DNA of 64,000 bases from Gaiellales bacterium (lineage in GTDB: Bacteria > Actinomycetota > Thermoleophilia > Gaiellales > Gaiellaceae), in assembly GCA_038215565.1 (NCBI GenBank), contig JBBQQU010000004.1:121478-185477 (forward strand), in the 5' to 3' direction. Positions 1 to 64,000 of the stretch are shown in pieces. Positions within the stretch are counted from its first letter, which is position 1, and every line of letters begins with the position of its first letter. Below the pieces are notes generated by a model, which did not search any database, was not told the origin of the DNA, and saw only the letters and a list, made by a program, of their open reading frames with translations. The position numbers and the translations under genes are program-made.

Positions 1-476
1 TCGAGCACGTCCTGGGTCGTCTGGCGACCAGCGCGGAACGTGTACTTGTTGATGCCGGTGATCGCGTCGGCGGCCGCAGGGCCGGAGATGTAGAGCACCT
101 GGTTTTGCGCGGCGAGCGGGGCGATCTGCACCGCGACGCCCGACGAGCCGGTACCCATCAGGATCTTGACACCCTGGCCGATCAGGGCCTTGGCCTCGGT
201 GACGCCGGTCGCTGCGACGCCCTGGTCGTCCTGATAGGTGATGTTGAGCGTCTTGCCGTTGACCTTGCCGGTGCCCTTGGTGGCGTACTGGAGGCCGTAC
301 TTGAACCCCTCGAGTTCCTCGGCGCCATAGGCCCCGAGAATGCCGGTCCGGGGATAGATAAACCCGATGTTGTACGAGGCCGACGCATGGTGCGAACGCG
401 CGGCGACCGAGGCCGTCCCTGCCAGCAGTGTGAAGAGCGCAATCCCGAGTACGACCTTCGTGAAGCGATGACGCAT
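1..476 (-). CDS. ABC transporter substrate-binding protein, Leu/Ile/Val-binding (LivK-like) family; 3' end runs off the window
   Basis: Reverse translation from the ATG at 476 gives MRHRFTKVVLGIALFTLLAGTASVAA (signal peptide). It continues NIGFIYPRTGILGAYGAEELEGFKYGLQY...AKALIGQGVKILMGTGSSGVAV. AGGAGG lies 8 nt upstream (tcctcc at 484-489 on +). Absent from the ORF track because it is open at the window edge. Confidence 0.75.
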   Translation of the reverse strand, partial: MRHRFTKVVLGIALFTLLAGTASVAARSHHASASYNIGFIYPRTGILGAYGAEELEGFKYGLQYATKGTGKVNGKTLNITYQDDQGVAATGVTEAKALIGQGVKILMGTGSSGVAVQIAPLAAQNQVLYISGPAAADAITGINKYTFRAGRQTTQDVL

Positions 477-694
477 GAACGCATCCTCCTGTGAGAGTTC
501 CCCGAACCTGAGACCCGATTCAGGTGTGAGTTTGGGCACAAGTAGTGGACGTGTCAAGCACGAATTTGTTGGGTCGATCGAGAAAGCCGCCGCGGCGCGG
601 CCGCGCGGGGCAGGACGAACCGGCGTTCAGACGCCTGCGTTCAGGGCGTCACCGGCACCGGCAAACCAGGCCTGAGCGGCCCTCGCGGGGCGGG

Positions 695-1969
695 CTACGC
701 GGATTCTTCGGCGAGCTCGTCGGGCTCGAGGTCTGCGCCGGCGCTCGTGACGAGCGTCGGCTTCAAACCCTTCTCGATCGTCTCCTTGGTGATGACGCAC
801 TTGGAGACGTCTTTCCGCGACGGCAACTCGAACATGACGTCGAGGAGCGCGTTCTCGATGATCGAGCGGAGCCCGCGGGCGCCCGTCTCGCGATGCAACG
901 CCTTGTCGGCGATCGACCAGAGCGCGTCATCGGTGAAGACAAGATCGATCGAGTCGTAGTTGAAGAACCGCTGGTACTGCTTGACGAGCGCGTTCTTCGG
1001 CTCGGTGAGGATCTGCACGAGGTCCTCGCGCTTCAGCTGATGCACGGCCGAGATCACCGGCAGTCGGCCGATGAACTCCGGGATCAGACCGAAGTTCAAC
1101 AGATCCTCGGGCATCACCTCGGCGAGCAACTCGGAGCTCTGCGCATCGCGCTTCGACGAGATCTCGCGACCGAAACCAACGGCGTTCTTGCCGATGCGCT
1201 TGGCGATGATCTTGTCGATGCCGGCGAACGCACCGCCGCAGATGAAAAGGATGTTCGTCGTATCGATCGACAGGAACTCCTGGTGCGGGTGTTTCCGGCC
1301 ACCCTGCGGCGGCACGGATGCGACCGTGCCTTCGAGGATCTTCAGCAGCGCCTGCTGCACACCTTCGCCCGACACGTCGCGCGTGATCGACGGGTTATCG
1401 GCCTTGCGCGCGATCTTGTCGACCTCGTCGATGTAGATGATCCCGGTCTCCGCCTTCTTGATGTCGAAGTCGGCGGCCTGGATGAGCTTCAGCAGGATGT
1501 TCTCGACGTCCTCGCCGACATAGCCGGCTTCGGTGAGCGCGGTCGCATCGGCGATGGCAAACGGGACGTTGAGGATCCGTGCGAGCGTCTGCGCGAGATG
1601 CGTCTTGCCACAACCGGTCGGGCCGAGCAGCATGATGTTCGACTTCTGCAGCTCGACCTCGCCGTCCTCGGCGCCCATCTGCACGCGCTTGTAGTGGTTG
1701 TAGACCGCGACCGCGAGACTGCGCTTCGCCTCTTCCTGCGAGACGACGTACTCATTTAGCTCGGCGTAGATCTCGGTCGGGCGCGGCAGGTTCTCGAGGT
1801 CGAGCGAGCTCGGCGCGGTGAGCTCCTCGTCGATGATCTCGTTGCAGAGATCGATGCACTCGTCGCAGATGTAGACACCGGGACCGGCGATGAGCTTCTT
1901 GACCTGCCGCTGCGACTTGCCGCAGAAGCTGCAGAGAAGCTGTTCGTTTCCTTCGCTCGCGCGCGCCAT
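695..1969 (-). CDS. clpX: ATP-dependent Clp protease ATP-binding subunit ClpX
   Basis: 424 aa. N-terminal zinc ribbon CSFCGK...CDEC, Walker A GPTGCGKT, and full-length ClpX-like sequence. Lies downstream of clpP. Confidence 0.97.
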
Positions 1970-2018
1970 CCCTTACTCCTTTTACCCCGGATTCGCCGAA
2001 ACGGCTAGTGGAGCCGCA

Positions 2019-2627
2019 TTAAGCAGCGGCCTCATTGCGGGTCATGTCGCGGTTTGTGATCACCGTGTCGATGATCCCGTACTCCACTGCTTCAGGCGGG
2101 CTCAGGAAGAAATCTCTCTCCATATCGCGCGAAATATCCTCCTGGGACTTGCCGGTGTGGTGGGCGTAAATCTCCTCCAGACGGCGCTTGAGGCCGATCA
2201 CCTCGCGAGCCTGGATCTCGATGTCGGTGCCCTGGCCCTGGAAGCCGCCGGACACCTGATGGATCAGGATCCGTGAGTTCGGCAGCGACATGCGCTTCCC
2301 TTTCGCGCCGCCCGCAAGGAGCAACGATCCCATGCTCATCGCGATGCCGACACAGATTGTCTGGATGTCCGGCTTGACGAATTGCATCGTGTCGTAGATC
2401 GCAAGACCCGCGTACACGGAGCCGCCCGGCGAGTTGATGTAGAGGTAGATGTCCTTGTCCGGATCCTCGGACTCGAGGTGCAGCAACTGCGCGATGATCA
2501 GGTTCGCGATCTGATCGTCGACGGGAGTGCCGAGGAAGACGATGCGCTCGGCGAGCAGGCGCGAGTAGATGTCGAAGGCGCGCTCGCCGCGCGAGGTCTG
2601 TTCGACGACCATGGGAATCAAAGGCAT
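2019..2627 (-). CDS. clpP: ATP-dependent Clp protease proteolytic subunit ClpP
   Basis: 202 aa. Catalytic Ser context GIAMSMGS, His context ILIHQVSGG, Asp context RDFFLSP. Only one clpP copy in this locus. Confidence 0.97.
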
Positions 2628-2632
2628 CTCAT

Positions 2633-3964
2633 TTACTCCTTGCTACCGGGGGTCCAGAGTTTCGGGGTCTCAGTCTCTTGCTCCTGCTCGGGCGTCCAGA
2701 TTGCTTCGCGCGCCTCGTACAACTCGGGCGCGATCGGCTTCACCTCGGCTGCGACGCGGTCGAGGGCCTTCTTCAGCCGGATGTCGTCGCGCACACGGTC
2801 GGCGCCGCCCTCGGCGACGAACTGCTCGATGTCCTCGTCGCTCTCACCGGCCGCGCGCAACTCCTCGCGGATCTCGTCGTCGGTCACGTGAATGCCGAGC
2901 TTGTCGGCCACCGCTTCGAGCACGACCTCGCGCGCGACCGACATGGCCGCCTCACCACGCAGGCGCGCTTCGAGCACCTCGGGCGACTGACCCGACAGCT
3001 GCAAGTAGGTGTTCGCATCGATGCCGCGCGCCTGCAGGCTGCGCGCAAGACCGTTCACGAGCTCCCGCGTGCGCGCCTCGACCAGCGGCCCGGCCGCGGT
3101 GAATTTCGTCGCCTTCACGAGCTCGTCGACAGCGGCGGCGCGGAAGAGCCCGTCGAGCTCCTCCTCGACCTGACCGCGCAGCCGGCCTTCGATCTCACCG
3201 CGGAGCTCGTCGAATGAGTCGAACTCGGAGGCTGCTTTCGCGAGCTCGTCGTCAAGCGGCGGCAACACGCGCTGCTTCAGATCTTTGAGCGTGACCGTCG
3301 CGCTGCGTCGCGTTCCGTCCGCGAGCTCGTAGGCGATCTCGCGGCTCTCACCGGTCGAGAGACCGCGGATCCCATTTTCGATCTCCTCGACGAGACGCTC
3401 GGAGCCGAGGTCGACGACGTAGTCGCGCTGCGCCGTGCCGTCCTCGGAAACCATGTCGACGATCGCGGTGTCGCCGTTCTCGGCGGGGCGACCCTCGACG
3501 GGCACCAACTCACCAACGGTCTTCTGGAGGGCTTCGAGCTCGGCCTGCACCGCTTCGGCAGGGACCTCCGCCTCGGCCTTCGGCACCTCGAGCTGTGTCC
3601 AGTCGGCCGGCTCGGGCTTCGGCTGCACCTCGACGGTCGCGGAGAAGCTCCAGTCCTCGCTCTCGCTCGCCGGCAGCTCGTACTCATATTCGGGCTGTGC
3701 GATCGGATTCACCCGCGCGCGTGTTGCGGCGTTCCAGAACCAGCCCCCGATGTGGCTCTCGACCGCCTCGGAGTAGAGGCGCTCCTTGCCGACGCGCTGC
3801 ATCAAGATCGGCCGCGGCACCTTCCCCTTGCGGAAGCCAGGAATGCGGACGGTCGCAGCGAGGTCGTTGGCCGCGTGCTCGACGGCGTGGTGGACATCGT
3901 GCGCCGGGACGTCGACGGTCAGCTTGACCTTGTCGTCCGAGAGCTGTTCAACGGCAGGATTCAT
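2633..3964 (-). CDS. tig: trigger factor
   Basis: Conserved N-terminus [20 protein letters not shown]...FRKGKVPR begins at the ATG at 3964. The ORF-track start at 4234 adds 90 Arg/Ser-rich residues and would overlap the divergent gene. Order is tig-clpP-clpX. Confidence 0.93.
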
Positions 3965-4004
3965 GAGGTCGGGCCATTGAACCAGACCTGTAGCTTGCTG
4001 GGCC

Positions 4005-4514
4005 GTGGACGTCGTGGCCGCCATCCGCTCCCGGCGGACGCATAAGCAGTTCGGGCGCGAGGCCGTCACCAGGGCCATCGTCGGAGATCTGCTCGACCTC
4101 GCGCGGTTCGCCCCGAACCACAAGCTGACCCAGCCGTGGCGCTTTCGCCTGCTGGGCGAGGAGACTCGGCGGCGGCTCGATCTGGCGGTCGGCGAGAAAG
4201 AAGCGATGAAGCTCGCCCGCGCCCCGACACTCATCCTCGCGACGGCCCTGCTCTCCGGGGATCCTCAGACCGACGAGGAGGACCTGCACGCCACAGCGTG
4301 CGCGGTGTACGCGGTTCTGCTCGGTGCCACCGCACGCGGGCTCGCGTCGTACTGGCGGACGCCCGCGGCGCTCGCTGAGCCGAACGTGCGGGAGCTCATC
4401 GGCCTCGGGGCGGCCGAGCGAGTTGTCGGGTTGATCCATCTCGGACCGGCGGTGAGCGAGCCGCCGGCCAAGGACCGGTTGCCCCTCGACGACGTTCTCG
4501 TCATCCTTCCCTGA
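4005..4514 (+). CDS. nitroreductase family protein
   Basis: 169 aa with a GTG start. IRSRRTHKQF...APNHKLTQPWRF is the typical nitroreductase fold N-terminus. Confidence 0.8.
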   Translation: MDVVAAIRSRRTHKQFGREAVTRAIVGDLLDLARFAPNHKLTQPWRFRLLGEETRRRLDLAVGEKEAMKLARAPTLILATALLSGDPQTDEEDLHATACAVYAVLLGATARGLASYWRTPAALAEPNVRELIGLGAAERVVGLIHLGPAVSEPPAKDRLPLDDVLVILP

Positions 4515-4531
4515 CGAGACCGCGCTCCTCG

Positions 4532-7171
4532 TCACTGGTCGAGGACGTCGCGGATCCGCCGGCTGAGCTGGGCGCCGCTGAACGGCTTCTGGATGAACGC
4601 GATGCCGGGGTCGTAACCGCCCGCACGAATGACCGCGTCGTCGGTGTAGCCCGACATGTAGAGCACCTTCACGTCCGGCTTATAGGTGTGAAACGCGTCA
4701 GCAGTCTCGCGACCATTCATCCCGGGGAGGACGAGATCGGTGATCAGAAGATCGATCGGGGCCGACGCGTCCTTCGCAAACGCAACCGCCTCTTCGCCAC
4801 TGGCGAAAACATGCGTCCGGTAGCCGAGGCCGTCGAGCATCTGTACGAGCACGCCGCGAACGCCGGGGTCATCTTCGACGAGCAGCAGTGTCTCGCGCCC
4901 GGACTGCGCCGCCGGAGCGACTGGGATTGTCGCCGGCAGCGGAATCGCCGACAGCGGCAGCGCGATCGTGAATGTCGAGCCGCTTCCCGGCGTGCTCTCG
5001 ACCGCGATTTCGCCGCCACTCTGGACAACGATTCCGTGGACGATGGAAAGACCGAGGCCCGTCCCCAGCGGCCCCTTCGTACTGAAGAACGGTTCGAAGA
5101 TCTGGGAGACCGTCAACGCGTCCATCCCGACACCGTTGTCGGAGACCGACAAGTGTGCCTCGCGTCCGTCGGCGGCCAGCGCCACCCCCAAGGTGATCTT
5201 GCCCTTCCGTCCCTCGGGCATTGCGTCGGCCGCGTTGACGATGAGATTCAGGATCACCTGCTCGATCTGCGACCGATCGGCATGAACCGGCGCAGGCCCC
5301 GGCGGCGGCACGGTGACGAGTTCGGTCGTCTCCGGGATCAGCCGGCGAACGAGCGAGCCCATTTCGCTGATCACATCGCCGAGATCGAATGTCTGCGGGC
5401 TCATGACCTGGCGTCGGCTGAAGGCGAGGAGCTGCGCCGTCAGGTTGGCGGCCTTGTTCGCTGCGTCGATCACGCCGTCGATCTCCGCGGCGCCTGCCGT
5501 GCCCTCGAGCTTCGCCCGTGCGAGTTCGGCGTAGCCGCCGATCGCGGTGAGCAGGTTGTTGAAGTCGTGAGCAACGCCGCCCGCGAGCCGCCCGACCGCC
5601 TCCATCTTCTGGGCCTGACGAAGCTGGTCTTCGAGTGAGACCTGCTCGGTCACATCCCGCAGGTTCGCGACGAGGCCGCGCGGCGCGCCGTCGAGCGCCC
5701 GCCAGAGCCCGAGGGTGCCGTCCCAAAGGCGAATGCTTCCGTCCTTTGCGACCACCCGGCTACGAACGACCGACGGCCGGTGATCGCGTTCGGCCTCGGT
5801 AACCGAGTCCCACGCAAGCTCGCGGTCGTCGGGATGCACGAACTCGAGGAAGTTGTGGCCGACGAACTCGTCGGGGGCGTAGCCGAGGATCCCTTCGACG
5901 GACGGCGAGACCAAGCGCACCGTTCCGTCGAAGTCGACGACGGTGAGCACATCCGGTGAAACGTCGATGACTGCTTGGTGGAGTGCCTGGCTCTCCTCCA
6001 ACTCAGCACGCACCTGCCTCATCGCGGTGACGTCCTCGATCTGGGCGGCGAGCATGGCGGTGGATCCGTCCTCCCCACGCACGGCTGACACGCTCACGTT
6101 GGCAAAGACGGTCCCGCCGTCCTTGCGGAGGTACCTCCGGTCGGGAACCGAGTATCGACGCTCGACTCCGTCGCGCAGTGCCTCGATGCTCTCCCGAAAC
6201 CCCGCCGCGTCCTCCGCGGGGACGAGGGCTCCGATCGGCGTCCCGATGAGCTCGGCGGGCTGGTACCCGAGCATCGCTGCGAAGGTCTCGTTGGTCTGCA
6301 GCACGATGCCGTCGGGGTCGGCGATCACCATTCCCGCCGCGATGCCGTCGAACGCGCCTCGGAAGCGACGCTCGCTCGTCTCGAGCTCGGCGCGAGCCGC
6401 GAGCTTCACGGTCACGTCGTGGGCGATCATCATGGCCGTCGAAGGGGCGTCGTCGCGGAACATGATCGCGGAGCTCGCCTCGACCGGCACGCGCCGGCCA
6501 TCCTTGCCGAGCAGCGCGGATTCGAACGTGGTAGCTGTCTCGCTCCGATCGCGCTTCCGCGCGAGGCGCGCGCCCGTGGCAGCCCGCTCCTCCGGCACGA
6601 AGATCGACTCGAGCGTCTGGCCGATGAGCTCGTCCCTCGTATACCCGAGTGTCCGTTCGACCGCCGGGTTCAGCTGTAGCAGCCGACCGTCGAAGTCGAA
6701 CACGATGATCATCTCGCCCGCCCGCTCGAACAGGTCGCGGTAGCGAGCCTCGCTGGCGCGTAACTCCCGCTCGGCAGCGTGTGCCTCCGTGCGGTCGCGC
6801 GTCACGGAGAGGATCGTCTCGACCTCGCCCTGCGCGTTCACTTCGGGCACGACATATGCCTCGAGCCAACGCACCCCGTTCGGCCCGTCAAACGGAAATT
6901 CGAAGCGCCGCTCGAGCCCTTCGTCGAAGACGGCGCCGAGCTCGACATCCCACAGCGCACACAGATCTTCGGGCATGCCGAGCTCTCTGTTGGTTCGGCC
7001 GATGAAGGTCTCCGGCGAAACCCCTGCTACGGCCGTGACCGCCTCGTTGACAAACAGGTGACGAAGCTCGCGGTCGAAGCGGACGACGATGTCGGCGACG
7101 TTCGCGAGCAACGTGTCGCCCGGGAACTTAACCGTCCTCGGGTGCCCGCCATCGTCATCCATCGGAGCCAT
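4532..7171 (-). CDS. hybrid sensor histidine kinase/response regulator with multiple PAS domains
   Basis: 879 aa. Repeated PAS-like modules, H-box GGVAHDFNNLLTAI, N-box LIVNAADAM, G-boxes DNGVGMD and GTGLGLS. C-terminal receiver LLLVEDD...LLITDLVLPGMNG...QKPF. AGGAGA SD lies 6 nt upstream of the ATG. Confidence 0.92.
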   Translation of the reverse strand: MAPMDDDGGHPRTVKFPGDTLLANVADIVVRFDRELRHLFVNEAVTAVAGVSPETFIGRTNRELGMPEDLCALWDVELGAVFDEGLERRFEFPFDGPNGVRWLEAYVVPEVNAQGEVETILSVTRDRTEAHAAERELRASEARYRDLFERAGEMIIVFDFDGRLLQLNPAVERTLGYTRDELIGQTLESIFVPEERAATGARLARKRDRSETATTFESALLGKDGRRVPVEASSAIMFRDDAPSTAMMIAHDVTVKLAARAELETSERRFRGAFDGIAAGMVIADPDGIVLQTNETFAAMLGYQPAELIGTPIGALVPAEDAAGFRESIEALRDGVERRYSVPDRRYLRKDGGTVFANVSVSAVRGEDGSTAMLAAQIEDVTAMRQVRAELEESQALHQAVIDVSPDVLTVVDFDGTVRLVSPSVEGILGYAPDEFVGHNFLEFVHPDDRELAWDSVTEAERDHRPSVVRSRVVAKDGSIRLWDGTLGLWRALDGAPRGLVANLRDVTEQVSLEDQLRQAQKMEAVGRLAGGVAHDFNNLLTAIGGYAELARAKLEGTAGAAEIDGVIDAANKAANLTAQLLAFSRRQVMSPQTFDLGDVISEMGSLVRRLIPETTELVTVPPPGPAPVHADRSQIEQVILNLIVNAADAMPEGRKGKITLGVALAADGREAHLSVSDNGVGMDALTVSQIFEPFFSTKGPLGTGLGLSIVHGIVVQSGGEIAVESTPGSGSTFTIALPLSAIPLPATIPVAPAAQSGRETLLLVEDDPGVRGVLVQMLDGLGYRTHVFASGEEAVAFAKDASAPIDLLITDLVLPGMNGRETADAFHTYKPDVKVLYMSGYTDDAVIRAGGYDPGIAFIQKPFSGAQLSRRIRDVLDQ

Positions 7172-7177
7172 CGGTCT

Positions 7178-7217
7178 CTCCTTTCCCGGCGCGCCGCCTC
7201 TTTTCCCGGCGCGCCGC
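7178..7217. repeat. 20-bp direct tandem repeat x2 (ctcYtttcccggcgcgccgc) immediately upstream of the hybrid kinase start
   Basis: 7178-7197 and 7198-7217 are identical at 19/20 positions. Each unit carries the palindrome GGCGCGCC. The proximal unit supplies the SD of the kinase gene. Confidence 0.9.
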
Positions 7218-7302
7218 GCCGCGCATCACTGAGACCATCGAAAGAAGCGACGGTGGCGACAATGGGGAAATACCCTGAGAGGAACCCCAAAAAGGGTGAG
7301 AG

Positions 7303-7386
7303 TGCGGGCGAGAGGAGTCGAACCTCCAAGAGCCGAAGCTCACCGGGACCTAAACCCGGCGCGTCTGCCAGTTCCGCCACACCCGC
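7303..7386 (-). tRNA. tRNA-Leu(TAG), type II with long variable arm; no encoded CCA
   Basis: Hand-folded GCGGGTG acceptor stem. Anticodon stem CCGGG/CCCGG with loop TTTAGGT. Variable arm GAGCTTCGGCTC. T-arm GGAGGTTCGACTCCTC. Confidence 0.9.
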
Positions 7387-7421
7387 GAGGTGAGGGACAG
7401 CGTACTCCGCGGCCGGGGAGC

Positions 7422-8177
7422 TCACCGAGACGCGACGAGGGGCGCGAAGAAACGGTCGGCGCGCGCCCAGAACGCCTGGCGTGAGCCTGCTTCGTCCCGA
7501 AGCACGGAGAGGTGATCGGCGACGAAGAACCCGTGCGAGCGCACGACCTCGAAGTGGACGTCGTGGTACGGGAACCCGGCGATCGCGAGTTGGGTGATCA
7601 GCTGGTTCGCGCCGATGTTCGCGACGGTCTGATCCGCGTCACCCGCAACGATGAGCACCTTGGTGCGACCGTCGAGCGGGGCAAGGTCGAGCGGCGTGTC
7701 CATCGTGCCGGCGGGGAACACGCTGAAGATGCGCGCCGGCACGAGGCCGGTCGCCTGAGACACGCTCGCGTAGTCCATGACGAGCCGCCCACCACGCGAG
7801 TAGCCGACCGCGGCGACCGGCACGCCCGCGGGAACGTGCGCGGCAGCGAGCACGAGCCCTTGCACGAGATGCTTGAGCACGCCGTTCTGCAGCGGCGTCG
7901 CCTCGTACGCGGGGTAGACGACCTCGTATCCCTCACGCGCCAGGTGCTCGAGCCAGGGCCGGTGGTGGTAGGGCGTCGTCTCGCGTTGATCACCGAGCCC
8001 GTGCACGAAGAGGACGATCAGCTTCGGCTTGCCTGCCGGCGCGAAGATCCAACTCCGCAGCGCCCCGTGCCCGACCTGCTGCACCGTGAACGTCGAAGCG
8101 CTCGAGTGCCGTGCGGCCTGCGCGTGTCCGCCGCACGCGGCGAGTACGAGCGGCAGAACGAGGAGCGCGCGCTTCAT
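7422..8177 (-). CDS. alpha/beta hydrolase lipoprotein
   Basis: Start re-set to MKRALLVLPLVLAACGG (lipobox LAAC). HG motif FVHGLGD. Nucleophile-elbow-like GYSRGG. Confidence 0.7.
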   Translation of the reverse strand: MKRALLVLPLVLAACGGHAQAARHSSASTFTVQQVGHGALRSWIFAPAGKPKLIVLFVHGLGDQRETTPYHHRPWLEHLAREGYEVVYPAYEATPLQNGVLKHLVQGLVLAAAHVPAGVPVAAVGYSRGGRLVMDYASVSQATGLVPARIFSVFPAGTMDTPLDLAPLDGRTKVLIVAGDADQTVANIGANQLITQLAIAGFPYHDVHFEVVRSHGFFVADHLSVLRDEAGSRQAFWARADRFFAPLVASR

Positions 8178-8263
8178 CGACGGGTGAGACAAGGCGAGGC
8201 GGCTCTTTGTTGTTGCGGCCGGGTTAAGCGGCAAGGAGTGCCGCGCGCAGCAGCCGATCACCA

Positions 8264-8335
8264 TGGCCCCGGGTGGAATCGAACCACCGCACGGAGCTTC
8301 GAAGGCTCCCGCTCTGTCCGCTGAGCTACGGGGCC
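8264..8335 (-). tRNA. tRNA-Arg(TCG); no encoded CCA
   Basis: Acceptor GGCCCCG/CGGGGCC. Anticodon stem GGAGC/GCTCC with loop CTTCGAA. T-arm GGTGGTTCGATTCCACC. Confidence 0.88.
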
Positions 8336-8465
8336 GAGCCGTTAGGAGCTTAGCGCGGTCACTCGGCGTGCCACGTCTGGATCCGGCAACGCGATCGTCG
8401 CCTCCGAGTCGCTCGTCAGTTCAACGATCCGCGGGTCGTCGCTTCGTTTAACGATCAGAACGGAG

Positions 8466-8539
8466 GGTGGCGGACGGGACTCGAACCCGCGACCACCGGG
8501 ACCACAACCCGGGGCTCTACCAACTGAGCTACCGCCACC
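8466..8539 (-). tRNA. tRNA-His(GTG) with encoded G-1; no encoded CCA
   Basis: The 5' end GGTGGCGG includes the extra G-1 opposite C73. Anticodon stem CCGGG/CCCGG with loop TTGTGGT. T-arm GCGGGTTCGAGTCCCGT. Confidence 0.9.
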
Positions 8540-8648
8540 GTGCACCGGCAATCGTATCGGCGGTCGGCAGCGAGCGTCTCGACGGCCGAGCGGGCAGGGA
8601 GACGTCGTCAGCGGCCCGAACGACGAAGGGTGGTCGCGAGGCCAGTCG

Positions 8649-9842
8649 TCAGGCCGCAGGCATTCCGGCGGTCAGGCGGTAAACGGCCTCGATCTCGTCG
8701 GCGACCCGCCGCGCATCGAGGTGCTGGAGGGCTCGCCGTCGTGCGTTCATTCCCAGCTCACGGGCCAGTGCCGGATCCTCGACGAGCGCAAGCAGATTCT
8801 CCGCGAGTTGCTGTGCGTCGTCCGCCGGGCCGAGGAGACCAGACGTGCCATGCTCGAGCAATTCCGGCGAGCCGCCGTCCTCGACCGCCACCACGGGTTT
8901 CCCCATCGCCATCGCCTCGCAGATCGCGAGCGCCGCCGGATCGCCGACCGACGGGAGGGTGCTGATGTCGGCTGCAGCCAGGATGTCGCGGACGTCCGTC
9001 CGGAAACCGGTGAACTGGACGCTCTCGTCCAGACCCAGGTCGGAGACGAGGCCGCGAAGCTCCTCGCCGTAGGTCATGCCGCTCGAGCCGGTCCGCAGCC
9101 GCTGCTCCGTCCCCACGAGGACGAGGCGTGCGTCGGGCCGCTTCTCGACCACGCTGGCGAACGCACGCAACAGAACTTTCTGGCGTTTCCACTCGACCAA
9201 TTGCGCGACGCAGACGATGAGCGGGGCGTCGGCGGCAATCCCGAGATCGCGTCGAACAGCCGATCCATCAGCGTCCGATGGGCGCCACCGATCGGTGTCG
9301 ATGCCGATCAGAACGGGAAGGATTCGACCGCACGGAATCCCCCCACGTTGCACGGTTCGACCGGTCCACGTCGAGACGGGGACGACCGCGTCGGCGCGTC
9401 GCAGCGTCAGTCGCGAGCCCGCCGACATCCAGTCACCGTACTGCGAGAAGAACCCGACGATCCATTTCGCACCCGAAAGCTTCGCGAGGAGCAGCCCGTA
9501 GACCCCGTTGCGCGCACCGTCGTAGCAATGGATGACGTCGATGCGGTGGCGGCGGGCGTAGGCGACCGTTCGAGCAAGCTCGGCGACGGCGCTTGGCGCA
9601 CCTGCGAGCGCGCGGAGCGGCGAACCGCCGCGCGGCCCGAAGCTCATCGGGCGACGCCGAATGGTGGACGGGATGACACGCGCGACGGACGACGCCGTGG
9701 GCAGCGCATCCGCGAGCCGCTCATAGACGACATGCACCTCGACGCGGTCGGACTCGACGAAACGCATGAGCATCGCGTTGACCGAGATGGCGGGTGAGCT
9801 CGTCGGCTCGGAGACAATGAAGAGCACCCGGAGGCGACGCAT
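8649..9842 (-). CDS. glycosyltransferase family 4 (GT-B fold)
   Basis: MRRLRVLFIVSE is a typical GT4 N-terminus. The C-terminal half carries the EX7E-type region PSVGDPAALAICEAMAMGKPVVA. The ORF track offers an upstream ATG at 9950, adding 36 aa with weaker GC3. Start is uncertain. Confidence 0.8.
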   Translation of the reverse strand: MRRLRVLFIVSEPTSSPAISVNAMLMRFVESDRVEVHVVYERLADALPTASSVARVIPSTIRRRPMSFGPRGGSPLRALAGAPSAVAELARTVAYARRHRIDVIHCYDGARNGVYGLLLAKLSGAKWIVGFFSQYGDWMSAGSRLTLRRADAVVPVSTWTGRTVQRGGIPCGRILPVLIGIDTDRWRPSDADGSAVRRDLGIAADAPLIVCVAQLVEWKRQKVLLRAFASVVEKRPDARLVLVGTEQRLRTGSSGMTYGEELRGLVSDLGLDESVQFTGFRTDVRDILAAADISTLPSVGDPAALAICEAMAMGKPVVAVEDGGSPELLEHGTSGLLGPADDAQQLAENLLALVEDPALARELGMNARRRALQHLDARRVADEIEAVYRLTAGMPAA

Positions 9843-9995
9843 GCCCGCTTCGGTGAACCGGCGCCCGGAGCCCACAGCGTCGAGCGCTTGCGGTACGGCA
9901 AGAGAATCCGATCTCACGGCCCGCTCTTCGGACATCGCCTGCTCTTCCATGATCCAGCACCGACACTACCGCGCTGACAGAGCGACACGACAGGA

Positions 9996-10067
9996 TGCGC
10001 CCGGGAGGATTCGAACCCCCGACCAACGGCTTAGAAGGCCGCCGCTCTTCCCCTGAGCTACGGGCGC
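9996..10067 (-). tRNA. tRNA-Arg(TCT); no encoded CCA
   Basis: Acceptor GCGCCCG/CGGGCGC. Anticodon stem GCGGC/GCCGT with loop CTTCTAA. T-arm GGGGGTTCGAATCCTCC. Confidence 0.88.
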
Positions 10068-10094
10068 GCCCGTCAAGCGTATCGGGGTGCGCCG

Positions 10095-10637
10095 TTAGTT
10101 GCGGGCGCCGAAATCGGTGGTGATGATCGTCACCGCGGAGCCGCCGTAGGTGCCTGGGGCAAACGCGAAGTGCACGGCAGAGACGCCGATCTCACGCCAG
10201 CGCGGCGAGAGGATGTTCGCGCGATGCTCAGGCGAGTGCATCCACAGGTCGAGAGCTCGCGCAGAGTCGACGTCGGGTGACGACCAAAGCAGATTCTCGC
10301 CGACCGACCACGTGTGGAAGCCGGACTGCGAATACCAGCGAAGGATGCGCTTCCAGAACGCGGTTCCGTCATGCGAGGAGTGCTCGAAGTACCCGTCGGC
10401 GCCCATCTCGGTCGTGTGCTGCTTCGACGCGACGGTGAGACGGGAACTCAAGGTCAGCGGGACGAGGTGGTGCTCGACGCGAATCGTGTTCAGCTGCTGC
10501 AGGACGCCGGACTCGAGGGAACTCAAGGCGACCGCGTGTCGGCTCGGCGACGACGTCGCGGTCGCCGGCACGACGAGCATGGCAAGAGCAGCGACGAGAA
10601 CGAGGAACGGACGGGCATGGACCGGCGGAACTCTCAC
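10095..10637 (-). CDS. CAP (SCP/PR-1-like, YkwD-type) domain secreted protein
   Basis: 180 aa with a GTG start and a signal peptide. Motifs GENLLW, HSPEHRANILSPRWREIGV and C-terminal TTDFG. Confidence 0.8.
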   Translation of the reverse strand: MRVPPVHARPFLVLVAALAMLVVPATATSSPSRHAVALSSLESGVLQQLNTIRVEHHLVPLTLSSRLTVASKQHTTEMGADGYFEHSSHDGTAFWKRILRWYSQSGFHTWSVGENLLWSSPDVDSARALDLWMHSPEHRANILSPRWREIGVSAVHFAFAPGTYGGSAVTIITTDFGARN

Positions 10638-10692
10638 CCTCCAGAGATCGGCGCGACGCGGCTCTACCGCAATCCACCGAAAGGGGTACCTC

Positions 10693-11772
10693 TCAGGCTG
10701 GTGGCGGCTCCGCGACCGGCTCGATGGCGGGCCTGCGGTGGGCAGCCAGCTGATCGCGGACGATCACCTGGATCGCACCCGCGACGGGGATCGCCGCAAG
10801 GGCGCCGAGGATGCCCGCGAGCTCTGCGCCGACGAGCACGGAGATGAGGACGGCGAGTGGCGAGAGCTGAACCGTGCGGCCGTAGATCACCGGTTGGAGG
10901 AAGTGGTTCTCGAGCTGCTGGTACACGATGAAGAAGACCAGCACGATGATCCCCGCCGGCACGTTGTGCAGGAAAGCGACGGCGGTGACGATCGCGCCTG
11001 CGACGGTCGCGCCGGCGAGCGGAATCAGATCGAGGACCGCGACGAGCAGACCAAGCGCGACGGCATACGGGACGCCGAGCGCGAGCAGCACGATCGTGAT
11101 CGACGTACCCGCGATCAGGCTGATCAGGATGTTCCCGGTGACGTAGCCGCCGACCGTCTTGTAGATGTCGCGGGCGACGCCTCGCCAGCGTGGCCGTGAC
11201 TCTTCCGGGAACAGCGAGTAACAGCGCTCCATCCAGTCACCGCCCTCGAGGAGCATGAAGAACGTGAGGAAGATGATCGTCACGGTCGCGGCGATGATCG
11301 TGATCACGCTCTTCGTGACCGAGAGGGCCGCGCCTGAGAGCCCGAGGACCTTTGCCGTGCCGCCTTTCTTCACCTGCGCTTGCACCTTCTCGACGACGTG
11401 ATAGCGCCGCTCGAGGAAGCCGAGGCGCCCGCGGCCCTGCGTCAGATCGTGGACATAGGTGGGCGATGTCTGAACGAAGCCGTTCACCTCGTCGACGAGC
11501 TTCGGCACGAACGTCGCGCCGACTCCGCTGATCACGACGATCAGGAGGAGGTACGTCATCGCGATCGCGGCGCCGCGTCCGAGGTGTCCCCGCCGCTCCA
11601 TGACCCCCACCAGCGGGTCGAGCGCGAGGGAGAGAAACAGCGCGATCACGACCCACGCGAGCACGTGGCGCGCGATCCAGATGATCGCGAGGGTGATCGC
11701 AACGCTGATCGCAATCAGCAAGACCCGCACGATGGTGCGGGCGCGCAGGTCGACAACGCGCACGGGCGTCAC
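10693..11772 (-). CDS. AI-2E family transporter (PerM/UPF0118)
   Basis: 359 aa, polytopic. Motifs YVTGNILISLIAG and LDLIPLAGATVGA-like (VLDLIPLAGATVAGAI). Confidence 0.85.
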   Translation of the reverse strand: MTPVRVVDLRARTIVRVLLIAISVAITLAIIWIARHVLAWVVIALFLSLALDPLVGVMERRGHLGRGAAIAMTYLLLIVVISGVGATFVPKLVDEVNGFVQTSPTYVHDLTQGRGRLGFLERRYHVVEKVQAQVKKGGTAKVLGLSGAALSVTKSVITIIAATVTIIFLTFFMLLEGGDWMERCYSLFPEESRPRWRGVARDIYKTVGGYVTGNILISLIAGTSITIVLLALGVPYAVALGLLVAVLDLIPLAGATVAGAIVTAVAFLHNVPAGIIVLVFFIVYQQLENHFLQPVIYGRTVQLSPLAVLISVLVGAELAGILGALAAIPVAGAIQVIVRDQLAAHRRPAIEPVAEPPPA

Positions 11773-11819
11773 CGGTTGAGCATCACCAGAGGGTCGGACG
11801 TTGTTAGCCTTGGACCTCT

Positions 11820-12116
11820 ATGAGCCTCCTCACCTCACCGATCGTCGAGCACGCGTCGCTGCCGCAGGGAGGCAGCGTGACGGTGTGGGTCGGGATAGTC
11901 GACGATCCGTACTTCGACGACAAGAGCGGGTTGACGACGGTCGACCTCCAGCTGCACGAGGGCCACGGCGTCGTCGCGAGCATGTCGACCGTCCTCGAGC
12001 CGCATCAGGAGACCGAGGCGCGCGCACTCGCCCGCGAGGTGAAGGCGGCGATCGAGGCCGGCGAGATCGGCCTGCACGCGAGCGAGCTCGAGCCGTTCGC
12101 CGACAAGCTCCGCTAA
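11820..12116 (+). CDS. hypothetical protein (98 aa)
   Basis: ATG start and very high GC3 throughout. No family recognised. Confidence 0.6.
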   Translation: MSLLTSPIVEHASLPQGGSVTVWVGIVDDPYFDDKSGLTTVDLQLHEGHGVVASMSTVLEPHQETEARALAREVKAAIEAGEIGLHASELEPFADKLR

Positions 12117-12156
12117 CTCGGCAAGACCCGCGCGACGCGCGTGCACCGTGAGAAGA

Positions 12157-12227
<71 letters not shown>

Positions 12228-12229
12228 AT

Positions 12230-13009
12230 TTGAGCTCTAGTTTAGCTGCGGTGCTGCTCGCCGACGCTCACTCGCCCTACGTCTGGCAGGCCGATGTCGA
12301 CACGACTGTCGTCATCCCCGTGCTTGCGCTCCTCTACCTGTTCGCCGTCGGCCGGCTCGGTGCGCCGCGGTGGCGGATCGCCTGTTATGCCGGGTCGCTC
12401 GGCCTGCTTGCGGTGGCGTTCTGGACGCCGCTCCACCACCTCGGTCTGCACTACCTGCTGACCGCGCACCTGCTTCAGAACGTGATCCTCGCCGAATGGG
12501 CGCCGCTCCTTGCGGTGCTCGGCATCTCAGGGCCGATGGCCGACGTGCTCGCCCGGTCGCGTCCCTGGCGACTCCTTACGCACCCTGCGGTCGCGCTTCC
12601 GCTCTGGCTCGCGAGCTATTTCGCGTGGCACGCGCCTCCGCTCTTCGACGCGGCTCTGCGCCACCAGAGCTGGCTTGTGCATCTCGAGCACGCGTGTTAC
12701 TTCGGCACAGGAATCCTCGTCTGGTGGCCACTCGTGCAGGACGCGCCGAGACGTCTCGCATCAGGCGTGCGCGCTGCCTACGCGTTCGCCGCGTTCGTGC
12801 TTGCATCGCCGCTCGGCCTGCTGCTCGCGCTGCTGCCGCGCGCCGCGTACCCGTTCTATGTTGCCGCGCGACCGCGCGTGTGGGGGCTCAGCCCGCTCAC
12901 CGACCAGCAGATCGCGGGCGTGACGATGGCGAGCGAGCAGGCACTCGTCCTGTTCGTCGTCTTCGCCTACTGGTTCAGGCGGTTCCTCGGCGAGGAGGGC
13001 GCTATTTGA
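12230..13009 (+). CDS. cytochrome c oxidase assembly factor CtaG-like (caa3_CtaG family) membrane protein
   Basis: Polytopic. Motifs HLLQNVILAEWAPLL, AYFAWHAPPLFD-like and MASEQALV. The ORF-track start at 12182 lies inside tRNA-Gly. The first usable in-frame starts are TTG 12230 or GTG 12251. Confidence 0.7.
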   Translation: MSSSLAAVLLADAHSPYVWQADVDTTVVIPVLALLYLFAVGRLGAPRWRIACYAGSLGLLAVAFWTPLHHLGLHYLLTAHLLQNVILAEWAPLLAVLGISGPMADVLARSRPWRLLTHPAVALPLWLASYFAWHAPPLFDAALRHQSWLVHLEHACYFGTGILVWWPLVQDAPRRLASGVRAAYAFAAFVLASPLGLLLALLPRAAYPFYVAARPRVWGLSPLTDQQIAGVTMASEQALVLFVVFAYWFRRFLGEEGAI

Positions 13010-13385
13010 GGCAGCCGGTGACCGTGCTGATATCCGCGTCCGACGGATGCTCGTGCCAGAGCATCACGGCGTTCCGGTCCTGACGCAGCACGTCGTCGAT
13101 ACCGACGTTGCGTGCGTGGAAGCTCCGGTAGGCCTGGTCGATATTGTCGGCGTCCGCGGCGGTCGCTCCAAATGCGATCGTCACGAAGTTCGTCGCCAGA
13201 TGCGCGCGCAGTGCACCCCCCGTCGCCGTCGTGGCGACAAAGTCCAGGGAGCCGCCGAGCGCGACGTGCTTGGAGGTGAAGCACGCCTGCGTCTTCTGAA
13301 CCGTGTAGAGACCGGCGCCGCCCGAGCCGCCGCAGCCGGTAAGCAGAACGGCGAGCGCGATACCGCTGAGAGCGATGTGTTTCAC
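13002..13385 (-). CDS. hypothetical lipoprotein (127 aa)
   Basis: GTG start. MKHIALSGIALAVLLTGCGG carries the lipobox LTGC. Confidence 0.6.
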   Translation of the reverse strand: MKHIALSGIALAVLLTGCGGSGGAGLYTVQKTQACFTSKHVALGGSLDFVATTATGGALRAHLATNFVTIAFGATAADADNIDQAYRSFHARNVGIDDVLRQDRNAVMLWHEHPSDADISTVTGCLK

Positions 13386-13456
13386 GGCGGGTCAGTCTAG
13401 GCGCAAGGTCGGCTCTCTAGAGCCGGAACGGCGCGGGTCGCTACGCTTGCGCGCTC

Positions 13457-14668
13457 GTGATCGCCGCAGACCAGAGACTCGAGACGTACGCGCGACTTGC
13501 CGTTCAGGTGGGTCTCAACCTGCAACCGGGGCAGATCCTTGGGATCAACGCGCTCGTCGAGCATGCGCCGCTCGCCCGCGCGATCGCCCGCCAGGCCTAC
13601 GAAAGCGGCGCGCGCTACGTCGACGTGCTCTACAGCGACCAGCACGTCCGGCGCGCCCACATCGCCGCCGCCGCGGACGACCAACTTGGCTTTTCGCCCC
13701 CGTGGCTCGTCGAGCGCCTGCGCAACCTGGGCGAGATCGGCGGCGCGCTCGTCGCAATCACCGGCAACCCCGAGCCCGAGCTCTATGCGGATCTCGACGG
13801 CGAGCGCGTCGGCAAGGCGCGCATGCGCGAGGTCGCAGAGGAGTCGTTGAAGCTCACCGACGGTCTCTGCAACTGGACGATCGTCGCCTACCCGAACGCG
13901 GGTTGGGCACAGACGGTGTTCGGCGAGCCGGATGTCGAGCGGCTCTGGGATGCCGTCGGTGCCGCCGTTCGCCTCGACGAGGCCGATCCGGTCGCCGCTT
14001 GGCGCGACCACATCGCACGTCTCCAGCAGCGCGCCGCGGCACTGAACGAGCGCCGCTTCGACCACCTCCGCTACCGCGGCCCCGGCACCGACCTCTCGAT
14101 CGGGCTTCATCCCGACTCGGAATGGCAGGCAGCTCTCGACGAGTCGCGCGGGATCAAGCACGTGGCGAACATGCCCACCGAAGAGGTGTTCACGACACCC
14201 GACGCGCGCCGGGTGGACGGCACCGTCCGCTCGACGCTGCCGCTGCAGATCCAGGGCAACATCGTGCGCGGCCTCGAGGTCCGCTTCACGGACGGGCGTG
14301 TCGTCGAGATCCGCGCCGAATCGGGCGAAGAGGTCATGCGCACGCATGCGGCCACCGACGATGGGGCGTCGCGCCTCGGCGAGGTCGCTCTGGTCGACGG
14401 GCATTCACGCGTCGGTAAGACCGGGCTCGTCTTCTACGACACCCTCTTCGACGAGAACGCGTCGTCGCACATCGCGCTCGGTGCGTCGATCGTGCAGGCG
14501 GTTCCCGGCGCGAGCGAGCAAACAGCCGAGGAGCGCCACGCACGCGGCGTGAACCACTCGTCGATCCACACCGACTTCATGATCGGCTCGAACGAGCTCG
14601 AGATCGACGGCGTCACCACGGACGGCGAAGCCGTCCCGATCATCCGCAACGGCGACTGGCTGCTCTAA
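13457..14668 (+). CDS. aminopeptidase, M29 (AmpS/PepS) family
   Basis: 403 aa. N-terminus LETYARLAVQVGLNLQPGQ and C-terminal HIALG...HTDFMIG are characteristic of M29. Confidence 0.85.
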   Translation: MIAADQRLETYARLAVQVGLNLQPGQILGINALVEHAPLARAIARQAYESGARYVDVLYSDQHVRRAHIAAAADDQLGFSPPWLVERLRNLGEIGGALVAITGNPEPELYADLDGERVGKARMREVAEESLKLTDGLCNWTIVAYPNAGWAQTVFGEPDVERLWDAVGAAVRLDEADPVAAWRDHIARLQQRAAALNERRFDHLRYRGPGTDLSIGLHPDSEWQAALDESRGIKHVANMPTEEVFTTPDARRVDGTVRSTLPLQIQGNIVRGLEVRFTDGRVVEIRAESGEEVMRTHAATDDGASRLGEVALVDGHSRVGKTGLVFYDTLFDENASSHIALGASIVQAVPGASEQTAEERHARGVNHSSIHTDFMIGSNELEIDGVTTDGEAVPIIRNGDWLL

Positions 14669-14671
14669 CAG

Positions 14672-14745
14672 TCGGGACGGTCGGATTCGAACCGACGGCT
14701 TCCGCCTCCCAAAGGCGGCGCTCTGCCAGGCTGAGCTACGTCCCG
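14672..14745 (-). tRNA. tRNA-Pro(TGG); no encoded CCA
   Basis: Acceptor CGGGACG/CGTCCCG. Anticodon stem CCGCC/GGCGG with loop TTTGGGA. T-arm GTCGGTTCGAATCCGAC. Confidence 0.9.
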
Positions 14746-14755
14746 AGACTTGCAG

Positions 14756-14779
14756 TGTACGTTCGACTGTACGTTCGAC
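14756..14779. repeat. perfect 12-bp tandem repeat x2 (tgtacgttcgac)
   Basis: 14756-14767 equals 14768-14779. Located in the 38-bp gap between the tRNA-Pro 5' end and the EamA gene start. Confidence 0.9.
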
Positions 14780-14783
14780 TCCC

Positions 14784-15731
14784 GTGAGCGAGGCTCCTTT
14801 CCCAGTCGAGCCGGCACGCCACCGGCGCCCGCGGCTCGGGTACACGATGGCGGCGACGGCCGCCGTCGTCTGGGGCATTAACGGCGCTGTCTCGAAAACG
14901 ATCCTCTCGACCGGCGTGCCCTCGGAGCGGCTCGCCCAAGTTCGCTCGCTCGGGGCGGCGCTCGGTCTCGTCGCCATCCTGGCAGTGACTGCACCCTCGC
15001 GGCTGCGTCTCACGAAGCGCGAAGTGCCCTACCTGATCGTCTTCGGCATCGGCGGCCTCGCACTCGTGCAGTGGTTCTACTTCCTCGCCATTCACCGGCT
15101 CGACATCGGCGTCGCGCTCCTGATCGAGTACCTCGCCCCGCTCCTCGTCGCGCTCTGGGCCCGCTTTGCCTACCACGAGCCGGTGCGCCGACGGATCTGG
15201 GGAGCGCTCGCCCTCGCGCTGATCGGGCTCGCACTGATCGTGAACCTGTTCGGCGGCGGCGCATCGCTCTCGACGGCGGGCATCCTCTTCGCCCTGGGAG
15301 GTGCGCTCGCCTACGCGCTGTATGTCCTCCTCGCCGAGCATGTGGTCGGCGGCCGCGACCCGGTGTCGCTCCTTGCCTGGGGCTTTCTCTTCGCCTCGGT
15401 CTTCTGGGCCGTTCTCGTCCCGTGGTGGACGTTTCCCGCCCACGCGTTCGCGCGCACGACGTCGCTGCACGGCCACCTCCACGCCGTGCACCTCCCGGTG
15501 TGGACGCTCGCTGCGTGGATGATCGTGCTCGGCACGATCGCCCCGTTCTTTCTGCTCGTGAGCGCGCTCCGCCACCTCCCCGCGACACGTGTCGGCATCG
15601 TCGCCATGCTCGAGCCGGTCGCCGGCGCTCTCGTTGCCTGGGCCTGGCTCGGTGAGACGTTCGGCGGCGTGCAACTGGCGGGCGCGATCGTGGTTCTCGC
15701 AGCAATCGTCCTGGCGCAGACAGCGCGATAG
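14784..15731 (+). CDS. EamA/DMT family transporter
   Basis: 315 aa. Ten-TM-like profile with two EamA-like halves. Confidence 0.8.
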   Translation: MSEAPFPVEPARHRRPRLGYTMAATAAVVWGINGAVSKTILSTGVPSERLAQVRSLGAALGLVAILAVTAPSRLRLTKREVPYLIVFGIGGLALVQWFYFLAIHRLDIGVALLIEYLAPLLVALWARFAYHEPVRRRIWGALALALIGLALIVNLFGGGASLSTAGILFALGGALAYALYVLLAEHVVGGRDPVSLLAWGFLFASVFWAVLVPWWTFPAHAFARTTSLHGHLHAVHLPVWTLAAWMIVLGTIAPFFLLVSALRHLPATRVGIVAMLEPVAGALVAWAWLGETFGGVQLAGAIVVLAAIVLAQTAR

Positions 15732-15733
15732 CT

Positions 15734-16261
15734 TTGGGTAGGTTCGTGCGCATATCCCCCAAAAGGGGGAGGCTGCCGTCCGAAGGGGCTGCGAGCGTCC
15801 AAGCCGTGCTCCGGACGATCTTCGCCCTGGCCGCCCTCGTACTCGTGCTCGCCGCCGCCGCTCCGGCCGGCATCACGCGCACGGAGTCGTCCCTCCTGCG
15901 TGAGATCAACCGTACGCGCGCCGCGCACAACCTCCGACCGCTCGTTTTGGACGCACACCTCGAGCGCGCGGCGCAAGCACACACCGACGACATGCTCCGG
16001 ACGAACGTCTTTGCTCACGGGGCCTTTGCGCTCCGGCTTCTCCAGTTCAACGTCGCCGGGCGAGTCGCGGGCGAGAACCTCGCCTGGGGGGCGGGCTCCC
16101 GTGGGTCGGCACGGAGGATCGTCGCGGCTTGGCTCGCAAGCCCCGAGCATCGAGCAAACCTGCTCGGCCCGTCATTCCGACGTGTCGGTATCGGCGCGAT
16201 CATCGGCACGTTCCAGGGATCCGCGCGCGCCCGCGTGGTCACTGCCGACTTCGCCGGCTGA
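15734..16261 (+). CDS. CAP (SCP/PR-1-like) domain secreted protein, paralog of 10095-10637
   Basis: Motifs GENLAWG, ASPEHRANLLGPSFRRVGIG and C-terminal TADFAG. Signal peptide VLRTIFALAALVLVLAAAAPA. The true start may be an internal GTG. Confidence 0.75.
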   Translation: MGRFVRISPKRGRLPSEGAASVQAVLRTIFALAALVLVLAAAAPAGITRTESSLLREINRTRAAHNLRPLVLDAHLERAAQAHTDDMLRTNVFAHGAFALRLLQFNVAGRVAGENLAWGAGSRGSARRIVAAWLASPEHRANLLGPSFRRVGIGAIIGTFQGSARARVVTADFAG

Positions 16262-16271
16262 CGCGGCGCCG

Positions 16272-16712
16272 CTACTCGCGCTCGAGCATCGAACGAAGCT
16301 CGGTGAGCTTCTCGCGTCGCAAGTCATCGCGCTCGCCGCGCTCGACGCGGATGGACAGCTCGCGCACGAGGGGAGCGAGGTCGATCGGGTTGAACGGCTT
16401 CGTCACGTAGTCGACGCCGCCGAGATCGATGCCTCGCGCACGGTCACGCAGCTCTGCCCGGGCCGTGAGGAAAACGATCGGGATGTGCTTGGTGCGCTCG
16501 TCATCGAGCAGCTCCTCGGCCACCCGCCAGCCGTCGAGCCCCGGCATCATCACGTCGAGCAGGATGACATCCGGCCGCTCCGCACGCGCCCGCTCGAGAC
16601 CGCTCGGTCCGTCGGCCGCCTCGAGTACCTCCATTCCCTCCGCCTCGAGGTTGACGCGGCACAGCAGCCGGATCGGAGCCTCGTCATCGATCACCAGAAC
16701 CCTCATCCCCAT
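16272..16712 (-). CDS. single-domain (CheY-like) response regulator
   Basis: 146 aa. Acidic pocket VIDDE, phospho-acceptor context VILLDVMMPGLDG, and conserved T (FLTA) and K (VTKPF). No output domain. Confidence 0.9.
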   Translation of the reverse strand: MGMRVLVIDDEAPIRLLCRVNLEAEGMEVLEAADGPSGLERARAERPDVILLDVMMPGLDGWRVAEELLDDERTKHIPIVFLTARAELRDRARGIDLGGVDYVTKPFNPIDLAPLVRELSIRVERGERDDLRREKLTELRSMLERE

Positions 16713-16742
16713 GTCGCTCCTATGCCCTCCACATCGGAAACC

Positions 16743-19700
16743 TCACACGTCATCCTCTGCGAGTGGGAGGACGAAGGCGAACCGCGCCCCCTTGCCTTCC
16801 TCCGAATCGACCCAGATCCGCCCTCCCATTTCGTGCACAAGCCCCTGCGCGATGAAGAGGCCGAGTCCCGTGCCGCGGCCCTGTGCGTCACCCGCCTTGT
16901 AGAACTTCGAGAAGATCCGCTCGCGCTCGGCCGGCGGAACCCCCGACCCTTCGTCGACAACGGCGACCTCGACGACATCGTCGAGCCGTCGAGCGCTGAC
17001 GACCACCGTACTGCCCGCCGGCGAGAATTTCACTGCGTTCGCGACGAGCTGATTCAGCACCTGCTGAAGCTTTTCAGGATCGGCCTGAGCGGCGAGTGAG
17101 CCCTCGTCGCCGACGTCCGCAACCAGCCGATGGTCGTCCGACCCGTCCGCGGCGGCGAGCGCTCGCTCGACCACGCGGCCGACATCGGTCGCTTCGAGTG
17201 AGACCGTCAGATCACCGGTGTCGAGCTGCGCGACGCTCAGCAGCGCATCGACGATCGACGTGAGGCGTTCGGACTCGCGCGCGATGAACTGGAGGAACGT
17301 CCTCCGTTCCGGCTCGCCGAAAGTGACGTCCTCGCGCAGCAGCGTCTGCGCGAAGCCGTAGATCGACGTGAGGGGCGTGCGGAGCTCGAGCGACACCGTC
17401 GACACGAAGTCGGACTTCATCTGCTCGACAACATGTTCCGATGAGATGTCGCGGAATGCGAAGATGCGGCCCGCCGTCGCGCCGGTCGGATCGCGCATCA
17501 CGGCCTCCGACAGCGACAGCCAGATCTCGGCACCGGCACGCGGGATCGCAATCGAGCGGTTCGTCCCGCCTCCTTCCGACTCGAGGTCACGCTGCAACAC
17601 CTGCGCTGTCGTCCGCCCGATCGCCTCGGCGGCCGGCACGCCGGTGATCTCCTCGGCCGCCCGGTTCCAGAGCACGACGTGACCGTCGCGGTCGACGGCG
17701 ACGATGCCGTCGGCGACGTTCGCGAGAATCGCGACACTTTGCCCGCGTTCCACGGCGACACGCTGGTACAGCTCGGCATTCGACAAGGCCACCGCTGCGC
17801 TCGCCGCGAGTGCGACGAGCGCGCCGACCTCCTCGTCACGCCACTCGCGCGGCTCGCGCGAGTAGACCGACAGCACGCCATAGATGCCGCCCTCACGCGC
17901 GGCGAGCGGCACGCCGAGGTACGCGCGGTTCCCTGCCGCCAGCAACGGGTCCCACTGGGCGAGGCCCTCGTCCGCGGTCGTGTCCTCGTACGCGCGTGGC
18001 GCTCGCGACTGCACGACATCACCGGCAAGCCAGCCGGTCGACGGAGAGCGCGCCGCGAGTGCGTCCTCGGCGCCCTGACCGGTTGCGGCGGTCACGACGA
18101 GCTCGTCACCGTCGAGCGCAGCGAGACTCGCGGCGTCGGCCGCGAGCAGCTCGACGGCGGCGTCGATGACGGCCTGGAGGACGGCGTCTGGATCGAGCTC
18201 GGTCGCAAGGAGCCTGCCCGTGCGCGCGAGCTGCTGGGAGAGCGCGCGACCGGCTCGCTCTGCCTCGTACAGGCGGCTGCGGTCGAGCGCGCCCCGCGCC
18301 GCTCCCGCCACCCGTTGCGCGAGCTCCAGATCGTCCCGCTCGAACGCCCGCGGGTCGCGAAAGAGGACGAGCACGACCCCTGAGCCTTCGCCGGGCACCG
18401 GAATGGCGAGGAGCGAGGCGAAGAGCCCGGATCGCCACTCGGCGCCAAAGCGCTCGTCGCTCGAAAGCGACGGTGCGACGAGCATCTGCCCGTCGCCCGC
18501 GGCCTCGGCCAGCGCCTCGGGCACATCGAACGCGCGCACCGATTCAGGCAGATCGTGGCCGCCGACGAACTGCAGCGCCCCGCCTACTCGAACGAGCAGG
18601 GCGGCAACGTCACCGCCGAGCGCCTCGGCGGCGGCCTGCGCCGCCGCGTCGTAGGTCTCCGCGAGCGACAGTGGCTCGCCGAGCAACGTCGCGATGCGGT
18701 AGAAGCCGCGCTGCACGCGCGCCTGGCGTGTCGTGTCTGCGAAGCTCTCGGCGTTGCGGAGCGCGAGCGAGGCGAGCGACGCGAACGCCTCGAGCATCTC
18801 GATGTCGGCGGCCGAGAACTCGCGGGTGCTGTCCCGCGCGCCGACGCCAAGCACGCCGAGCGTCTCACCGGCCCACACCATCGGCGCAACGAGCGCACGT
18901 GTGAACTCGGCGTACGCGGGATTCGGGATCGGATCCACGACCGCCGCTTCGTCATCCGAGCCGACCGGCCGCGCCTCGCGCAACGCCGCTCCGGCAAGTC
19001 CATGCGACGCCTCGAACTCGAATCCCACGAAGTCGTGCGCGAAGCCGTGCACGGCGGCGCAGCGAAGAATCCCGCGCTCCCGATCGAGCAGGTAACAGTC
19101 GGCGGCGTCCGCGCCGAGCAGCGTCGTCACCTGCTCGACGAGCAGCTCGAGGACGCTCTCGAGGTCGAGCTCGCTCGTGACGACCTGCGCCGCCTGGAGG
19201 AGAGCCGCCTGCTGCTCGAGTCTTTGGCGATTCTCGGTCAGGAGACGCGCTGTCCGAAGTGACGCACCGACCTCGTCTGCGACGGTGTTGACGAGGAACG
19301 TCTCGCCCGCGTCGAGCGGTGTCACGCGCTCGGCGATCAGAATGCCGATTTGCTCGCCATGCGCCACGATCGCCGTTCCGTAGCCGGTCGCGTCACTGAG
19401 CACGATCTCCGTCCGGTCGAGGCGAAGAACCCGCGCGAGCTCTACACATGCGACATCGATCACACTCTCTGGATCGAGCTCCGAGCGAATGCGACGGGTG
19501 ATTGCAGAGACGGTCTGCTCACGGCTGAGGGCATCCGAGAGGGCCGACGAGGAGCGAAGCCGTTCCAACGCGAGCGCGGCCTCGGCAGCCAGCGCGCGCA
19601 GAAGCGTCAGCTCCTCGGGCAGGAACGCCCGCTTGACGTCGGTCGATACAACGGCGAGCACGCCGATCACCCGATCCTCAGCGATCATCGGAATCCAGGC

Positions 19701-20405
19701 GCCGCTCTCCGCGCCGACACGCTCCACGAGTTGCGCGCTCACGAGCGTCGAGCTCCCGACGTCATACACCGTGACCGGAGCCGCATCGAAGACGGCACTC
19801 GCGATTCCCGAGGGCTCGCCGCGCAGGTCGACCCGAAGCGCTCCCCACCAAACGGCCTCGCTCCCGGCGAGCTCGCCGTATATCCCTTCGCCGATGTCAC
19901 CGTCGGCCGAGACGACGACCATCCCCGCGAAGCCCACCCCGAGCAGGTCGGTCACCTGGCGCACGAGCGGCTTCGCGACCGCGACCGGCGAACCGGCTCG
20001 ACCGAGGGCGTGCGAGAGCTCCGCGACAGCCGCCAGCTCACGATCGCGGGCCGAGACGCGCTCCTCCGCCGCCTGCGTCCTGCCGATGCCGCCGATCAGA
20101 AACGCGCGGTCGCCCCAGCGACCGAGCAGGAGGAGGGCTGGCAGGAGGACCACGAGCACGGCGACGAACGAGATCCAGAGGTGCCCGTCGAACGGCGTCC
20201 GTTCGTAGACGACGAGGGCCCCGAAGATCGCCGCGCCTGCGGCGATGCCCGGAAAGACGAGGCCGACGGCGCGATCGAGCGGGTGTGCCTGCCGCCGCCC
20301 GCGCCAAAGCGCCGGCAGAAGCGCTGCCGCGACCGCGGCATACACGGCCGCGAGCAGCAGGAACGGCACGCCGTTGAAGAGGATTGCTCTGGATGCTTCT
20401 GACAC
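16743..20405 (-). CDS. membrane-anchored multi-GAF/PAS sensor histidine kinase homolog lacking the phospho-acceptor His (H-box SLELRTPL)
   Basis: 1220 aa with an N-terminal hydrophobic region. Several GAF-like repeats and one PAS (VLWNRAAEEITG). The DHp motif FVSTVSLELRTPLTSI has CTC (Leu, 17388-17390) where CAC (His) is expected. The catalytic domain looks intact (NAVKFS, DEGSGVP, FSKFYKAG, GTGLGLFIAQ). Confidence 0.9.
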   Translation of the reverse strand: MSEASRAILFNGVPFLLLAAVYAAVAAALLPALWRGRRQAHPLDRAVGLVFPGIAAGAAIFGALVVYERTPFDGHLWISFVAVLVVLLPALLLLGRWGDRAFLIGGIGRTQAAEERVSARDRELAAVAELSHALGRAGSPVAVAKPLVRQVTDLLGVGFAGMVVVSADGDIGEGIYGELAGSEAVWWGALRVDLRGEPSGIASAVFDAAPVTVYDVGSSTLVSAQLVERVGAESGAWIPMIAEDRVIGVLAVVSTDVKRAFLPEELTLLRALAAEAALALERLRSSSALSDALSREQTVSAITRRIRSELDPESVIDVACVELARVLRLDRTEIVLSDATGYGTAIVAHGEQIGILIAERVTPLDAGETFLVNTVADEVGASLRTARLLTENRQRLEQQAALLQAAQVVTSELDLESVLELLVEQVTTLLGADAADCYLLDRERGILRCAAVHGFAHDFVGFEFEASHGLAGAALREARPVGSDDEAAVVDPIPNPAYAEFTRALVAPMVWAGETLGVLGVGARDSTREFSAADIEMLEAFASLASLALRNAESFADTTRQARVQRGFYRIATLLGEPLSLAETYDAAAQAAAEALGGDVAALLVRVGGALQFVGGHDLPESVRAFDVPEALAEAAGDGQMLVAPSLSSDERFGAEWRSGLFASLLAIPVPGEGSGVVLVLFRDPRAFERDDLELAQRVAGAARGALDRSRLYEAERAGRALSQQLARTGRLLATELDPDAVLQAVIDAAVELLAADAASLAALDGDELVVTAATGQGAEDALAARSPSTGWLAGDVVQSRAPRAYEDTTADEGLAQWDPLLAAGNRAYLGVPLAAREGGIYGVLSVYSREPREWRDEEVGALVALAASAAVALSNAELYQRVAVERGQSVAILANVADGIVAVDRDGHVVLWNRAAEEITGVPAAEAIGRTTAQVLQRDLESEGGGTNRSIAIPRAGAEIWLSLSEAVMRDPTGATAGRIFAFRDISSEHVVEQMKSDFVSTVSLELRTPLTSIYGFAQTLLREDVTFGEPERRTFLQFIARESERLTSIVDALLSVAQLDTGDLTVSLEATDVGRVVERALAAADGSDDHRLVADVGDEGSLAAQADPEKLQQVLNQLVANAVKFSPAGSTVVVSARRLDDVVEVAVVDEGSGVPPAERERIFSKFYKAGDAQGRGTGLGLFIAQGLVHEMGGRIWVDSEEGKGARFAFVLPLAEDDV

Positions 20406-20585
20406 TGGGACAGCAGATCGTACGCCGTCACTTCCGAGCGCACCGACGTATGGGTGCTGCTTGTAAAGATGGGCCGCTCGGCCTATTTCCCGGACGGGGC
20501 TCGAGCGATAGCGTCAACCCACTGGGCGATGCGCATCGCGGTGCGCCCACTCACGGCCATCTACCGCGATGTAGCGATCACGCGA

Positions 20586-20631
20586 GGCCCGCTGCCGACG
20601 ACCCCCCGACGCAGCGGGCCTTGTCGTTTCG
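20586..20631 (+). terminator. intrinsic-terminator-like hairpin with C6 loop in the ispH upstream region
   Basis: Perfect 10-bp stem, GGCCCGCTGC (20586-20595) pairing with GCAGCGGGCC (20611-20620). The 15-nt loop is cgacgaCCCCCCgac. It is followed by ttgtcgtttcg. It lies 49 nt upstream of the ispH ATG. Confidence 0.45.
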
Positions 20632-20668
20632 CGGGTGGCTCCAAACCTCACGGCTACGATGGCCGACG

Positions 20669-21625
20669 ATGGTCAAGAAGGTCCTCCTTGCCTCTCCACG
20701 CGGCTATTGCGCCGGTGTCGAGCGTGCCGTCGAAACGGTCGAGAAGGCGCTCGACCTTTACGGGCCGCCCGTCTACGTGCGCAAGCAGATCGTCCACAAC
20801 CTGCACGTCGTGCGTGACCTGGAGGCGCGCGGCGCCGTCTTTGTCGACGAGGAGACAGAAGTGCCGGAAGGCGAAACGGTCGTCTTCTCGGCGCACGGGG
20901 TCGCACCGTCCGTACACGCGAATGCCGAGTCGCGGCGCCTGAACACAATCGATGCAACGTGCCCGCTCGTCACGAAGGTGCACGTACAGGCGCGCCGCTA
21001 CGCGGCCGACGGGTACACCGTCGTTCTGATCGGCCACGCGGGGCACGAAGAGGTCGTCGGGACTATGGGCGAAGCGCCCGATGCGATCGTCCTCGTCGAA
21101 TCCGTCGCCGACGTCGACGCGCTGACGTTCCCTCCTGACCAGAAGCTCGCGTACGTGACACAGACGACGCTGTCGGTGGACGAGACCGGGGACGTGATCG
21201 CAGCGCTCCGGCGACGCTTCCCGGCGATCTACGCGCCGAAGAAGGAAGACATCTGTTATGCGACCTCCAACCGTCAGTGGGCGGTCAAGGAGATGCTCAG
21301 CGAGATCGAACTGCTGCTCGTGATCGGCTCACGCAACTCGTCGAACTCGAACCGACTCGTCGAGACCGCGCGCGCAGGCGGCATCAGCGCCTACCTGATC
21401 GACGACGAGACCGAAATCGACGAGCGGTGGACCGAGGGAGTCGACGTAGTCGGCGTCACCTCCGGCGCCTCCGCGCCCGAGAAGCTCGTCGGACGCGTCT
21501 GCGAGTGGTTCCGTGCGCGGGGCGTGACGCAGATCGAGCCCTACCGGCTTGTCAATGAGGACGTCGAGTTCCGCCTCCCGGTCGAGTTGCGCCGCGAGCT
21601 CGCGCTTGCCTCGAACCAGGACTGA
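20669..21625 (+). CDS. ispH: 4-hydroxy-3-methylbut-2-enyl diphosphate reductase
   Basis: Conserved N-terminus MVKKVLLASPRGYCAGVERAVETVEKAL starts at 20669. Three cluster Cys contexts are present (GYCAG, ATCPLV, DICYAT). The upstream 95 codons in the ORF track have poor GC3. Confidence 0.93.
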   Translation: MVKKVLLASPRGYCAGVERAVETVEKALDLYGPPVYVRKQIVHNLHVVRDLEARGAVFVDEETEVPEGETVVFSAHGVAPSVHANAESRRLNTIDATCPLVTKVHVQARRYAADGYTVVLIGHAGHEEVVGTMGEAPDAIVLVESVADVDALTFPPDQKLAYVTQTTLSVDETGDVIAALRRRFPAIYAPKKEDICYATSNRQWAVKEMLSEIELLLVIGSRNSSNSNRLVETARAGGISAYLIDDETEIDERWTEGVDVVGVTSGASAPEKLVGRVCEWFRARGVTQIEPYRLVNEDVEFRLPVELRRELALASNQD

Positions 21626-21641
21626 ACGCCGAGTTAAGCCG

Positions 21642-22118
21642 CTAAGACGGCTGCGCCGGTGCGCTCGAGGCTGAATCGGATGGGCAACGGTCTGCCCGGT
21701 AATCGCGAAAGCGCCATGACGGCAGAATCCACCGCCAACGGCCGTCCGCGGCGACGAGGTGCACGGTGTGGGTCAGCTTGAGGTTGCCCTTGAACGCGAG
21801 CCGGACGGCAACGGCCTCGCTGTCGACGAACTTCCCATTGCCAAGACCAATCGACTCCTTGGTCACTTTCACCACCTTGACCGTGAGCGGGCGAGCGACG
21901 ATCGGCGTTCGCGTCTCGCACCCCACGTACTCGGCGAGCGGCGCGACGTGTTGATCGTCCGGGTGCAGGTCGCCCCAGGCTTTGGCGTACTGGTTATGCA
22001 GCAGCAGGTTCACGACCTTGACCGCGAACACGGAAGGGTCGGCCTTCGGCGCGGCGCCGTTGCCGCCGCAGCCGGCGAGCAACACGCCGACGAGGAGAAG
22101 GAGGACGGCCGTGCGCAT
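21642..22118 (-). CDS. hypothetical lipoprotein
   Basis: MRTAVLLLLVGVLLAGCGG (lipobox LAGC). The start could also be the ATG at 22130. Lies just downstream of ileS. Confidence 0.6.
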   Translation of the reverse strand: MRTAVLLLLVGVLLAGCGGNGAAPKADPSVFAVKVVNLLLHNQYAKAWGDLHPDDQHVAPLAEYVGCETRTPIVARPLTVKVVKVTKESIGLGNGKFVDSEAVAVRLAFKGNLKLTHTVHLVAADGRWRWILPSWRFRDYRADRCPSDSASSAPAQPS

Positions 22119-22155
22119 GACGATCAGCATACGACCGGACGACCGAATTGGATCT

Positions 22156-25191
<3,036 letters not shown>

Positions 25192-25266
25192 GCTTCGATC
25201 GTAGCGAGGCGGGAACAAACGTTTGGCAGCCGTCGTTTACAAGGTCGTACGTCCCACACGAAAGGA

Positions 25267-25587
25267 ATGCACGTGGCAACTATTGCAACCAGCGAAACAT
25301 TCGAGACCGAGGTCATCAAGAGCGACGGGAAAGTCATCGTCGACTTCTGGGCCGAGTGGTGCGGGCCGTGTCATGCGGTCTCGCCGGTGCTCGACCGGAT
25401 CGCGGACGAGCATCAGGTGAAGCTCGTCAAGGTGAACATCGACGAGCATCAGGACCTCGCGCTGCGCTACGGCGTCGCGTCGATTCCCTTCATGGTGCTG
25501 TTCGAGAACGGCGAGCCGCAGGCATCTGCGATCGGCGCCATGCCGAAGGGCTCGCTCGAGAAGGCTCTCGGCCTGTCAGAGGCGTAG
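25267..25587 (+). CDS. trxA: thioredoxin
   Basis: 106 aa with active site WAEWCGPC. It is the tail of a long spurious ORF (24616-25587). Confidence 0.93.
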   Translation: MHVATIATSETFETEVIKSDGKVIVDFWAEWCGPCHAVSPVLDRIADEHQVKLVKVNIDEHQDLALRYGVASIPFMVLFENGEPQASAIGAMPKGSLEKALGLSEA

Positions 25588-25589
25588 CG

Positions 25590-25623
25590 GGCGGAGGGCT
25601 TCCGCCCTCTGCCTGTTTCATTC
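25590..25623 (+). terminator. rho-independent terminator after trxA
   Basis: 10-bp stem GGCGGAGGGC / GCCCTCTGCC with one G.U pair and loop TTCC, followed by tgtttcattct. Confidence 0.6.
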
Positions 25624-25767
25624 TCAGTCGTCTTCGAGAAACGAGAGAAACGCGAGGTGCTTGGCGAGGTAATCCTCGATCGCTCGCATGCCGCTCTCAG
25701 CCCACGCCTCGAGCCAGTTTCCCGAGAGGTCGTCTTCGATCCGATGGAGGATGCCGCAATCGTCCAT
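25624..25767 (-). CDS. hypothetical small acidic protein (47 aa)
   Basis: MDDCGILHRIEDDLSGNWLEAWAESGMRAIEDYLAKHLAFLSFLEDD. AGGA lies 7 nt upstream of the ATG at 25767. GC3 is high. No family recognised. Confidence 0.4.
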   Translation of the reverse strand: MDDCGILHRIEDDLSGNWLEAWAESGMRAIEDYLAKHLAFLSFLEDD

Positions 25768-25862
25768 TGACGGATCCTGGACTCCGGACCGGACGGCTGC
25801 ATGAGCCGATCGGCCCATCTTCGAGATTCAGAAAGCCCACGACCCGGGCATAGTCCCGGGTC

Positions 25863-26660
25863 GTGACGACGCTCTTCATCAATCCGAGATCGGGGGACGG
25901 CGGCGCCGGCGAGCTCGTCGAGGCCGCCCGCGGGCGCGGGATCAAAACTCACGTCCTCGGACGTGGGGATGACCTCGAGGCGCTTGCTCGAGGCGCAGAT
26001 GACGACGCGCTCTCGATGGCCGGCGGCGACGGATCGCTTGCGGTCGTCGCCGCGGTAGCGATCGAACGCGGACTGCCGTTCGCGTGCATTCCGTTCGGGA
26101 CGCGCAATCATTTCGCTCGGGACCTCGGGCTCGATCGGGATGACCCGATCGGTTCGCTGGACGCCCTGGTTGACGGCGAGGAGCGCCTGGTCGACGTCGG
26201 TCGCGCAAACGACCGCCTCTTTTTGAACAACGTCTCGCTCGGTGTCTACGCGAGGCTCGTGCACCGTCGCGAGCACCATCGACGCAGAAGCAATGCGTTC
26301 GCTCGGCTTCGGGCGCTCGCGATCGTGGCGTCGCACCGCAATCCCGTCGACATCACGGTCGACGGGGAGCAGATCGAGTCACGCGTCGTGCTCGTGTCGA
26401 ACAACGCCTACACCCTCGACATGCTTTCGATCGGCGAACGGGAACGTCTCGACGAAGGCTGCCTGCATCTGTACGCCCCAACCGGGGTCCTGCGATCGAG
26501 CTGGACGGAGCGTCGAGGAGCAAGCTTCACCGTCGACGCGCGCGAGGGCCGGTTGAGCGCCGCGATCGACGGCGAGCCCGAGACTCTCGAGACGCCGATC
26601 GAGTTCCGCGCGGAGCCCGGCGCGCTACGGATCCTCGTGCCGCGCAGCCCAGGCGCGTAG
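25863..26660 (+). CDS. diacylglycerol/lipid kinase family protein (DAGK catalytic domain, YegS/LCB5-like)
   Basis: 265 aa with a GTG start. Motifs AGGDGSL and IPFGTRNHFARDLG. Confidence 0.8.
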   Translation: MTTLFINPRSGDGGAGELVEAARGRGIKTHVLGRGDDLEALARGADDDALSMAGGDGSLAVVAAVAIERGLPFACIPFGTRNHFARDLGLDRDDPIGSLDALVDGEERLVDVGRANDRLFLNNVSLGVYARLVHRREHHRRRSNAFARLRALAIVASHRNPVDITVDGEQIESRVVLVSNNAYTLDMLSIGERERLDEGCLHLYAPTGVLRSSWTERRGASFTVDAREGRLSAAIDGEPETLETPIEFRAEPGALRILVPRSPGA

Positions 26661-27122
26661 CACGAGCTCCTGACCGGGGAACGCCATCTCACCGGGCAGG
26701 TCGTCGAATGCGAACCACCGGAGCTCCGCGACGTCGTCGGCAGCCACCGGCTCGCCGTCGCCGCGCACGATCCACGTGACCGAGAATACGTGGCGGCCTG
26801 CGTAGGGCTCGATGTCGATGCGCATCAGCTCTACCGGCTCGACCTCGAGGCCGGTCTCCTCGGCGAACTCCCGCCGCAAGCCGTCGAGCGGCGCCTCGGT
26901 CTCGTGGAGGAATCCGCCCGGCAGATCCCAGTGCCCTTGCCGTGGCTCGTTCGCCCGCCGGGCGAGCAACACGCGGCCGTCACGCTCGAGGATCCCCTGG
27001 ACGCCGGGGATCGAATTCGCGTAAAAGTGCTCCCCACATCGTTCGCAGACGACGCCTTCTGTCGCCGGGGTGAGATTTCCCCCGCAGCGGGGACAAAACC
27101 GCCAGCTCTCGAGGAAGCCCAT
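26625..27122 (-). CDS. NUDIX hydrolase with N-terminal zinc ribbon
   Basis: Start re-set to MGFLESWRFCPRCGG...CERCG. Nudix box GGFLHETEAPLDGLRREFAEETGL. The 3' end overlaps the convergent DAGK gene by 36 nt. Confidence 0.85.
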   Translation of the reverse strand: MGFLESWRFCPRCGGNLTPATEGVVCERCGEHFYANSIPGVQGILERDGRVLLARRANEPRQGHWDLPGGFLHETEAPLDGLRREFAEETGLEVEPVELMRIDIEPYAGRHVFSVTWIVRGDGEPVAADDVAELRWFAFDDLPGEMAFPGQELVLRAWAARHEDP

Positions 27123-27178
27123 GCATGCAACTGTAGGAGAACCACTCTGATGCACCACGAATCGATCGGGAACGACTG

Positions 27179-27865
27179 ATGGAGCGCGTCGTCCTCCTCC
27201 ACTCCGCGCTCGGCGACTCACGCCTCTGGAAGCGCCAGGTGCCGGTGCTCGCCGCGCGGTTCGACGTCGTCGCGCCCGACCTTCCTGGCTGGGGCGACAC
27301 GCCGATGCCGACCGAGCCGTTCTCGCTCGTCGATGTCGTGGCGGAACTGCTCCCCGGCAACCTTGTCGGTAATTCCTTCGGCGGTGCGGTCGCGCTCAGG
27401 ACTGCACTCGCGCATCAGGACCGGGTGAAGCGGCTCGTGCTCATCGGTGCGGGGCTTCCCACGTGGGACTGGACCGAGGAGATGCGCGACTACTTCACCG
27501 CGGAGGAGGCGGCAATCGACGCCGGCGACCTCGACGCCGCGACCGACGTCAACCTCCGATTCTGGGTCGCACCGGAGCACTGGGACGAGGTGCGCCCCCA
27601 GCAACGCCGGGCCCTCGAGTTGCAGACCGCGCACGAGGAGCCCGAGGCGCTCTGGCCCGCGTTCGGGGCGCTCTCGTCCCTCCACGTGCCGACGCTCGTG
27701 ATCGTCGGCGACGACGACAAGGCGGATTTTGGCGCGATCGCCGAGCATCTCGCACGGGAGATCCCCGATGCCGATCTCGCGATCGTCGCGGGCGCCGGCC
27801 ACCTCGTCGGGCTCGACCAGCCCGAGGAGTTGAACGCGCTCCTGCTCGAGTTCTTGTTGGACTGA
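27179..27865 (+). CDS. alpha/beta hydrolase
   Basis: 228 aa. Nucleophile elbow GNSFGG and C-terminal AGHLV. Confidence 0.8.
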   Translation: MERVVLLHSALGDSRLWKRQVPVLAARFDVVAPDLPGWGDTPMPTEPFSLVDVVAELLPGNLVGNSFGGAVALRTALAHQDRVKRLVLIGAGLPTWDWTEEMRDYFTAEEAAIDAGDLDAATDVNLRFWVAPEHWDEVRPQQRRALELQTAHEEPEALWPAFGALSSLHVPTLVIVGDDDKADFGAIAEHLAREIPDADLAIVAGAGHLVGLDQPEELNALLLEFLLD

Positions 27866-27911
27866 GAGGTCCGGACGGGACTCTGCAGGACATGGCCGAA
27901 CCCGGGCGGCA

Positions 27912-27965
27912 CATGGGTACCCATCCCCATGCCCCATGGGTACCCATGCCCCGAGGACATCGGGG
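27912..27965. repeat. palindrome-rich hairpin cluster between convergent genes
   Basis: The perfect 12-bp palindrome ATGGGTACCCAT occurs twice (27913-27924 and 27936-27947). With flanking c12/g48 the two copies can pair as a 13-bp stem. A second hairpin follows, CCCCGA (27949-54) pairing with TCGGGG (27960-65). Confidence 0.85.
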
Positions 27966-28006
27966 CTAGGCCATCTGGGGCTAGGCCATCTGGGGCTAGG
28001 CCATCT
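27962..28006. repeat. perfect 15-bp tandem repeat x3 (ggggctaggccatct), containing the stop codon of the downstream minus-strand gene
   Basis: Units are 27962-76, 27977-91 and 27992-28006. On the minus strand each unit reads CAG ATG GCC TAG CCC. The third unit encodes the real C-terminus ..QMA* of the 27996-28820 CDS. Confidence 0.95.
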
Positions 28007-28820
28007 GGGAGATGACCGCGTCGGATAGCCGCGGCCACGCGTCCGCCGCCCAGTCACCGAACGCGAGGTCGGTAAGGCAACCGAGTGCGATGCCCGCGTC
28101 CGGGTCGATCCAGAGAAACGTGCCGCTCCGCCCGAAGTGGCCGAACGTTCGCGGCGAGTTTCGCGCGCCGGTCCAGTGCGGCTGCTTGCCGTTGCGCAAC
28201 TCGAGCCCTAGCCCCCAGTCATTCGGATCCTGCCGGCCGAAGCCGGGCAAGACTCCGCCGAGCCCGGGGAACTGCACCGTCGTCGCCTCGGCGAGCGTCT
28301 CGGGAGCCACGCGGTGCGGATCCTGCAGCTCGCGTGCCAGCGCGAGCAGGTCGCCGATCGTTCCCGAGGCGCCCGACCCCGCCGATCCCTGGAGCACGAC
28401 CCCTGTGGCCCGCCACGTCGCCGCGAAGTACTCGGTGAACGGCATCTCGGCGCGCTCCTCGACGAGCGCGGCAGCGACTTCGAAGCCGTAGTTCGAGTAG
28501 ACGCGCCTTGAACCGGGCCGCCCAATTGGCGCCCCCCGCTCGAACGGGAGACCCGACGTATGTGCCAGCAGGTGCCTCAGCGTCGAGCCGGGAGGCCCGG
28601 CGGGCTCGTCCAGGTCGACAAGGCCCTCCTCCGCAGCGACGAGAACCGCGACCGCGGTAGCAAGTTTCGTCACAGACGCCCACGGAAAACGGCGGTCTTG
28701 ATCGCCGTAGGTGGCCTCGACCGCACCGGTAACCCCGACGGCCGCATGCTCCGACGGCCAACCGTCGATCTGGCGGAGCGCATCCACGAACGGCGAGACT
28801 AGCGATGGGTGGACAGGCAA
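27996..28820 (-). CDS. serine hydrolase, beta-lactamase/transpeptidase-like family
   Basis: 274 aa. SxxK motif ASVTK and YxN motif YSNYG. The start at 28820 is TTG; an alternative GTG lies at 28787. Confidence 0.8.
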   Translation of the reverse strand: MPVHPSLVSPFVDALRQIDGWPSEHAAVGVTGAVEATYGDQDRRFPWASVTKLATAVAVLVAAEEGLVDLDEPAGPPGSTLRHLLAHTSGLPFERGAPIGRPGSRRVYSNYGFEVAAALVEERAEMPFTEYFAATWRATGVVLQGSAGSGASGTIGDLLALARELQDPHRVAPETLAEATTVQFPGLGGVLPGFGRQDPNDWGLGLELRNGKQPHWTGARNSPRTFGHFGRSGTFLWIDPDAGIALGCLTDLAFGDWAADAWPRLSDAVISQMA

Positions 28821-29195
28821 CTCATCTCATCGGGGGCGGCGTTCGAGAATCGCGTCGGCTATTCACGCGCGGTTCGCGTCGGCGATCGCGTGTGGGTCTC
28901 CGGGACGGCACCGATCATGCCCGAGGACGCTGACCCTCCTGTCGGCGCGTACGCGCAGGCTCGAATCTGCCTCCAGATCATCGAGGCCGCACTCGTCGAA
29001 GCCGGCTCGTCGCTGGATCATGTCGTCCGCACCCGCATCTTCGTCACCGACGCGGCGCTCATCGACGAGGTCGGCCGTGCGCACGTCGAAGCTTTCGCAA
29101 CGGCGCGGCCCGCGACGACCGGTCTCGTCGTTGGGCTACTCGACCCGCGGTGGCTTGTTGAGATCGAGGCAGAAGCGGTGATACTCCCATCGTGA
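28809..29195 (+). CDS. RidA/YjgF family protein
   Basis: 128 aa with a GTG start. YSRAVRVGDRVWVSGT...VRTRIFVTD...EIEAEA is the typical YjgF fold signature. Confidence 0.8.
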   Translation: MDRQLISSGAAFENRVGYSRAVRVGDRVWVSGTAPIMPEDADPPVGAYAQARICLQIIEAALVEAGSSLDHVVRTRIFVTDAALIDEVGRAHVEAFATARPATTGLVVGLLDPRWLVEIEAEAVILPS

Positions 29196-30427
29196 AGCAG
29201 ATCTTCCCACCGTCGATCACCGGCAAGGGCGCAGCGGGGCCGAGTGGCTCCGAGGCAAGCGTGCTCGAGCATGCATTCGGCAAGAGCGACCCGTTCACGC
29301 TCGGCGTCGAAGAGGAGTACATGCTGCTCGACCCGGAGACCTGGGATCTCGTGCAGCACATCGACTCGGTGCTGGCGGCGGTCGAGCACGGCGAGCACGA
29401 GGAGCGCATCCATGCGGAACTGATGCAGTCGGTGCTCGAGGTCACCACACCTGTTTGCCGCAACGCGGGCGACGTGATGCACGCGCTTGCGCAGTTGCGC
29501 GGCTACGTGGCCGAGATCGCCCGGTCCGAAGGCTGCCGGTTCGGCTCGGCGGGGACGCACCCGTTCAGTCTCTTCGAGCGCCAACGGATCACCGCGCGCG
29601 ACCGCTATCGGCAACTCGTCGATCAGCTCCAGTACATCGCCCGGCGCGAGTTGATCTTCGGCATGCATGTGCACGTTGCGATCGACGATCCGGAGAAAGC
29701 GATCCAGGTGATGAACGGGCTGCTCGTCCATCTACCGCAGATGCTCGCGCTCTCGTCATCGTCTCCGTTTTGGCGCGGCGAGCCGACCGGCCTCTCCTCG
29801 AGCAGGCAGATGGTGTTCGCCGCGTTCCCGCGCTCGGGGCCGCCGCCGCGATTCAAGGATTACGCCGACTTCGCCGACGTCGTCGGCCAACTCGAGCGCA
29901 CCGGCTGTATCGCCGACTACACGCACATCTGGTGGGACATCCGTCCGCATCCGCGGCTCGGGACGATCGAGATGCGTGTATGCGACGCCGTCACGCGACT
30001 CGAAGACGTCGTCGCGATCACCGCCTTCTTCCAGGCGATCGTGAAGATGTACTGCGAGTACTACGAGGCCGGCAAGCAGATCCCCACCTGGCACCGGATG
30101 TTGACGACCGAGAACAAGTGGCTCGCGGCGCGCTACGGGTTGGAGGCGCCGATCATGGATCTCGCGACAGGGCGGCGGAACCGTGTCTCGGTCTCGCAGC
30201 TGATCCGCCGGACGCTCCGCGACGTCGAGCCGCACGCACGCGAGCTCGGATCGGAACGCGAGCTCGAGGGTGTCCGCGAGATCCTCGCGCGCGGCAACGG
30301 CGCCGACCGTCAGCTGCGCGTCTGGAACGCGAATCGGGACATCGTCGAGGTCGTGCGCGAGATCTCGCTCGCAACCGAAGAAGGCGCGGTGAAGGGCGGC
30401 GTCGATAAGGTCATCGCGGCGGACTAG
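29192..30427 (+). CDS. carboxylate-amine ligase, YbdK/GCS2 family
   Basis: 411 aa. The GTGA overlap couples it to the upstream gene. Motifs FTLGVEEEYMLLD and GTHPF. The start could also be the GTG at 29261. Confidence 0.85.
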   Translation: MKQIFPPSITGKGAAGPSGSEASVLEHAFGKSDPFTLGVEEEYMLLDPETWDLVQHIDSVLAAVEHGEHEERIHAELMQSVLEVTTPVCRNAGDVMHALAQLRGYVAEIARSEGCRFGSAGTHPFSLFERQRITARDRYRQLVDQLQYIARRELIFGMHVHVAIDDPEKAIQVMNGLLVHLPQMLALSSSSPFWRGEPTGLSSSRQMVFAAFPRSGPPPRFKDYADFADVVGQLERTGCIADYTHIWWDIRPHPRLGTIEMRVCDAVTRLEDVVAITAFFQAIVKMYCEYYEAGKQIPTWHRMLTTENKWLAARYGLEAPIMDLATGRRNRVSVSQLIRRTLRDVEPHARELGSERELEGVREILARGNGADRQLRVWNANRDIVEVVREISLATEEGAVKGGVDKVIAAD

Positions 30428-30431
30428 ATAA

Positions 30432-31484
30432 TCAGCCGAGCTTCCAGAGCTTTGCTCCGTCGGGCGAATACCCGAGAGCGAGTGCACGCACTGCGGTCCG
30501 CGACGTGATCTTCCGCGCGCCGAGATCGAGGATCGCGACCGTCTCACCGTCGGCGAGCGCGATTCGGTTGCCGTCCGGCGCGAGCGCCGAGCTCGTCCCC
30601 TGACCGAGAAACCAACCGACGAGGCCGATCCGGAACGCGGTCTTCACGGTGCGCGCCGCGACGTCGATCGCGACAACCCTGCCGTACCGCGGGCTCACCG
30701 CCCAGAGCGTCTTGCCGTCGGCGGAGAGTTGCAGCGTCCAGGTCGTCGCGGCGCCATAGTCGCCCGTCCCGGGGAGGTCGATGCAGCGCGCCGTGCTCGA
30801 TTTCAAGTCGAGCTCGTGGATCATCGCCCCGCCGTTCGAGCCGATGAAAACGGTGAAGAGGAATTGGCCGTTCGCAGATGCGAGGCGTGAGAATGGCTGG
30901 CCCCAGATCGTGCCGGACTCATGCGGGTCTTTCAGCGGCTGTGCCTCGAGCACGCCGGATGCAAGATGCGCGAGCCTGACCTGATAGCCGCCCGTCACGA
31001 GATAGTGGATGAGGAAGAGGTTGTCGCCGCGGAGGGCGTCGAAGTCCCACTGCTTCCCGTCGACGTGAACCGTCTGCCGGCCGGCCGGCGACACCACGAT
31101 GAACGTTGCACCGCCGTTGTCAACCTGCTGAAGCACAGCGCGTGTCCCGTCCTGGGACGCGCCGTCCAATCTGTACCCCGCCGGGACCGCGACGCTTTGC
31201 ACCTTCGTGCCGAGCGTGAGGTCGTACCACTCCACCACCTGACCCTCGAGATGTACCAGGTAGTTGCGCGCGTTCACACCCGCGGGCAGCGCGAACTTCG
31301 CCTTACCGGTCGTCAGGTCGACGACGGTGACAGGCCGGTCCGCCGCTGTCCGGAACCCCATCAGCGTTCCGTGGGCGAGCGTGAACTGGCTGGGCGCGCA
31401 GTTGAGCGGCGAGCAGGCGGCGGCCCGGCCCGCTGCGGGCAGCAGGAGGGCGGCGGCGGCGAGGACGAGCGCGAGTCTCTTCAT
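30432..31484 (-). CDS. secreted beta-propeller-like hypothetical protein
   Basis: Start re-set to MKRLALVLAAAALLLPAAGRAAA (signal peptide). Repeated strand-rich blocks and SxDG motifs (LSADGKTLW, APDGNRIA, YSPDGAKLW) suggest WD40/TolB-like blades. Divergent from the ECF sigma gene. Confidence 0.6.
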   Translation of the reverse strand: MKRLALVLAAAALLLPAAGRAAACSPLNCAPSQFTLAHGTLMGFRTAADRPVTVVDLTTGKAKFALPAGVNARNYLVHLEGQVVEWYDLTLGTKVQSVAVPAGYRLDGASQDGTRAVLQQVDNGGATFIVVSPAGRQTVHVDGKQWDFDALRGDNLFLIHYLVTGGYQVRLAHLASGVLEAQPLKDPHESGTIWGQPFSRLASANGQFLFTVFIGSNGGAMIHELDLKSSTARCIDLPGTGDYGAATTWTLQLSADGKTLWAVSPRYGRVVAIDVAARTVKTAFRIGLVGWFLGQGTSSALAPDGNRIALADGETVAILDLGARKITSRTAVRALALGYSPDGAKLWKLG

Positions 31485-31565
31485 GCCTGGACTACGCGAG
31501 CGGGACCCGGAGAGGTCCCGGGCGCGTATGGACCTCATGCGCCTTCTTCGTCGTACAGTCAAAGG

Positions 31566-32063
31566 GTGTCAGAGCGCGCGTGGATCCGCGGAGCCCAGCG
31601 CGGGTCGGTCGCCGACCTCGAGCGCCTGTTTCGCGAGCACTGGCCGCGGGCCTATCGCGCAGCCCACCTCGTCACGGGTGACGCTGCTGCCGCCGAGGAC
31701 ATCGCGCAAGAGGCGTTCCTCGCCGCCATGCGACATCTCGACCGCTTCGACCGCCGCAAGCCGTTCGCACCGTGGCTGCATCGGATCGTCGTCAACCGCG
31801 CGATCGACTGGACGCGCGCGCGGAAGCTTCGCGCCGAGGTCGAGCTCGGCGACTCGGTCGCAGGACAGCCCGCAGCCGACCAAGACGGCTCCACGCTCAG
31901 CCGGATCGGCGAGCTCGCGCCTGAGCACCGCGCAGTCGTCGTCCTCCGCTACGTGCTCGAGTACACGCCCGGCGAGATCGCGGAGCTGCTCGACCTGCCG
32001 CGCGGAACCGTCAACTCACGCCTTCGCCGCGGCCTCGACCGGATGAGAGAGGACGCCGAATGA
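31566..32063 (+). CDS. ECF-type RNA polymerase sigma factor (sigma-70 family)
   Basis: GTG start at 31566. Region 2 is EDIAQEAFLAAMRHLDRFDRRKPFAPWLHRIVVNRAID. Region 4 is VVLRYVLEYTPGEIAELLDLPRGTVNSRLRRG. It is the tail of the spurious ORF 30921-32063. Confidence 0.88.
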   Translation: MSERAWIRGAQRGSVADLERLFREHWPRAYRAAHLVTGDAAAAEDIAQEAFLAAMRHLDRFDRRKPFAPWLHRIVVNRAIDWTRARKLRAEVELGDSVAGQPAADQDGSTLSRIGELAPEHRAVVVLRYVLEYTPGEIAELLDLPRGTVNSRLRRGLDRMREDAE

Positions 32064-33175
32064 GGGCGGCCGAGGAGCGCGCGTGGGAGGTCGTGAGACG
32101 TGCCTACGAGGAGCGGACGCCCGAGGTGCACGCGCGGCGGTCACGCTCGCGAATCGTCGTTGCGGTCGCAGTCGCGGTCGTCGGCGCGGTCGTCGCCGCG
32201 GTGCTTTCTCCGCCCGGGCGCGCTGTCTTCCATCGCTTCCGCGAAGCCGTCGGGATTCAGCGGGCCGCGCCGGCGCTCTTCTCGCTGCCGGCCAAGGGAC
32301 GGCTGCTCGTCGTCTCGCAGCGGCGCGGCGGCGTATGGATCGTCCACGACAACGGCTTGAAGCGCCGCCTTGGCTCCTTCGACGACGCCGAGTGGTCGCC
32401 GCACGGCCGCTTTCTCGTGGCGACGAGGCGGAATGAGCTCATCGCGCTCGACGAGAGCGGCTACGTCCACTGGTCCCTGACGCGACGGGGTGTGCGTGCG
32501 CCACGGTGGGAGGGCACGACGACCGACACACGGATCGCGTATCTCTCGGCGAGCGGTCTGCGCGTCGTCGCCGGCGACGGGACCGGCGATCGTCTGCTCG
32601 ATCGCAACGCGACGAGCGTGCCGCCTGCGTGGAATCCCGCGCGGCTTCACACACTCGCATACGTCGCCCGAGGCACCGTCGTCCTGCAGGCACTCGACAA
32701 GGGCACGCTCGACTGGCGTACGCCGATCGATCTGCACCCGTCCGATCTCGAGTGGTCTTCAGACGGAAAGCTGCTCGCCGTCGTGTCGCCGGGGCGCATC
32801 GTGATCCTCGATGCAGCGGGCTCGGTTCGGCGCACCGTGTCGATGCTCGGGGCGCAACTCATCGAAGCGTCGTTCGCGCCAGGCTCGCATAAGCTCGCGA
32901 TCGTCGAAAGGCGCGCGGCCCGCAGTGAGGTGCGCGTCGTCGACGTCGACCATCCGGGCCAGGCGCGGCTCCTCTTCGCAGGTCCCGGGGTCTTCGGCGA
33001 TCTCGCCTGGTCACCGAATGCGAAATGGCTCCTCGTCGCATGGCCGACCGCTGACCAGTGGCTGTTCCTCCGCGGCAGCAACGTGCATGCCGTCGCGAAC
33101 ATCAAGGCGCAGTTCCCGCGCGCCGACGGCAAAGGTGCGACGCTGCACCTCGCGGGCCGCTGGTGCTGCCGTTAG
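32060..33175 (+). CDS. membrane-anchored beta-propeller protein, candidate anti-sigma/sensor partner
   Basis: ATGA overlap with the sigma gene. Short cytoplasmic N-terminus, then one TM segment (IVVAVAVAVVGAVVAAVL), then propeller-like repeats (WSPHGRFL, WSSDGKLLAV, WSPNAKWLL). No zinc-finger anti-sigma motif is present. Confidence 0.65.
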   Translation: MRAAEERAWEVVRRAYEERTPEVHARRSRSRIVVAVAVAVVGAVVAAVLSPPGRAVFHRFREAVGIQRAAPALFSLPAKGRLLVVSQRRGGVWIVHDNGLKRRLGSFDDAEWSPHGRFLVATRRNELIALDESGYVHWSLTRRGVRAPRWEGTTTDTRIAYLSASGLRVVAGDGTGDRLLDRNATSVPPAWNPARLHTLAYVARGTVVLQALDKGTLDWRTPIDLHPSDLEWSSDGKLLAVVSPGRIVILDAAGSVRRTVSMLGAQLIEASFAPGSHKLAIVERRAARSEVRVVDVDHPGQARLLFAGPGVFGDLAWSPNAKWLLVAWPTADQWLFLRGSNVHAVANIKAQFPRADGKGATLHLAGRWCCR

Positions 33176-33184
33176 GCTCGCGGC

Positions 33185-33664
33185 ATGCTGTCGGTGGGTG
33201 ACCGCGTCCCGGACGTAACGATCTTCCTCGGCCCGAACGAGCCGATGACGATGCTGGAGTTGCTCGAGGACGGGCCGAAGCTCCTCGTCTTCTATCTCTT
33301 CGACTGGTCGTCCACCTGAACGAATGAGATGGAGCTCCTGCGTGACAGGAGAGCGGACTTCAAGGCGGCAGGCGTGCCGCCGATCGGCATCTCACGTGAC
33401 TCGCCCTGGACTCACATCGCCTGGACTCAGGCGCTTGACCTCAACTTCGGCCTGCTCTCCGACTGGAACGGCGAGGCCATCCACGCCTTCGGGATCACCC
33501 AGGAATTTCGCGGCCTGAAGGACGTCGCAGAACGAAGTGCGTTCCTGATCGACGCGGACGGGATCGTGCACGGAGCCTGGCACTACGGCACGAGCGAGCT
33601 GCCCGACATGGACGAGCTGCTCGAGGCGTGCCGGATTTTGAGTTCGTCTGCCCGGTCTGCGTAA
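33185..33664 (+). CDS. peroxiredoxin-like (AhpC/TSA-Bcp family) protein with in-frame TGA (codon 45, 33317-33319) at the peroxidatic Cys position; candidate selenoprotein
   Basis: Read through the TGA, the translation is MLSVGDRVPDVTIFLGPNEPMTMLELLEDGPKLLVFYLFDWSST-U-TNEMELLRDRRADFKAAGVPPIGISRDSPWTHIAWT...ERSAFLIDADGIVH. D-W-S-S-T-U-T-N-E aligns position by position with the Prx motif D-F-T-F-V-C-P-T-E. The ORF track sees only the 111-aa C-terminal piece (33329-33664). Confidence 0.6.
33335..33351 (+). other. candidate bacterial SECIS hairpin
   Basis: Stem CTCCTG (33335-40) pairs with CAGGAG (33346-51). The loop CGUGA contains GU. The loop G/U lie about 26-27 nt from the U of the UGA, within the usual bacterial SECIS window. 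Confidence 0.4.
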
Positions 33665-33673
33665 AGTTGGCAG

Positions 33674-34261
33674 ATGGACTCAGCAACCACCGCGGCGCCG
33701 GCCGAGGAACGCACCTCCGGCGCACTCACAATCGGTCTGCTCGCGATCGTCCTCGTCGTCGCGGCAATCTTCGCCTTCTCCTCATCCGCACTCGTGCCGA
33801 ATCATTGGTACGCCGTCTTCAAGTTCGTGCACGTCACCTTCGCCGTCATCTGGATCGGCGGTGGTGCCCTTCTGACGATCCTCGCCCTCGTCGCACAGCG
33901 GAAGTCCGACCCGATGGAGGTTGTGCTCGTCGCACGCCAGGCGGCCCTCGTCGGCGAAAAACTCTTCGCGCCGGCAGGGCTCATCGTCTTCTTGATGGGC
34001 GTCGCGATGATGATCAACTTCAACTGGGGCTGGGGCACGTTCTGGATCGACGCCGGCCTCGTGGGTTATGCGATCACCTTCGTCACGGGGATCGCCGTCC
34101 TCGCGCCGCTGGCGAAGAAGATCGAAGCCTCGGCGGAGGGACACGGCCCGACCGACCCGAGGACGATGGCGCTGATCAACCGCATCCTGCTGGTCGCGCG
34201 GGTCGACGTCGCGATGCTCTTCCTCGTGATCGCCGACATGGTCACGAAGCCGTTCAGCTAA
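33674..34261 (+). CDS. DUF2269-like integral membrane protein
   Basis: 195 aa with four hydrophobic segments. FKFVHVTFAVIWIGG is a typical N-terminal helix. It begins 9 nt after the peroxiredoxin-like gene. Confidence 0.65.
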   Translation: MDSATTAAPAEERTSGALTIGLLAIVLVVAAIFAFSSSALVPNHWYAVFKFVHVTFAVIWIGGGALLTILALVAQRKSDPMEVVLVARQAALVGEKLFAPAGLIVFLMGVAMMINFNWGWGTFWIDAGLVGYAITFVTGIAVLAPLAKKIEASAEGHGPTDPRTMALINRILLVARVDVAMLFLVIADMVTKPFS

Positions 34262-34288
34262 GCCTCTAGACGTCAGCGAGTTTTGTGG

Positions 34289-34308
34289 TCGGGGCCGCAA
34301 GGCCCCGA
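34289..34308. terminator. GNRA-capped hairpin between convergent genes (DUF2269 / fabI)
   Basis: TCGGGGCC-GCAA-GGCCCCGA is a perfect 8-bp stem. A T-run lies 5' on the + strand. There is no clear U-tract for either strand. Confidence 0.45.
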
Positions 34309-35079
34309 TCACATACCCATCGCGTGATACCCGCTGTCGACGTAGAGCGTCGTCCCGGTGACGTTGCGCGCGCCGTCACCGAGCAGATACGCGGCGGCGG
34401 AGGCGACGTCTTCCGCGTCGACATGGCGGTGCAGTGGAGAGCGCTCCTCGACGATCGACTCCATCGTCGGGAAGCCTGCGATCGAGCGAGCAGCAAGCGT
34501 CCGCACCGGGCCGGCCGAGATCGCGTTCACGCGGATGTTCTTCGCGCCGAGATCCCACGCCAGGTATTTGACCGACGAATCGAGCGTCGCCTTCGCGACG
34601 CCCATCACGTTGTAGTGCGGCACCGCTCGTTCTCCACCGAGATACGTCATCGTGAGGACCGAGCCACCGCCTGCAGCCTCGAGCAGCGGCTCGGCGGCGC
34701 GCGTCGTCGCGACGAGCGAGTACGCGCTCACGTCGATCGCCATCCAGAACCGGTCGCGGGGCGTGTCGGTGAAGCGGCCCTCGAGATCCTCGGCCGCGGC
34801 GAACGCCACCGAGTGGACGAGGATGTCGAGCTTGCCGCCGAACGCGTCCCCTACCTCGGAAAACACGCGGTCGATCGCCGCATCGTCACGGACGTCGAGC
34901 TCGGTGACGAGCTTCGCCCCGACCGAGTCGGCGAGGTCGCGAACGTTCTTCTCGATCCGCTCGCCCTGGAAGGTGAACGCAAGCTCGGCGCCACCGTCTG
35001 CGAGACGCTTCGCGATCGCCCACGCGATCGACCGCTTGTTGGCGACACCGAGGATGAGAGCTTGTTTTCCGGCGAACAT
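34309..35079 (-). CDS. fabI: enoyl-[acyl-carrier-protein] reductase (NADH) FabI
   Basis: Start re-set to MFAGKQALILGVANKRSIAWAIAK. Motifs YNVMGVAKA (Y-x6-K) and INAISAGP. The ORF-track start at 35382 adds 101 non-homologous residues. Confidence 0.93.
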   Translation of the reverse strand: MFAGKQALILGVANKRSIAWAIAKRLADGGAELAFTFQGERIEKNVRDLADSVGAKLVTELDVRDDAAIDRVFSEVGDAFGGKLDILVHSVAFAAAEDLEGRFTDTPRDRFWMAIDVSAYSLVATTRAAEPLLEAAGGGSVLTMTYLGGERAVPHYNVMGVAKATLDSSVKYLAWDLGAKNIRVNAISAGPVRTLAARSIAGFPTMESIVEERSPLHRHVDAEDVASAAAYLLGDGARNVTGTTLYVDSGYHAMGM

Positions 35080-35119
35080 TGACCGCGACTCTAACGTCCG
35101 TCGGGTACTGTGCGGCACC

Positions 35120-38100
35120 TTGCGTCGCGGTCTGCTGCTCTCGGGGGTTTTTGCACTACTCGCGGCGTCTGCTGCCTCGGCCGCGCTGCAACCGATCCGC
35201 CGAGATGGCCGGGAGACTTCCCTGCCGCGGGTCCGCGCGGGTGTTCTGACCGTGCCGAACGCACGCCGGCATGGTCTGACGCGTGTGATCGTGCGGCTCT
35301 CAGCGCCCCCACTCGCCGCCTGGAGCGGCAACCGGTCACTCTCGTCGACATCGCGGGCGCACCACCTGGACATCGGTAGCACCGCGTCGCGGGCCTACCT
35401 CGCGAAACTCGCGCGCCTTCAGGACGCCGGCGTCGCGCAAGTTCGGGCGGCCATTCCGCAGGCCCGGTTCCAGGAACGGTTCTCGATCCTCCTCGACGGC
35501 ATCACCGTGCAACTGCCGGCAAGGGCGCTTCCGAAGTTGCTCTCACTGAGCTCGGTGAACAAGATCTATCCGAGCCTCACGTACCTGCGCACAATGGACC
35601 GCGGGCCATCCGTGATCCACGCGACCGACCTGCAGGCGGCGAGTGGCGATAAGGGCCAGGGGATCAAGATCGGCGTCGTCGACACGGGGGTCGACTCGTC
35701 GAACCCGTTCCTCAACCCGACCGGCTTCACGTACCCCGTGGGCTTCCCGAAAGGGAACACGAAGCTGACAACCGCGAAAGTGATCGTCGCCAAGGTGTTC
35801 CCAGGCCCGGTGCGCGACGCGTCAAGCACGAAGGCGTTCGACCCGACCGAGCCGCACGGCACGCACGTCTCCGGGATCGCAGCTGGCGACGAGGGCACAA
35901 CCGCGCCCGCCGGGGTCGATCATCCGGCGACGTCGAACCTCTCGGGCGTCGCACCCAAAGCATGGATCGGCAACTACCGGGTCTTCACGATCCCGACCCC
36001 GCTTGGCCATGAGGCCGACACCCCGGAGATCGTCAAGGCGTTCGAGGCTGCGGTCACTGACGGCATGAACGTCATCAACTTCTCCGGCGGCGGTCCTGCC
36101 ACCGACCCGGCGAACGACGCGATGAATGAGACGGTGCACAACACGGCGCTCGCCGGCGTCGTTCCCGTCATTGCTGCGGGCAACGACCGCGAGGACTTCG
36201 GCCTCGGCACCGCGGGCTCACCGGGCACCGCACCCGATGCGATCGCGGTCGCCGCGGTCTCGAACTCGCATGTCTTCGCCCCTGCGCTCAGCGTCGTCGG
36301 CGGCCCGCCGTCGCTCGGTGCGATGCCGATCCAGGCCGCTGCCGGGCTGAAGCTTCCAGCCGGCTGGTCGACGCTCGACCAGACCGTGGTCGACGTCACA
36401 TCCGTCGTCGGGACCGACGGGAAGCCGGTCGAAGCGCACCTTTGCGGGCCTGCGACCGATCCGAACTCTGGCCTCGGCACCCTGCCCAAGACGTCATTGA
36501 GCGGCAAGATCGTCGTCGTCTCGCGCGGGCTCTGCTCGTTCGTCTCGAAGGCGGAGCGCGCATCGCTCGGCGGCGCGATCGGGATCATTCTCGTCGACAA
36601 CCGCTTCGGCGAGGCGAACGAGATCCCGGTTCGGCTGCCGATCCCCGCGGGAATGATCTCCGACCTCGACGGGCAGCAGTTGCGCGCGTTCCTTGCCGCG
36701 AACGGGGGCCGTGCGTCGATCCGGGTCACCTCCGACATCCAGGAGATCCAGACGAACCGAAGCGGCGTGATCACGAGCTTCTCGTCCGCCGGCCCGACCG
36801 ACTTCGGCCACGACCTGAAGCCCGACATCTCTGCCCCCGGCCTCGACGTCCTCTCATCCACGTCCGGGTCCACGTTCTCGGTCTACGCCGGCACGTCGAT
36901 GGCGACACCGCACGTCGCGGGCGCCGCGGCCCTGCTCCTGCAGCAACATCCCGGCTGGTCGTCCTGGCAGGTCAAGTCGGCGCTGATGTCGACCGCCGGC
37001 CCCGCGTGGGGCGACAGCGCACGCACCCAGGAGGCGCCGGTGTACCTCGAAGGCGCCGGCCTCGCCAATGTGCTCGCCGCAAACGACCCGAAGGTCTTCA
37101 CCGATCCACAATCGATGTCGTTCGAGAAGATCGACGTGTCGAACGGCGCGCAGCGGAAGTCGATGCTCGTGACGCTTACCGATGCGGGGAACGGCGCAGG
37201 CACCTACACCGTCGCCCTGACGCCGCAGGCGCAGAGCGCCGGGGTCACGATCGACGTGCCGAGCCCCGTCGTCGTCTCGCCGGGCGGCGATGTCGCCGTG
37301 CCGGTCGTGATCCGTGCTGCCGCGGGCGCGGTGCCCGGGGAGAACTACGGCTTCGTCGTCGTCAGCGGCAACGGCGTTCAGCGGCGTGTCCCCTACTCGT
37401 TCCTGATCGAGCGCCCCGCGTTGCGGGCGCTGACGGCCGTTCCGCTGAAGAAGCTCCAGACCGGAGACACCGCGGCCGGCACGAGTCTCGTGACCACCTA
37501 TTGCTGCCCATCCGAGCCGTTCGGGCCGCCGCCGAACTACTCCGGCGCGCCGATGAACGAGGACGGCTCCGAGCATCTCTACTACAAGGACATCAACGAG
37601 CCGGTCGTGAACTTTGGTGTCTCGCTGCTCGCCCAGACGCCCGGGGCACTGATCGATCCGTTCGTGCTCGGCTCACAGGACGAGAACGACGTGCAGGGCT
37701 ACGCGGGCACACCGACCGACGTGAACGCGCTGACGTATGACGCGAACCTCGACATCGGCGCCGCCGGTGCGCAGTTCCCGCGACTTCAGCGGTTCTTCGT
37801 CTCCGTCGATTCCCGAACCGACCCCTTCACCGACAAGCCGATGAAGGGCAAGTACCTGCTCAACTCGTGGGTCAACGACCTGACGCCTCCGTTCGTGCGC
37901 ATGCTGACGACGCGCGTCTCGGCGGGACGTCCGCTGCTCGTCGGTCAAGCCGTCGACCTGGGTTCCGGCGTCGACCCGCTCTCGCTCGTCATCGCCTACA
38001 ACAAGGCACTCGTCGGCGCGTCGGCTTACGACCCAAGCACCGGGCTGATCGTCTTCGGCATCCCGAACGCCGCGCCGAAGTTCAAGCCCGGCAAGGCAGC

Positions 38101-38488
38101 CGCGATCGTCTCCGCCTCGGACTTTCAGGAGGCGAAGAACATCAACACGGTCGGGAACGACCTTTTCCCGAACACGGCCTTCCTGCGCTCGAAGATCACG
38201 GTGGTGAACGGCCCGACCGTCACCTGGATCGAGCCACCGGCCCATGTCTGCGCGCTGAAGAATGATCGGCTCGTCGTTGTCGGCGGCTCGAACAGGCGGG
38301 TGAAGGAAGTGACGTTCCGTGACAACGGCAAGCGCATCGGCGCCGACAAGGGCGGCGGCGACGGCCTGTATACGATCGCATGGAAGACCGGCAAGCTGAA
38401 AAAGGGCGTCCACCACCTGACGGCGACGCTGCGCGACTCGGCGGGACATCGCGTCGCCGCCGGGCGCAAGTTCCGGGTCTGCAAGTAG
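35120..38488 (+). CDS. large secreted subtilisin-like serine protease (S8 family) with inhibitor-I9-like prodomain, PA-domain insertion and C-terminal Ig-like region
   Basis: Catalytic triad contexts VVDTGVD, HGTHVSG and GTSMATPHVAG. The start is set to TTG 35120, giving the signal peptide MRRGLLLSGVFALLAASAASAA. The ORF track extends to 34652, antisense to fabI. Confidence 0.85.
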   Translation: MRRGLLLSGVFALLAASAASAALQPIRRDGRETSLPRVRAGVLTVPNARRHGLTRVIVRLSAPPLAAWSGNRSLSSTSRAHHLDIGSTASRAYLAKLARLQDAGVAQVRAAIPQARFQERFSILLDGITVQLPARALPKLLSLSSVNKIYPSLTYLRTMDRGPSVIHATDLQAASGDKGQGIKIGVVDTGVDSSNPFLNPTGFTYPVGFPKGNTKLTTAKVIVAKVFPGPVRDASSTKAFDPTEPHGTHVSGIAAGDEGTTAPAGVDHPATSNLSGVAPKAWIGNYRVFTIPTPLGHEADTPEIVKAFEAAVTDGMNVINFSGGGPATDPANDAMNETVHNTALAGVVPVIAAGNDREDFGLGTAGSPGTAPDAIAVAAVSNSHVFAPALSVVGGPPSLGAMPIQAAAGLKLPAGWSTLDQTVVDVTSVVGTDGKPVEAHLCGPATDPNSGLGTLPKTSLSGKIVVVSRGLCSFVSKAERASLGGAIGIILVDNRFGEANEIPVRLPIPAGMISDLDGQQLRAFLAANGGRASIRVTSDIQEIQTNRSGVITSFSSAGPTDFGHDLKPDISAPGLDVLSSTSGSTFSVYAGTSMATPHVAGAAALLLQQHPGWSSWQVKSALMSTAGPAWGDSARTQEAPVYLEGAGLANVLAANDPKVFTDPQSMSFEKIDVSNGAQRKSMLVTLTDAGNGAGTYTVALTPQAQSAGVTIDVPSPVVVSPGGDVAVPVVIRAAAGAVPGENYGFVVVSGNGVQRRVPYSFLIERPALRALTAVPLKKLQTGDTAAGTSLVTTYCCPSEPFGPPPNYSGAPMNEDGSEHLYYKDINEPVVNFGVSLLAQTPGALIDPFVLGSQDENDVQGYAGTPTDVNALTYDANLDIGAAGAQFPRLQRFFVSVDSRTDPFTDKPMKGKYLLNSWVNDLTPPFVRMLTTRVSAGRPLLVGQAVDLGSGVDPLSLVIAYNKALVGASAYDPSTGLIVFGIPNAAPKFKPGKAAAIVSASDFQEAKNINTVGNDLFPNTAFLRSKITVVNGPTVTWIEPPAHVCALKNDRLVVVGGSNRRVKEVTFRDNGKRIGADKGGGDGLYTIAWKTGKLKKGVHHLTATLRDSAGHRVAAGRKFRVCK

Positions 38489-39189
38489 CCCTGAAGACGG
38501 CGGTCGTCACCGGCGCATCGTCCGGCATCGGCGCCGAGCTCATCAGCACGCTGAGGGCGCGCGGGTGGCACACGATCGGGCTTTCGCGCACCGCGTCTCA
38601 GGCGGACGAGCACGAGGAGTGCGACGTCGCGGACCGCGCCGCGGTCGACGCGGCAGCGGAGCGCGTGCTCGAACGGCATCCGAGCATCGACCTGCTCGTC
38701 TGTAACGCAGGCATGCCCGCGCTCGGGAACTTCCTGACGGCGGCACCCGATCGCATCGAGCAGGTCATCCGGGTCAACTACCTCGGCTCGGTCTGGACAA
38801 CACTCGCGTTCCTCCCCGGGCTCGGGAAGGGCTCGCACGTCGTGAACATCGTCTCGGTCGCGGGGACGGTCGCCTACGGCCCCTACGCGGCGTCGAAGCA
38901 CGCCCAGCTCGCCTTCTCACGGTCGCTGGCTGTCGAGCTCGCGCCACGCGGCATCTCGGTGCAGACGGTCAACCCCGGCTTCGTCGAGACACCGGGCTTC
39001 CCGCAGGGAAACCGCTTCGGACCGATCTTCAGCCGCTTCGTCATCGAGCCGCAGCTCGTCGTCGACCGACTGCTCGACGCAGTCGAGAAGGACAAGCGCG
39101 AGATCTTCGTCCCGCGCTGGTACCGGCCCGCCGCCTGGATACAGGCGCTCGCGCCGGGCACGGTCGCCCGCCTCCGCGGGCGGAAGTGA
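38380..39189 (+). CDS. SDR family oxidoreductase (start codon unresolved)
   Basis: Motifs TGASSGIG, NAG and YAASKHA. The only canonical in-frame start (ATG 38380) overlaps the S8 gene by 109 nt. The homologous N-terminus LKTAVVTGASSGIG begins at CTG 38491, 3 nt after the S8 stop. Confidence 0.75.
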   Translation: MEDRQAEKGRPPPDGDAARLGGTSRRRRAQVPGLQVALKTAVVTGASSGIGAELISTLRARGWHTIGLSRTASQADEHEECDVADRAAVDAAAERVLERHPSIDLLVCNAGMPALGNFLTAAPDRIEQVIRVNYLGSVWTTLAFLPGLGKGSHVVNIVSVAGTVAYGPYAASKHAQLAFSRSLAVELAPRGISVQTVNPGFVETPGFPQGNRFGPIFSRFVIEPQLVVDRLLDAVEKDKREIFVPRWYRPAAWIQALAPGTVARLRGRK

Positions 39190-39207
39190 GCGCGCTCGGC
39201 CGGCGCC

Positions 39208-39744
39208 TCAGGTGGGTGGGCGGCCGGCGATCGTCTCGAGCCATCCGGCGCGCCGGAGCACCTCCACCGCGACTTCTCGCACCGACTGCTCGCCGTCAAC
39301 GGTGAGATCGAAAAGAGCGTGCGAAAGCGCGTTGCTGCGAATCTCGTCGGCCCGTCTGAGATGCCACCCCAACGCGCTTCCGACCTCGCGCGCGGAAAGC
39401 CGCTCGGCGATCGTCTCCTTCGACACCTCGAGCTTGTACGTGCAGCACTCCCTGGCGCTCGTTTCCAGGTTGTATGGCTCGAGGTGTCGCGGTCGCTCGA
39501 TCACCCGCGGCAGCAGCAGGCGCTCGATGCCCGCGGCTGCGTAGATCGGCGCGACAGCTGCAAGCGCCTGTTCGGCCACGCGGGTGCCCTGCGGGTCGTC
39601 GTCCGGCTTGGGATGAAAGTACGCGAGCTCCGCGTCGATCATCGCCGCGCCGACCCCGCCCGCGTCAAGCAGCTCAAGGCACTCGAAACCCACCGACGAC
39701 TTACCAGCGCCACAGGGACCTGTGATGACCAACACGTCGCGCAC
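39208..39744 (-). CDS. P-loop NTPase (AAA_33/kinase-like) protein
   Basis: 178 aa with a GTG start and Walker A GPCGAGKS near the N-terminus. Confidence 0.65.
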   Translation of the reverse strand: MRDVLVITGPCGAGKSSVGFECLELLDAGGVGAAMIDAELAYFHPKPDDDPQGTRVAEQALAAVAPIYAAAGIERLLLPRVIERPRHLEPYNLETSARECCTYKLEVSKETIAERLSAREVGSALGWHLRRADEIRSNALSHALFDLTVDGEQSVREVAVEVLRRAGWLETIAGRPPT

Positions 39745-39801
39745 GATTCCGGGTCCTGAACCAGGCTGCAGAGTTTCAGCGCCCGTGGCGCTTCCTCGCC
39801 T

Positions 39802-40626
39802 TCACGGGGTCATCGGCGCGCCGCCACCGTCCATCCCCGAACTCATCGAACCCGTCGGCTGCGTCAATCCGGGAACGCTGCCAGGCGCGGTCGCAACCCA
39901 GATGCCCGCCGCGACGAAGCCGACGGCGAAGACGCGCGTCAGACGCGCGCCGCCTGGGAGAACCTTCTGCGCGAAGATCAGCGAGGCGACAACCACCATC
40001 CAGAGCAGGCTCATGACGCCGAGGGCAAAGAGGACGATCATCAAGCCCCAGCAGCAGCCGACGCAGTAGCCGCCGTGCTCGACGCCCATCCTGACCGCAC
40101 CGATCCGGCCGTCACGCCAGCGGCCGAGCACGAAGTGGAGTGGGCTTCGGCAGTGGTTCAGGCAGACCGACTTGAGTGGCGTGAGCTCGTAGAGGCCGGC
40201 GAGGATGATCGCGCCCCCGGCGACGTACGGGCCGGCGCGATCCCACGCGAGGAACCCCGAGCCGAGGTGGATCACGAGGCGGTACAGGCCGTAGGCGACA
40301 AGCCCGTACGCGGCCCAGACGGCGAGGTAGCCGGCGGCGAACATCCACACCGGGACATAGCCGCGCTCACCGCGTGCGCGCTGGCTCGAGATCCGCCGGA
40401 AGAGCAGCACCATCGGCATCGCCGAGGGCAGCATCATCGCGGCCATCATCGTCACCCACACGCCCACGAACCAGCCGAACGCGCCGAGATCGGTTCCAGG
40501 GCCGCCGTCCATGCCGCGCATCCGCTGGACGGTCACGATCCAGGTCACGAGCGCGACCGCGACGACGACCGTGCCGACCAAGAACGGGTCGCGCCGAATC
40601 AGCCGGCCGCGTTCGAGTGTGCTCAT
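39802..40626 (-). CDS. DUF2182 family integral membrane protein (predicted metal-binding)
   Basis: Start re-set to MSTLERG, with GGGGGAG SD upstream. Met-rich helix WVTMMAAMMLPSAMPMVLLF. CxxC-type motif GGYCVGCCWGLM. Confidence 0.75.
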   Translation of the reverse strand: MSTLERGRLIRRDPFLVGTVVVAVALVTWIVTVQRMRGMDGGPGTDLGAFGWFVGVWVTMMAAMMLPSAMPMVLLFRRISSQRARGERGYVPVWMFAAGYLAVWAAYGLVAYGLYRLVIHLGSGFLAWDRAGPYVAGGAIILAGLYELTPLKSVCLNHCRSPLHFVLGRWRDGRIGAVRMGVEHGGYCVGCCWGLMIVLFALGVMSLLWMVVVASLIFAQKVLPGGARLTRVFAVGFVAAGIWVATAPGSVPGLTQPTGSMSSGMDGGGAPMTP

Positions 40627-40648
40627 CGATCTCCCCCGGCCCGGACCG

Positions 40649-41278
40649 TCAGTTCGACCAGTCGATCGGTGCGTAGTGCGCGTTCTTGCCCGAGTTATCC
40701 CACTGCATGCCGTGGTCCGAGTAGGTGCTCCCGGCATCGCCGACCGCCATCGCAACACCTGCCGGCGCGAACGGATGCGCGTTCGTGGCCCAGATCTCGC
40801 CGTCCGGGTTGATGCTCGGCACCGCCGACACGGCGAGCGACATCACGTCGTCCACGTGGATCGAGCGACGCTTGCCGTCGGCATGCCAGCGAATCGACGC
40901 GCTACGCGCGCCGAGAACCTCACCGATCAACGGAGCGAGATTTGCCATCACGCCGCCTGCGCCGCCCGTGAAGATCGCCTGCAAGCCCGCGCTCTGCTCC
41001 TCGGACGCCTGATCATCGAGATACAGCGCAACCTGCCAGTTCCCGTCGGCCATCGGACCTGGCGTACGCGCGATCAGGCCGACGCTCAGCCCGTCGAGCG
41101 ACACGTCACCGAAGTTCCCCTCGTCGACGTGGAAGCCGAACGCGACCTCGCACGCGCCCTGGGTCGGCACCGACGTCATGGGCTGAAGCGGCGAGAACAG
41201 GCACGGACAGACGATGTCGCAGTTGCAGTTCTCGAAGTACTCACCTTGGACGCGCCAACTCGTCTCGGTGGCAGCCAT
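40649..41278 (-). CDS. DUF1326 family protein
   Basis: Start set to the second ATG (41278), which has GGAGG 6 nt upstream. Cys cluster FENCNCDIVCPCLF. The usual genomic partner of DUF2182. Confidence 0.75.
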   Translation of the reverse strand: MAATETSWRVQGEYFENCNCDIVCPCLFSPLQPMTSVPTQGACEVAFGFHVDEGNFGDVSLDGLSVGLIARTPGPMADGNWQVALYLDDQASEEQSAGLQAIFTGGAGGVMANLAPLIGEVLGARSASIRWHADGKRRSIHVDDVMSLAVSAVPSINPDGEIWATNAHPFAPAGVAMAVGDAGSTYSDHGMQWDNSGKNAHYAPIDWSN

Positions 41279-41337
41279 CCCGACCTCCATTCGCGGTAGA
41301 CGTCGACCCCGAGGCTAGACCACGAGCGGCGCCAAAT

Positions 41338-41964
41338 CTACCCCGCGCGTCGTGCCCGCGTCGCCGGCCCGAGGCCGCCGAGCCCGTGCTCGAGCAGCTC
41401 ATACGCCCGCTCGAGATCGGCCCGCAAGCGCCTCACTGCGGCCGGACCGTGCCTGCCCGCGAGCGCCTGCTTTCGCGCGCCTCGGAACACCTGTCGGTGC
41501 ACGCTGATCAGCAGGCCGGCGGCGATACGTGCGTCGCGCTCGTCGGCGCCGATCTCACGCTGGATCGCATCGGCAAGCACCTGTGCAAAGTGCGCCATCA
41601 CCTCGAGCTCCTTCGCCTGCAGCGCGGGCGACTCCTCGATGATCCGCGCGAAAACGGCAAAGCCAGGGCTGCACAGGCGCGGGCATTCGCCGACCTGGAG
41701 GCGCCGGAGCGCGGCGAGTATCGAATCTCCGGGCGCGCGGCTCGTGATCGCCTCGAGGAGCGCCGCCTCGCGACGCGGGATCTCGTCGAAGAACAGATCT
41801 TCCTTCGTCGGGAAGTAGTTGAAGACGGTCTTCTCCGACACCCCCGACGCAGCTGCGATCTCGGCGACCGTGACATGGTCGAAGCCGCGCACGGCGAAGA
41901 GGCGCATCGCTTCGTCGGCGATCTGCTGGCGCGTGTGCAGCTTCTTCGCTTCGCGCAATCCCAC
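41338..41964 (-). CDS. TetR/AcrR family transcriptional regulator
   Basis: 208 aa. The N-terminal HTH FDHVTVAEIAAASGVSEKTVFNYFPTKEDL is a TetR signature. Confidence 0.9.
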   Translation of the reverse strand: MGLREAKKLHTRQQIADEAMRLFAVRGFDHVTVAEIAAASGVSEKTVFNYFPTKEDLFFDEIPRREAALLEAITSRAPGDSILAALRRLQVGECPRLCSPGFAVFARIIEESPALQAKELEVMAHFAQVLADAIQREIGADERDARIAAGLLISVHRQVFRGARKQALAGRHGPAAVRRLRADLERAYELLEHGLGGLGPATRARRAG

Positions 41965-41987
41965 GGCGGCAGTGTATCCCGATTGTT

Positions 41988-42015
41988 ACAGTTGCAGGAA
42001 TCTTTCTGCGTCTGT
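41988..42015. promoter_or_regulatory. candidate TetR operator (imperfect inverted repeat) in the TetR/MMPL divergent region
   Basis: ACAGTTGCAG (41988-97), an 8-nt spacer, then CTGCGTCTGT (42006-15). The arms are complementary at 8/10 positions. Confidence 0.3.
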
Positions 42016-42052
42016 AAGTTTGCTCGACTCAGCTTCGCCGGAAGGAGATCGC

Positions 42053-44194
42053 ATGCTCGCTCGTCTCGCCCATTTCGTCGCCCGTCATCGCTGGCCCGTG
42101 ATCGGAGTCTGGATCGTCCTCACGCTCTTCGGGGGCTTTGCCGCCGGCCGCGTCTCGAAGCGCTGGTACCAGAGCTTCTCGATCCCCGGGAAGTCTGCCT
42201 ACGAGACGAACCAGCGCACGTTCAAGTCGTTCGGCGTCGGCGTGCGCCCGCCGACAGTCGTGGTCTTCCACACGAGCGGCGATGCGACGAAGAGCACCGC
42301 GATCCAGGCGGCGATGGGCCGGGCGGTAGCGGCGAACCCTGGTGCCTTGACGAGCTCGTACTTCTCGACCCGGCACAACCCCGCGTACGTCTCGCAGGAC
42401 CGTCACACGGCATTCCAGGAGATCTATCCGGCTGGGTTCGCGAAGTTCGACACGAAGAGCGGTGCAGCGCGCACACGCGCCGCGGCTGCGCAGGGACTTC
42501 CGGCCGGGACGACCGTCGAGGTCACCGGCCATGATCCGCTCGAAGAGGCGAGCACGCACGGCTCGAGCGGCGGCCCGAGCGTTCTGCTCGAGGGCGTGAT
42601 CGGAGGGATCGGCGCGCTCGTGATTCTGCTCTTCGTCTTCGGCACGCTCCCAGCGGTACTGATGCCGATCGCGGTCGCGATCGCCGCGATCCTCAACACG
42701 TTCACGTTGATCTGGGGCCTCACCTACATCACGAACGTGTCGATCATCGTGCAGTTCCTGATCGCACTGGTGGGACTCGGCGTGGCGATCGACTACGCCC
42801 TGCTGATGATCTTCCGCTTCCGCGACGAGCTGCGGGAGGGCGAGGACGTCGAGACGGCGCTCGTCGAGACGATGACGCACGCGGGTCGCTCGGTGATCGT
42901 GTCGGGCTCGACCGTCGCGGTCGGGCTGCTCTCGCTGGTCATCCTGCCGCTGCCGTTCATCCGCTCGATGGGCATCGGCGGCATGCTGATCCCCGCGGTC
43001 TCCGTGATCGCCGCGATCACCCTGCTGCCCGCACTGCTCGCCGTGCTCGGCGAGAACATCAACAGCATCCGGGTGATGCCGAAGCGCTTCGTGGACAGCG
43101 GCCATCCGGAGGACGGCATGTGGGGCCGCTGGGCGCGCCTCGTTTTGCGGCGCCCTTGGCCGGTGGCGATTGCCGGCATCGTGATCGTCGCCGTCCTCGC
43201 GGGCATCGGCACGCAGTTGAACCCGAACGAGTCGCAGCTGAAGAACTTCCCCGGAACCGGCAGCGCGATCGCCGGCCGGCAGATGCTCGCCGACGCGCAC
43301 ATCAGCCCCGGCGTGATGAAGCCGTTCGACGTACTCGTCGAGAACGGGGGCGATCCAAACGCGGTCGCCGCGAAGGTTGCCAAGGTTGCCGGTGTCACCG
43401 GTGCGGCGGTGCCCGCCGGGTGGCAGAAGGGCTCCGACTCGATCGTCGAGGCGTTCCCGGTCATCGACGGTGCCGCACCGGGCATCCAGGGCATCGTCGA
43501 CCGCGTCAACGAGTCACTTCAGGGGACGCCCGGGACACTCGGTGGCCCCTCGGCAGTCGATCGTGACTTCGTCCATGCCATCTACGGCAACTTCCCCTAC
43601 GTGCTTGCGTTCGTGCTCATTCTCACCCTCGTCCTGCTGGCGCGAGCGTTCCGCTCGATCGTGCTGCCGATCAAGGCGGCGATTCTCAACCTCGTCTCGC
43701 TCGCAGCCGCGTTCGGCATCGTCGTCTTCGTGTTCCAGGAGGGCCACGGCTCCTCGCTCTGGAACATCACGGCGACCCAGTCGATCACCGCATGGATCCC
43801 GCTGATGATCTTCGCGTTCCTCTTCGGTCTCTCGATGGACTACGAGGTCTTCATGCTCACGCGGATGCGCGAGGCCTACGACGAGACGGGATCGACCGAG
43901 CGGGCGATCGAGCTCGGGCTCGCTCGCACAGGCAAGCTCGTGACGAGCGCGGCGCTGATCCTCATGTTCGCGTTCCTCGTGCTCTCCGCGAGCCCGGGCT
44001 TCGAGATCAAGGAGTTCGCGATCGGACTCGCGGCGGGAATCATCTTCGATGCGACGGTGATTCGCGCGCTGCTCGTCCCGTCGCTGATGCGCCTGCTCGG
44101 CCCCGCGAACTGGTGGATGCCCGACTGGACGCGGACGGTGCTCTTCCTCGGCCCGCGTGAGGAGACGCCGGAGGTCGCGCCCGAGAGCGCGTGA
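42053..44194 (+). CDS. MMPL family (RND superfamily) transporter
   Basis: Start re-set to MLARLAHFVARHRWPV, with GGAAGGAG 5 nt upstream. 713 aa with two 6-TM bundles. Motif DYALLMIFRFREEL-like (DYALLMIFRFRDEL). Confidence 0.9.
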   Translation: MLARLAHFVARHRWPVIGVWIVLTLFGGFAAGRVSKRWYQSFSIPGKSAYETNQRTFKSFGVGVRPPTVVVFHTSGDATKSTAIQAAMGRAVAANPGALTSSYFSTRHNPAYVSQDRHTAFQEIYPAGFAKFDTKSGAARTRAAAAQGLPAGTTVEVTGHDPLEEASTHGSSGGPSVLLEGVIGGIGALVILLFVFGTLPAVLMPIAVAIAAILNTFTLIWGLTYITNVSIIVQFLIALVGLGVAIDYALLMIFRFRDELREGEDVETALVETMTHAGRSVIVSGSTVAVGLLSLVILPLPFIRSMGIGGMLIPAVSVIAAITLLPALLAVLGENINSIRVMPKRFVDSGHPEDGMWGRWARLVLRRPWPVAIAGIVIVAVLAGIGTQLNPNESQLKNFPGTGSAIAGRQMLADAHISPGVMKPFDVLVENGGDPNAVAAKVAKVAGVTGAAVPAGWQKGSDSIVEAFPVIDGAAPGIQGIVDRVNESLQGTPGTLGGPSAVDRDFVHAIYGNFPYVLAFVLILTLVLLARAFRSIVLPIKAAILNLVSLAAAFGIVVFVFQEGHGSSLWNITATQSITAWIPLMIFAFLFGLSMDYEVFMLTRMREAYDETGSTERAIELGLARTGKLVTSAALILMFAFLVLSASPGFEIKEFAIGLAAGIIFDATVIRALLVPSLMRLLGPANWWMPDWTRTVLFLGPREETPEVAPESA

Positions 44195-44206
44195 CCTTCG
44201 GCCCGG

Positions 44207-44878
44207 TCAGGGCCGGGTGAGGACGAACCAACCGGTGACCGCCTCGTAGGCGGGCGGGGCGAGGCCCAGCACACGCTGCCGCTCGTCGCCCTCGCAGCCG
44301 GCGAGATCGAGATACGCGTGCAGGTCGCGCGGCTCGCGCGTGACGATCTCGCGCCGTAGGACAAGATTGTTCGAATCGAAGAGGCCACGCAGGTCGGCAT
44401 CGGAGAGCAGGCGCGAGGTCGTCGGATCGCGTGCTTGCTCGAACCGGGTGAGGTCGAGTGCCGCGAGCGGATCTGCGGGTGCGAGCTGGTCGGCGACCAG
44501 GATCGTCCCGCCCGGGCGCGTCACGCGCACGAGCTCAGCGACGAGGAGCTCCGGACGACGGGTGTGGTGCAGCGTCCGCACCGTGCACGCAAGGTCGAAC
44601 GAGAACGGGTCGACGTCCAGATGCTCACCGTCTCCGACGACCACCTCGACGTTCGGCGGCGCCGTTGCACGCGCGCGATCGGCGAGTTCCTCGTCGATCT
44701 CCACCGCAACCACCGCGTGGACACGCGGCGCGAGCGCGAACGCGAGCGCGCCCGCCCCTGCGCCAACGTCGAGCACGCGCTCATCGCCCGTCAGGGTCAG
44801 AAGATCGTCGAGGAGGTCGGAGAGCGCGGCGGCGCGCCCGGCCTGCAGCGCAGCACGCCGCTCGACGCGATCGCTCAT
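44207..44878 (-). CDS. class I SAM-dependent methyltransferase
   Basis: 223 aa. Motif I is VLDVGAGAGALA. Coupled to alr by an ATGA overlap. Confidence 0.8.
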   Translation of the reverse strand: MSDRVERRAALQAGRAAALSDLLDDLLTLTGDERVLDVGAGAGALAFALAPRVHAVVAVEIDEELADRARATAPPNVEVVVGDGEHLDVDPFSFDLACTVRTLHHTRRPELLVAELVRVTRPGGTILVADQLAPADPLAALDLTRFEQARDPTTSRLLSDADLRGLFDSNNLVLRREIVTREPRDLHAYLDLAGCEGDERQRVLGLAPPAYEAVTGWFVLTRP

Positions 44879-45891
44879 GCGTCGATCACCACGCGGGTCG
44901 CACGCGCCGTTGAAGATTCAATGCCACACGCGAGTTCATACGTGATCGTGGCGGCATGTGCGGCATGGGCTTCGAGCGGAAGGGCACGCCCGACGATTGT
45001 CACGGGCGTTCCGGGCGCGCGCTCGCCGGCGAGCTCGACCGCGAGAGCGTCCATCGAAACCGTGCCGACGACCGTACAACGCTCCTCGCCGACGAGAAGT
45101 TCCGTTCCCGAGAGGCTGCGCCGGAAGCCGTCGGCATACCCGACCGGGACGATGCCGACCCACGTGTCGCGGCCGGCGACGAAACGGCGTCCGTATCCGG
45201 TCGACTCTCCCGCGCGCACGAGGCGCGCTTGAGCGATCTCACTCGTCCACGCGAGCACCGGTTCGAGGCCGTCGGCCGAGGCATCCGTCCCGAACGGCGA
45301 AAGCCCGTAGATCGCGATCCCGCAACGCGCGGCGTCGAAGCGGGACTCGGGCAGACGCAGGGCGGCGGCGCTGTTCGCCGCGTGCCGGGTCAGGTGCGAC
45401 CACTGCTCGGTCGCGATCCGAAAGCGCTCGACCTGGATGCGAGCGAAGTCGAGATCCATGTCGGCAGTCGCGAGGTGCGTCATCACTCCGACGACGTTGC
45501 TGCCGGGGGCGGCGAGCTCCGACAGGCCCCAGCGGCCCATGCCGGTGTCGAGCTTCACATGCACGGCGACCTCCGCCGGAATCGACTCGCGACCGGCAAC
45601 CAGCTCGAGCCGTGCCTCACGAGCCAGCGCAACCTCGGCGTCCTGGGACGGGCCGAGGACGAGGATGCGGCATTCGGGCAGCGCGGCACGCAACTCGAGC
45701 GCTTCCCCGACCGTCGCGACGCACAGGGCCGTCGCTCCGCCGACGAGAGCGGCCCCGGCGCAGTCGACCGCCCCATGGCCGTAGCCATTCCCCTTCACAA
45801 CCGCCCAGAGCTCCGCACCGTCGAGCGTCCGCACGAGCGCGCTCACGTTACGCCGCAGCGCGCCGAGGTCGATCGAGATCTGCGAGCGCAT
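44875..45891 (-). CDS. alr: alanine racemase
   Basis: Start re-set to MRSQISIDLGALRRNV. PLP-Lys context AVVKGNGYGHG. The ORF track adds 149 Arg-rich residues upstream, which lie inside nnr. Confidence 0.92.
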   Translation of the reverse strand: MRSQISIDLGALRRNVSALVRTLDGAELWAVVKGNGYGHGAVDCAGAALVGGATALCVATVGEALELRAALPECRILVLGPSQDAEVALAREARLELVAGRESIPAEVAVHVKLDTGMGRWGLSELAAPGSNVVGVMTHLATADMDLDFARIQVERFRIATEQWSHLTRHAANSAAALRLPESRFDAARCGIAIYGLSPFGTDASADGLEPVLAWTSEIAQARLVRAGESTGYGRRFVAGRDTWVGIVPVGYADGFRRSLSGTELLVGEERCTVVGTVSMDALAVELAGERAPGTPVTIVGRALPLEAHAAHAATITYELACGIESSTARATRVVIDA

Positions 45892-47294
45892 TACTGGAGC
45901 GGCGCGCGCTGCAGGCCGTGACCCGCGAGTGCACGTCGAAGCTCGGGGAGGAGATCGGAGGCGATCGCACCGGGCTGCGGGTCGATCAGCTCGGCGGCGA
46001 CCCCGTGCGCGACGGCGGCGGCGGCGGCGGCAAAGCGCGCCTCGAGGCCCTTGGCGAGAAATGCGGCGACGATGCCGGTGAGGACGTCGCCGGATCCAGC
46101 CGTCGCGAGGGCGGGCGTGCCATAGGTCGCGACGAGCACACCTTCGCGCGGCGCTGCCACGAGTGTGTCGGCTCCCTTGAGCAGGATGACGGAGCCGAAG
46201 CGCGCGGTCGCCCGGCGAACTGCATCGAGGCGATGCGCATCGACCTCCCGCGCCTCGATCCCGAGCAGGCCGGCAAGCTCGCCCGAGTGCGGCGTCAACA
46301 CCGTCGGTGCCTTGCGCGCGAACGGCTGAAGCCCCCACAGCGCGTCGGCATCGAGCACGACCGGCAGGTCGAGCTGCTCGAGCAGCAGGCGCACGAGCCC
46401 GACCGTCCCCTCGCTCCTTCCGAGGCCCGGCCCGATCGCGACCACGTCGGCTTTCTCGGCCGCCTCGAGGATCAGCTCGAGCGAGCGCGGCAGCAACCGT
46501 CCCGATGAGTCCTCTGGCAGCGGCCGCTTGACGACCTCGAGGAGCGCGGTCTCGAACACCGGCAACGTCGACTCCGGTGCAGCAAGCGCGACATAGCCCG
46601 CGTCGGCCCGAAAGGCGGCGAGCGCGGCGAGCATCGGCGCACCGGTGAGGCCGCGAGACCCGCCGACGATCAGCACGGATCCCGCGCTGTACTTCGTGGA
46701 GCCCGCATGCTTGCGCGGGACCTCGAGCAGCGCGGACGCGGGCACGAGCGCGTGCTCATGCTCACGCGGGCGAAGCCCGATCGGCGCGATCTGGACGCGA
46801 CCCGCATGCACGAGGCCCGGTGCGATCGCGAGCCCGACCTTCGGCGCGCCGAACGTCACCGTCGCTGCAGCGTGCACCGCAGCGCCCGGCACTTCGCCCG
46901 TCGACGCGTTCACGCCAGAGGGGACGTCGACCGAGACGATCGGCCGGCCGCTCGCGTTCATCAGCTCGATCATGCGCGCGGCATCCTCCCGCGGCGCGTC
47001 GTTGAGCCCGATCCCGAGCAGCGCGTCGACGATCACATCCGGCTCGCCGAGATCGCCCACGCCGTCGACGACGAGCACGTCACGACCCGCGTCCTGCAGC
47101 CGGCGGGCGCACACGCGTCCATCGCCGCCGTTGTTGCCGCCGCCACAGACCACGGTGACGCGCCCCGGAAACTGGCGCAGCACGTGCTCCGCCACGGCCG
47201 AACCGGCGCGCTCCATCAACTCCTCCAGCGAGCCCTGGTGGGCCTCTTCGGCCCGGCGTGTCTCGTCGGCGGTGAGGAGCGGCTGCAGCCTCAC
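45891..47294 (-). CDS. nnr: bifunctional NAD(P)H-hydrate epimerase / ADP-dependent dehydratase (YjeF/Nnr)
   Basis: 467 aa. N-terminal domain motif VCGGGNNGGDG. C-terminal carbohydrate-kinase-like motif GSGDVLTG. Confidence 0.9.
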   Translation of the reverse strand: MRLQPLLTADETRRAEEAHQGSLEELMERAGSAVAEHVLRQFPGRVTVVCGGGNNGGDGRVCARRLQDAGRDVLVVDGVGDLGEPDVIVDALLGIGLNDAPREDAARMIELMNASGRPIVSVDVPSGVNASTGEVPGAAVHAAATVTFGAPKVGLAIAPGLVHAGRVQIAPIGLRPREHEHALVPASALLEVPRKHAGSTKYSAGSVLIVGGSRGLTGAPMLAALAAFRADAGYVALAAPESTLPVFETALLEVVKRPLPEDSSGRLLPRSLELILEAAEKADVVAIGPGLGRSEGTVGLVRLLLEQLDLPVVLDADALWGLQPFARKAPTVLTPHSGELAGLLGIEAREVDAHRLDAVRRATARFGSVILLKGADTLVAAPREGVLVATYGTPALATAGSGDVLTGIVAAFLAKGLEARFAAAAAAVAHGVAAELIDPQPGAIASDLLPELRRALAGHGLQRAPLQ

Positions 47295-47659
47295 TGCCCT
47301 GCCTCCATCACGACCGCAACCGCGGCGGCGAGCTCACGCGAGTGGGTCATCGAGAGCTCGATCTTGCCGGCCCCGACCTTCGCCGCCCATGCCGCCGTGC
47401 GGCCCGTCAGGAACACTCCCGGCTTTGGCCGGCCGCGGATCTCGATCTCCTTCCACGTGAAGTAGACGCCGGAGCCGAGCGCCTTCCCGACCGCTTCCTT
47501 CGCGGCGAAACGCCCCGCATAGTGCTGCGGCGGGTTTGGCTTCGAGTCGCAGTACGCACGCTCCGCCTCGGTGAAACACCGTTCGCGGAAGCCGTCGCCG
47601 TGTCGCGCGAGGGCGCGGCGAATCCGCTCGATCTCGATCAGGTCGACGCCGACGCGCAC
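47291..47659 (-). CDS. acpS: holo-[acyl-carrier-protein] synthase
   Basis: 122 aa. MRVGVDLIEIERI...FAAKEAVGKALG is the AcpS signature. Confidence 0.92.
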   Translation of the reverse strand: MRVGVDLIEIERIRRALARHGDGFRERCFTEAERAYCDSKPNPPQHYAGRFAAKEAVGKALGSGVYFTWKEIEIRGRPKPGVFLTGRTAAWAAKVGAGKIELSMTHSRELAAAVAVVMEAGQ

Positions 47660-47674
47660 GGGCGGCCCTCGCGC

Positions 47675-48451
47675 CTACAGGTTCGCTTCGAGCCAGTCGG
47701 GAATCTGCGCGATCGACGAGACGATCGCGTCGGGCTGCACCTGCGACCGCTCGACCTCGTCGGGACGGAACTTCCCGGTGCGCACGAGAATCGTCTTCAT
47801 GCCATGGCGATGCGCTCCGAGGCAATCGCTCTGGAGGTCGTCGCCGATCATCCACGTCAGCTCGGCCTCGGCATCGAGCGCCTCGAGGGCAGCCGTGAAG
47901 TACGCGGCGCTCGGCTTGCCGAGCACGGTCGCCTCGGTGTCCGCGGCGTACTCGAGCCCCGCCACGAACGCACCCGCATCGAGCCTCGGCCCGTCCGCGG
48001 TCTGCCACCAGCGATTCTTGTGCAGGCAGTACAGGGCGGCTCCGGCGTCGAGCTCGTGAAACGCCCGATTCAGGTTCAGGTAGGAAAAGATGCGGCCGGT
48101 CTCCTCGCCCTCGTCGGCGCCACCGATGAGCACGGCGTCGACATTCATGCCGACGAGCTGCAGGCCTTCGAGATCGTCGAGGAGGCCCGGCATGGTCAGC
48201 GCGAGCACGCGCTTGCCTTTGAGCGCACGCGACGCGACGACGCCGGTCGTCTGCAGCTCGTCGTCGTCGACCTCGATGCGCATCTCGCGAAGGCCGGCCA
48301 CGACCTGGCTCCGCGAGCGCGTTGTGGTGTTCGTCACGAAGCGCAGCCGGTGCCCCGCATCGCGCAAACGCTTCACCGCAGCCGCTGCGCCGGCGATCGG
48401 AGCCCCCGAAACGTGCAGCACACCGTCCACGTCGACGAGAATCGCAGCCAT
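47675..48451 (-). CDS. HAD-IIA family hydrolase (NagD-like)
   Basis: Start re-set to MAAILVDVDGVL (DxDG motif I). Also FVTNTT (motif II) and GDDLQSD (motif IV). Confidence 0.82.
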   Translation of the reverse strand: MAAILVDVDGVLHVSGAPIAGAAAAVKRLRDAGHRLRFVTNTTTRSRSQVVAGLREMRIEVDDDELQTTGVVASRALKGKRVLALTMPGLLDDLEGLQLVGMNVDAVLIGGADEGEETGRIFSYLNLNRAFHELDAGAALYCLHKNRWWQTADGPRLDAGAFVAGLEYAADTEATVLGKPSAAYFTAALEALDAEAELTWMIGDDLQSDCLGAHRHGMKTILVRTGKFRPDEVERSQVQPDAIVSSIAQIPDWLEANL

Positions 48452-48833
48452 GGATGTCGAGTCTATTCGGTCCGAGATCGCATTCCGGTTCTCGCGGTCG
48501 AGCGGGCCGGGTGGCCAGCACGCGAACAAGACCTCGACGCGGGCCGAGGCGATCTTCGACGTCGAGCAGTCACTCGGCCTCACCGAGGCCGAGCGCGGGC
48601 GCGTGCTCGCAAAGATCGGGCCGGTCGTGCGCGCGGTCGCGCAGGACGAGCGCTCGCAGCTTCGTAACCGCGAGCTCGCCGCCGAGCGGATTCTCGAACA
48701 GCTCCGCGAGGCGACGAAGGTCCGGCGCAAGCGCACGGCGACGAGGCCGACTCGCGCGGCAAAAGAGCGCCGGCTCGACGACAAGAAGCGGCGCGGCGAG
48801 ACGAAACGCCTGCGGCGCGACGTCGACGACTAG
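48450..48833 (+). CDS. arfB: alternative ribosome-rescue factor ArfB (peptidyl-tRNA hydrolase, RF-1 domain)
   Basis: 127 aa. GGQ motif SSGPGGQHANKT and a basic C-terminal tail KRRGETKRLRR. No other start codon lies in the 40 codons upstream. Confidence 0.88.
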   Translation: MDVESIRSEIAFRFSRSSGPGGQHANKTSTRAEAIFDVEQSLGLTEAERGRVLAKIGPVVRAVAQDERSQLRNRELAAERILEQLREATKVRRKRTATRPTRAAKERRLDDKKRRGETKRLRRDVDD

Positions 48834-50062
48834 CTGTGCCGCGCGGGGTCGGCGTCGAAGGTGTGCTTGCAGTGCGCGCCGCAGAAGTAGATCCGGCGTC
48901 CCTCGAGCTCGGAGGTCGGCCCGCCCGCATGCTTGTCGACGGTCATGCCGCACACGGGGTCTTTAACGCCCCGCCGGAGCGTCAGCCCGATCAGCGCGAC
49001 GAAGGCGACGGCGAAGAGGATGTCGAGTACCGATGTGTAGTTCCAGGTGACCGGCCGGTCTGCGATCGAGGCGAGCGAAGGGCGCTTCGTCGGCACAAGA
49101 CCCACCAATGAGAAGAGGCCGTCGACGACAAGCGCCGCGGTCACCATCGAGGCGAACATCACCGCGACGAGGAGTGCTGCGAACCGCCCCCCGTAGACCT
49201 TGCGGTAATAACTGATGATCGGCAGCACGATCAGATCGGCGAAGAGAAAGGCGATCACGCCCGAGAACGAGATGCCGCCGCTCCAGAGCACGGCCGCGAG
49301 CGGGACGTTGCCGATCGAGCAGACGAACGCAAGCGCCGCAACGATGGGGCCGACGAGAACGTTCTCGAGGAGGCGCACCCAGTGGGAGGAATCCGTCAGG
49401 AAGAGGCCGTTGAAGAACGTCTTCGGCAGCGTCGCGACGTAGCCCGCGATCAGGAACCCGATCCCGATCTCCTTCCAGAGCATCTGCCAGTCGCCGCGGA
49501 AGTTGTGCGCGACGTCGGACCACGCCTGCACCGAGGTCACCTTGCGTCGCAGTGGCAGCTCGGTTTGCGCGGTTGGATGCTGGTGCCCCGTGTCGGCCGT
49601 AGCGACCCGCGCCCTCAGCTCGCGTTCGCGCAGGGGCGAGACGAGCAACCGAAGCCCCGCCCACATGACCCCGATCAGAACGAGCCCGCCGACGAATTCC
49701 GCGAGCGTGAACCGCCAGCCGATGAAGAGCCACAGCACGATCCCGAGCTCGAAGACGAGGTTCGTCGAGGCGAACTGGAACGCCATCGCCGAGACGAGGC
49801 TCGCCCCCTTCTCGAAGAGCGACTTCGCGATCGCGACGGCTGCGTAGGAGCACGACGACGACGCGGCGCCAAGCCCGGTTGCGAGTGCGACCTCGCGCGG
49901 CCCCCGGCGGCCAAGGGCGCGCTCGAGGCGAGCACGCGGCACCCAAGCCTGGACAATCCCGGACAGGGCGAAGCCGAGGACGAGCGCCCACCACACCTCC
50001 CAGAGCATGCGGAGCGCGTTCGCGAGTCCCTCCCAGAGCCACATCGACCCCAGACTAGACAT
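48830..50062 (-). CDS. permease (ArsP_1/DUF318-like) fused to a C-terminal YHS/TRASH metal-binding domain
   Basis: Polytopic core with ATGLGAASSSCSYAAVAIAKSLFEKGAS. C-terminus VKDPVCGMTVDK...YFCGAHCKHTF is a YHS domain. The start is ATG 50062 or 50044; the ORF-track start at 50131 overlaps the small ORF listed at 50073-50180. Confidence 0.8.
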   Translation of the reverse strand: MSSLGSMWLWEGLANALRMLWEVWWALVLGFALSGIVQAWVPRARLERALGRRGPREVALATGLGAASSSCSYAAVAIAKSLFEKGASLVSAMAFQFASTNLVFELGIVLWLFIGWRFTLAEFVGGLVLIGVMWAGLRLLVSPLRERELRARVATADTGHQHPTAQTELPLRRKVTSVQAWSDVAHNFRGDWQMLWKEIGIGFLIAGYVATLPKTFFNGLFLTDSSHWVRLLENVLVGPIVAALAFVCSIGNVPLAAVLWSGGISFSGVIAFLFADLIVLPIISYYRKVYGGRFAALLVAVMFASMVTAALVVDGLFSLVGLVPTKRPSLASIADRPVTWNYTSVLDILFAVAFVALIGLTLRRGVKDPVCGMTVDKHAGGPTSELEGRRIYFCGAHCKHTFDADPARHS

Positions 50063-50072
50063 CAGGGGCGGT

Positions 50073-50180
50073 CTAGAGGTTGCGGCGAGCCCGGCTGTCG
50101 AACTGGCGCGAATCGGCGCCGTAGGCGGCACCGAGCGCGCACACCGCGATCACGGCGAGCAGGAAAAGGATGGCGATCAT
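50073..50180 (-). CDS. candidate small membrane protein (35 aa) upstream of the YHS-permease
   Basis: MIAILFLLAVIAVCALGAAYGADSRQFDSRARRNL has one TM helix and a basic tail. 31/35 codons end in G or C. Below the ORF-track length cut-off. No clear SD. Confidence 0.35.
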   Translation of the reverse strand: MIAILFLLAVIAVCALGAAYGADSRQFDSRARRNL

Positions 50181-50227
50181 GCGCACAGGGTGCCTTGCAG
50201 GGACTATCAGCGCAAATCGTAGTAGTA

Positions 50228-50244
50228 TTCATATCGATTATGAA
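50228..50244. promoter_or_regulatory. LysR-type binding box candidate (TTCATA-N5-TATGAA) overlapping the LysR start codon
   Basis: Perfect 6-bp inverted arms at 50228-33 and 50239-44. It sits in the only AT-rich patch of the divergent region. The right arm contains the ATG at 50240. Confidence 0.4.
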
Positions 50245-51160
50245 ATCTGATAGTTGGCTGGGAGTCGAGCTCCGGCACTTCGCCGCGCTCCAGGCGGTTG
50301 CGAGTGAGGGATCGTTCGGACGCGCCGCCGAGCGGCTCGGCTACACGCAGTCGGCGATCAGCCAGCAGATCGCGACCCTCGAGCGAATCGTCGGCGAGCG
50401 GCTCGTCGAACGCCCCGGCGGACCCCGCGCGGTCTCGCTCACCGAGGCCGGAAGGCTGCTACTTCGACATGCGGAGTCGATCGTGTCGCGCTTGCAGGCG
50501 GCGCAGGCAGACCTCAACGCTCTCCGTGCCGGGGAGGCCGGAACGCTGCGTGTCGGCACGTTCCAATCGGTGGGGGCGCGGCTCCTCCCCGAGATCATGC
50601 GGCGCTTCGGTGCCCAGTGGCCGGCGATCGACGTCGTGCTCGAAGAGTTCGACGATGCCCTCGTCGGCACCGCACTCGAACGTGGCGAGCTCGACGTCGG
50701 CTTCGTGTTGCTCCCTGTGATCGACGCGCCGCTCGAGACGCTCGAGCTGTTGCGCGACCCCTACGTCGTCGTGGTGCCCATCGACTCGCCCTACGCGACG
50801 GGACGCACACCGACTCTCGCCCAGATCGGCGCCGAGCCCCTCGTCGGCTTCCACTCCGACCGGTCGATCGAGCCCGTCGAAGCGGCCATTCACGGCGCCG
50901 GCCTCGAACCGCGCTTCAAGCTTCGATCGAACGACAACGGCACGGTGCAGGGCCTCGTCGCAGCGGGAGTCGCGAACGCGATCATGCCCCGGCTGACCGT
51001 CGATGCGAGCGACCCGCGTGTCGCGATCCGCGCACTGGGTGACGCCGTGCCGCCGCGAATCATCGCCATCGCACGACACGCCGACCGCTACCTGTCCCCC
51101 GCGGCGCGCGCTTTCATCGAGACGGCGACGGCGAGCGTGGCGTCACCCGACCTCGGCTGA
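50240..51160 (+). CDS. LysR family transcriptional regulator
   Basis: 306 aa. N-terminal HTH LRHFAALQAVASEGSFGRAAERLGYTQSAISQQIATLE. It is the tail of the spurious ORF 49382-51160. Confidence 0.9.
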   Translation: MKSDSWLGVELRHFAALQAVASEGSFGRAAERLGYTQSAISQQIATLERIVGERLVERPGGPRAVSLTEAGRLLLRHAESIVSRLQAAQADLNALRAGEAGTLRVGTFQSVGARLLPEIMRRFGAQWPAIDVVLEEFDDALVGTALERGELDVGFVLLPVIDAPLETLELLRDPYVVVVPIDSPYATGRTPTLAQIGAEPLVGFHSDRSIEPVEAAIHGAGLEPRFKLRSNDNGTVQGLVAAGVANAIMPRLTVDASDPRVAIRALGDAVPPRIIAIARHADRYLSPAARAFIETATASVASPDLG

Positions 51161-51165
51161 TCGGC

Positions 51166-51269
51166 AACGGGGCGGCAACCAGGCTGCGGCACCGGGCAGC
51201 CGCCCCGTTCCAGATCTCAAGGACACATCGTCGCGCCGGAATGGAACCGGCGCCATCCCCGTTTCGGGG
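51166..51269. terminator. three consecutive hairpins between convergent LysR and glmS genes
   Basis: First, an 11-bp stem AACGGGGCGGC (51166-76) with GCCGCCCCGTT (51199-209). Second, CGCCGG-N7-CCGGCG. Third, CCCCG-TTT-CGGGG (51257-69) abutting the glmS stop. Confidence 0.45.
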
Positions 51270-51271
51270 AG

Positions 51272-53101
51272 TTATTCGACGGTGACGGTCTTTGCGAGGT
51301 TGCGCGGCTGGTCGACGTTCAGGCCACGCAAGCGCGCGATGCGATAGGCGAGCAACTGGAGCGGGAGAATTGCCAGCGCCGCCTGGATGAACGCCGGGGA
51401 CTTCGGTACGTAGATGACGTCATCGGCGTGGTGCTGGATGTCCTCGTTCCCGTCGGTCGCGATCGCGATCACGTGCGCACCGCGCGCCCTCGTCTCCTGG
51501 ATGTTCGAGACGATCTTCTCGTAGACGTGAATGTTCGTCGCCACGACGACGACCGGAGTGCCCTCTTCGAGGAGTGCGATCGGGCCGTGCTTCATCTCGC
51601 CCGCCGAGTACGCCTCGGTGGGGATGTACGAAATCTCCTTCAGCTTCAACGCGCCCTCGAGCGCCACCGGCAGGCCGATGTTGCGGCCGAGGTACAGGAA
51701 GAACGGCTCCTCGTAGAAGCGCTGGGCGATCTCCTCGATCGGATGGTCGCCGTCGAGGAAACGCTGCATCTTCTCCGGCAGGTCATAGGCCTCGTCGAGG
51801 ATGAATTCGATCTCCTCCGGAGGCAGCGTTTCGCGGCACTGGGCGAGCTTCAGGGCGACGAGGTACAAGAGCGCGATCTGCGCCGTGAACGTCTTCGAGG
51901 CGGCGACGCCGACCTCGAGCCCCGTGCGGGTGTAGAGCACCGAGTCGACCTCGCGCGTGATCTGCGAGCCCATCATGTTCGTGATCGCGACCGTGCGCGC
52001 ACCGCGCTCACGCGCAAGCTTCATCGCCTGGATCGTGTCGCGCGTCTCACCGGACTGCGAGATCCCGATCACGAGCGTCCCGGGGTCGAGCACCGGGTTG
52101 CGGTAGATCCATTCGCTCGCCGCGTCAGGCTCGACCGGGACGCGCGCCCACTCCTCGATTGCGTACCGGCCGACGACGGCGGCGTGATAGGAAGTCCCGC
52201 AGGCGACGATCACGATGCGGCGCAGGTCGCGTAGTTCGTCTTCGGACATCCCGAGCCCGTCGAGCACCAGGTGGCCGTGGCGGACGCGGTCACCGATCGT
52301 CTCGGCAACGCCTTCCGGCTGCTCGAAGATCTCCTTCAGCATGAACGTCTCGTAGCCGGAGCGCTCGGCGGCCTCGTCGTCCCAGTCGACCTGGATCGTG
52401 TCGACTTCGAGCGCCTCACCGGTATCGGCACTCACGTAGGTGACGCCTTCCGGTGTGATCGATGCGATATCGCCGTCGTTCGGGAACTGCACACAACGCG
52501 TCTCGGCAAGGAACGCTGCGAGGTTCGAGGCGACGAAATTCTCGTTCTGCCCGATGCCGACCACCATGGGTGTCTGGTGGCGCACACCGACGAGGTGGCT
52601 CGGGTGATCGTGATGAATGACGACGAAGGTGAAGTGCCCCTCGAGCCGTGCGTAGGTTGCGCGCACCGCGTCCACGAGGTCGCCGTCGTAGGCGCTCTCG
52701 AGCAGGTGGGCAACAACTTCGGCGTCCGTCTCCGAGCTGAACACGTGCCCGTCCGCGAGGAGCTCCTCGCGCAGCTCACGATAATTCTCGACGATCCCGT
52801 TCAGGACGATCGCCATCTTGTCGTCGTCGCAAGCAGACAACGGATGTGCATTGAGCTCCGTGACGCTGCCGTGCGTCGCCCAGCGCGTGTGGCCGAGCCC
52901 GGTCGTCGAAACCGAGCCGTTCGGACCGGCCGCCAACTTGAGGTTGGCGAGGTTGCCGACGGCGCGGACGTACTCCAGTCCCCGCTCTTCATGGAGCGCA
53001 ATTCCGGCAGAGTCGTAGCCGCGATATTCAAGACGTTGGAGCCCTGCAAGCAGCAGCGGCTTCGACGGCCGACCTCCGACGTATCCGATGATTCCGCACA
53101 T
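51272..53101 (-). CDS. glmS: glutamine--fructose-6-phosphate aminotransferase (isomerizing)
   Basis: 609 aa. N-terminal nucleophile MCGIIGY, two SIS domains and C-terminal KTVTVE. Confidence 0.97.
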   Translation of the reverse strand: MCGIIGYVGGRPSKPLLLAGLQRLEYRGYDSAGIALHEERGLEYVRAVGNLANLKLAAGPNGSVSTTGLGHTRWATHGSVTELNAHPLSACDDDKMAIVLNGIVENYRELREELLADGHVFSSETDAEVVAHLLESAYDGDLVDAVRATYARLEGHFTFVVIHHDHPSHLVGVRHQTPMVVGIGQNENFVASNLAAFLAETRCVQFPNDGDIASITPEGVTYVSADTGEALEVDTIQVDWDDEAAERSGYETFMLKEIFEQPEGVAETIGDRVRHGHLVLDGLGMSEDELRDLRRIVIVACGTSYHAAVVGRYAIEEWARVPVEPDAASEWIYRNPVLDPGTLVIGISQSGETRDTIQAMKLARERGARTVAITNMMGSQITREVDSVLYTRTGLEVGVAASKTFTAQIALLYLVALKLAQCRETLPPEEIEFILDEAYDLPEKMQRFLDGDHPIEEIAQRFYEEPFFLYLGRNIGLPVALEGALKLKEISYIPTEAYSAGEMKHGPIALLEEGTPVVVVATNIHVYEKIVSNIQETRARGAHVIAIATDGNEDIQHHADDVIYVPKSPAFIQAALAILPLQLLAYRIARLRGLNVDQPRNLAKTVTVE

Positions 53102-53196
53102 CCGGAGCCTCCTTCGTACCGGGCCTATCTATCAGAGCGCGCCTCCTCCCGATGGAGGATGCCCGTGGAAAGAACTACTTGCCCCCGCAGATGTCC

Positions 53197-53226
53197 TTTT
53201 AAAACGCAAAAGCCCGGCTGCGGGCC
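53197..53226 (-). terminator. short rho-independent terminator after glmM
   Basis: On the minus strand, GCCCG-CAGC-CGGGC is followed by TTTTGCGTTTT. Confidence 0.5.
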
Positions 53227-53244
53227 GTTCCTTCGTCGAAACGG

Positions 53245-54510
53245 TCAGCCGAGCTCTCGTCGAACGAGCGCTGCGATCCTACCACAGGCCTCGTTTGCGA
53301 CCTCCGCGTTTCGTGCCTCGGCAAGCACCCGAATGAGGGGCTCCGTGCCTGACGCACGAACGAGCACGCGCCCTTCCCCGCTCCACTCCCGATTCATCCG
53401 TTCGACTTCGTCGATGATCGCCGGCGTGAGCTCGCGGTTGTCGACGCGAACGTTCTGCTGGACCTGCGGGTAGCGAGTCATCGCTGCGGCGATCACGCTG
53501 AGCCGCCGGCCCTTCAGCGCCGCGCAAAGAAGAAGCCCCGCGGCGAGGCCGTCGCCTGTCACGTGATCGCGCAGGTAGATCACGTGACCCGACTGCTCAC
53601 CGCCGAGCAGCGCGTTCTCGCGGTGCAATGCCTCGAGGACATACCTGTCACCGACATCGGTCGTGACGACACGAACGCCGTGCTCCTGCATGAGCGCATG
53701 GAAGCCGAGGTTCGTCATGACCGTGACGGCGACGGTGTCGACCTTCTGGTCGAGCGCGAGAATCGCGATGATCTGGTCTCCGTCGACCGCAGCACCGTTC
53801 TCGTCAACGGCCAGCATGCGGTCACCGTCCCCGTCGAACGCGATCCCGACGTCGTACCCGCCCTCGACGACGGTTCGCTGGAGCAGTGAGAGGTCGGTCG
53901 CACCACACTCGACGTTGATGTTCGACCCGTTGGGCGCGTCGCCGATCGCCTTGACCTCGGCGCCGCAGCGTTCAAACGCACGCGGCCCCAGGCCCGAGTA
54001 CGCACCATTTGCGCAATCGATGACGATGCGCAACCCGGCGAGGTCGGAGCCAAACCGGTCAAGGATGTGCTGCATGTAGGAGTCCATCGCGACCTCGACG
54101 TGCTCGACTGTCCCCTGGTCGACGCCCGGCGCCGCCGCGAGCAACGCCTCGATCTGCTCCTCGGACTTGTCCGAGAGTTTGCGGCCCTTGCCATCGAAGA
54201 ACTTGACGCCGTTGTACTCGGGCGGGTTGTGCGACGCGGAGATGACCACGCCGAGATCGAGTGCGAGCAGCGCGACCGCCGGTGTCGGCAACACGCCGCC
54301 GAGGATGCAGTCGCCGCCCGCGGACACGACACCGCGGGCGAATGCCTCCTCGAGCTCGACGCCCGACGCACGCGTGTCGCGCCCGACGAAGACTTTCGCC
54401 GCCCCCGTCCAGAGTGCGGCGGCACGGCCAAGCCGCTCTACGAGCTCGGGCGTCAGAAACTCGCCCACGACGCCGCGCACCCCGTCGGTGCCGAAGTACC
54501 TTCTGGCCAC
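53245..54510 (-). CDS. glmM: phosphoglucosamine mutase
   Basis: GTG start at 54510 gives VARRYFGTDGVRG. Active-site Ser context SASHNPPEYNG. The ORF-track start at 54600 overlaps rpsI. Confidence 0.93.
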   Translation of the reverse strand: MARRYFGTDGVRGVVGEFLTPELVERLGRAAALWTGAAKVFVGRDTRASGVELEEAFARGVVSAGGDCILGGVLPTPAVALLALDLGVVISASHNPPEYNGVKFFDGKGRKLSDKSEEQIEALLAAAPGVDQGTVEHVEVAMDSYMQHILDRFGSDLAGLRIVIDCANGAYSGLGPRAFERCGAEVKAIGDAPNGSNINVECGATDLSLLQRTVVEGGYDVGIAFDGDGDRMLAVDENGAAVDGDQIIAILALDQKVDTVAVTVMTNLGFHALMQEHGVRVVTTDVGDRYVLEALHRENALLGGEQSGHVIYLRDHVTGDGLAAGLLLCAALKGRRLSVIAAAMTRYPQVQQNVRVDNRELTPAIIDEVERMNREWSGEGRVLVRASGTEPLIRVLAEARNAEVANEACGRIAALVRRELG

Positions 54511-54523
54511 GAGTGAGAGGCCG

Positions 54524-54919
54524 CTAGCGCTTGCTGAACTGCGGCGCCTTGCGCGCCTTGTGCAGGCCGGCTTTCTTGCGCTCCACCACGCGCGCGTCAC
54601 GCGTGAGGAAGCCTGCGCGCTTCAGCGGCACCCGGAGCTCCGGGTTGACCTCGACGAGCGCACGAGCGATGCCGTGGCGAACCGCACCGGCCTGGCCCGA
54701 AGGCCCGCCGCCGTGCACGCGCACCCGCAGGTCGTACTGACCCTCGAGCGCCGCGGTCTTCAGCGGAGCGGTAGCGAGCATCCGGTGCACCTGGCGCGGG
54801 AAGTAGTCCTCGATCGTCTTCCCGTTGATCCACGTCGCCCCGTCGCCAGGGCGAAGGATCACGCGCGCGACGGAGGTCTTGCGCTTGCCGGTGCCGAGAT
54901 ACTGAGCTTGAGTCGCCAT
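54524..54919 (-). CDS. rpsI: 30S ribosomal protein S9
   Basis: 131 aa. Contains [12 protein letters not shown] and the C-terminus [10 protein letters not shown]. Confidence 0.96.
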
Positions 54920-55348
54920 TTACACCTCGAGAGTGGTCGGAGCCTGTGCCTCGTGCGGATGCTCCGACCCAGCGTAGATCTTCAGCTTGGTCAGTTGCGC
55001 GCGACCGAGACGATTGCGCGGGAGCATCCCCTTGACGGCCTTCCGCAGGACTTCGGTCGGCTGCCGGTTCAGCTGTTCGCGGAGCGTGCGCTCGCGGAGG
55101 CCGCCGGGATAGCCCGAATGCTTGTAGTACATCTTCTGCTCGAGTTTCTTGCCGGTGACGGCGATCTTCTCGGCGTTGATGACGACGACGAAATCACCGA
55201 TGTCGACATGCGGGGCGAACTGCGGCTTTCCCTTGCCACGCAGCCGCTCGGCGATCTGGGTCGCGAGCCGCCCGAGGGTCTTGCCCTCGGCGTCCACGAT
55301 CAGCCAGTCGCGCTCGATTTCGCCCGGTTTTGGGTTATACGTCTTCAT
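54920..55348 (-). CDS. rplM: 50S ribosomal protein L13
   Basis: Start re-set to [20 protein letters not shown]. 142 aa. Its stop codon immediately abuts the rpsI start. Confidence 0.95.
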
Positions 55349-55473
55349 GCGAAAGGGAAGCGGGCACGAGCCCGCAGGGCGGCAATGGTAGCAGCGCTCA
55401 GGGTTCAACGCTTCGTCTCAATCACGGGTAGAAGTTCACGGTCTGCCCGATTCGGGCAGCGACCAGAGAGTCC

Positions 55474-56514
55474 ATGAGCGAACCCATCGAGATCCGCACC
55501 TTGACCGATGGCGGCCAGCAGCCGGTCGAGACGGCGCGCGCGATCGCGGCGTTCATCGACGAAGCGCAGAGCTCGCTCGAGCTCGCCCAGTACGACTTCA
55601 ACCTGGGCGCGGAAACGGCGGCAATCGTCGGCGATGCGATCCGTCGCGCGGATGCCCGGGGCGTGCGGATCCGCTTTGCGTACAACATCGACCACCCGAA
55701 TCCGATTCCGGTGCCGCCGCCCGCCGAGCCGGACGTTGCGCTCATCAGGTCGTTGCCCGGCGAGTCGAAGGCGATCGCCGGCGTCCCTGACCTGATGCAT
55801 CACAAGTACGTGATTCGGGACGACCGCACCGTTTGGACGGGCTCGTTGAACTGGACCGACGACGCATGGTCACGCCAGGAGAACGTCGTCGCCGTGATCG
55901 ACTCGCTCGCGATCGCGCGGGCCTACACGCTCGACTTCGAGCAGCTTTGGTCGACGGAGGACGTGATGCAGAGCGGGTTCGTCGACCCCCGCGACGAGGA
56001 CGGGGTCCGCGCCTGGTTCACGCCCGGACATGGGGAGGATCTCTCGGCGCGGATCGCGAAGTTCATTCGCCGCGCACGCCGCCGTGTGCGCATCTGCTCT
56101 CCGGTCATCACCACCGGGCCGGTGCTCGGAACGCTCGCGCAGGTGATCGCAGACAAGAGCGTCGACATCGCGGGGTGCGTCGATGCGACGCAGATCCGGG
56201 ACGTCATCCACCAGTGGCGAACCAACGAAAACGTCTCCTGGAAGCTGCCGCTCCTGCAGGCGGTAATGGCGGGGTCGTTCACCGGCAAAAACTCGACCCC
56301 GTTCGGTGCGGGCACGGTGCACGACTACATGCACGCGAAGGTCACGGTGTCTGACGACACGGTGTTCATCGGCTCGTTCAATCTGTCGCGGAGCGGTGAG
56401 AAGAACGCCGAGAACGTGCTCGAGATCCACGATGCGGGGCTCGCCGACCGACTCGCCGCGTACATCGACGAGGTACGCGCGAAGTATCCGCCGGTCGAGC
56501 TGCCGCCTGCCTGA
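55474..56514 (+). CDS. phospholipase D-like (two HKD motifs) family protein
   Basis: HKD motifs HHKYVIRDDRTVWTGSLNWT and HAKVTVSDDTVFIGSFNLS. Confidence 0.85.
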   Translation: MSEPIEIRTLTDGGQQPVETARAIAAFIDEAQSSLELAQYDFNLGAETAAIVGDAIRRADARGVRIRFAYNIDHPNPIPVPPPAEPDVALIRSLPGESKAIAGVPDLMHHKYVIRDDRTVWTGSLNWTDDAWSRQENVVAVIDSLAIARAYTLDFEQLWSTEDVMQSGFVDPRDEDGVRAWFTPGHGEDLSARIAKFIRRARRRVRICSPVITTGPVLGTLAQVIADKSVDIAGCVDATQIRDVIHQWRTNENVSWKLPLLQAVMAGSFTGKNSTPFGAGTVHDYMHAKVTVSDDTVFIGSFNLSRSGEKNAENVLEIHDAGLADRLAAYIDEVRAKYPPVELPPA

Positions 56515-56538
56515 GCGGCGGCGTATATCGTCGGGCAC

Positions 56539-57276
56539 ATGAGATTCGACGGCAAGACCGCGCTCGTAACAGGTGGTGCGAACGGCATCGGCGCGGCGAC
56601 GGCGAGGCGCCTCGCTGAGGAGGGCGCGACGGTCGTCATCGCGGACTTCGACGAGGGAGCGGCCAAGGAGATAGCGACGGCACTCGGGGGCCACGCGGTT
56701 CGGTGTGACGTGAACAAGCGCGACGACGTCGAGGGCGCGGTCAAGGCAGCTGTGAGCGCGGGTGGCTCACTCGACATCCTCGTGGCGTGCGCCGGGATCA
56801 TTCGCGACAACCTGCTCTTCAAGATGACCGATGACGACTGGGACTCGGTGATCGATACCCACTTGAAGGGCTCGTTCTACGCAGTGCGCGCGGCGCAGAA
56901 GCACATGGTCGAGCAGCGCAGCGGCAAGATGGTGTTGATCTCGTCGACGTCAGCGCTCGGAAACCGCGGGCAGACGAACTACTCGACGGCGAAAGCCGGT
57001 TTGCAGGGGATGACAAAGACGCTCGCGATCGAACTCGGCCCGTACAACGTGAATGTGAACTGCGTCGCGCCGGGATTCATCGCAACGGCGATGACGCAGC
57101 AGACGGCCGACCGCATGGGCGTCCCGTTCGAGACGTTCCGTGAGGCGGTCAGCGAACAAGTGCCGCTGCGCCGCGTCGGCGAGCCCGAGGATGTCGCAGG
57201 CACGATCGCCTACCTGTGCTCGGACGACGCGAGCTACGTCAGCGGGCAAGTGATCTACGTCCGCGGCGGCCCGTAG
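56539..57276 (+). CDS. fabG: 3-oxoacyl-[acyl-carrier-protein] reductase-like SDR
   Basis: 245 aa. Motifs TGGANGIG, NAG-equivalent ACAGI, YSTAKAG and GQVIYVRGG. Confidence 0.8.
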   Translation: MRFDGKTALVTGGANGIGAATARRLAEEGATVVIADFDEGAAKEIATALGGHAVRCDVNKRDDVEGAVKAAVSAGGSLDILVACAGIIRDNLLFKMTDDDWDSVIDTHLKGSFYAVRAAQKHMVEQRSGKMVLISSTSALGNRGQTNYSTAKAGLQGMTKTLAIELGPYNVNVNCVAPGFIATAMTQQTADRMGVPFETFREAVSEQVPLRRVGEPEDVAGTIAYLCSDDASYVSGQVIYVRGGP

Positions 57277-57277
57277 C

Positions 57278-57360
57278 GGTTCGAAACTCCTCAACCTGGT
57301 TCGAAAGGCGGAACCAGGTTGAAGGCGCACGCAACCTGGTTCGATCTTTAACCAGGTTGC
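57278..57360. repeat. two tandem strong hairpins built from a repeated CAACCTGGTTCGA core; likely bidirectional terminators
   Basis: Hairpin 1 has a perfect 12-bp stem, TCAACCTGGTTC (57291-302) with GAACCAGGTTGA (57311-322). Hairpin 2 has a perfect 11-bp stem, GCAACCTGGTT (57331-341) with AACCAGGTTGC (57350-360). The 13-mer CAACCTGGTTCGA is repeated at a 40-bp spacing. The 3' arm of hairpin 2 encodes the last codons (WQPG) of the minus-strand GNAT gene. Confidence 0.9.
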
Positions 57361-57989
57361 CAAGTTTTGACCTGCCCGGCCGCGTCGTAGGCGACGTAGT
57401 CGTAGCCGAGGCATGGTGATGCGGCGAGTTCCTCGGCGAGCAGCGAGTAGACCATCGAGTCGCGCCGTGGGCCTCCGTCGACGTGTGAGTCGAGGCGGCG
57501 TCGCAGCCGTCCCTCCAAGGTGAAGCCGAGCTTGATCGGGATCTTGAGACTTCGTTCGTTCTCCGGCTCGATCTGGAGATCCACGCGGTCGAGGCCGCAG
57601 AGCTCGAACCCGACGCGCGTCAAGACCGCGGTGAGCTCCGTCGCGATGCCCTGCCCGATGGAGGCCGCCGCCACCCAGTAGCCGATCTCGAGCGAGCCCT
57701 CGTTGCTCCGCTTGTGCAACCCCGTGCCACCGATCACCTCAGACTCGTCAGGGGTGAATACGCAGTAGATGTAGTTCTCGTCCCGGTCGAACTGCGCGCG
57801 AAACGAACGCAGAAGCGCAACGGTCTCCTCGACCGGCTGCGGCAGGAAGCGCGCCCACGGCATGAACGGAAGCAGGTGCTCGAGGCTCGCATCGACGGCT
57901 GCCTTCAAAAGTGGCGCGTCGCGCGGGTCGTAGCAGCGGATGACGAGACGGTCGGTCTCGATCCGGTAGGGGGGAGTCGCTACTCCCAC
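57348..57989 (-). CDS. GNAT family N-acetyltransferase (RimJ/RimL-like)
   Basis: GTG start at 57989 ([18 protein letters not shown]) overlaps the guaA stop by 10 nt. Contains the acetyl-CoA-binding-like segment IGQGIATE. The ORF-track start at 58226 lies inside guaA. Confidence 0.8.
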
Positions 57990-59500
57990 TCGATCGTGGC
58001 GGGTGGCTTCGACGTGACGTCGAGCACCACACGATTCACGGCGGGAATCTCGTTGATGATGCGCGACGAGACCAGCTCGATCAAGTCGTACGGCAGCCGC
58101 GCCCAGTCGGCCGTCATTGCGTCCTCGGACGTGACGGCGCGAATCGCGATCGGGTAGCCGTACGTGCGCGAATCGCCCTGCACCCCGACCGATCGGATCG
58201 TGGGCAGCACGCAGAACGACTGCCACAGCTCGCGGTAGAGACCTGCGCGGCGCACCTCCTCCTGCAGGATCGAGTCCGCCTCACGCAGGGTCACGAGCCG
58301 TTCCTCGGTGACGTCACCGATGATGCGGATCGCGAGTCCCGGCCCGGGGAACGGCTGGCGCCACACCATCCGCTCGGGCATGCCGAGCTCCTCACCGACG
58401 CGCCGCACCTCGTCCTTGAAGAGCAGACGGAGCGGTTCGACGAGCTTCATCGTCATGTCGTCGGGCAGGCCGCCGACATTGTGATGCGACTTGATCGTCT
58501 CGGCGACACCGTCGGTTCCACCCGACTCGATCACGTCGGAGTAGAGCGTGCCCTGCACGAGCCACGGGGGGTTGCCGATCGACCGTGCCTCATCCTCGAA
58601 GACGCGAATGAACTCCTCGCCGATGATCTTGCGCTTCGTCTCGGGATCGACGACTCCCGCGAGCTTGGCGAGGAACCGCGCCTGCGCCTGGACGTGCACG
58701 AGCGGCACATGGAACAAGCCGTCGAAGGTCTCGACGACCTGCTCGGCCTCGCCCTTGCGGAGCAGGCCGTGGTCGACGAACACGCACGTCAGCTGATCGC
58801 CGACCGCCTTGTGCACGAGCAGCGCGGCGACCGCGGAGTCGACGCCGCCCGAAAGCGCGCAGAGCACCCGTTCGCTGCCGACCTGCGCGCGGATCCGCTC
58901 GATCTGCTCCTCGATCACGGCGGCGGGCGTCCAGGTGGGTGTCGCGCCGGCGACCTGGTAGAGGAAGTTCTTCAGCACGTCCTGCCCGTGCGGTGTGTGC
59001 ACGACCTCCGGATGGAACTGCACGCCGTACAGGTTGCGCGCTGCATCCTCGAAGGCTGCAACGGGCGTGTGCTCCGAGGTCGCAACGACGGTCGCGCCCG
59101 ACGGCGGCTCGATCACCGTGTCTCGGTGCGACATCCACGCTGTCTGCTCCTCGGGCAGCGTCGCGAAGAGCGAGCCCTCACTCGTTCGCATTTCGACCTT
59201 CCCGTACTCGCCCGCGTTCGTGCGGTCGACGCGGCCGCCGAGCTCGAGTGCGAGCAGTTGCGCCCCGTAACAGATCCCGAGCGTCGGTACGCCGAGCTCG
59301 AAGATCTCGGTGTCCATTTTCGGTGCGCCGTCGGCGTACACAGAGGCAGGCCCGCCGGAGAGGATCAGGGCGATCGGGTTCTTGCTCTGCACCTCGTCGG
59401 CGGTGGCACGGTGCGAGATGATCTCGGAGTAGACGCGCGCCTCGCGGACGCGCCGCGCGATCAGCTGGGAGTATTGGCCGCCCAGGTCGACCACGAGCAC
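57980..59500 (-). CDS. guaA: GMP synthase (glutamine-hydrolyzing)
   Basis: 506 aa with a GTG start. GATase Cys context GICYGAQ, ATP-PPase motif SGGVDS and C-terminus PPATIEWE. Confidence 0.97.
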
Positions 59501-59543
59501 AGGACGTTCTTCCGGCGAAAGCTCCGGCCGAGGTTCGAGCAGC

Positions 59544-62064
<2,521 letters not shown>

Positions 62065-62068
62065 GGTG

Positions 62069-63184
62069 TCACAGCAGATGCAGAAGGTTGTGGCCTGCCC
62101 TGCCTGCATACCACCCTAGTCGCCGGGCGAGGCCGGGCTTGTTAATGGTCCGAGAAGCGACGAGGTCCCGGCGCACGAGCAGGCGCTTCCCGTCCCAGAC
62201 CTCGACGTGACCGAGCACGTCACCTTGCGAAACGGGCAACCCGACCGTCCGCACGGCGACAACGCGCTCCGTCAGCGGCCGCTCGATCCGCACGACGCCG
62301 AGGAACGGCTTGGCTGCAACGAGTGCGACCGGCGCCTCGCCAAACGGCAGCTCGACCTCCGCATAGGTGCGGCGGGCGGCGACGAGCGGCGCGACGCGGA
62401 ACTGCGCGATGCCCCACGCAAGGAGCGACGCCAGGTCGGCGTTTCGCACCGAACGTGAAGGCGCGCCGAGCAGCGTGGCGTAGATCGTGACGCCCCGGGC
62501 GCGCGCTGCTGCGACCTGGCACCAGCCCGCCGCGCCCGTGTGCCCGGTCTTCACGCCGATCGTCTGTGGGAACTGCGTCAACAGGTCGTCCCAGGTATGC
62601 AGGACGCGGCCACCGGCGATCGTGTCGGTCTCCTCGCTCACGGTCTCGCGCACGAACTTCGTGCGCATCGCGAGCCGGCCGAGCGTTGTCGCGTCGGCCG
62701 CGCTCGAGTACTCGCCAGGCAGGTCGAGCCCGTCCGGCCGGATGAAATGCGAGTCGTGCAGGCCGATCGCCGCGGCTTTCTCGTTCATCAGCGTTGCGAA
62801 CGCGCCGTAGTCCGGCGCGATCGAGAGCGCAAGCGCATCGGCTGCATCGTTCGCCGACTGGATCAGCGCCGCCTTCAGTAGGTCACGCACGGTCAGCTGC
62901 TCGCCCGCGCGCAGATCGACGGACGACTCGCCAACCGCGGCCGCGCGCGGGTCGACAGTCACCATGTCGGTGAGCTTGTGATGGTCGAGCGTGACGAGGA
63001 CAGTCATCAACTTCGTGATCGAGGCGATCGGAAGATGCGCGTGCGGGTTCGAGACCGCGAGCACCTCGCCGGTGCGGGCGTCCAGCACGACGTAGGCACG
63101 CGCGTCGACCGTCGGAACACCGGCCTGCGCCGGCCCGGCGAGCACGCACGCAACTCCGGCCGCCGCGAGGAGCGCGCGTCTCAT
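62069..63184 (-). CDS. D-alanyl-D-alanine carboxypeptidase (S11, PBP5/6-like)
   Basis: Start re-set to MRRALLAAAGVACVLAGPAQA (signal peptide). Motifs SITK, SAN (QSANDA) and KTG (VKTGHT). Confidence 0.88.
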   Translation of the reverse strand: MRRALLAAAGVACVLAGPAQAGVPTVDARAYVVLDARTGEVLAVSNPHAHLPIASITKLMTVLVTLDHHKLTDMVTVDPRAAAVGESSVDLRAGEQLTVRDLLKAALIQSANDAADALALSIAPDYGAFATLMNEKAAAIGLHDSHFIRPDGLDLPGEYSSAADATTLGRLAMRTKFVRETVSEETDTIAGGRVLHTWDDLLTQFPQTIGVKTGHTGAAGWCQVAAARARGVTIYATLLGAPSRSVRNADLASLLAWGIAQFRVAPLVAARRTYAEVELPFGEAPVALVAAKPFLGVVRIERPLTERVVAVRTVGLPVSQGDVLGHVEVWDGKRLLVRRDLVASRTINKPGLARRLGWYAGRAGHNLLHLL

Positions 63185-63525
63185 CGCAGCCGGATTTTCT
63201 CGCCGATGAAGAGAGACGTCGAGGAGACCTTCGGATTGAGGCTCTGCAAGGTGGCGATCGGCACGCCGGATTTCGTCGAGATCACGCCGTATGTATCCCC
63301 CGCCCGGACGATCCAGAATCGCCGGCCGCTCGGCTTCGATTTCTGCGTCGTCGTCTTGGCCGTCGTCGTCGCGATCCGTTTGCGCGTGGTCGTGGGCACC
63401 GAGACGGTCGCGTGCGACGTCGTCTTTCCGGCGTTCAGCCCGGAGCGAACGAGGACGATCGCAAGCGTCGCGGCAAGCAGGAACGCCGCCGGCGCGACGT
63501 AGCGCTTCCACTCACGTCCGCGCAC
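63181..63525 (-). CDS. membrane-anchored LysM domain protein
   Basis: GTG start at 63525 overlaps the pyrF stop by 1 nt. One TM segment (APAAFLLAATLAIVLV), a Thr-rich linker, and a C-terminal LysM (IVRAGDTYGVISTKSGVPIATLQSLNP). ATGA overlap with the carboxypeptidase gene. Confidence 0.75.
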   Translation of the reverse strand: MRGREWKRYVAPAAFLLAATLAIVLVRSGLNAGKTTSHATVSVPTTTRKRIATTTAKTTTQKSKPSGRRFWIVRAGDTYGVISTKSGVPIATLQSLNPKVSSTSLFIGEKIRLR

Positions 63526-64000
63526 TACCAGCCCGACGCGGCCCAGATCTCCTGCTTGAGGCGGGCGGCTTCGGCGCCGGCCGCCTCGCGGAAATCGTTG
63601 CCGGCCTCGCGAAAGGCGTAGTCGACCGACCGGGACGCCGACACGAGCGCGCTCGCGGGACCACTCTGAAACGCACGCGACAGGTCGGCGATCGCACCGC
63701 CCTGAGCACCGACGCCTGGGAGCAGGATGACCGTGCGCGGCATCAGCCGCCGTGCCTCGGCCACCGCGCGCGGGTGCGTGGCGCCGACGACGGCGCACAC
63801 CGAGGACAGGCCGACCTCGCCGACCGTGTCCTCCCCCCACTCCGCGACGAGCCCGGCAACGTGATGCCACATCGGGCGGCCGTCTGAGAGCGTCACGTCT
63901 TGGAGATCTCCGCCGGCATTCGAGGTGCGCACGAGCACGAAGATGCCGACGCCCCCGCGGCGCACGGCGCCGAGAAACGGCTCGATCGAGTCCCGGCCGA
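63525..64000 (-). CDS. pyrF: orotidine 5'-phosphate decarboxylase, type 2 (C-terminal part; 5' end off window)
   Basis: GRDSIEPFLGAV...GIFVLVRTSNAGG...LLPGVGAQGG are type-2 PyrF motifs. The reading frame is open to the window edge. Confidence 0.85.
   Translation of the reverse strand, partial: GRDSIEPFLGAVRRGGVGIFVLVRTSNAGGDLQDVTLSDGRPMWHHVAGLVAEWGEDTVGEVGLSSVCAVVGATHPRAVAEARRLMPRTVILLPGVGAQGGAIADLSRAFQSGPASALVSASRSVDYAFREAGNDFREAAGAEAARLKQEIWAASGW

Follow-up and report, generated by a model that had tools for sequence, protein, structure and literature searches.

Peroxiredoxins in which selenocysteine (Sec) takes the place of the peroxidatic cysteine (Cp) have been described before in bacteria. 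PrxU of Eubacterium acidaminophilum has been shown experimentally to be a Sec peroxiredoxin (Sohling et al., 2001), and a family described as 'Prx, PF00578, TxxU' stands on the list of experimentally verified selenoproteins in a 2026 review; the PxxxTxxU motif has been called highly conserved in review. In a 2016 survey Prx, with 78 organisms, ranked seventh in frequency among the selenoprotein families of bacteria. From the Sargasso Sea metagenome there are in addition 43 genes for Sec-peroxiredoxins of the Bcp type (COG1225). The original prediction for the gene studied here held that Sec-for-Cys peroxiredoxins are known but rare. They are indeed known, but the family is long established and fairly common as bacterial selenoproteins go.

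The gene that we have studied lies near the middle of a 64-kb stretch of Gaiellales DNA, the whole of which we call the window. In common with PrxU and the TxxU proteins it belongs to the family PF00578, has a UGA codon at the Cp position three residues past a Thr or Ser, and carries a candidate SECIS element directly downstream within the coding sequence. It differs from them in having Ser at position −3 and Leu in place of Pro at position −7, and in its host, since the Gaiellales are soil Actinomycetota. Nor is the protein an equivalog of PrxU; it scores 40.7 bits with the NCBIfam model NF040737 (233 residues in length), below the cutoff of 270. The Sargasso Sea proteins, which we compare by description, are likewise of Bcp type with a TxxU motif and a bSECIS having a G in a small apical loop, but they come from marine plankton of unknown taxa. 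Among proteins of solved structure, Aeropyrum pernix Bcp (2cx3), Sulfolobus Bcp-4 (3hjp) and Mycobacterium tuberculosis AhpE are of similar length, and their Cp and active-site Arg align with the Gaiellales sequence. AhpE also lacks a conserved resolving Cys. These three have Cys at Cp and the proline of the PxxxTxxC motif, where the Gaiellales gene has UGA and Leu. The gene adds to the known Sec-peroxiredoxin family a new member that is lineage-wide and mis-annotated, and does not represent a new kind of system. We conclude that it very probably encodes a full-length Bcp/AhpE-like peroxiredoxin with Sec as its peroxidatic residue.

The reading frame opens at an ATG and closes at a TAA (33662-33664), comprising 160 codons counting the stop, and contains one internal in-frame stop, the TGA of codon 45 (Table 1). 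When Cys is placed at the TGA, the translation matches the Pfam profile PF00578 (AhpC-TSA) with E = 3.5e-24 and a score of 85.6 bits, where the cutoff is 26, and the match extends over positions 1-122 of the 124 in the profile. A sequence search of the PDB returned 111 distinct sequences, every one a peroxiredoxin. The best match was to 2cx3 (E = 3.2e-21), with residues 2-149 of the translation aligned to residues 5-155, and others were to 3hjp (E = 3e-17) and to AhpE (1xxu/1xvw; E = 2e-11). By this full-length homology to solved structures the product is a peroxiredoxin, for which a thioredoxin-like fold is predicted.

In the alignment with 2cx3, the segment WSST*TNE lies opposite FSPVCTKE, so that the TGA occupies the column of the peroxidatic Cys. 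The original prediction had been that the frame is broken by this TGA alone, that the TGA falls on the catalytic Cys, and that the conserved Arg is present downstream. Translation bears out the first of these, the alignment to Cys-containing Bcp and AhpE structures the second, and the third agrees with the position of Arg117 on the conserved Arg of 2cx3. Arg117 is kept in at least 79 of 81 orthologues.

The residues that precede Cp depart somewhat from the classical motif. Of 165 distinct sequences with TGA at the Cp codon (Sec forms), 154 have Ser at position −3 and 11 have Thr. The Pro expected at −7 of PxxxTxxC is absent from the window gene, and the same 165 Sec forms have Leu (161), Ile (2), Val (1) or Pro (1) at this position. 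Among orthologues with a Cys codon at Cp (Cys forms), the 14 in the genome set have Pro in 12 cases and Leu in two, and 87 relatives from the protein database divide into 50 with Pro and 37 with Leu. A strict covariation of Sec with Leu at −7, apparent in 80 genomes, was dropped because of these 37 Cys-form proteins. By the same count Leu at −7 is a trait of the subfamily, nearly fixed in the Sec forms yet not specific to them, and so provides no argument against membership of the family. There is no second conserved Cys, Cys149 of the window gene being found in only 31 of 81 orthologues. This points to an enzyme of the 1-Sec type, like AhpE, that would need an external reductant.

Table 1. 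Positions in the window of the peroxiredoxin gene, its active-site codons and hairpin elements, and the genes on either side
Feature	Position	Strand	Evidence or remark
ECF-type sigma factor gene, ending at 32063, followed by a gene for a 371-aa protein (32060-33175)	31500-33175	+	Sigma70_r2 E = 6.6e-18; r4 E = 6.7e-13
Full-length CDS, 159-residue AhpC/TSA-family peroxiredoxin, Bcp/AhpE-like, predicted 1-Sec type	33185-33664	+	Read through UGA45 to TAA
Leu38 codon, position −7, site of the conserved Pro in peroxiredoxins	33296-33298	+	Counts in Sec and Cys forms
Ser42 codon, position −3 of the PxxxT/SxxC motif, Ser replacing the usual Thr	33308-33310	+	Counts in Sec forms
UGA codon 45, putative selenocysteine, Cp position	33317-33319	+	Aligned to Cp of 2cx3, 3hjp and 2ywn
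Extended candidate SECIS, in which an internal loop separates the upper stem from a lower helix of 4 bp (33325-33328 with 33359-33362)	33325-33362	+	RNAalifold consensus
Candidate SECIS upper stem-loop, 6 bp CUCCUG/CAGGAG, 5-nt loop CGUGA (33341-33345)	33335-33351	+	Invariant in 67/67 Sec forms
Arg117 codon, conserved active-site arginine	33533-33535	+	Matches the conserved Arg of 2cx3 in the alignment
DUF2269 integral membrane protein gene, 9 nt past the peroxiredoxin stop	33674-34261	+	PF10027 E = 4e-15

How widely is the UGA distributed? A single scan of species-representative genomes gave 80 orthologous loci with 63-85% identity, in genomes classified as Gaiellales, Gaiellaceae or Thermoleophilia, or as unclassified Actinomycetota MAGs. 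The Cp codon is TGA in 66 of these species-level genomes, TGC in 13 and TGT in one. Examples of the TGA form are on the chromosome OY970250.1 (locus L074) and on CAVRIK010000001.1 and CAVTNM010000008.1, and of the Cys form on CAVZFN010000001.1, CAWHFK010000006.1 and CAVZEA010000005.1. The original prediction had looked to orthologues for TGC or TGA in this column, and both are found there. A start codon, ATG or GTG, lies exactly 44 codons before the Cp codon at every one of the 80 loci, and the open frame that follows Cp extends for 100-157 codons, mostly 107-117, with one locus ending at a contig edge. The Cys forms comprise one clade of ten and four singletons, nested among the Sec forms, and the two kinds sit at the same syntenic locus. 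This distribution looks like the usual picture of repeated exchange of Sec and Cys among orthologues.

The hairpin that follows the UGA had been placed in the original prediction as a 6-bp stem (CTCCTG/CAGGAG), and it lies at exactly that position. Its loop had been put about 26 nt after the UGA; this is correct for the middle of the loop, but not for its start, as 21 nt separate the UGA from the loop. The published bSECIS model (PMC13188914) has a loop of 3-9 nt on a stem of 4-16 bp, with a G within the first two loop positions that is usually followed by G or U, lying 16-37 nt from the UGA and having a minimum free energy (MFE) of −7.5 kcal/mol or lower. The hairpin agrees with the model on every count. 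It has a 5-nt loop of sequence CGUGA, with G and U at loop positions 2 and 3, on a 6-bp stem with a spacing of 21 nt, and its MFE is −8.7 kcal/mol for 33333-33353 and −11.6 kcal/mol with the lower helix included, the bare 17-nt stem-loop giving −7.4 kcal/mol. The energy is of little diagnostic value. Compared with shuffled sequences z = −1.36, which is not above chance for a GC-rich sequence, and the corresponding region of the Cys-form orthologues also folds stably, with −7.5 to −18.9 kcal/mol. For these two reasons we dropped folding energy as evidence for a SECIS element. It is by its conservation that the hairpin stands above chance, and not by its energy.

That conservation is very marked. 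In 67 TGA forms, codons 50-56 read GAG CTC CTG CGT GAC AGG AG-, with a single change in GAG in two genes; codons 51-55 (CTC CTG CGT GAC AGG) show no synonymous change in any of the 67. The invariant element near the UGA spans 23 nt. CGT and AGG are rare codons in these genes, to judge from Arg71, which is encoded by CGC in 56 cases, CGG in six, CGT in two and AGG in one, and the codon entropy at the other Leu positions of the gene is 0.9-1.5 bits. The 14 Cys forms encode a near-identical peptide using CGC, CGG or CGA and CTC, CTG, GTG or GTC, such that the stem cannot form. The stem-loop thus appears to be selected specifically in the UGA forms, with the Cys forms varying freely at those synonymous sites. 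The suggestion in the original prediction that the hairpin is a SECIS element gains from both lines of evidence, in that it conforms to the bSECIS model and is invariant in the TGA forms while not being conserved in the Cys forms.

We extended the comparison to metagenomic sequences, using the pattern F-D-W-S-x-T-UGA-AC alone and leaving out the hairpin to avoid circularity. This gave 120 matches, contributing about 100 further Sec forms, some of them more divergent; 19 of the 120 were unrelated, and no hairpin was present in those 19. With these included there are 167 Sec sequences. Their three apical pairs never vary, and two loop sequences occur, CGUGA in 161 and CGGGA in six. Lower in the stem there is limited variation: pair 20-34 is U-A in 156 and U-G in nine, pair 21-33 is C-G in 163, U-G in one and C-A in three, and the basal pair is C-G in 159. 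On folding, loss of a lower pair is seen to be offset by a bulged A or by new outer pairs, giving stems of 7-9 bp (sequences L145, L167, L175 and L193). The changes in the divergent metagenomic forms mostly preserve pairing, and true compensatory double changes in the upper stem are almost absent. Part of the conservation of the upper stem could therefore in principle reflect a constraint on sequence and not on structure. The lower helix exhibits one compensatory change (U-A in the window, C-G elsewhere), together with G-U, A-U and G-C variation; the evidence for it is weaker than that for the upper stem.

No second copy of CTCCTG/CGTGA/CAGGAG occurs in the 64-kb window. Two further hairpins with a CGTGA loop are found among the DNA that we fetched (the window and related loci), with no TGA upstream of either. 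Rfam gave no match to SECIS or tRNA-Sec, either in the window at the gathering threshold or in 33250-33450 at E ≤ 10, a result that is uninformative.

We infer that the residue inserted at position 45 is Sec, since the UGA lies at the column of a redox-active Cys, has long been kept with TGC a single mutation away, and is followed by a canonical SECIS-type hairpin. We know of no other established explanation in bacteria for a conserved UGA at a Cys column together with a hairpin of this type. The hairpin 21 nt past UGA45 would then act as a bacterial SECIS element, to which SelB with Sec-tRNA(Sec) would bind, delivering Sec to UGA45 so that termination is avoided. Ser42 and Arg117 would position Sec45, whose selenolate would reduce peroxides and be converted to the selenenic acid. 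As a 1-Sec enzyme it would be recycled by an external thiol, which might be thioredoxin, glutaredoxin, a mycoredoxin-like protein or a low-molecular-weight thiol.

Might the UGA be decoded, but as something other than Sec? Cys could be inserted by a tRNA-Cys resembling tRNA-Sec in a process of the SelB/SECIS type, or the hairpin could stimulate near-cognate readthrough with Trp or Cys. tRNA-Sec-like tRNAs charged with Cys occur in some bacteria, and from the repeated interchange of Sec and Cys within this family Cys at position 45 is clearly functional. However, a TGC codon would be enough to place Cys at this point, and would spare the cell the cost of holding 23 nt unchanged. The UGA has instead been retained in at least 66 species with a single-nucleotide route to TGC or TGT open, which argues for some advantage over Cys, and in no feature does the hairpin depart from the canonical bSECIS model. 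We consider decoding as another amino acid to be improbable. We give slightly less credence to the possibility that the Gaiellales lack canonical SelA, SelB and tRNA-Sec, and that the UGA and hairpin are decoded by a Cys-charged tRNA-Sec-like tRNA or by SelB-independent readthrough. If this were true, the order-wide 'selenoprotein' signature would belong to a recoding system of another kind, one that mimics the insertion of Sec.

The genes of the Sec machinery were sought in the DNA around the peroxiredoxin. Pfam scans of approximately 55 ORFs from the 64-kb window revealed no SelA, SelB or SelD. ARAGORN found no tRNA-Sec in the window and about 200 related loci, all of which represent one neighborhood, so that its absence there says little. 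tblastn with SelD, SelA and SelB of E. coli as queries gave nothing in 1.14 Mb that again covers one neighborhood. No sel genes lie beside the peroxiredoxin in the divergent, non-syntenic loci, and we found no report in the literature linking the Gaiellales or Thermoleophilia with the use of Sec.

The proposed decoding requires that the sequences on the two sides of the UGA are translated as one protein. The Sec forms diverge down to 58% identity, and among them dN/dS is approximately 0.39 for the 43 codons between the start and the UGA and approximately 0.23 for the 60 codons after it. GC3 before the UGA is 0.93 in the Sec forms, in a genome of 67% GC. Low dN/dS on both sides and high GC3 at this degree of divergence argue that both halves are translated in this frame. 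TGA is the commonest ordinary stop among the high-GC3 ORFs of the window, and also terminates many orthologues of the peroxiredoxin gene itself, which indicates that the standard genetic code applies.

These data bear on a reading in which UGA45 simply terminates, yielding a 44-residue peptide and a separate C-terminal fragment of about 110 residues from an internal start. Gene callers output exactly this C-terminal fragment, and the window has an ATG 9 nt past the TGA. However, in 29 of 67 Sec forms that ATG (33329) is replaced by a Leu codon, CTC or CTG, so that no separate start is conserved for the C-terminal part. A product begun there would be without the catalytic residue and the opening β-strands of the thioredoxin fold. 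Purifying selection acts on the 44 N-terminal codons in the frame of the remainder, and in 66 of 66 TGA genomes it is exactly the Cp column on which the stop lies. Termination at UGA45 is accordingly hard to credit.

A pseudogene carrying a nonsense mutation at the catalytic codon is a still poorer account. In one genome a single in-frame stop does have the look of a fresh nonsense mutation, but 66 species-level genomes and about 100 metagenome contigs share this stop at one and the same codon. The decay test set by the original prediction was to look for assorted stops or frameshifts in relatives; none was found among the 80 loci, and this outcome upholds the reading as a selenoprotein. With dN/dS well below 1 on both sides and the adjacent 23-nt element invariant, the pseudogene reading is refuted, and the peroxiredoxin gene is intact and free of decay. 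An error of sequencing or assembly for TGC or TGT is the least credible explanation of all and is effectively refuted. The sole identical Logan contig (L001) begins just past the TGA, but TGA is present in independent assemblies from many projects, always with the hairpin-specific codons that the Cys forms lack, and the window gene itself has the Sec-type codons CGT, AGG and AGA.

The gene order at the peroxiredoxin locus, in Sec and Cys forms alike, is GCS2 ligase, hypothetical gene, ECF sigma factor, 371-aa protein, peroxiredoxin, DUF2269 protein, FabI and S8 peptidase, and the four genes from the sigma factor to the DUF2269 protein make up a tight cluster. The gene for the 371-aa protein shares 4 nt with that of the sigma factor and is separated by 9 nt from the ATG of the peroxiredoxin, and synteny with these two genes is kept in most loci. 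The 371-aa protein has faint β-propeller matches, all below the Pfam cutoffs, and may be an anti-sigma factor. The DUF2269 gene adjoins the peroxiredoxin in 44 of 80 loci. We found no terminator-like site on the + strand between the sigma factor and 371-aa genes, the peroxiredoxin and the DUF2269 gene. The genes of the sigma factor, the 371-aa protein and the peroxiredoxin probably constitute an operon, with which the DUF2269 gene is probably co-transcribed. The close association of an ECF sigma factor, a possible anti-sigma factor, the peroxiredoxin and the DUF2269 protein suggests expression in response to stress, and such control of the cluster is plausible.

In the divergent, non-syntenic loci the neighbors of the peroxiredoxin include genes for a DNA methylase, a HEPN protein, a pyridine nucleotide-disulphide oxidoreductase, a cupin and a GCS2 ligase. 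These loci also carry a conserved ORF of approximately 680-750 aa that has no Pfam match. No conserved in-frame TGA marks a second selenoprotein among the neighbor genes.

The current annotation of the gene is misleading. The original prediction was that gene callers would report the inactive 111-aa C-terminal fragment, and in the public protein collection this fragment (33329-33664; P0023) is indeed all that appears. An orthologous fragment of 109 aa is entered at NCBI as 'redoxin domain-containing protein' (MFZ1880273.1). No NCBIfam model reaches its own cutoff on the full-length product, which explains why NCBI annotates the 109-aa fragment alone. Within an abundant order of soil actinobacteria, a protein that we believe to be a functional selenoenzyme is consequently represented as truncated and catalytically dead in 66 or more species-level genomes, and in the absence of an NCBIfam model automatic pipelines will go on missing it.

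This gene leaves our understanding of selenoproteins unchanged, and is of value chiefly for annotation and ecology. If the UGA is decoded as proposed, most Gaiellales would use Sec, which bears on how much selenium a dominant and rarely cultured soil group requires and on its biology under oxidative stress. The approximately 165 Sec forms, with their frozen SECIS apex, and the Cys orthologues found at the same locus by synteny also form a comparison set, in which Sec and Cys have been exchanged repeatedly. This could be used to ask what a 1-Cys peroxiredoxin gains when Sec replaces Cys, and which features the SelB of the lineage recognizes.

One other TGA in the window drew our attention, at the junction of a histidine kinase and a receiver (16743). 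This was rejected as a candidate, being an ordinary gene pair of which the second has its own ATG and a GGAG. Elsewhere the window is ordinary chromosome and contains clpX, clpP, tig, six tRNAs, ileS, ispH, rpsI, rplM, glmS, glmM, guaA and guaB.

The probable selenocysteine peroxiredoxin gene lies within a conserved block, which was compared with 80 orthologous loci (L002-L081) from species-level Gaiellales/Thermoleophilia genomes. The order of the block is a GCS2-type glutamate-cysteine ligase, a hypothetical gene, an ECF sigma factor, a 371-aa protein, the peroxiredoxin and DUF2269. The four genes from the sigma factor to DUF2269 are closely spaced, with one overlap of 4 nt and two gaps of 9 nt. 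The 371-aa protein gives faint beta-propeller matches, and is possibly an anti-sigma factor. The GCS2 gene is found no more than 3 kb from the peroxiredoxin in 61 of the 80 loci, and this proximity hints at a connection with low-molecular-weight thiol metabolism.

Metal-related genes are also present near the peroxiredoxin on the - strand of the window (39802-41314 and 48830-50149). These are a PpoB2 copper chaperone-like gene adjoining DUF1326 and a gene for an ArsP-type permease with a fused YHS domain.

In a more divergent lineage of Sec forms, i.e., orthologues with TGA at the peroxidatic position, DUF2269 is replaced by a conserved ORF of ~680-750 aa directly 3′ of the peroxiredoxin, for which no Pfam match was found. 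Orthologues with cysteine at that position (L027, L061 and others; locus positions 3141-3178) also form hairpins where the SECIS would lie; these are stable but differ from the hairpin of the Sec forms, with energies down to -18.9 kcal/mol and in some cases a loop that starts with G. Such hairpins may be what is left of an earlier SECIS, or they may result from nothing more than the GC-rich sequence. The metagenome-assembled genome CAVRYT01 (MFD06085.bin.2.155) carries the Sec-peroxiredoxin locus on two contigs (L031 and L034), identical in sequence across the compared region, reflecting either duplication or redundancy of the bin.

Recoding was rejected for a second TGA, at which a GAF/PAS histidine kinase ORF of 1256 aa terminates and a receiver-domain ORF continues in-frame. 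Because the receiver has its own ATG and a GGAG ribosome-binding site, kinase and receiver are an ordinary pair of adjacent genes.

Two metagenome contigs with Sec-peroxiredoxins each gave an ARAGORN tRNA call of unusual length; neither has a UCA anticodon, and the tRNA-Arg(GCG) call looks doubtful. The tRNA genes of the window (Leu-TAG, Arg-TCG, His-GTG, Arg-TCT, Gly-TCC and Pro-TGG) are spread over 7.5 kb, interspersed with protein-coding genes.

Locations of the features discussed
Feature	Location	Remark
Conserved peroxiredoxin block	window 29192-34261	
Kinase/receiver junction TGA	window 16743-16745	- strand
~680-750 aa ORF	L074:3393-5447	divergent Sec-form locus
Equivalent ORFs	about 3162-5400	L056, L058, L065, L067, L069, L080
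Six tRNA genes	window 7302-14745	all - strand
tRNA-Ser(GGA)	L155:1061-1158	98 nt
tRNA-Arg(GCG)	L197:764-854	91 nt
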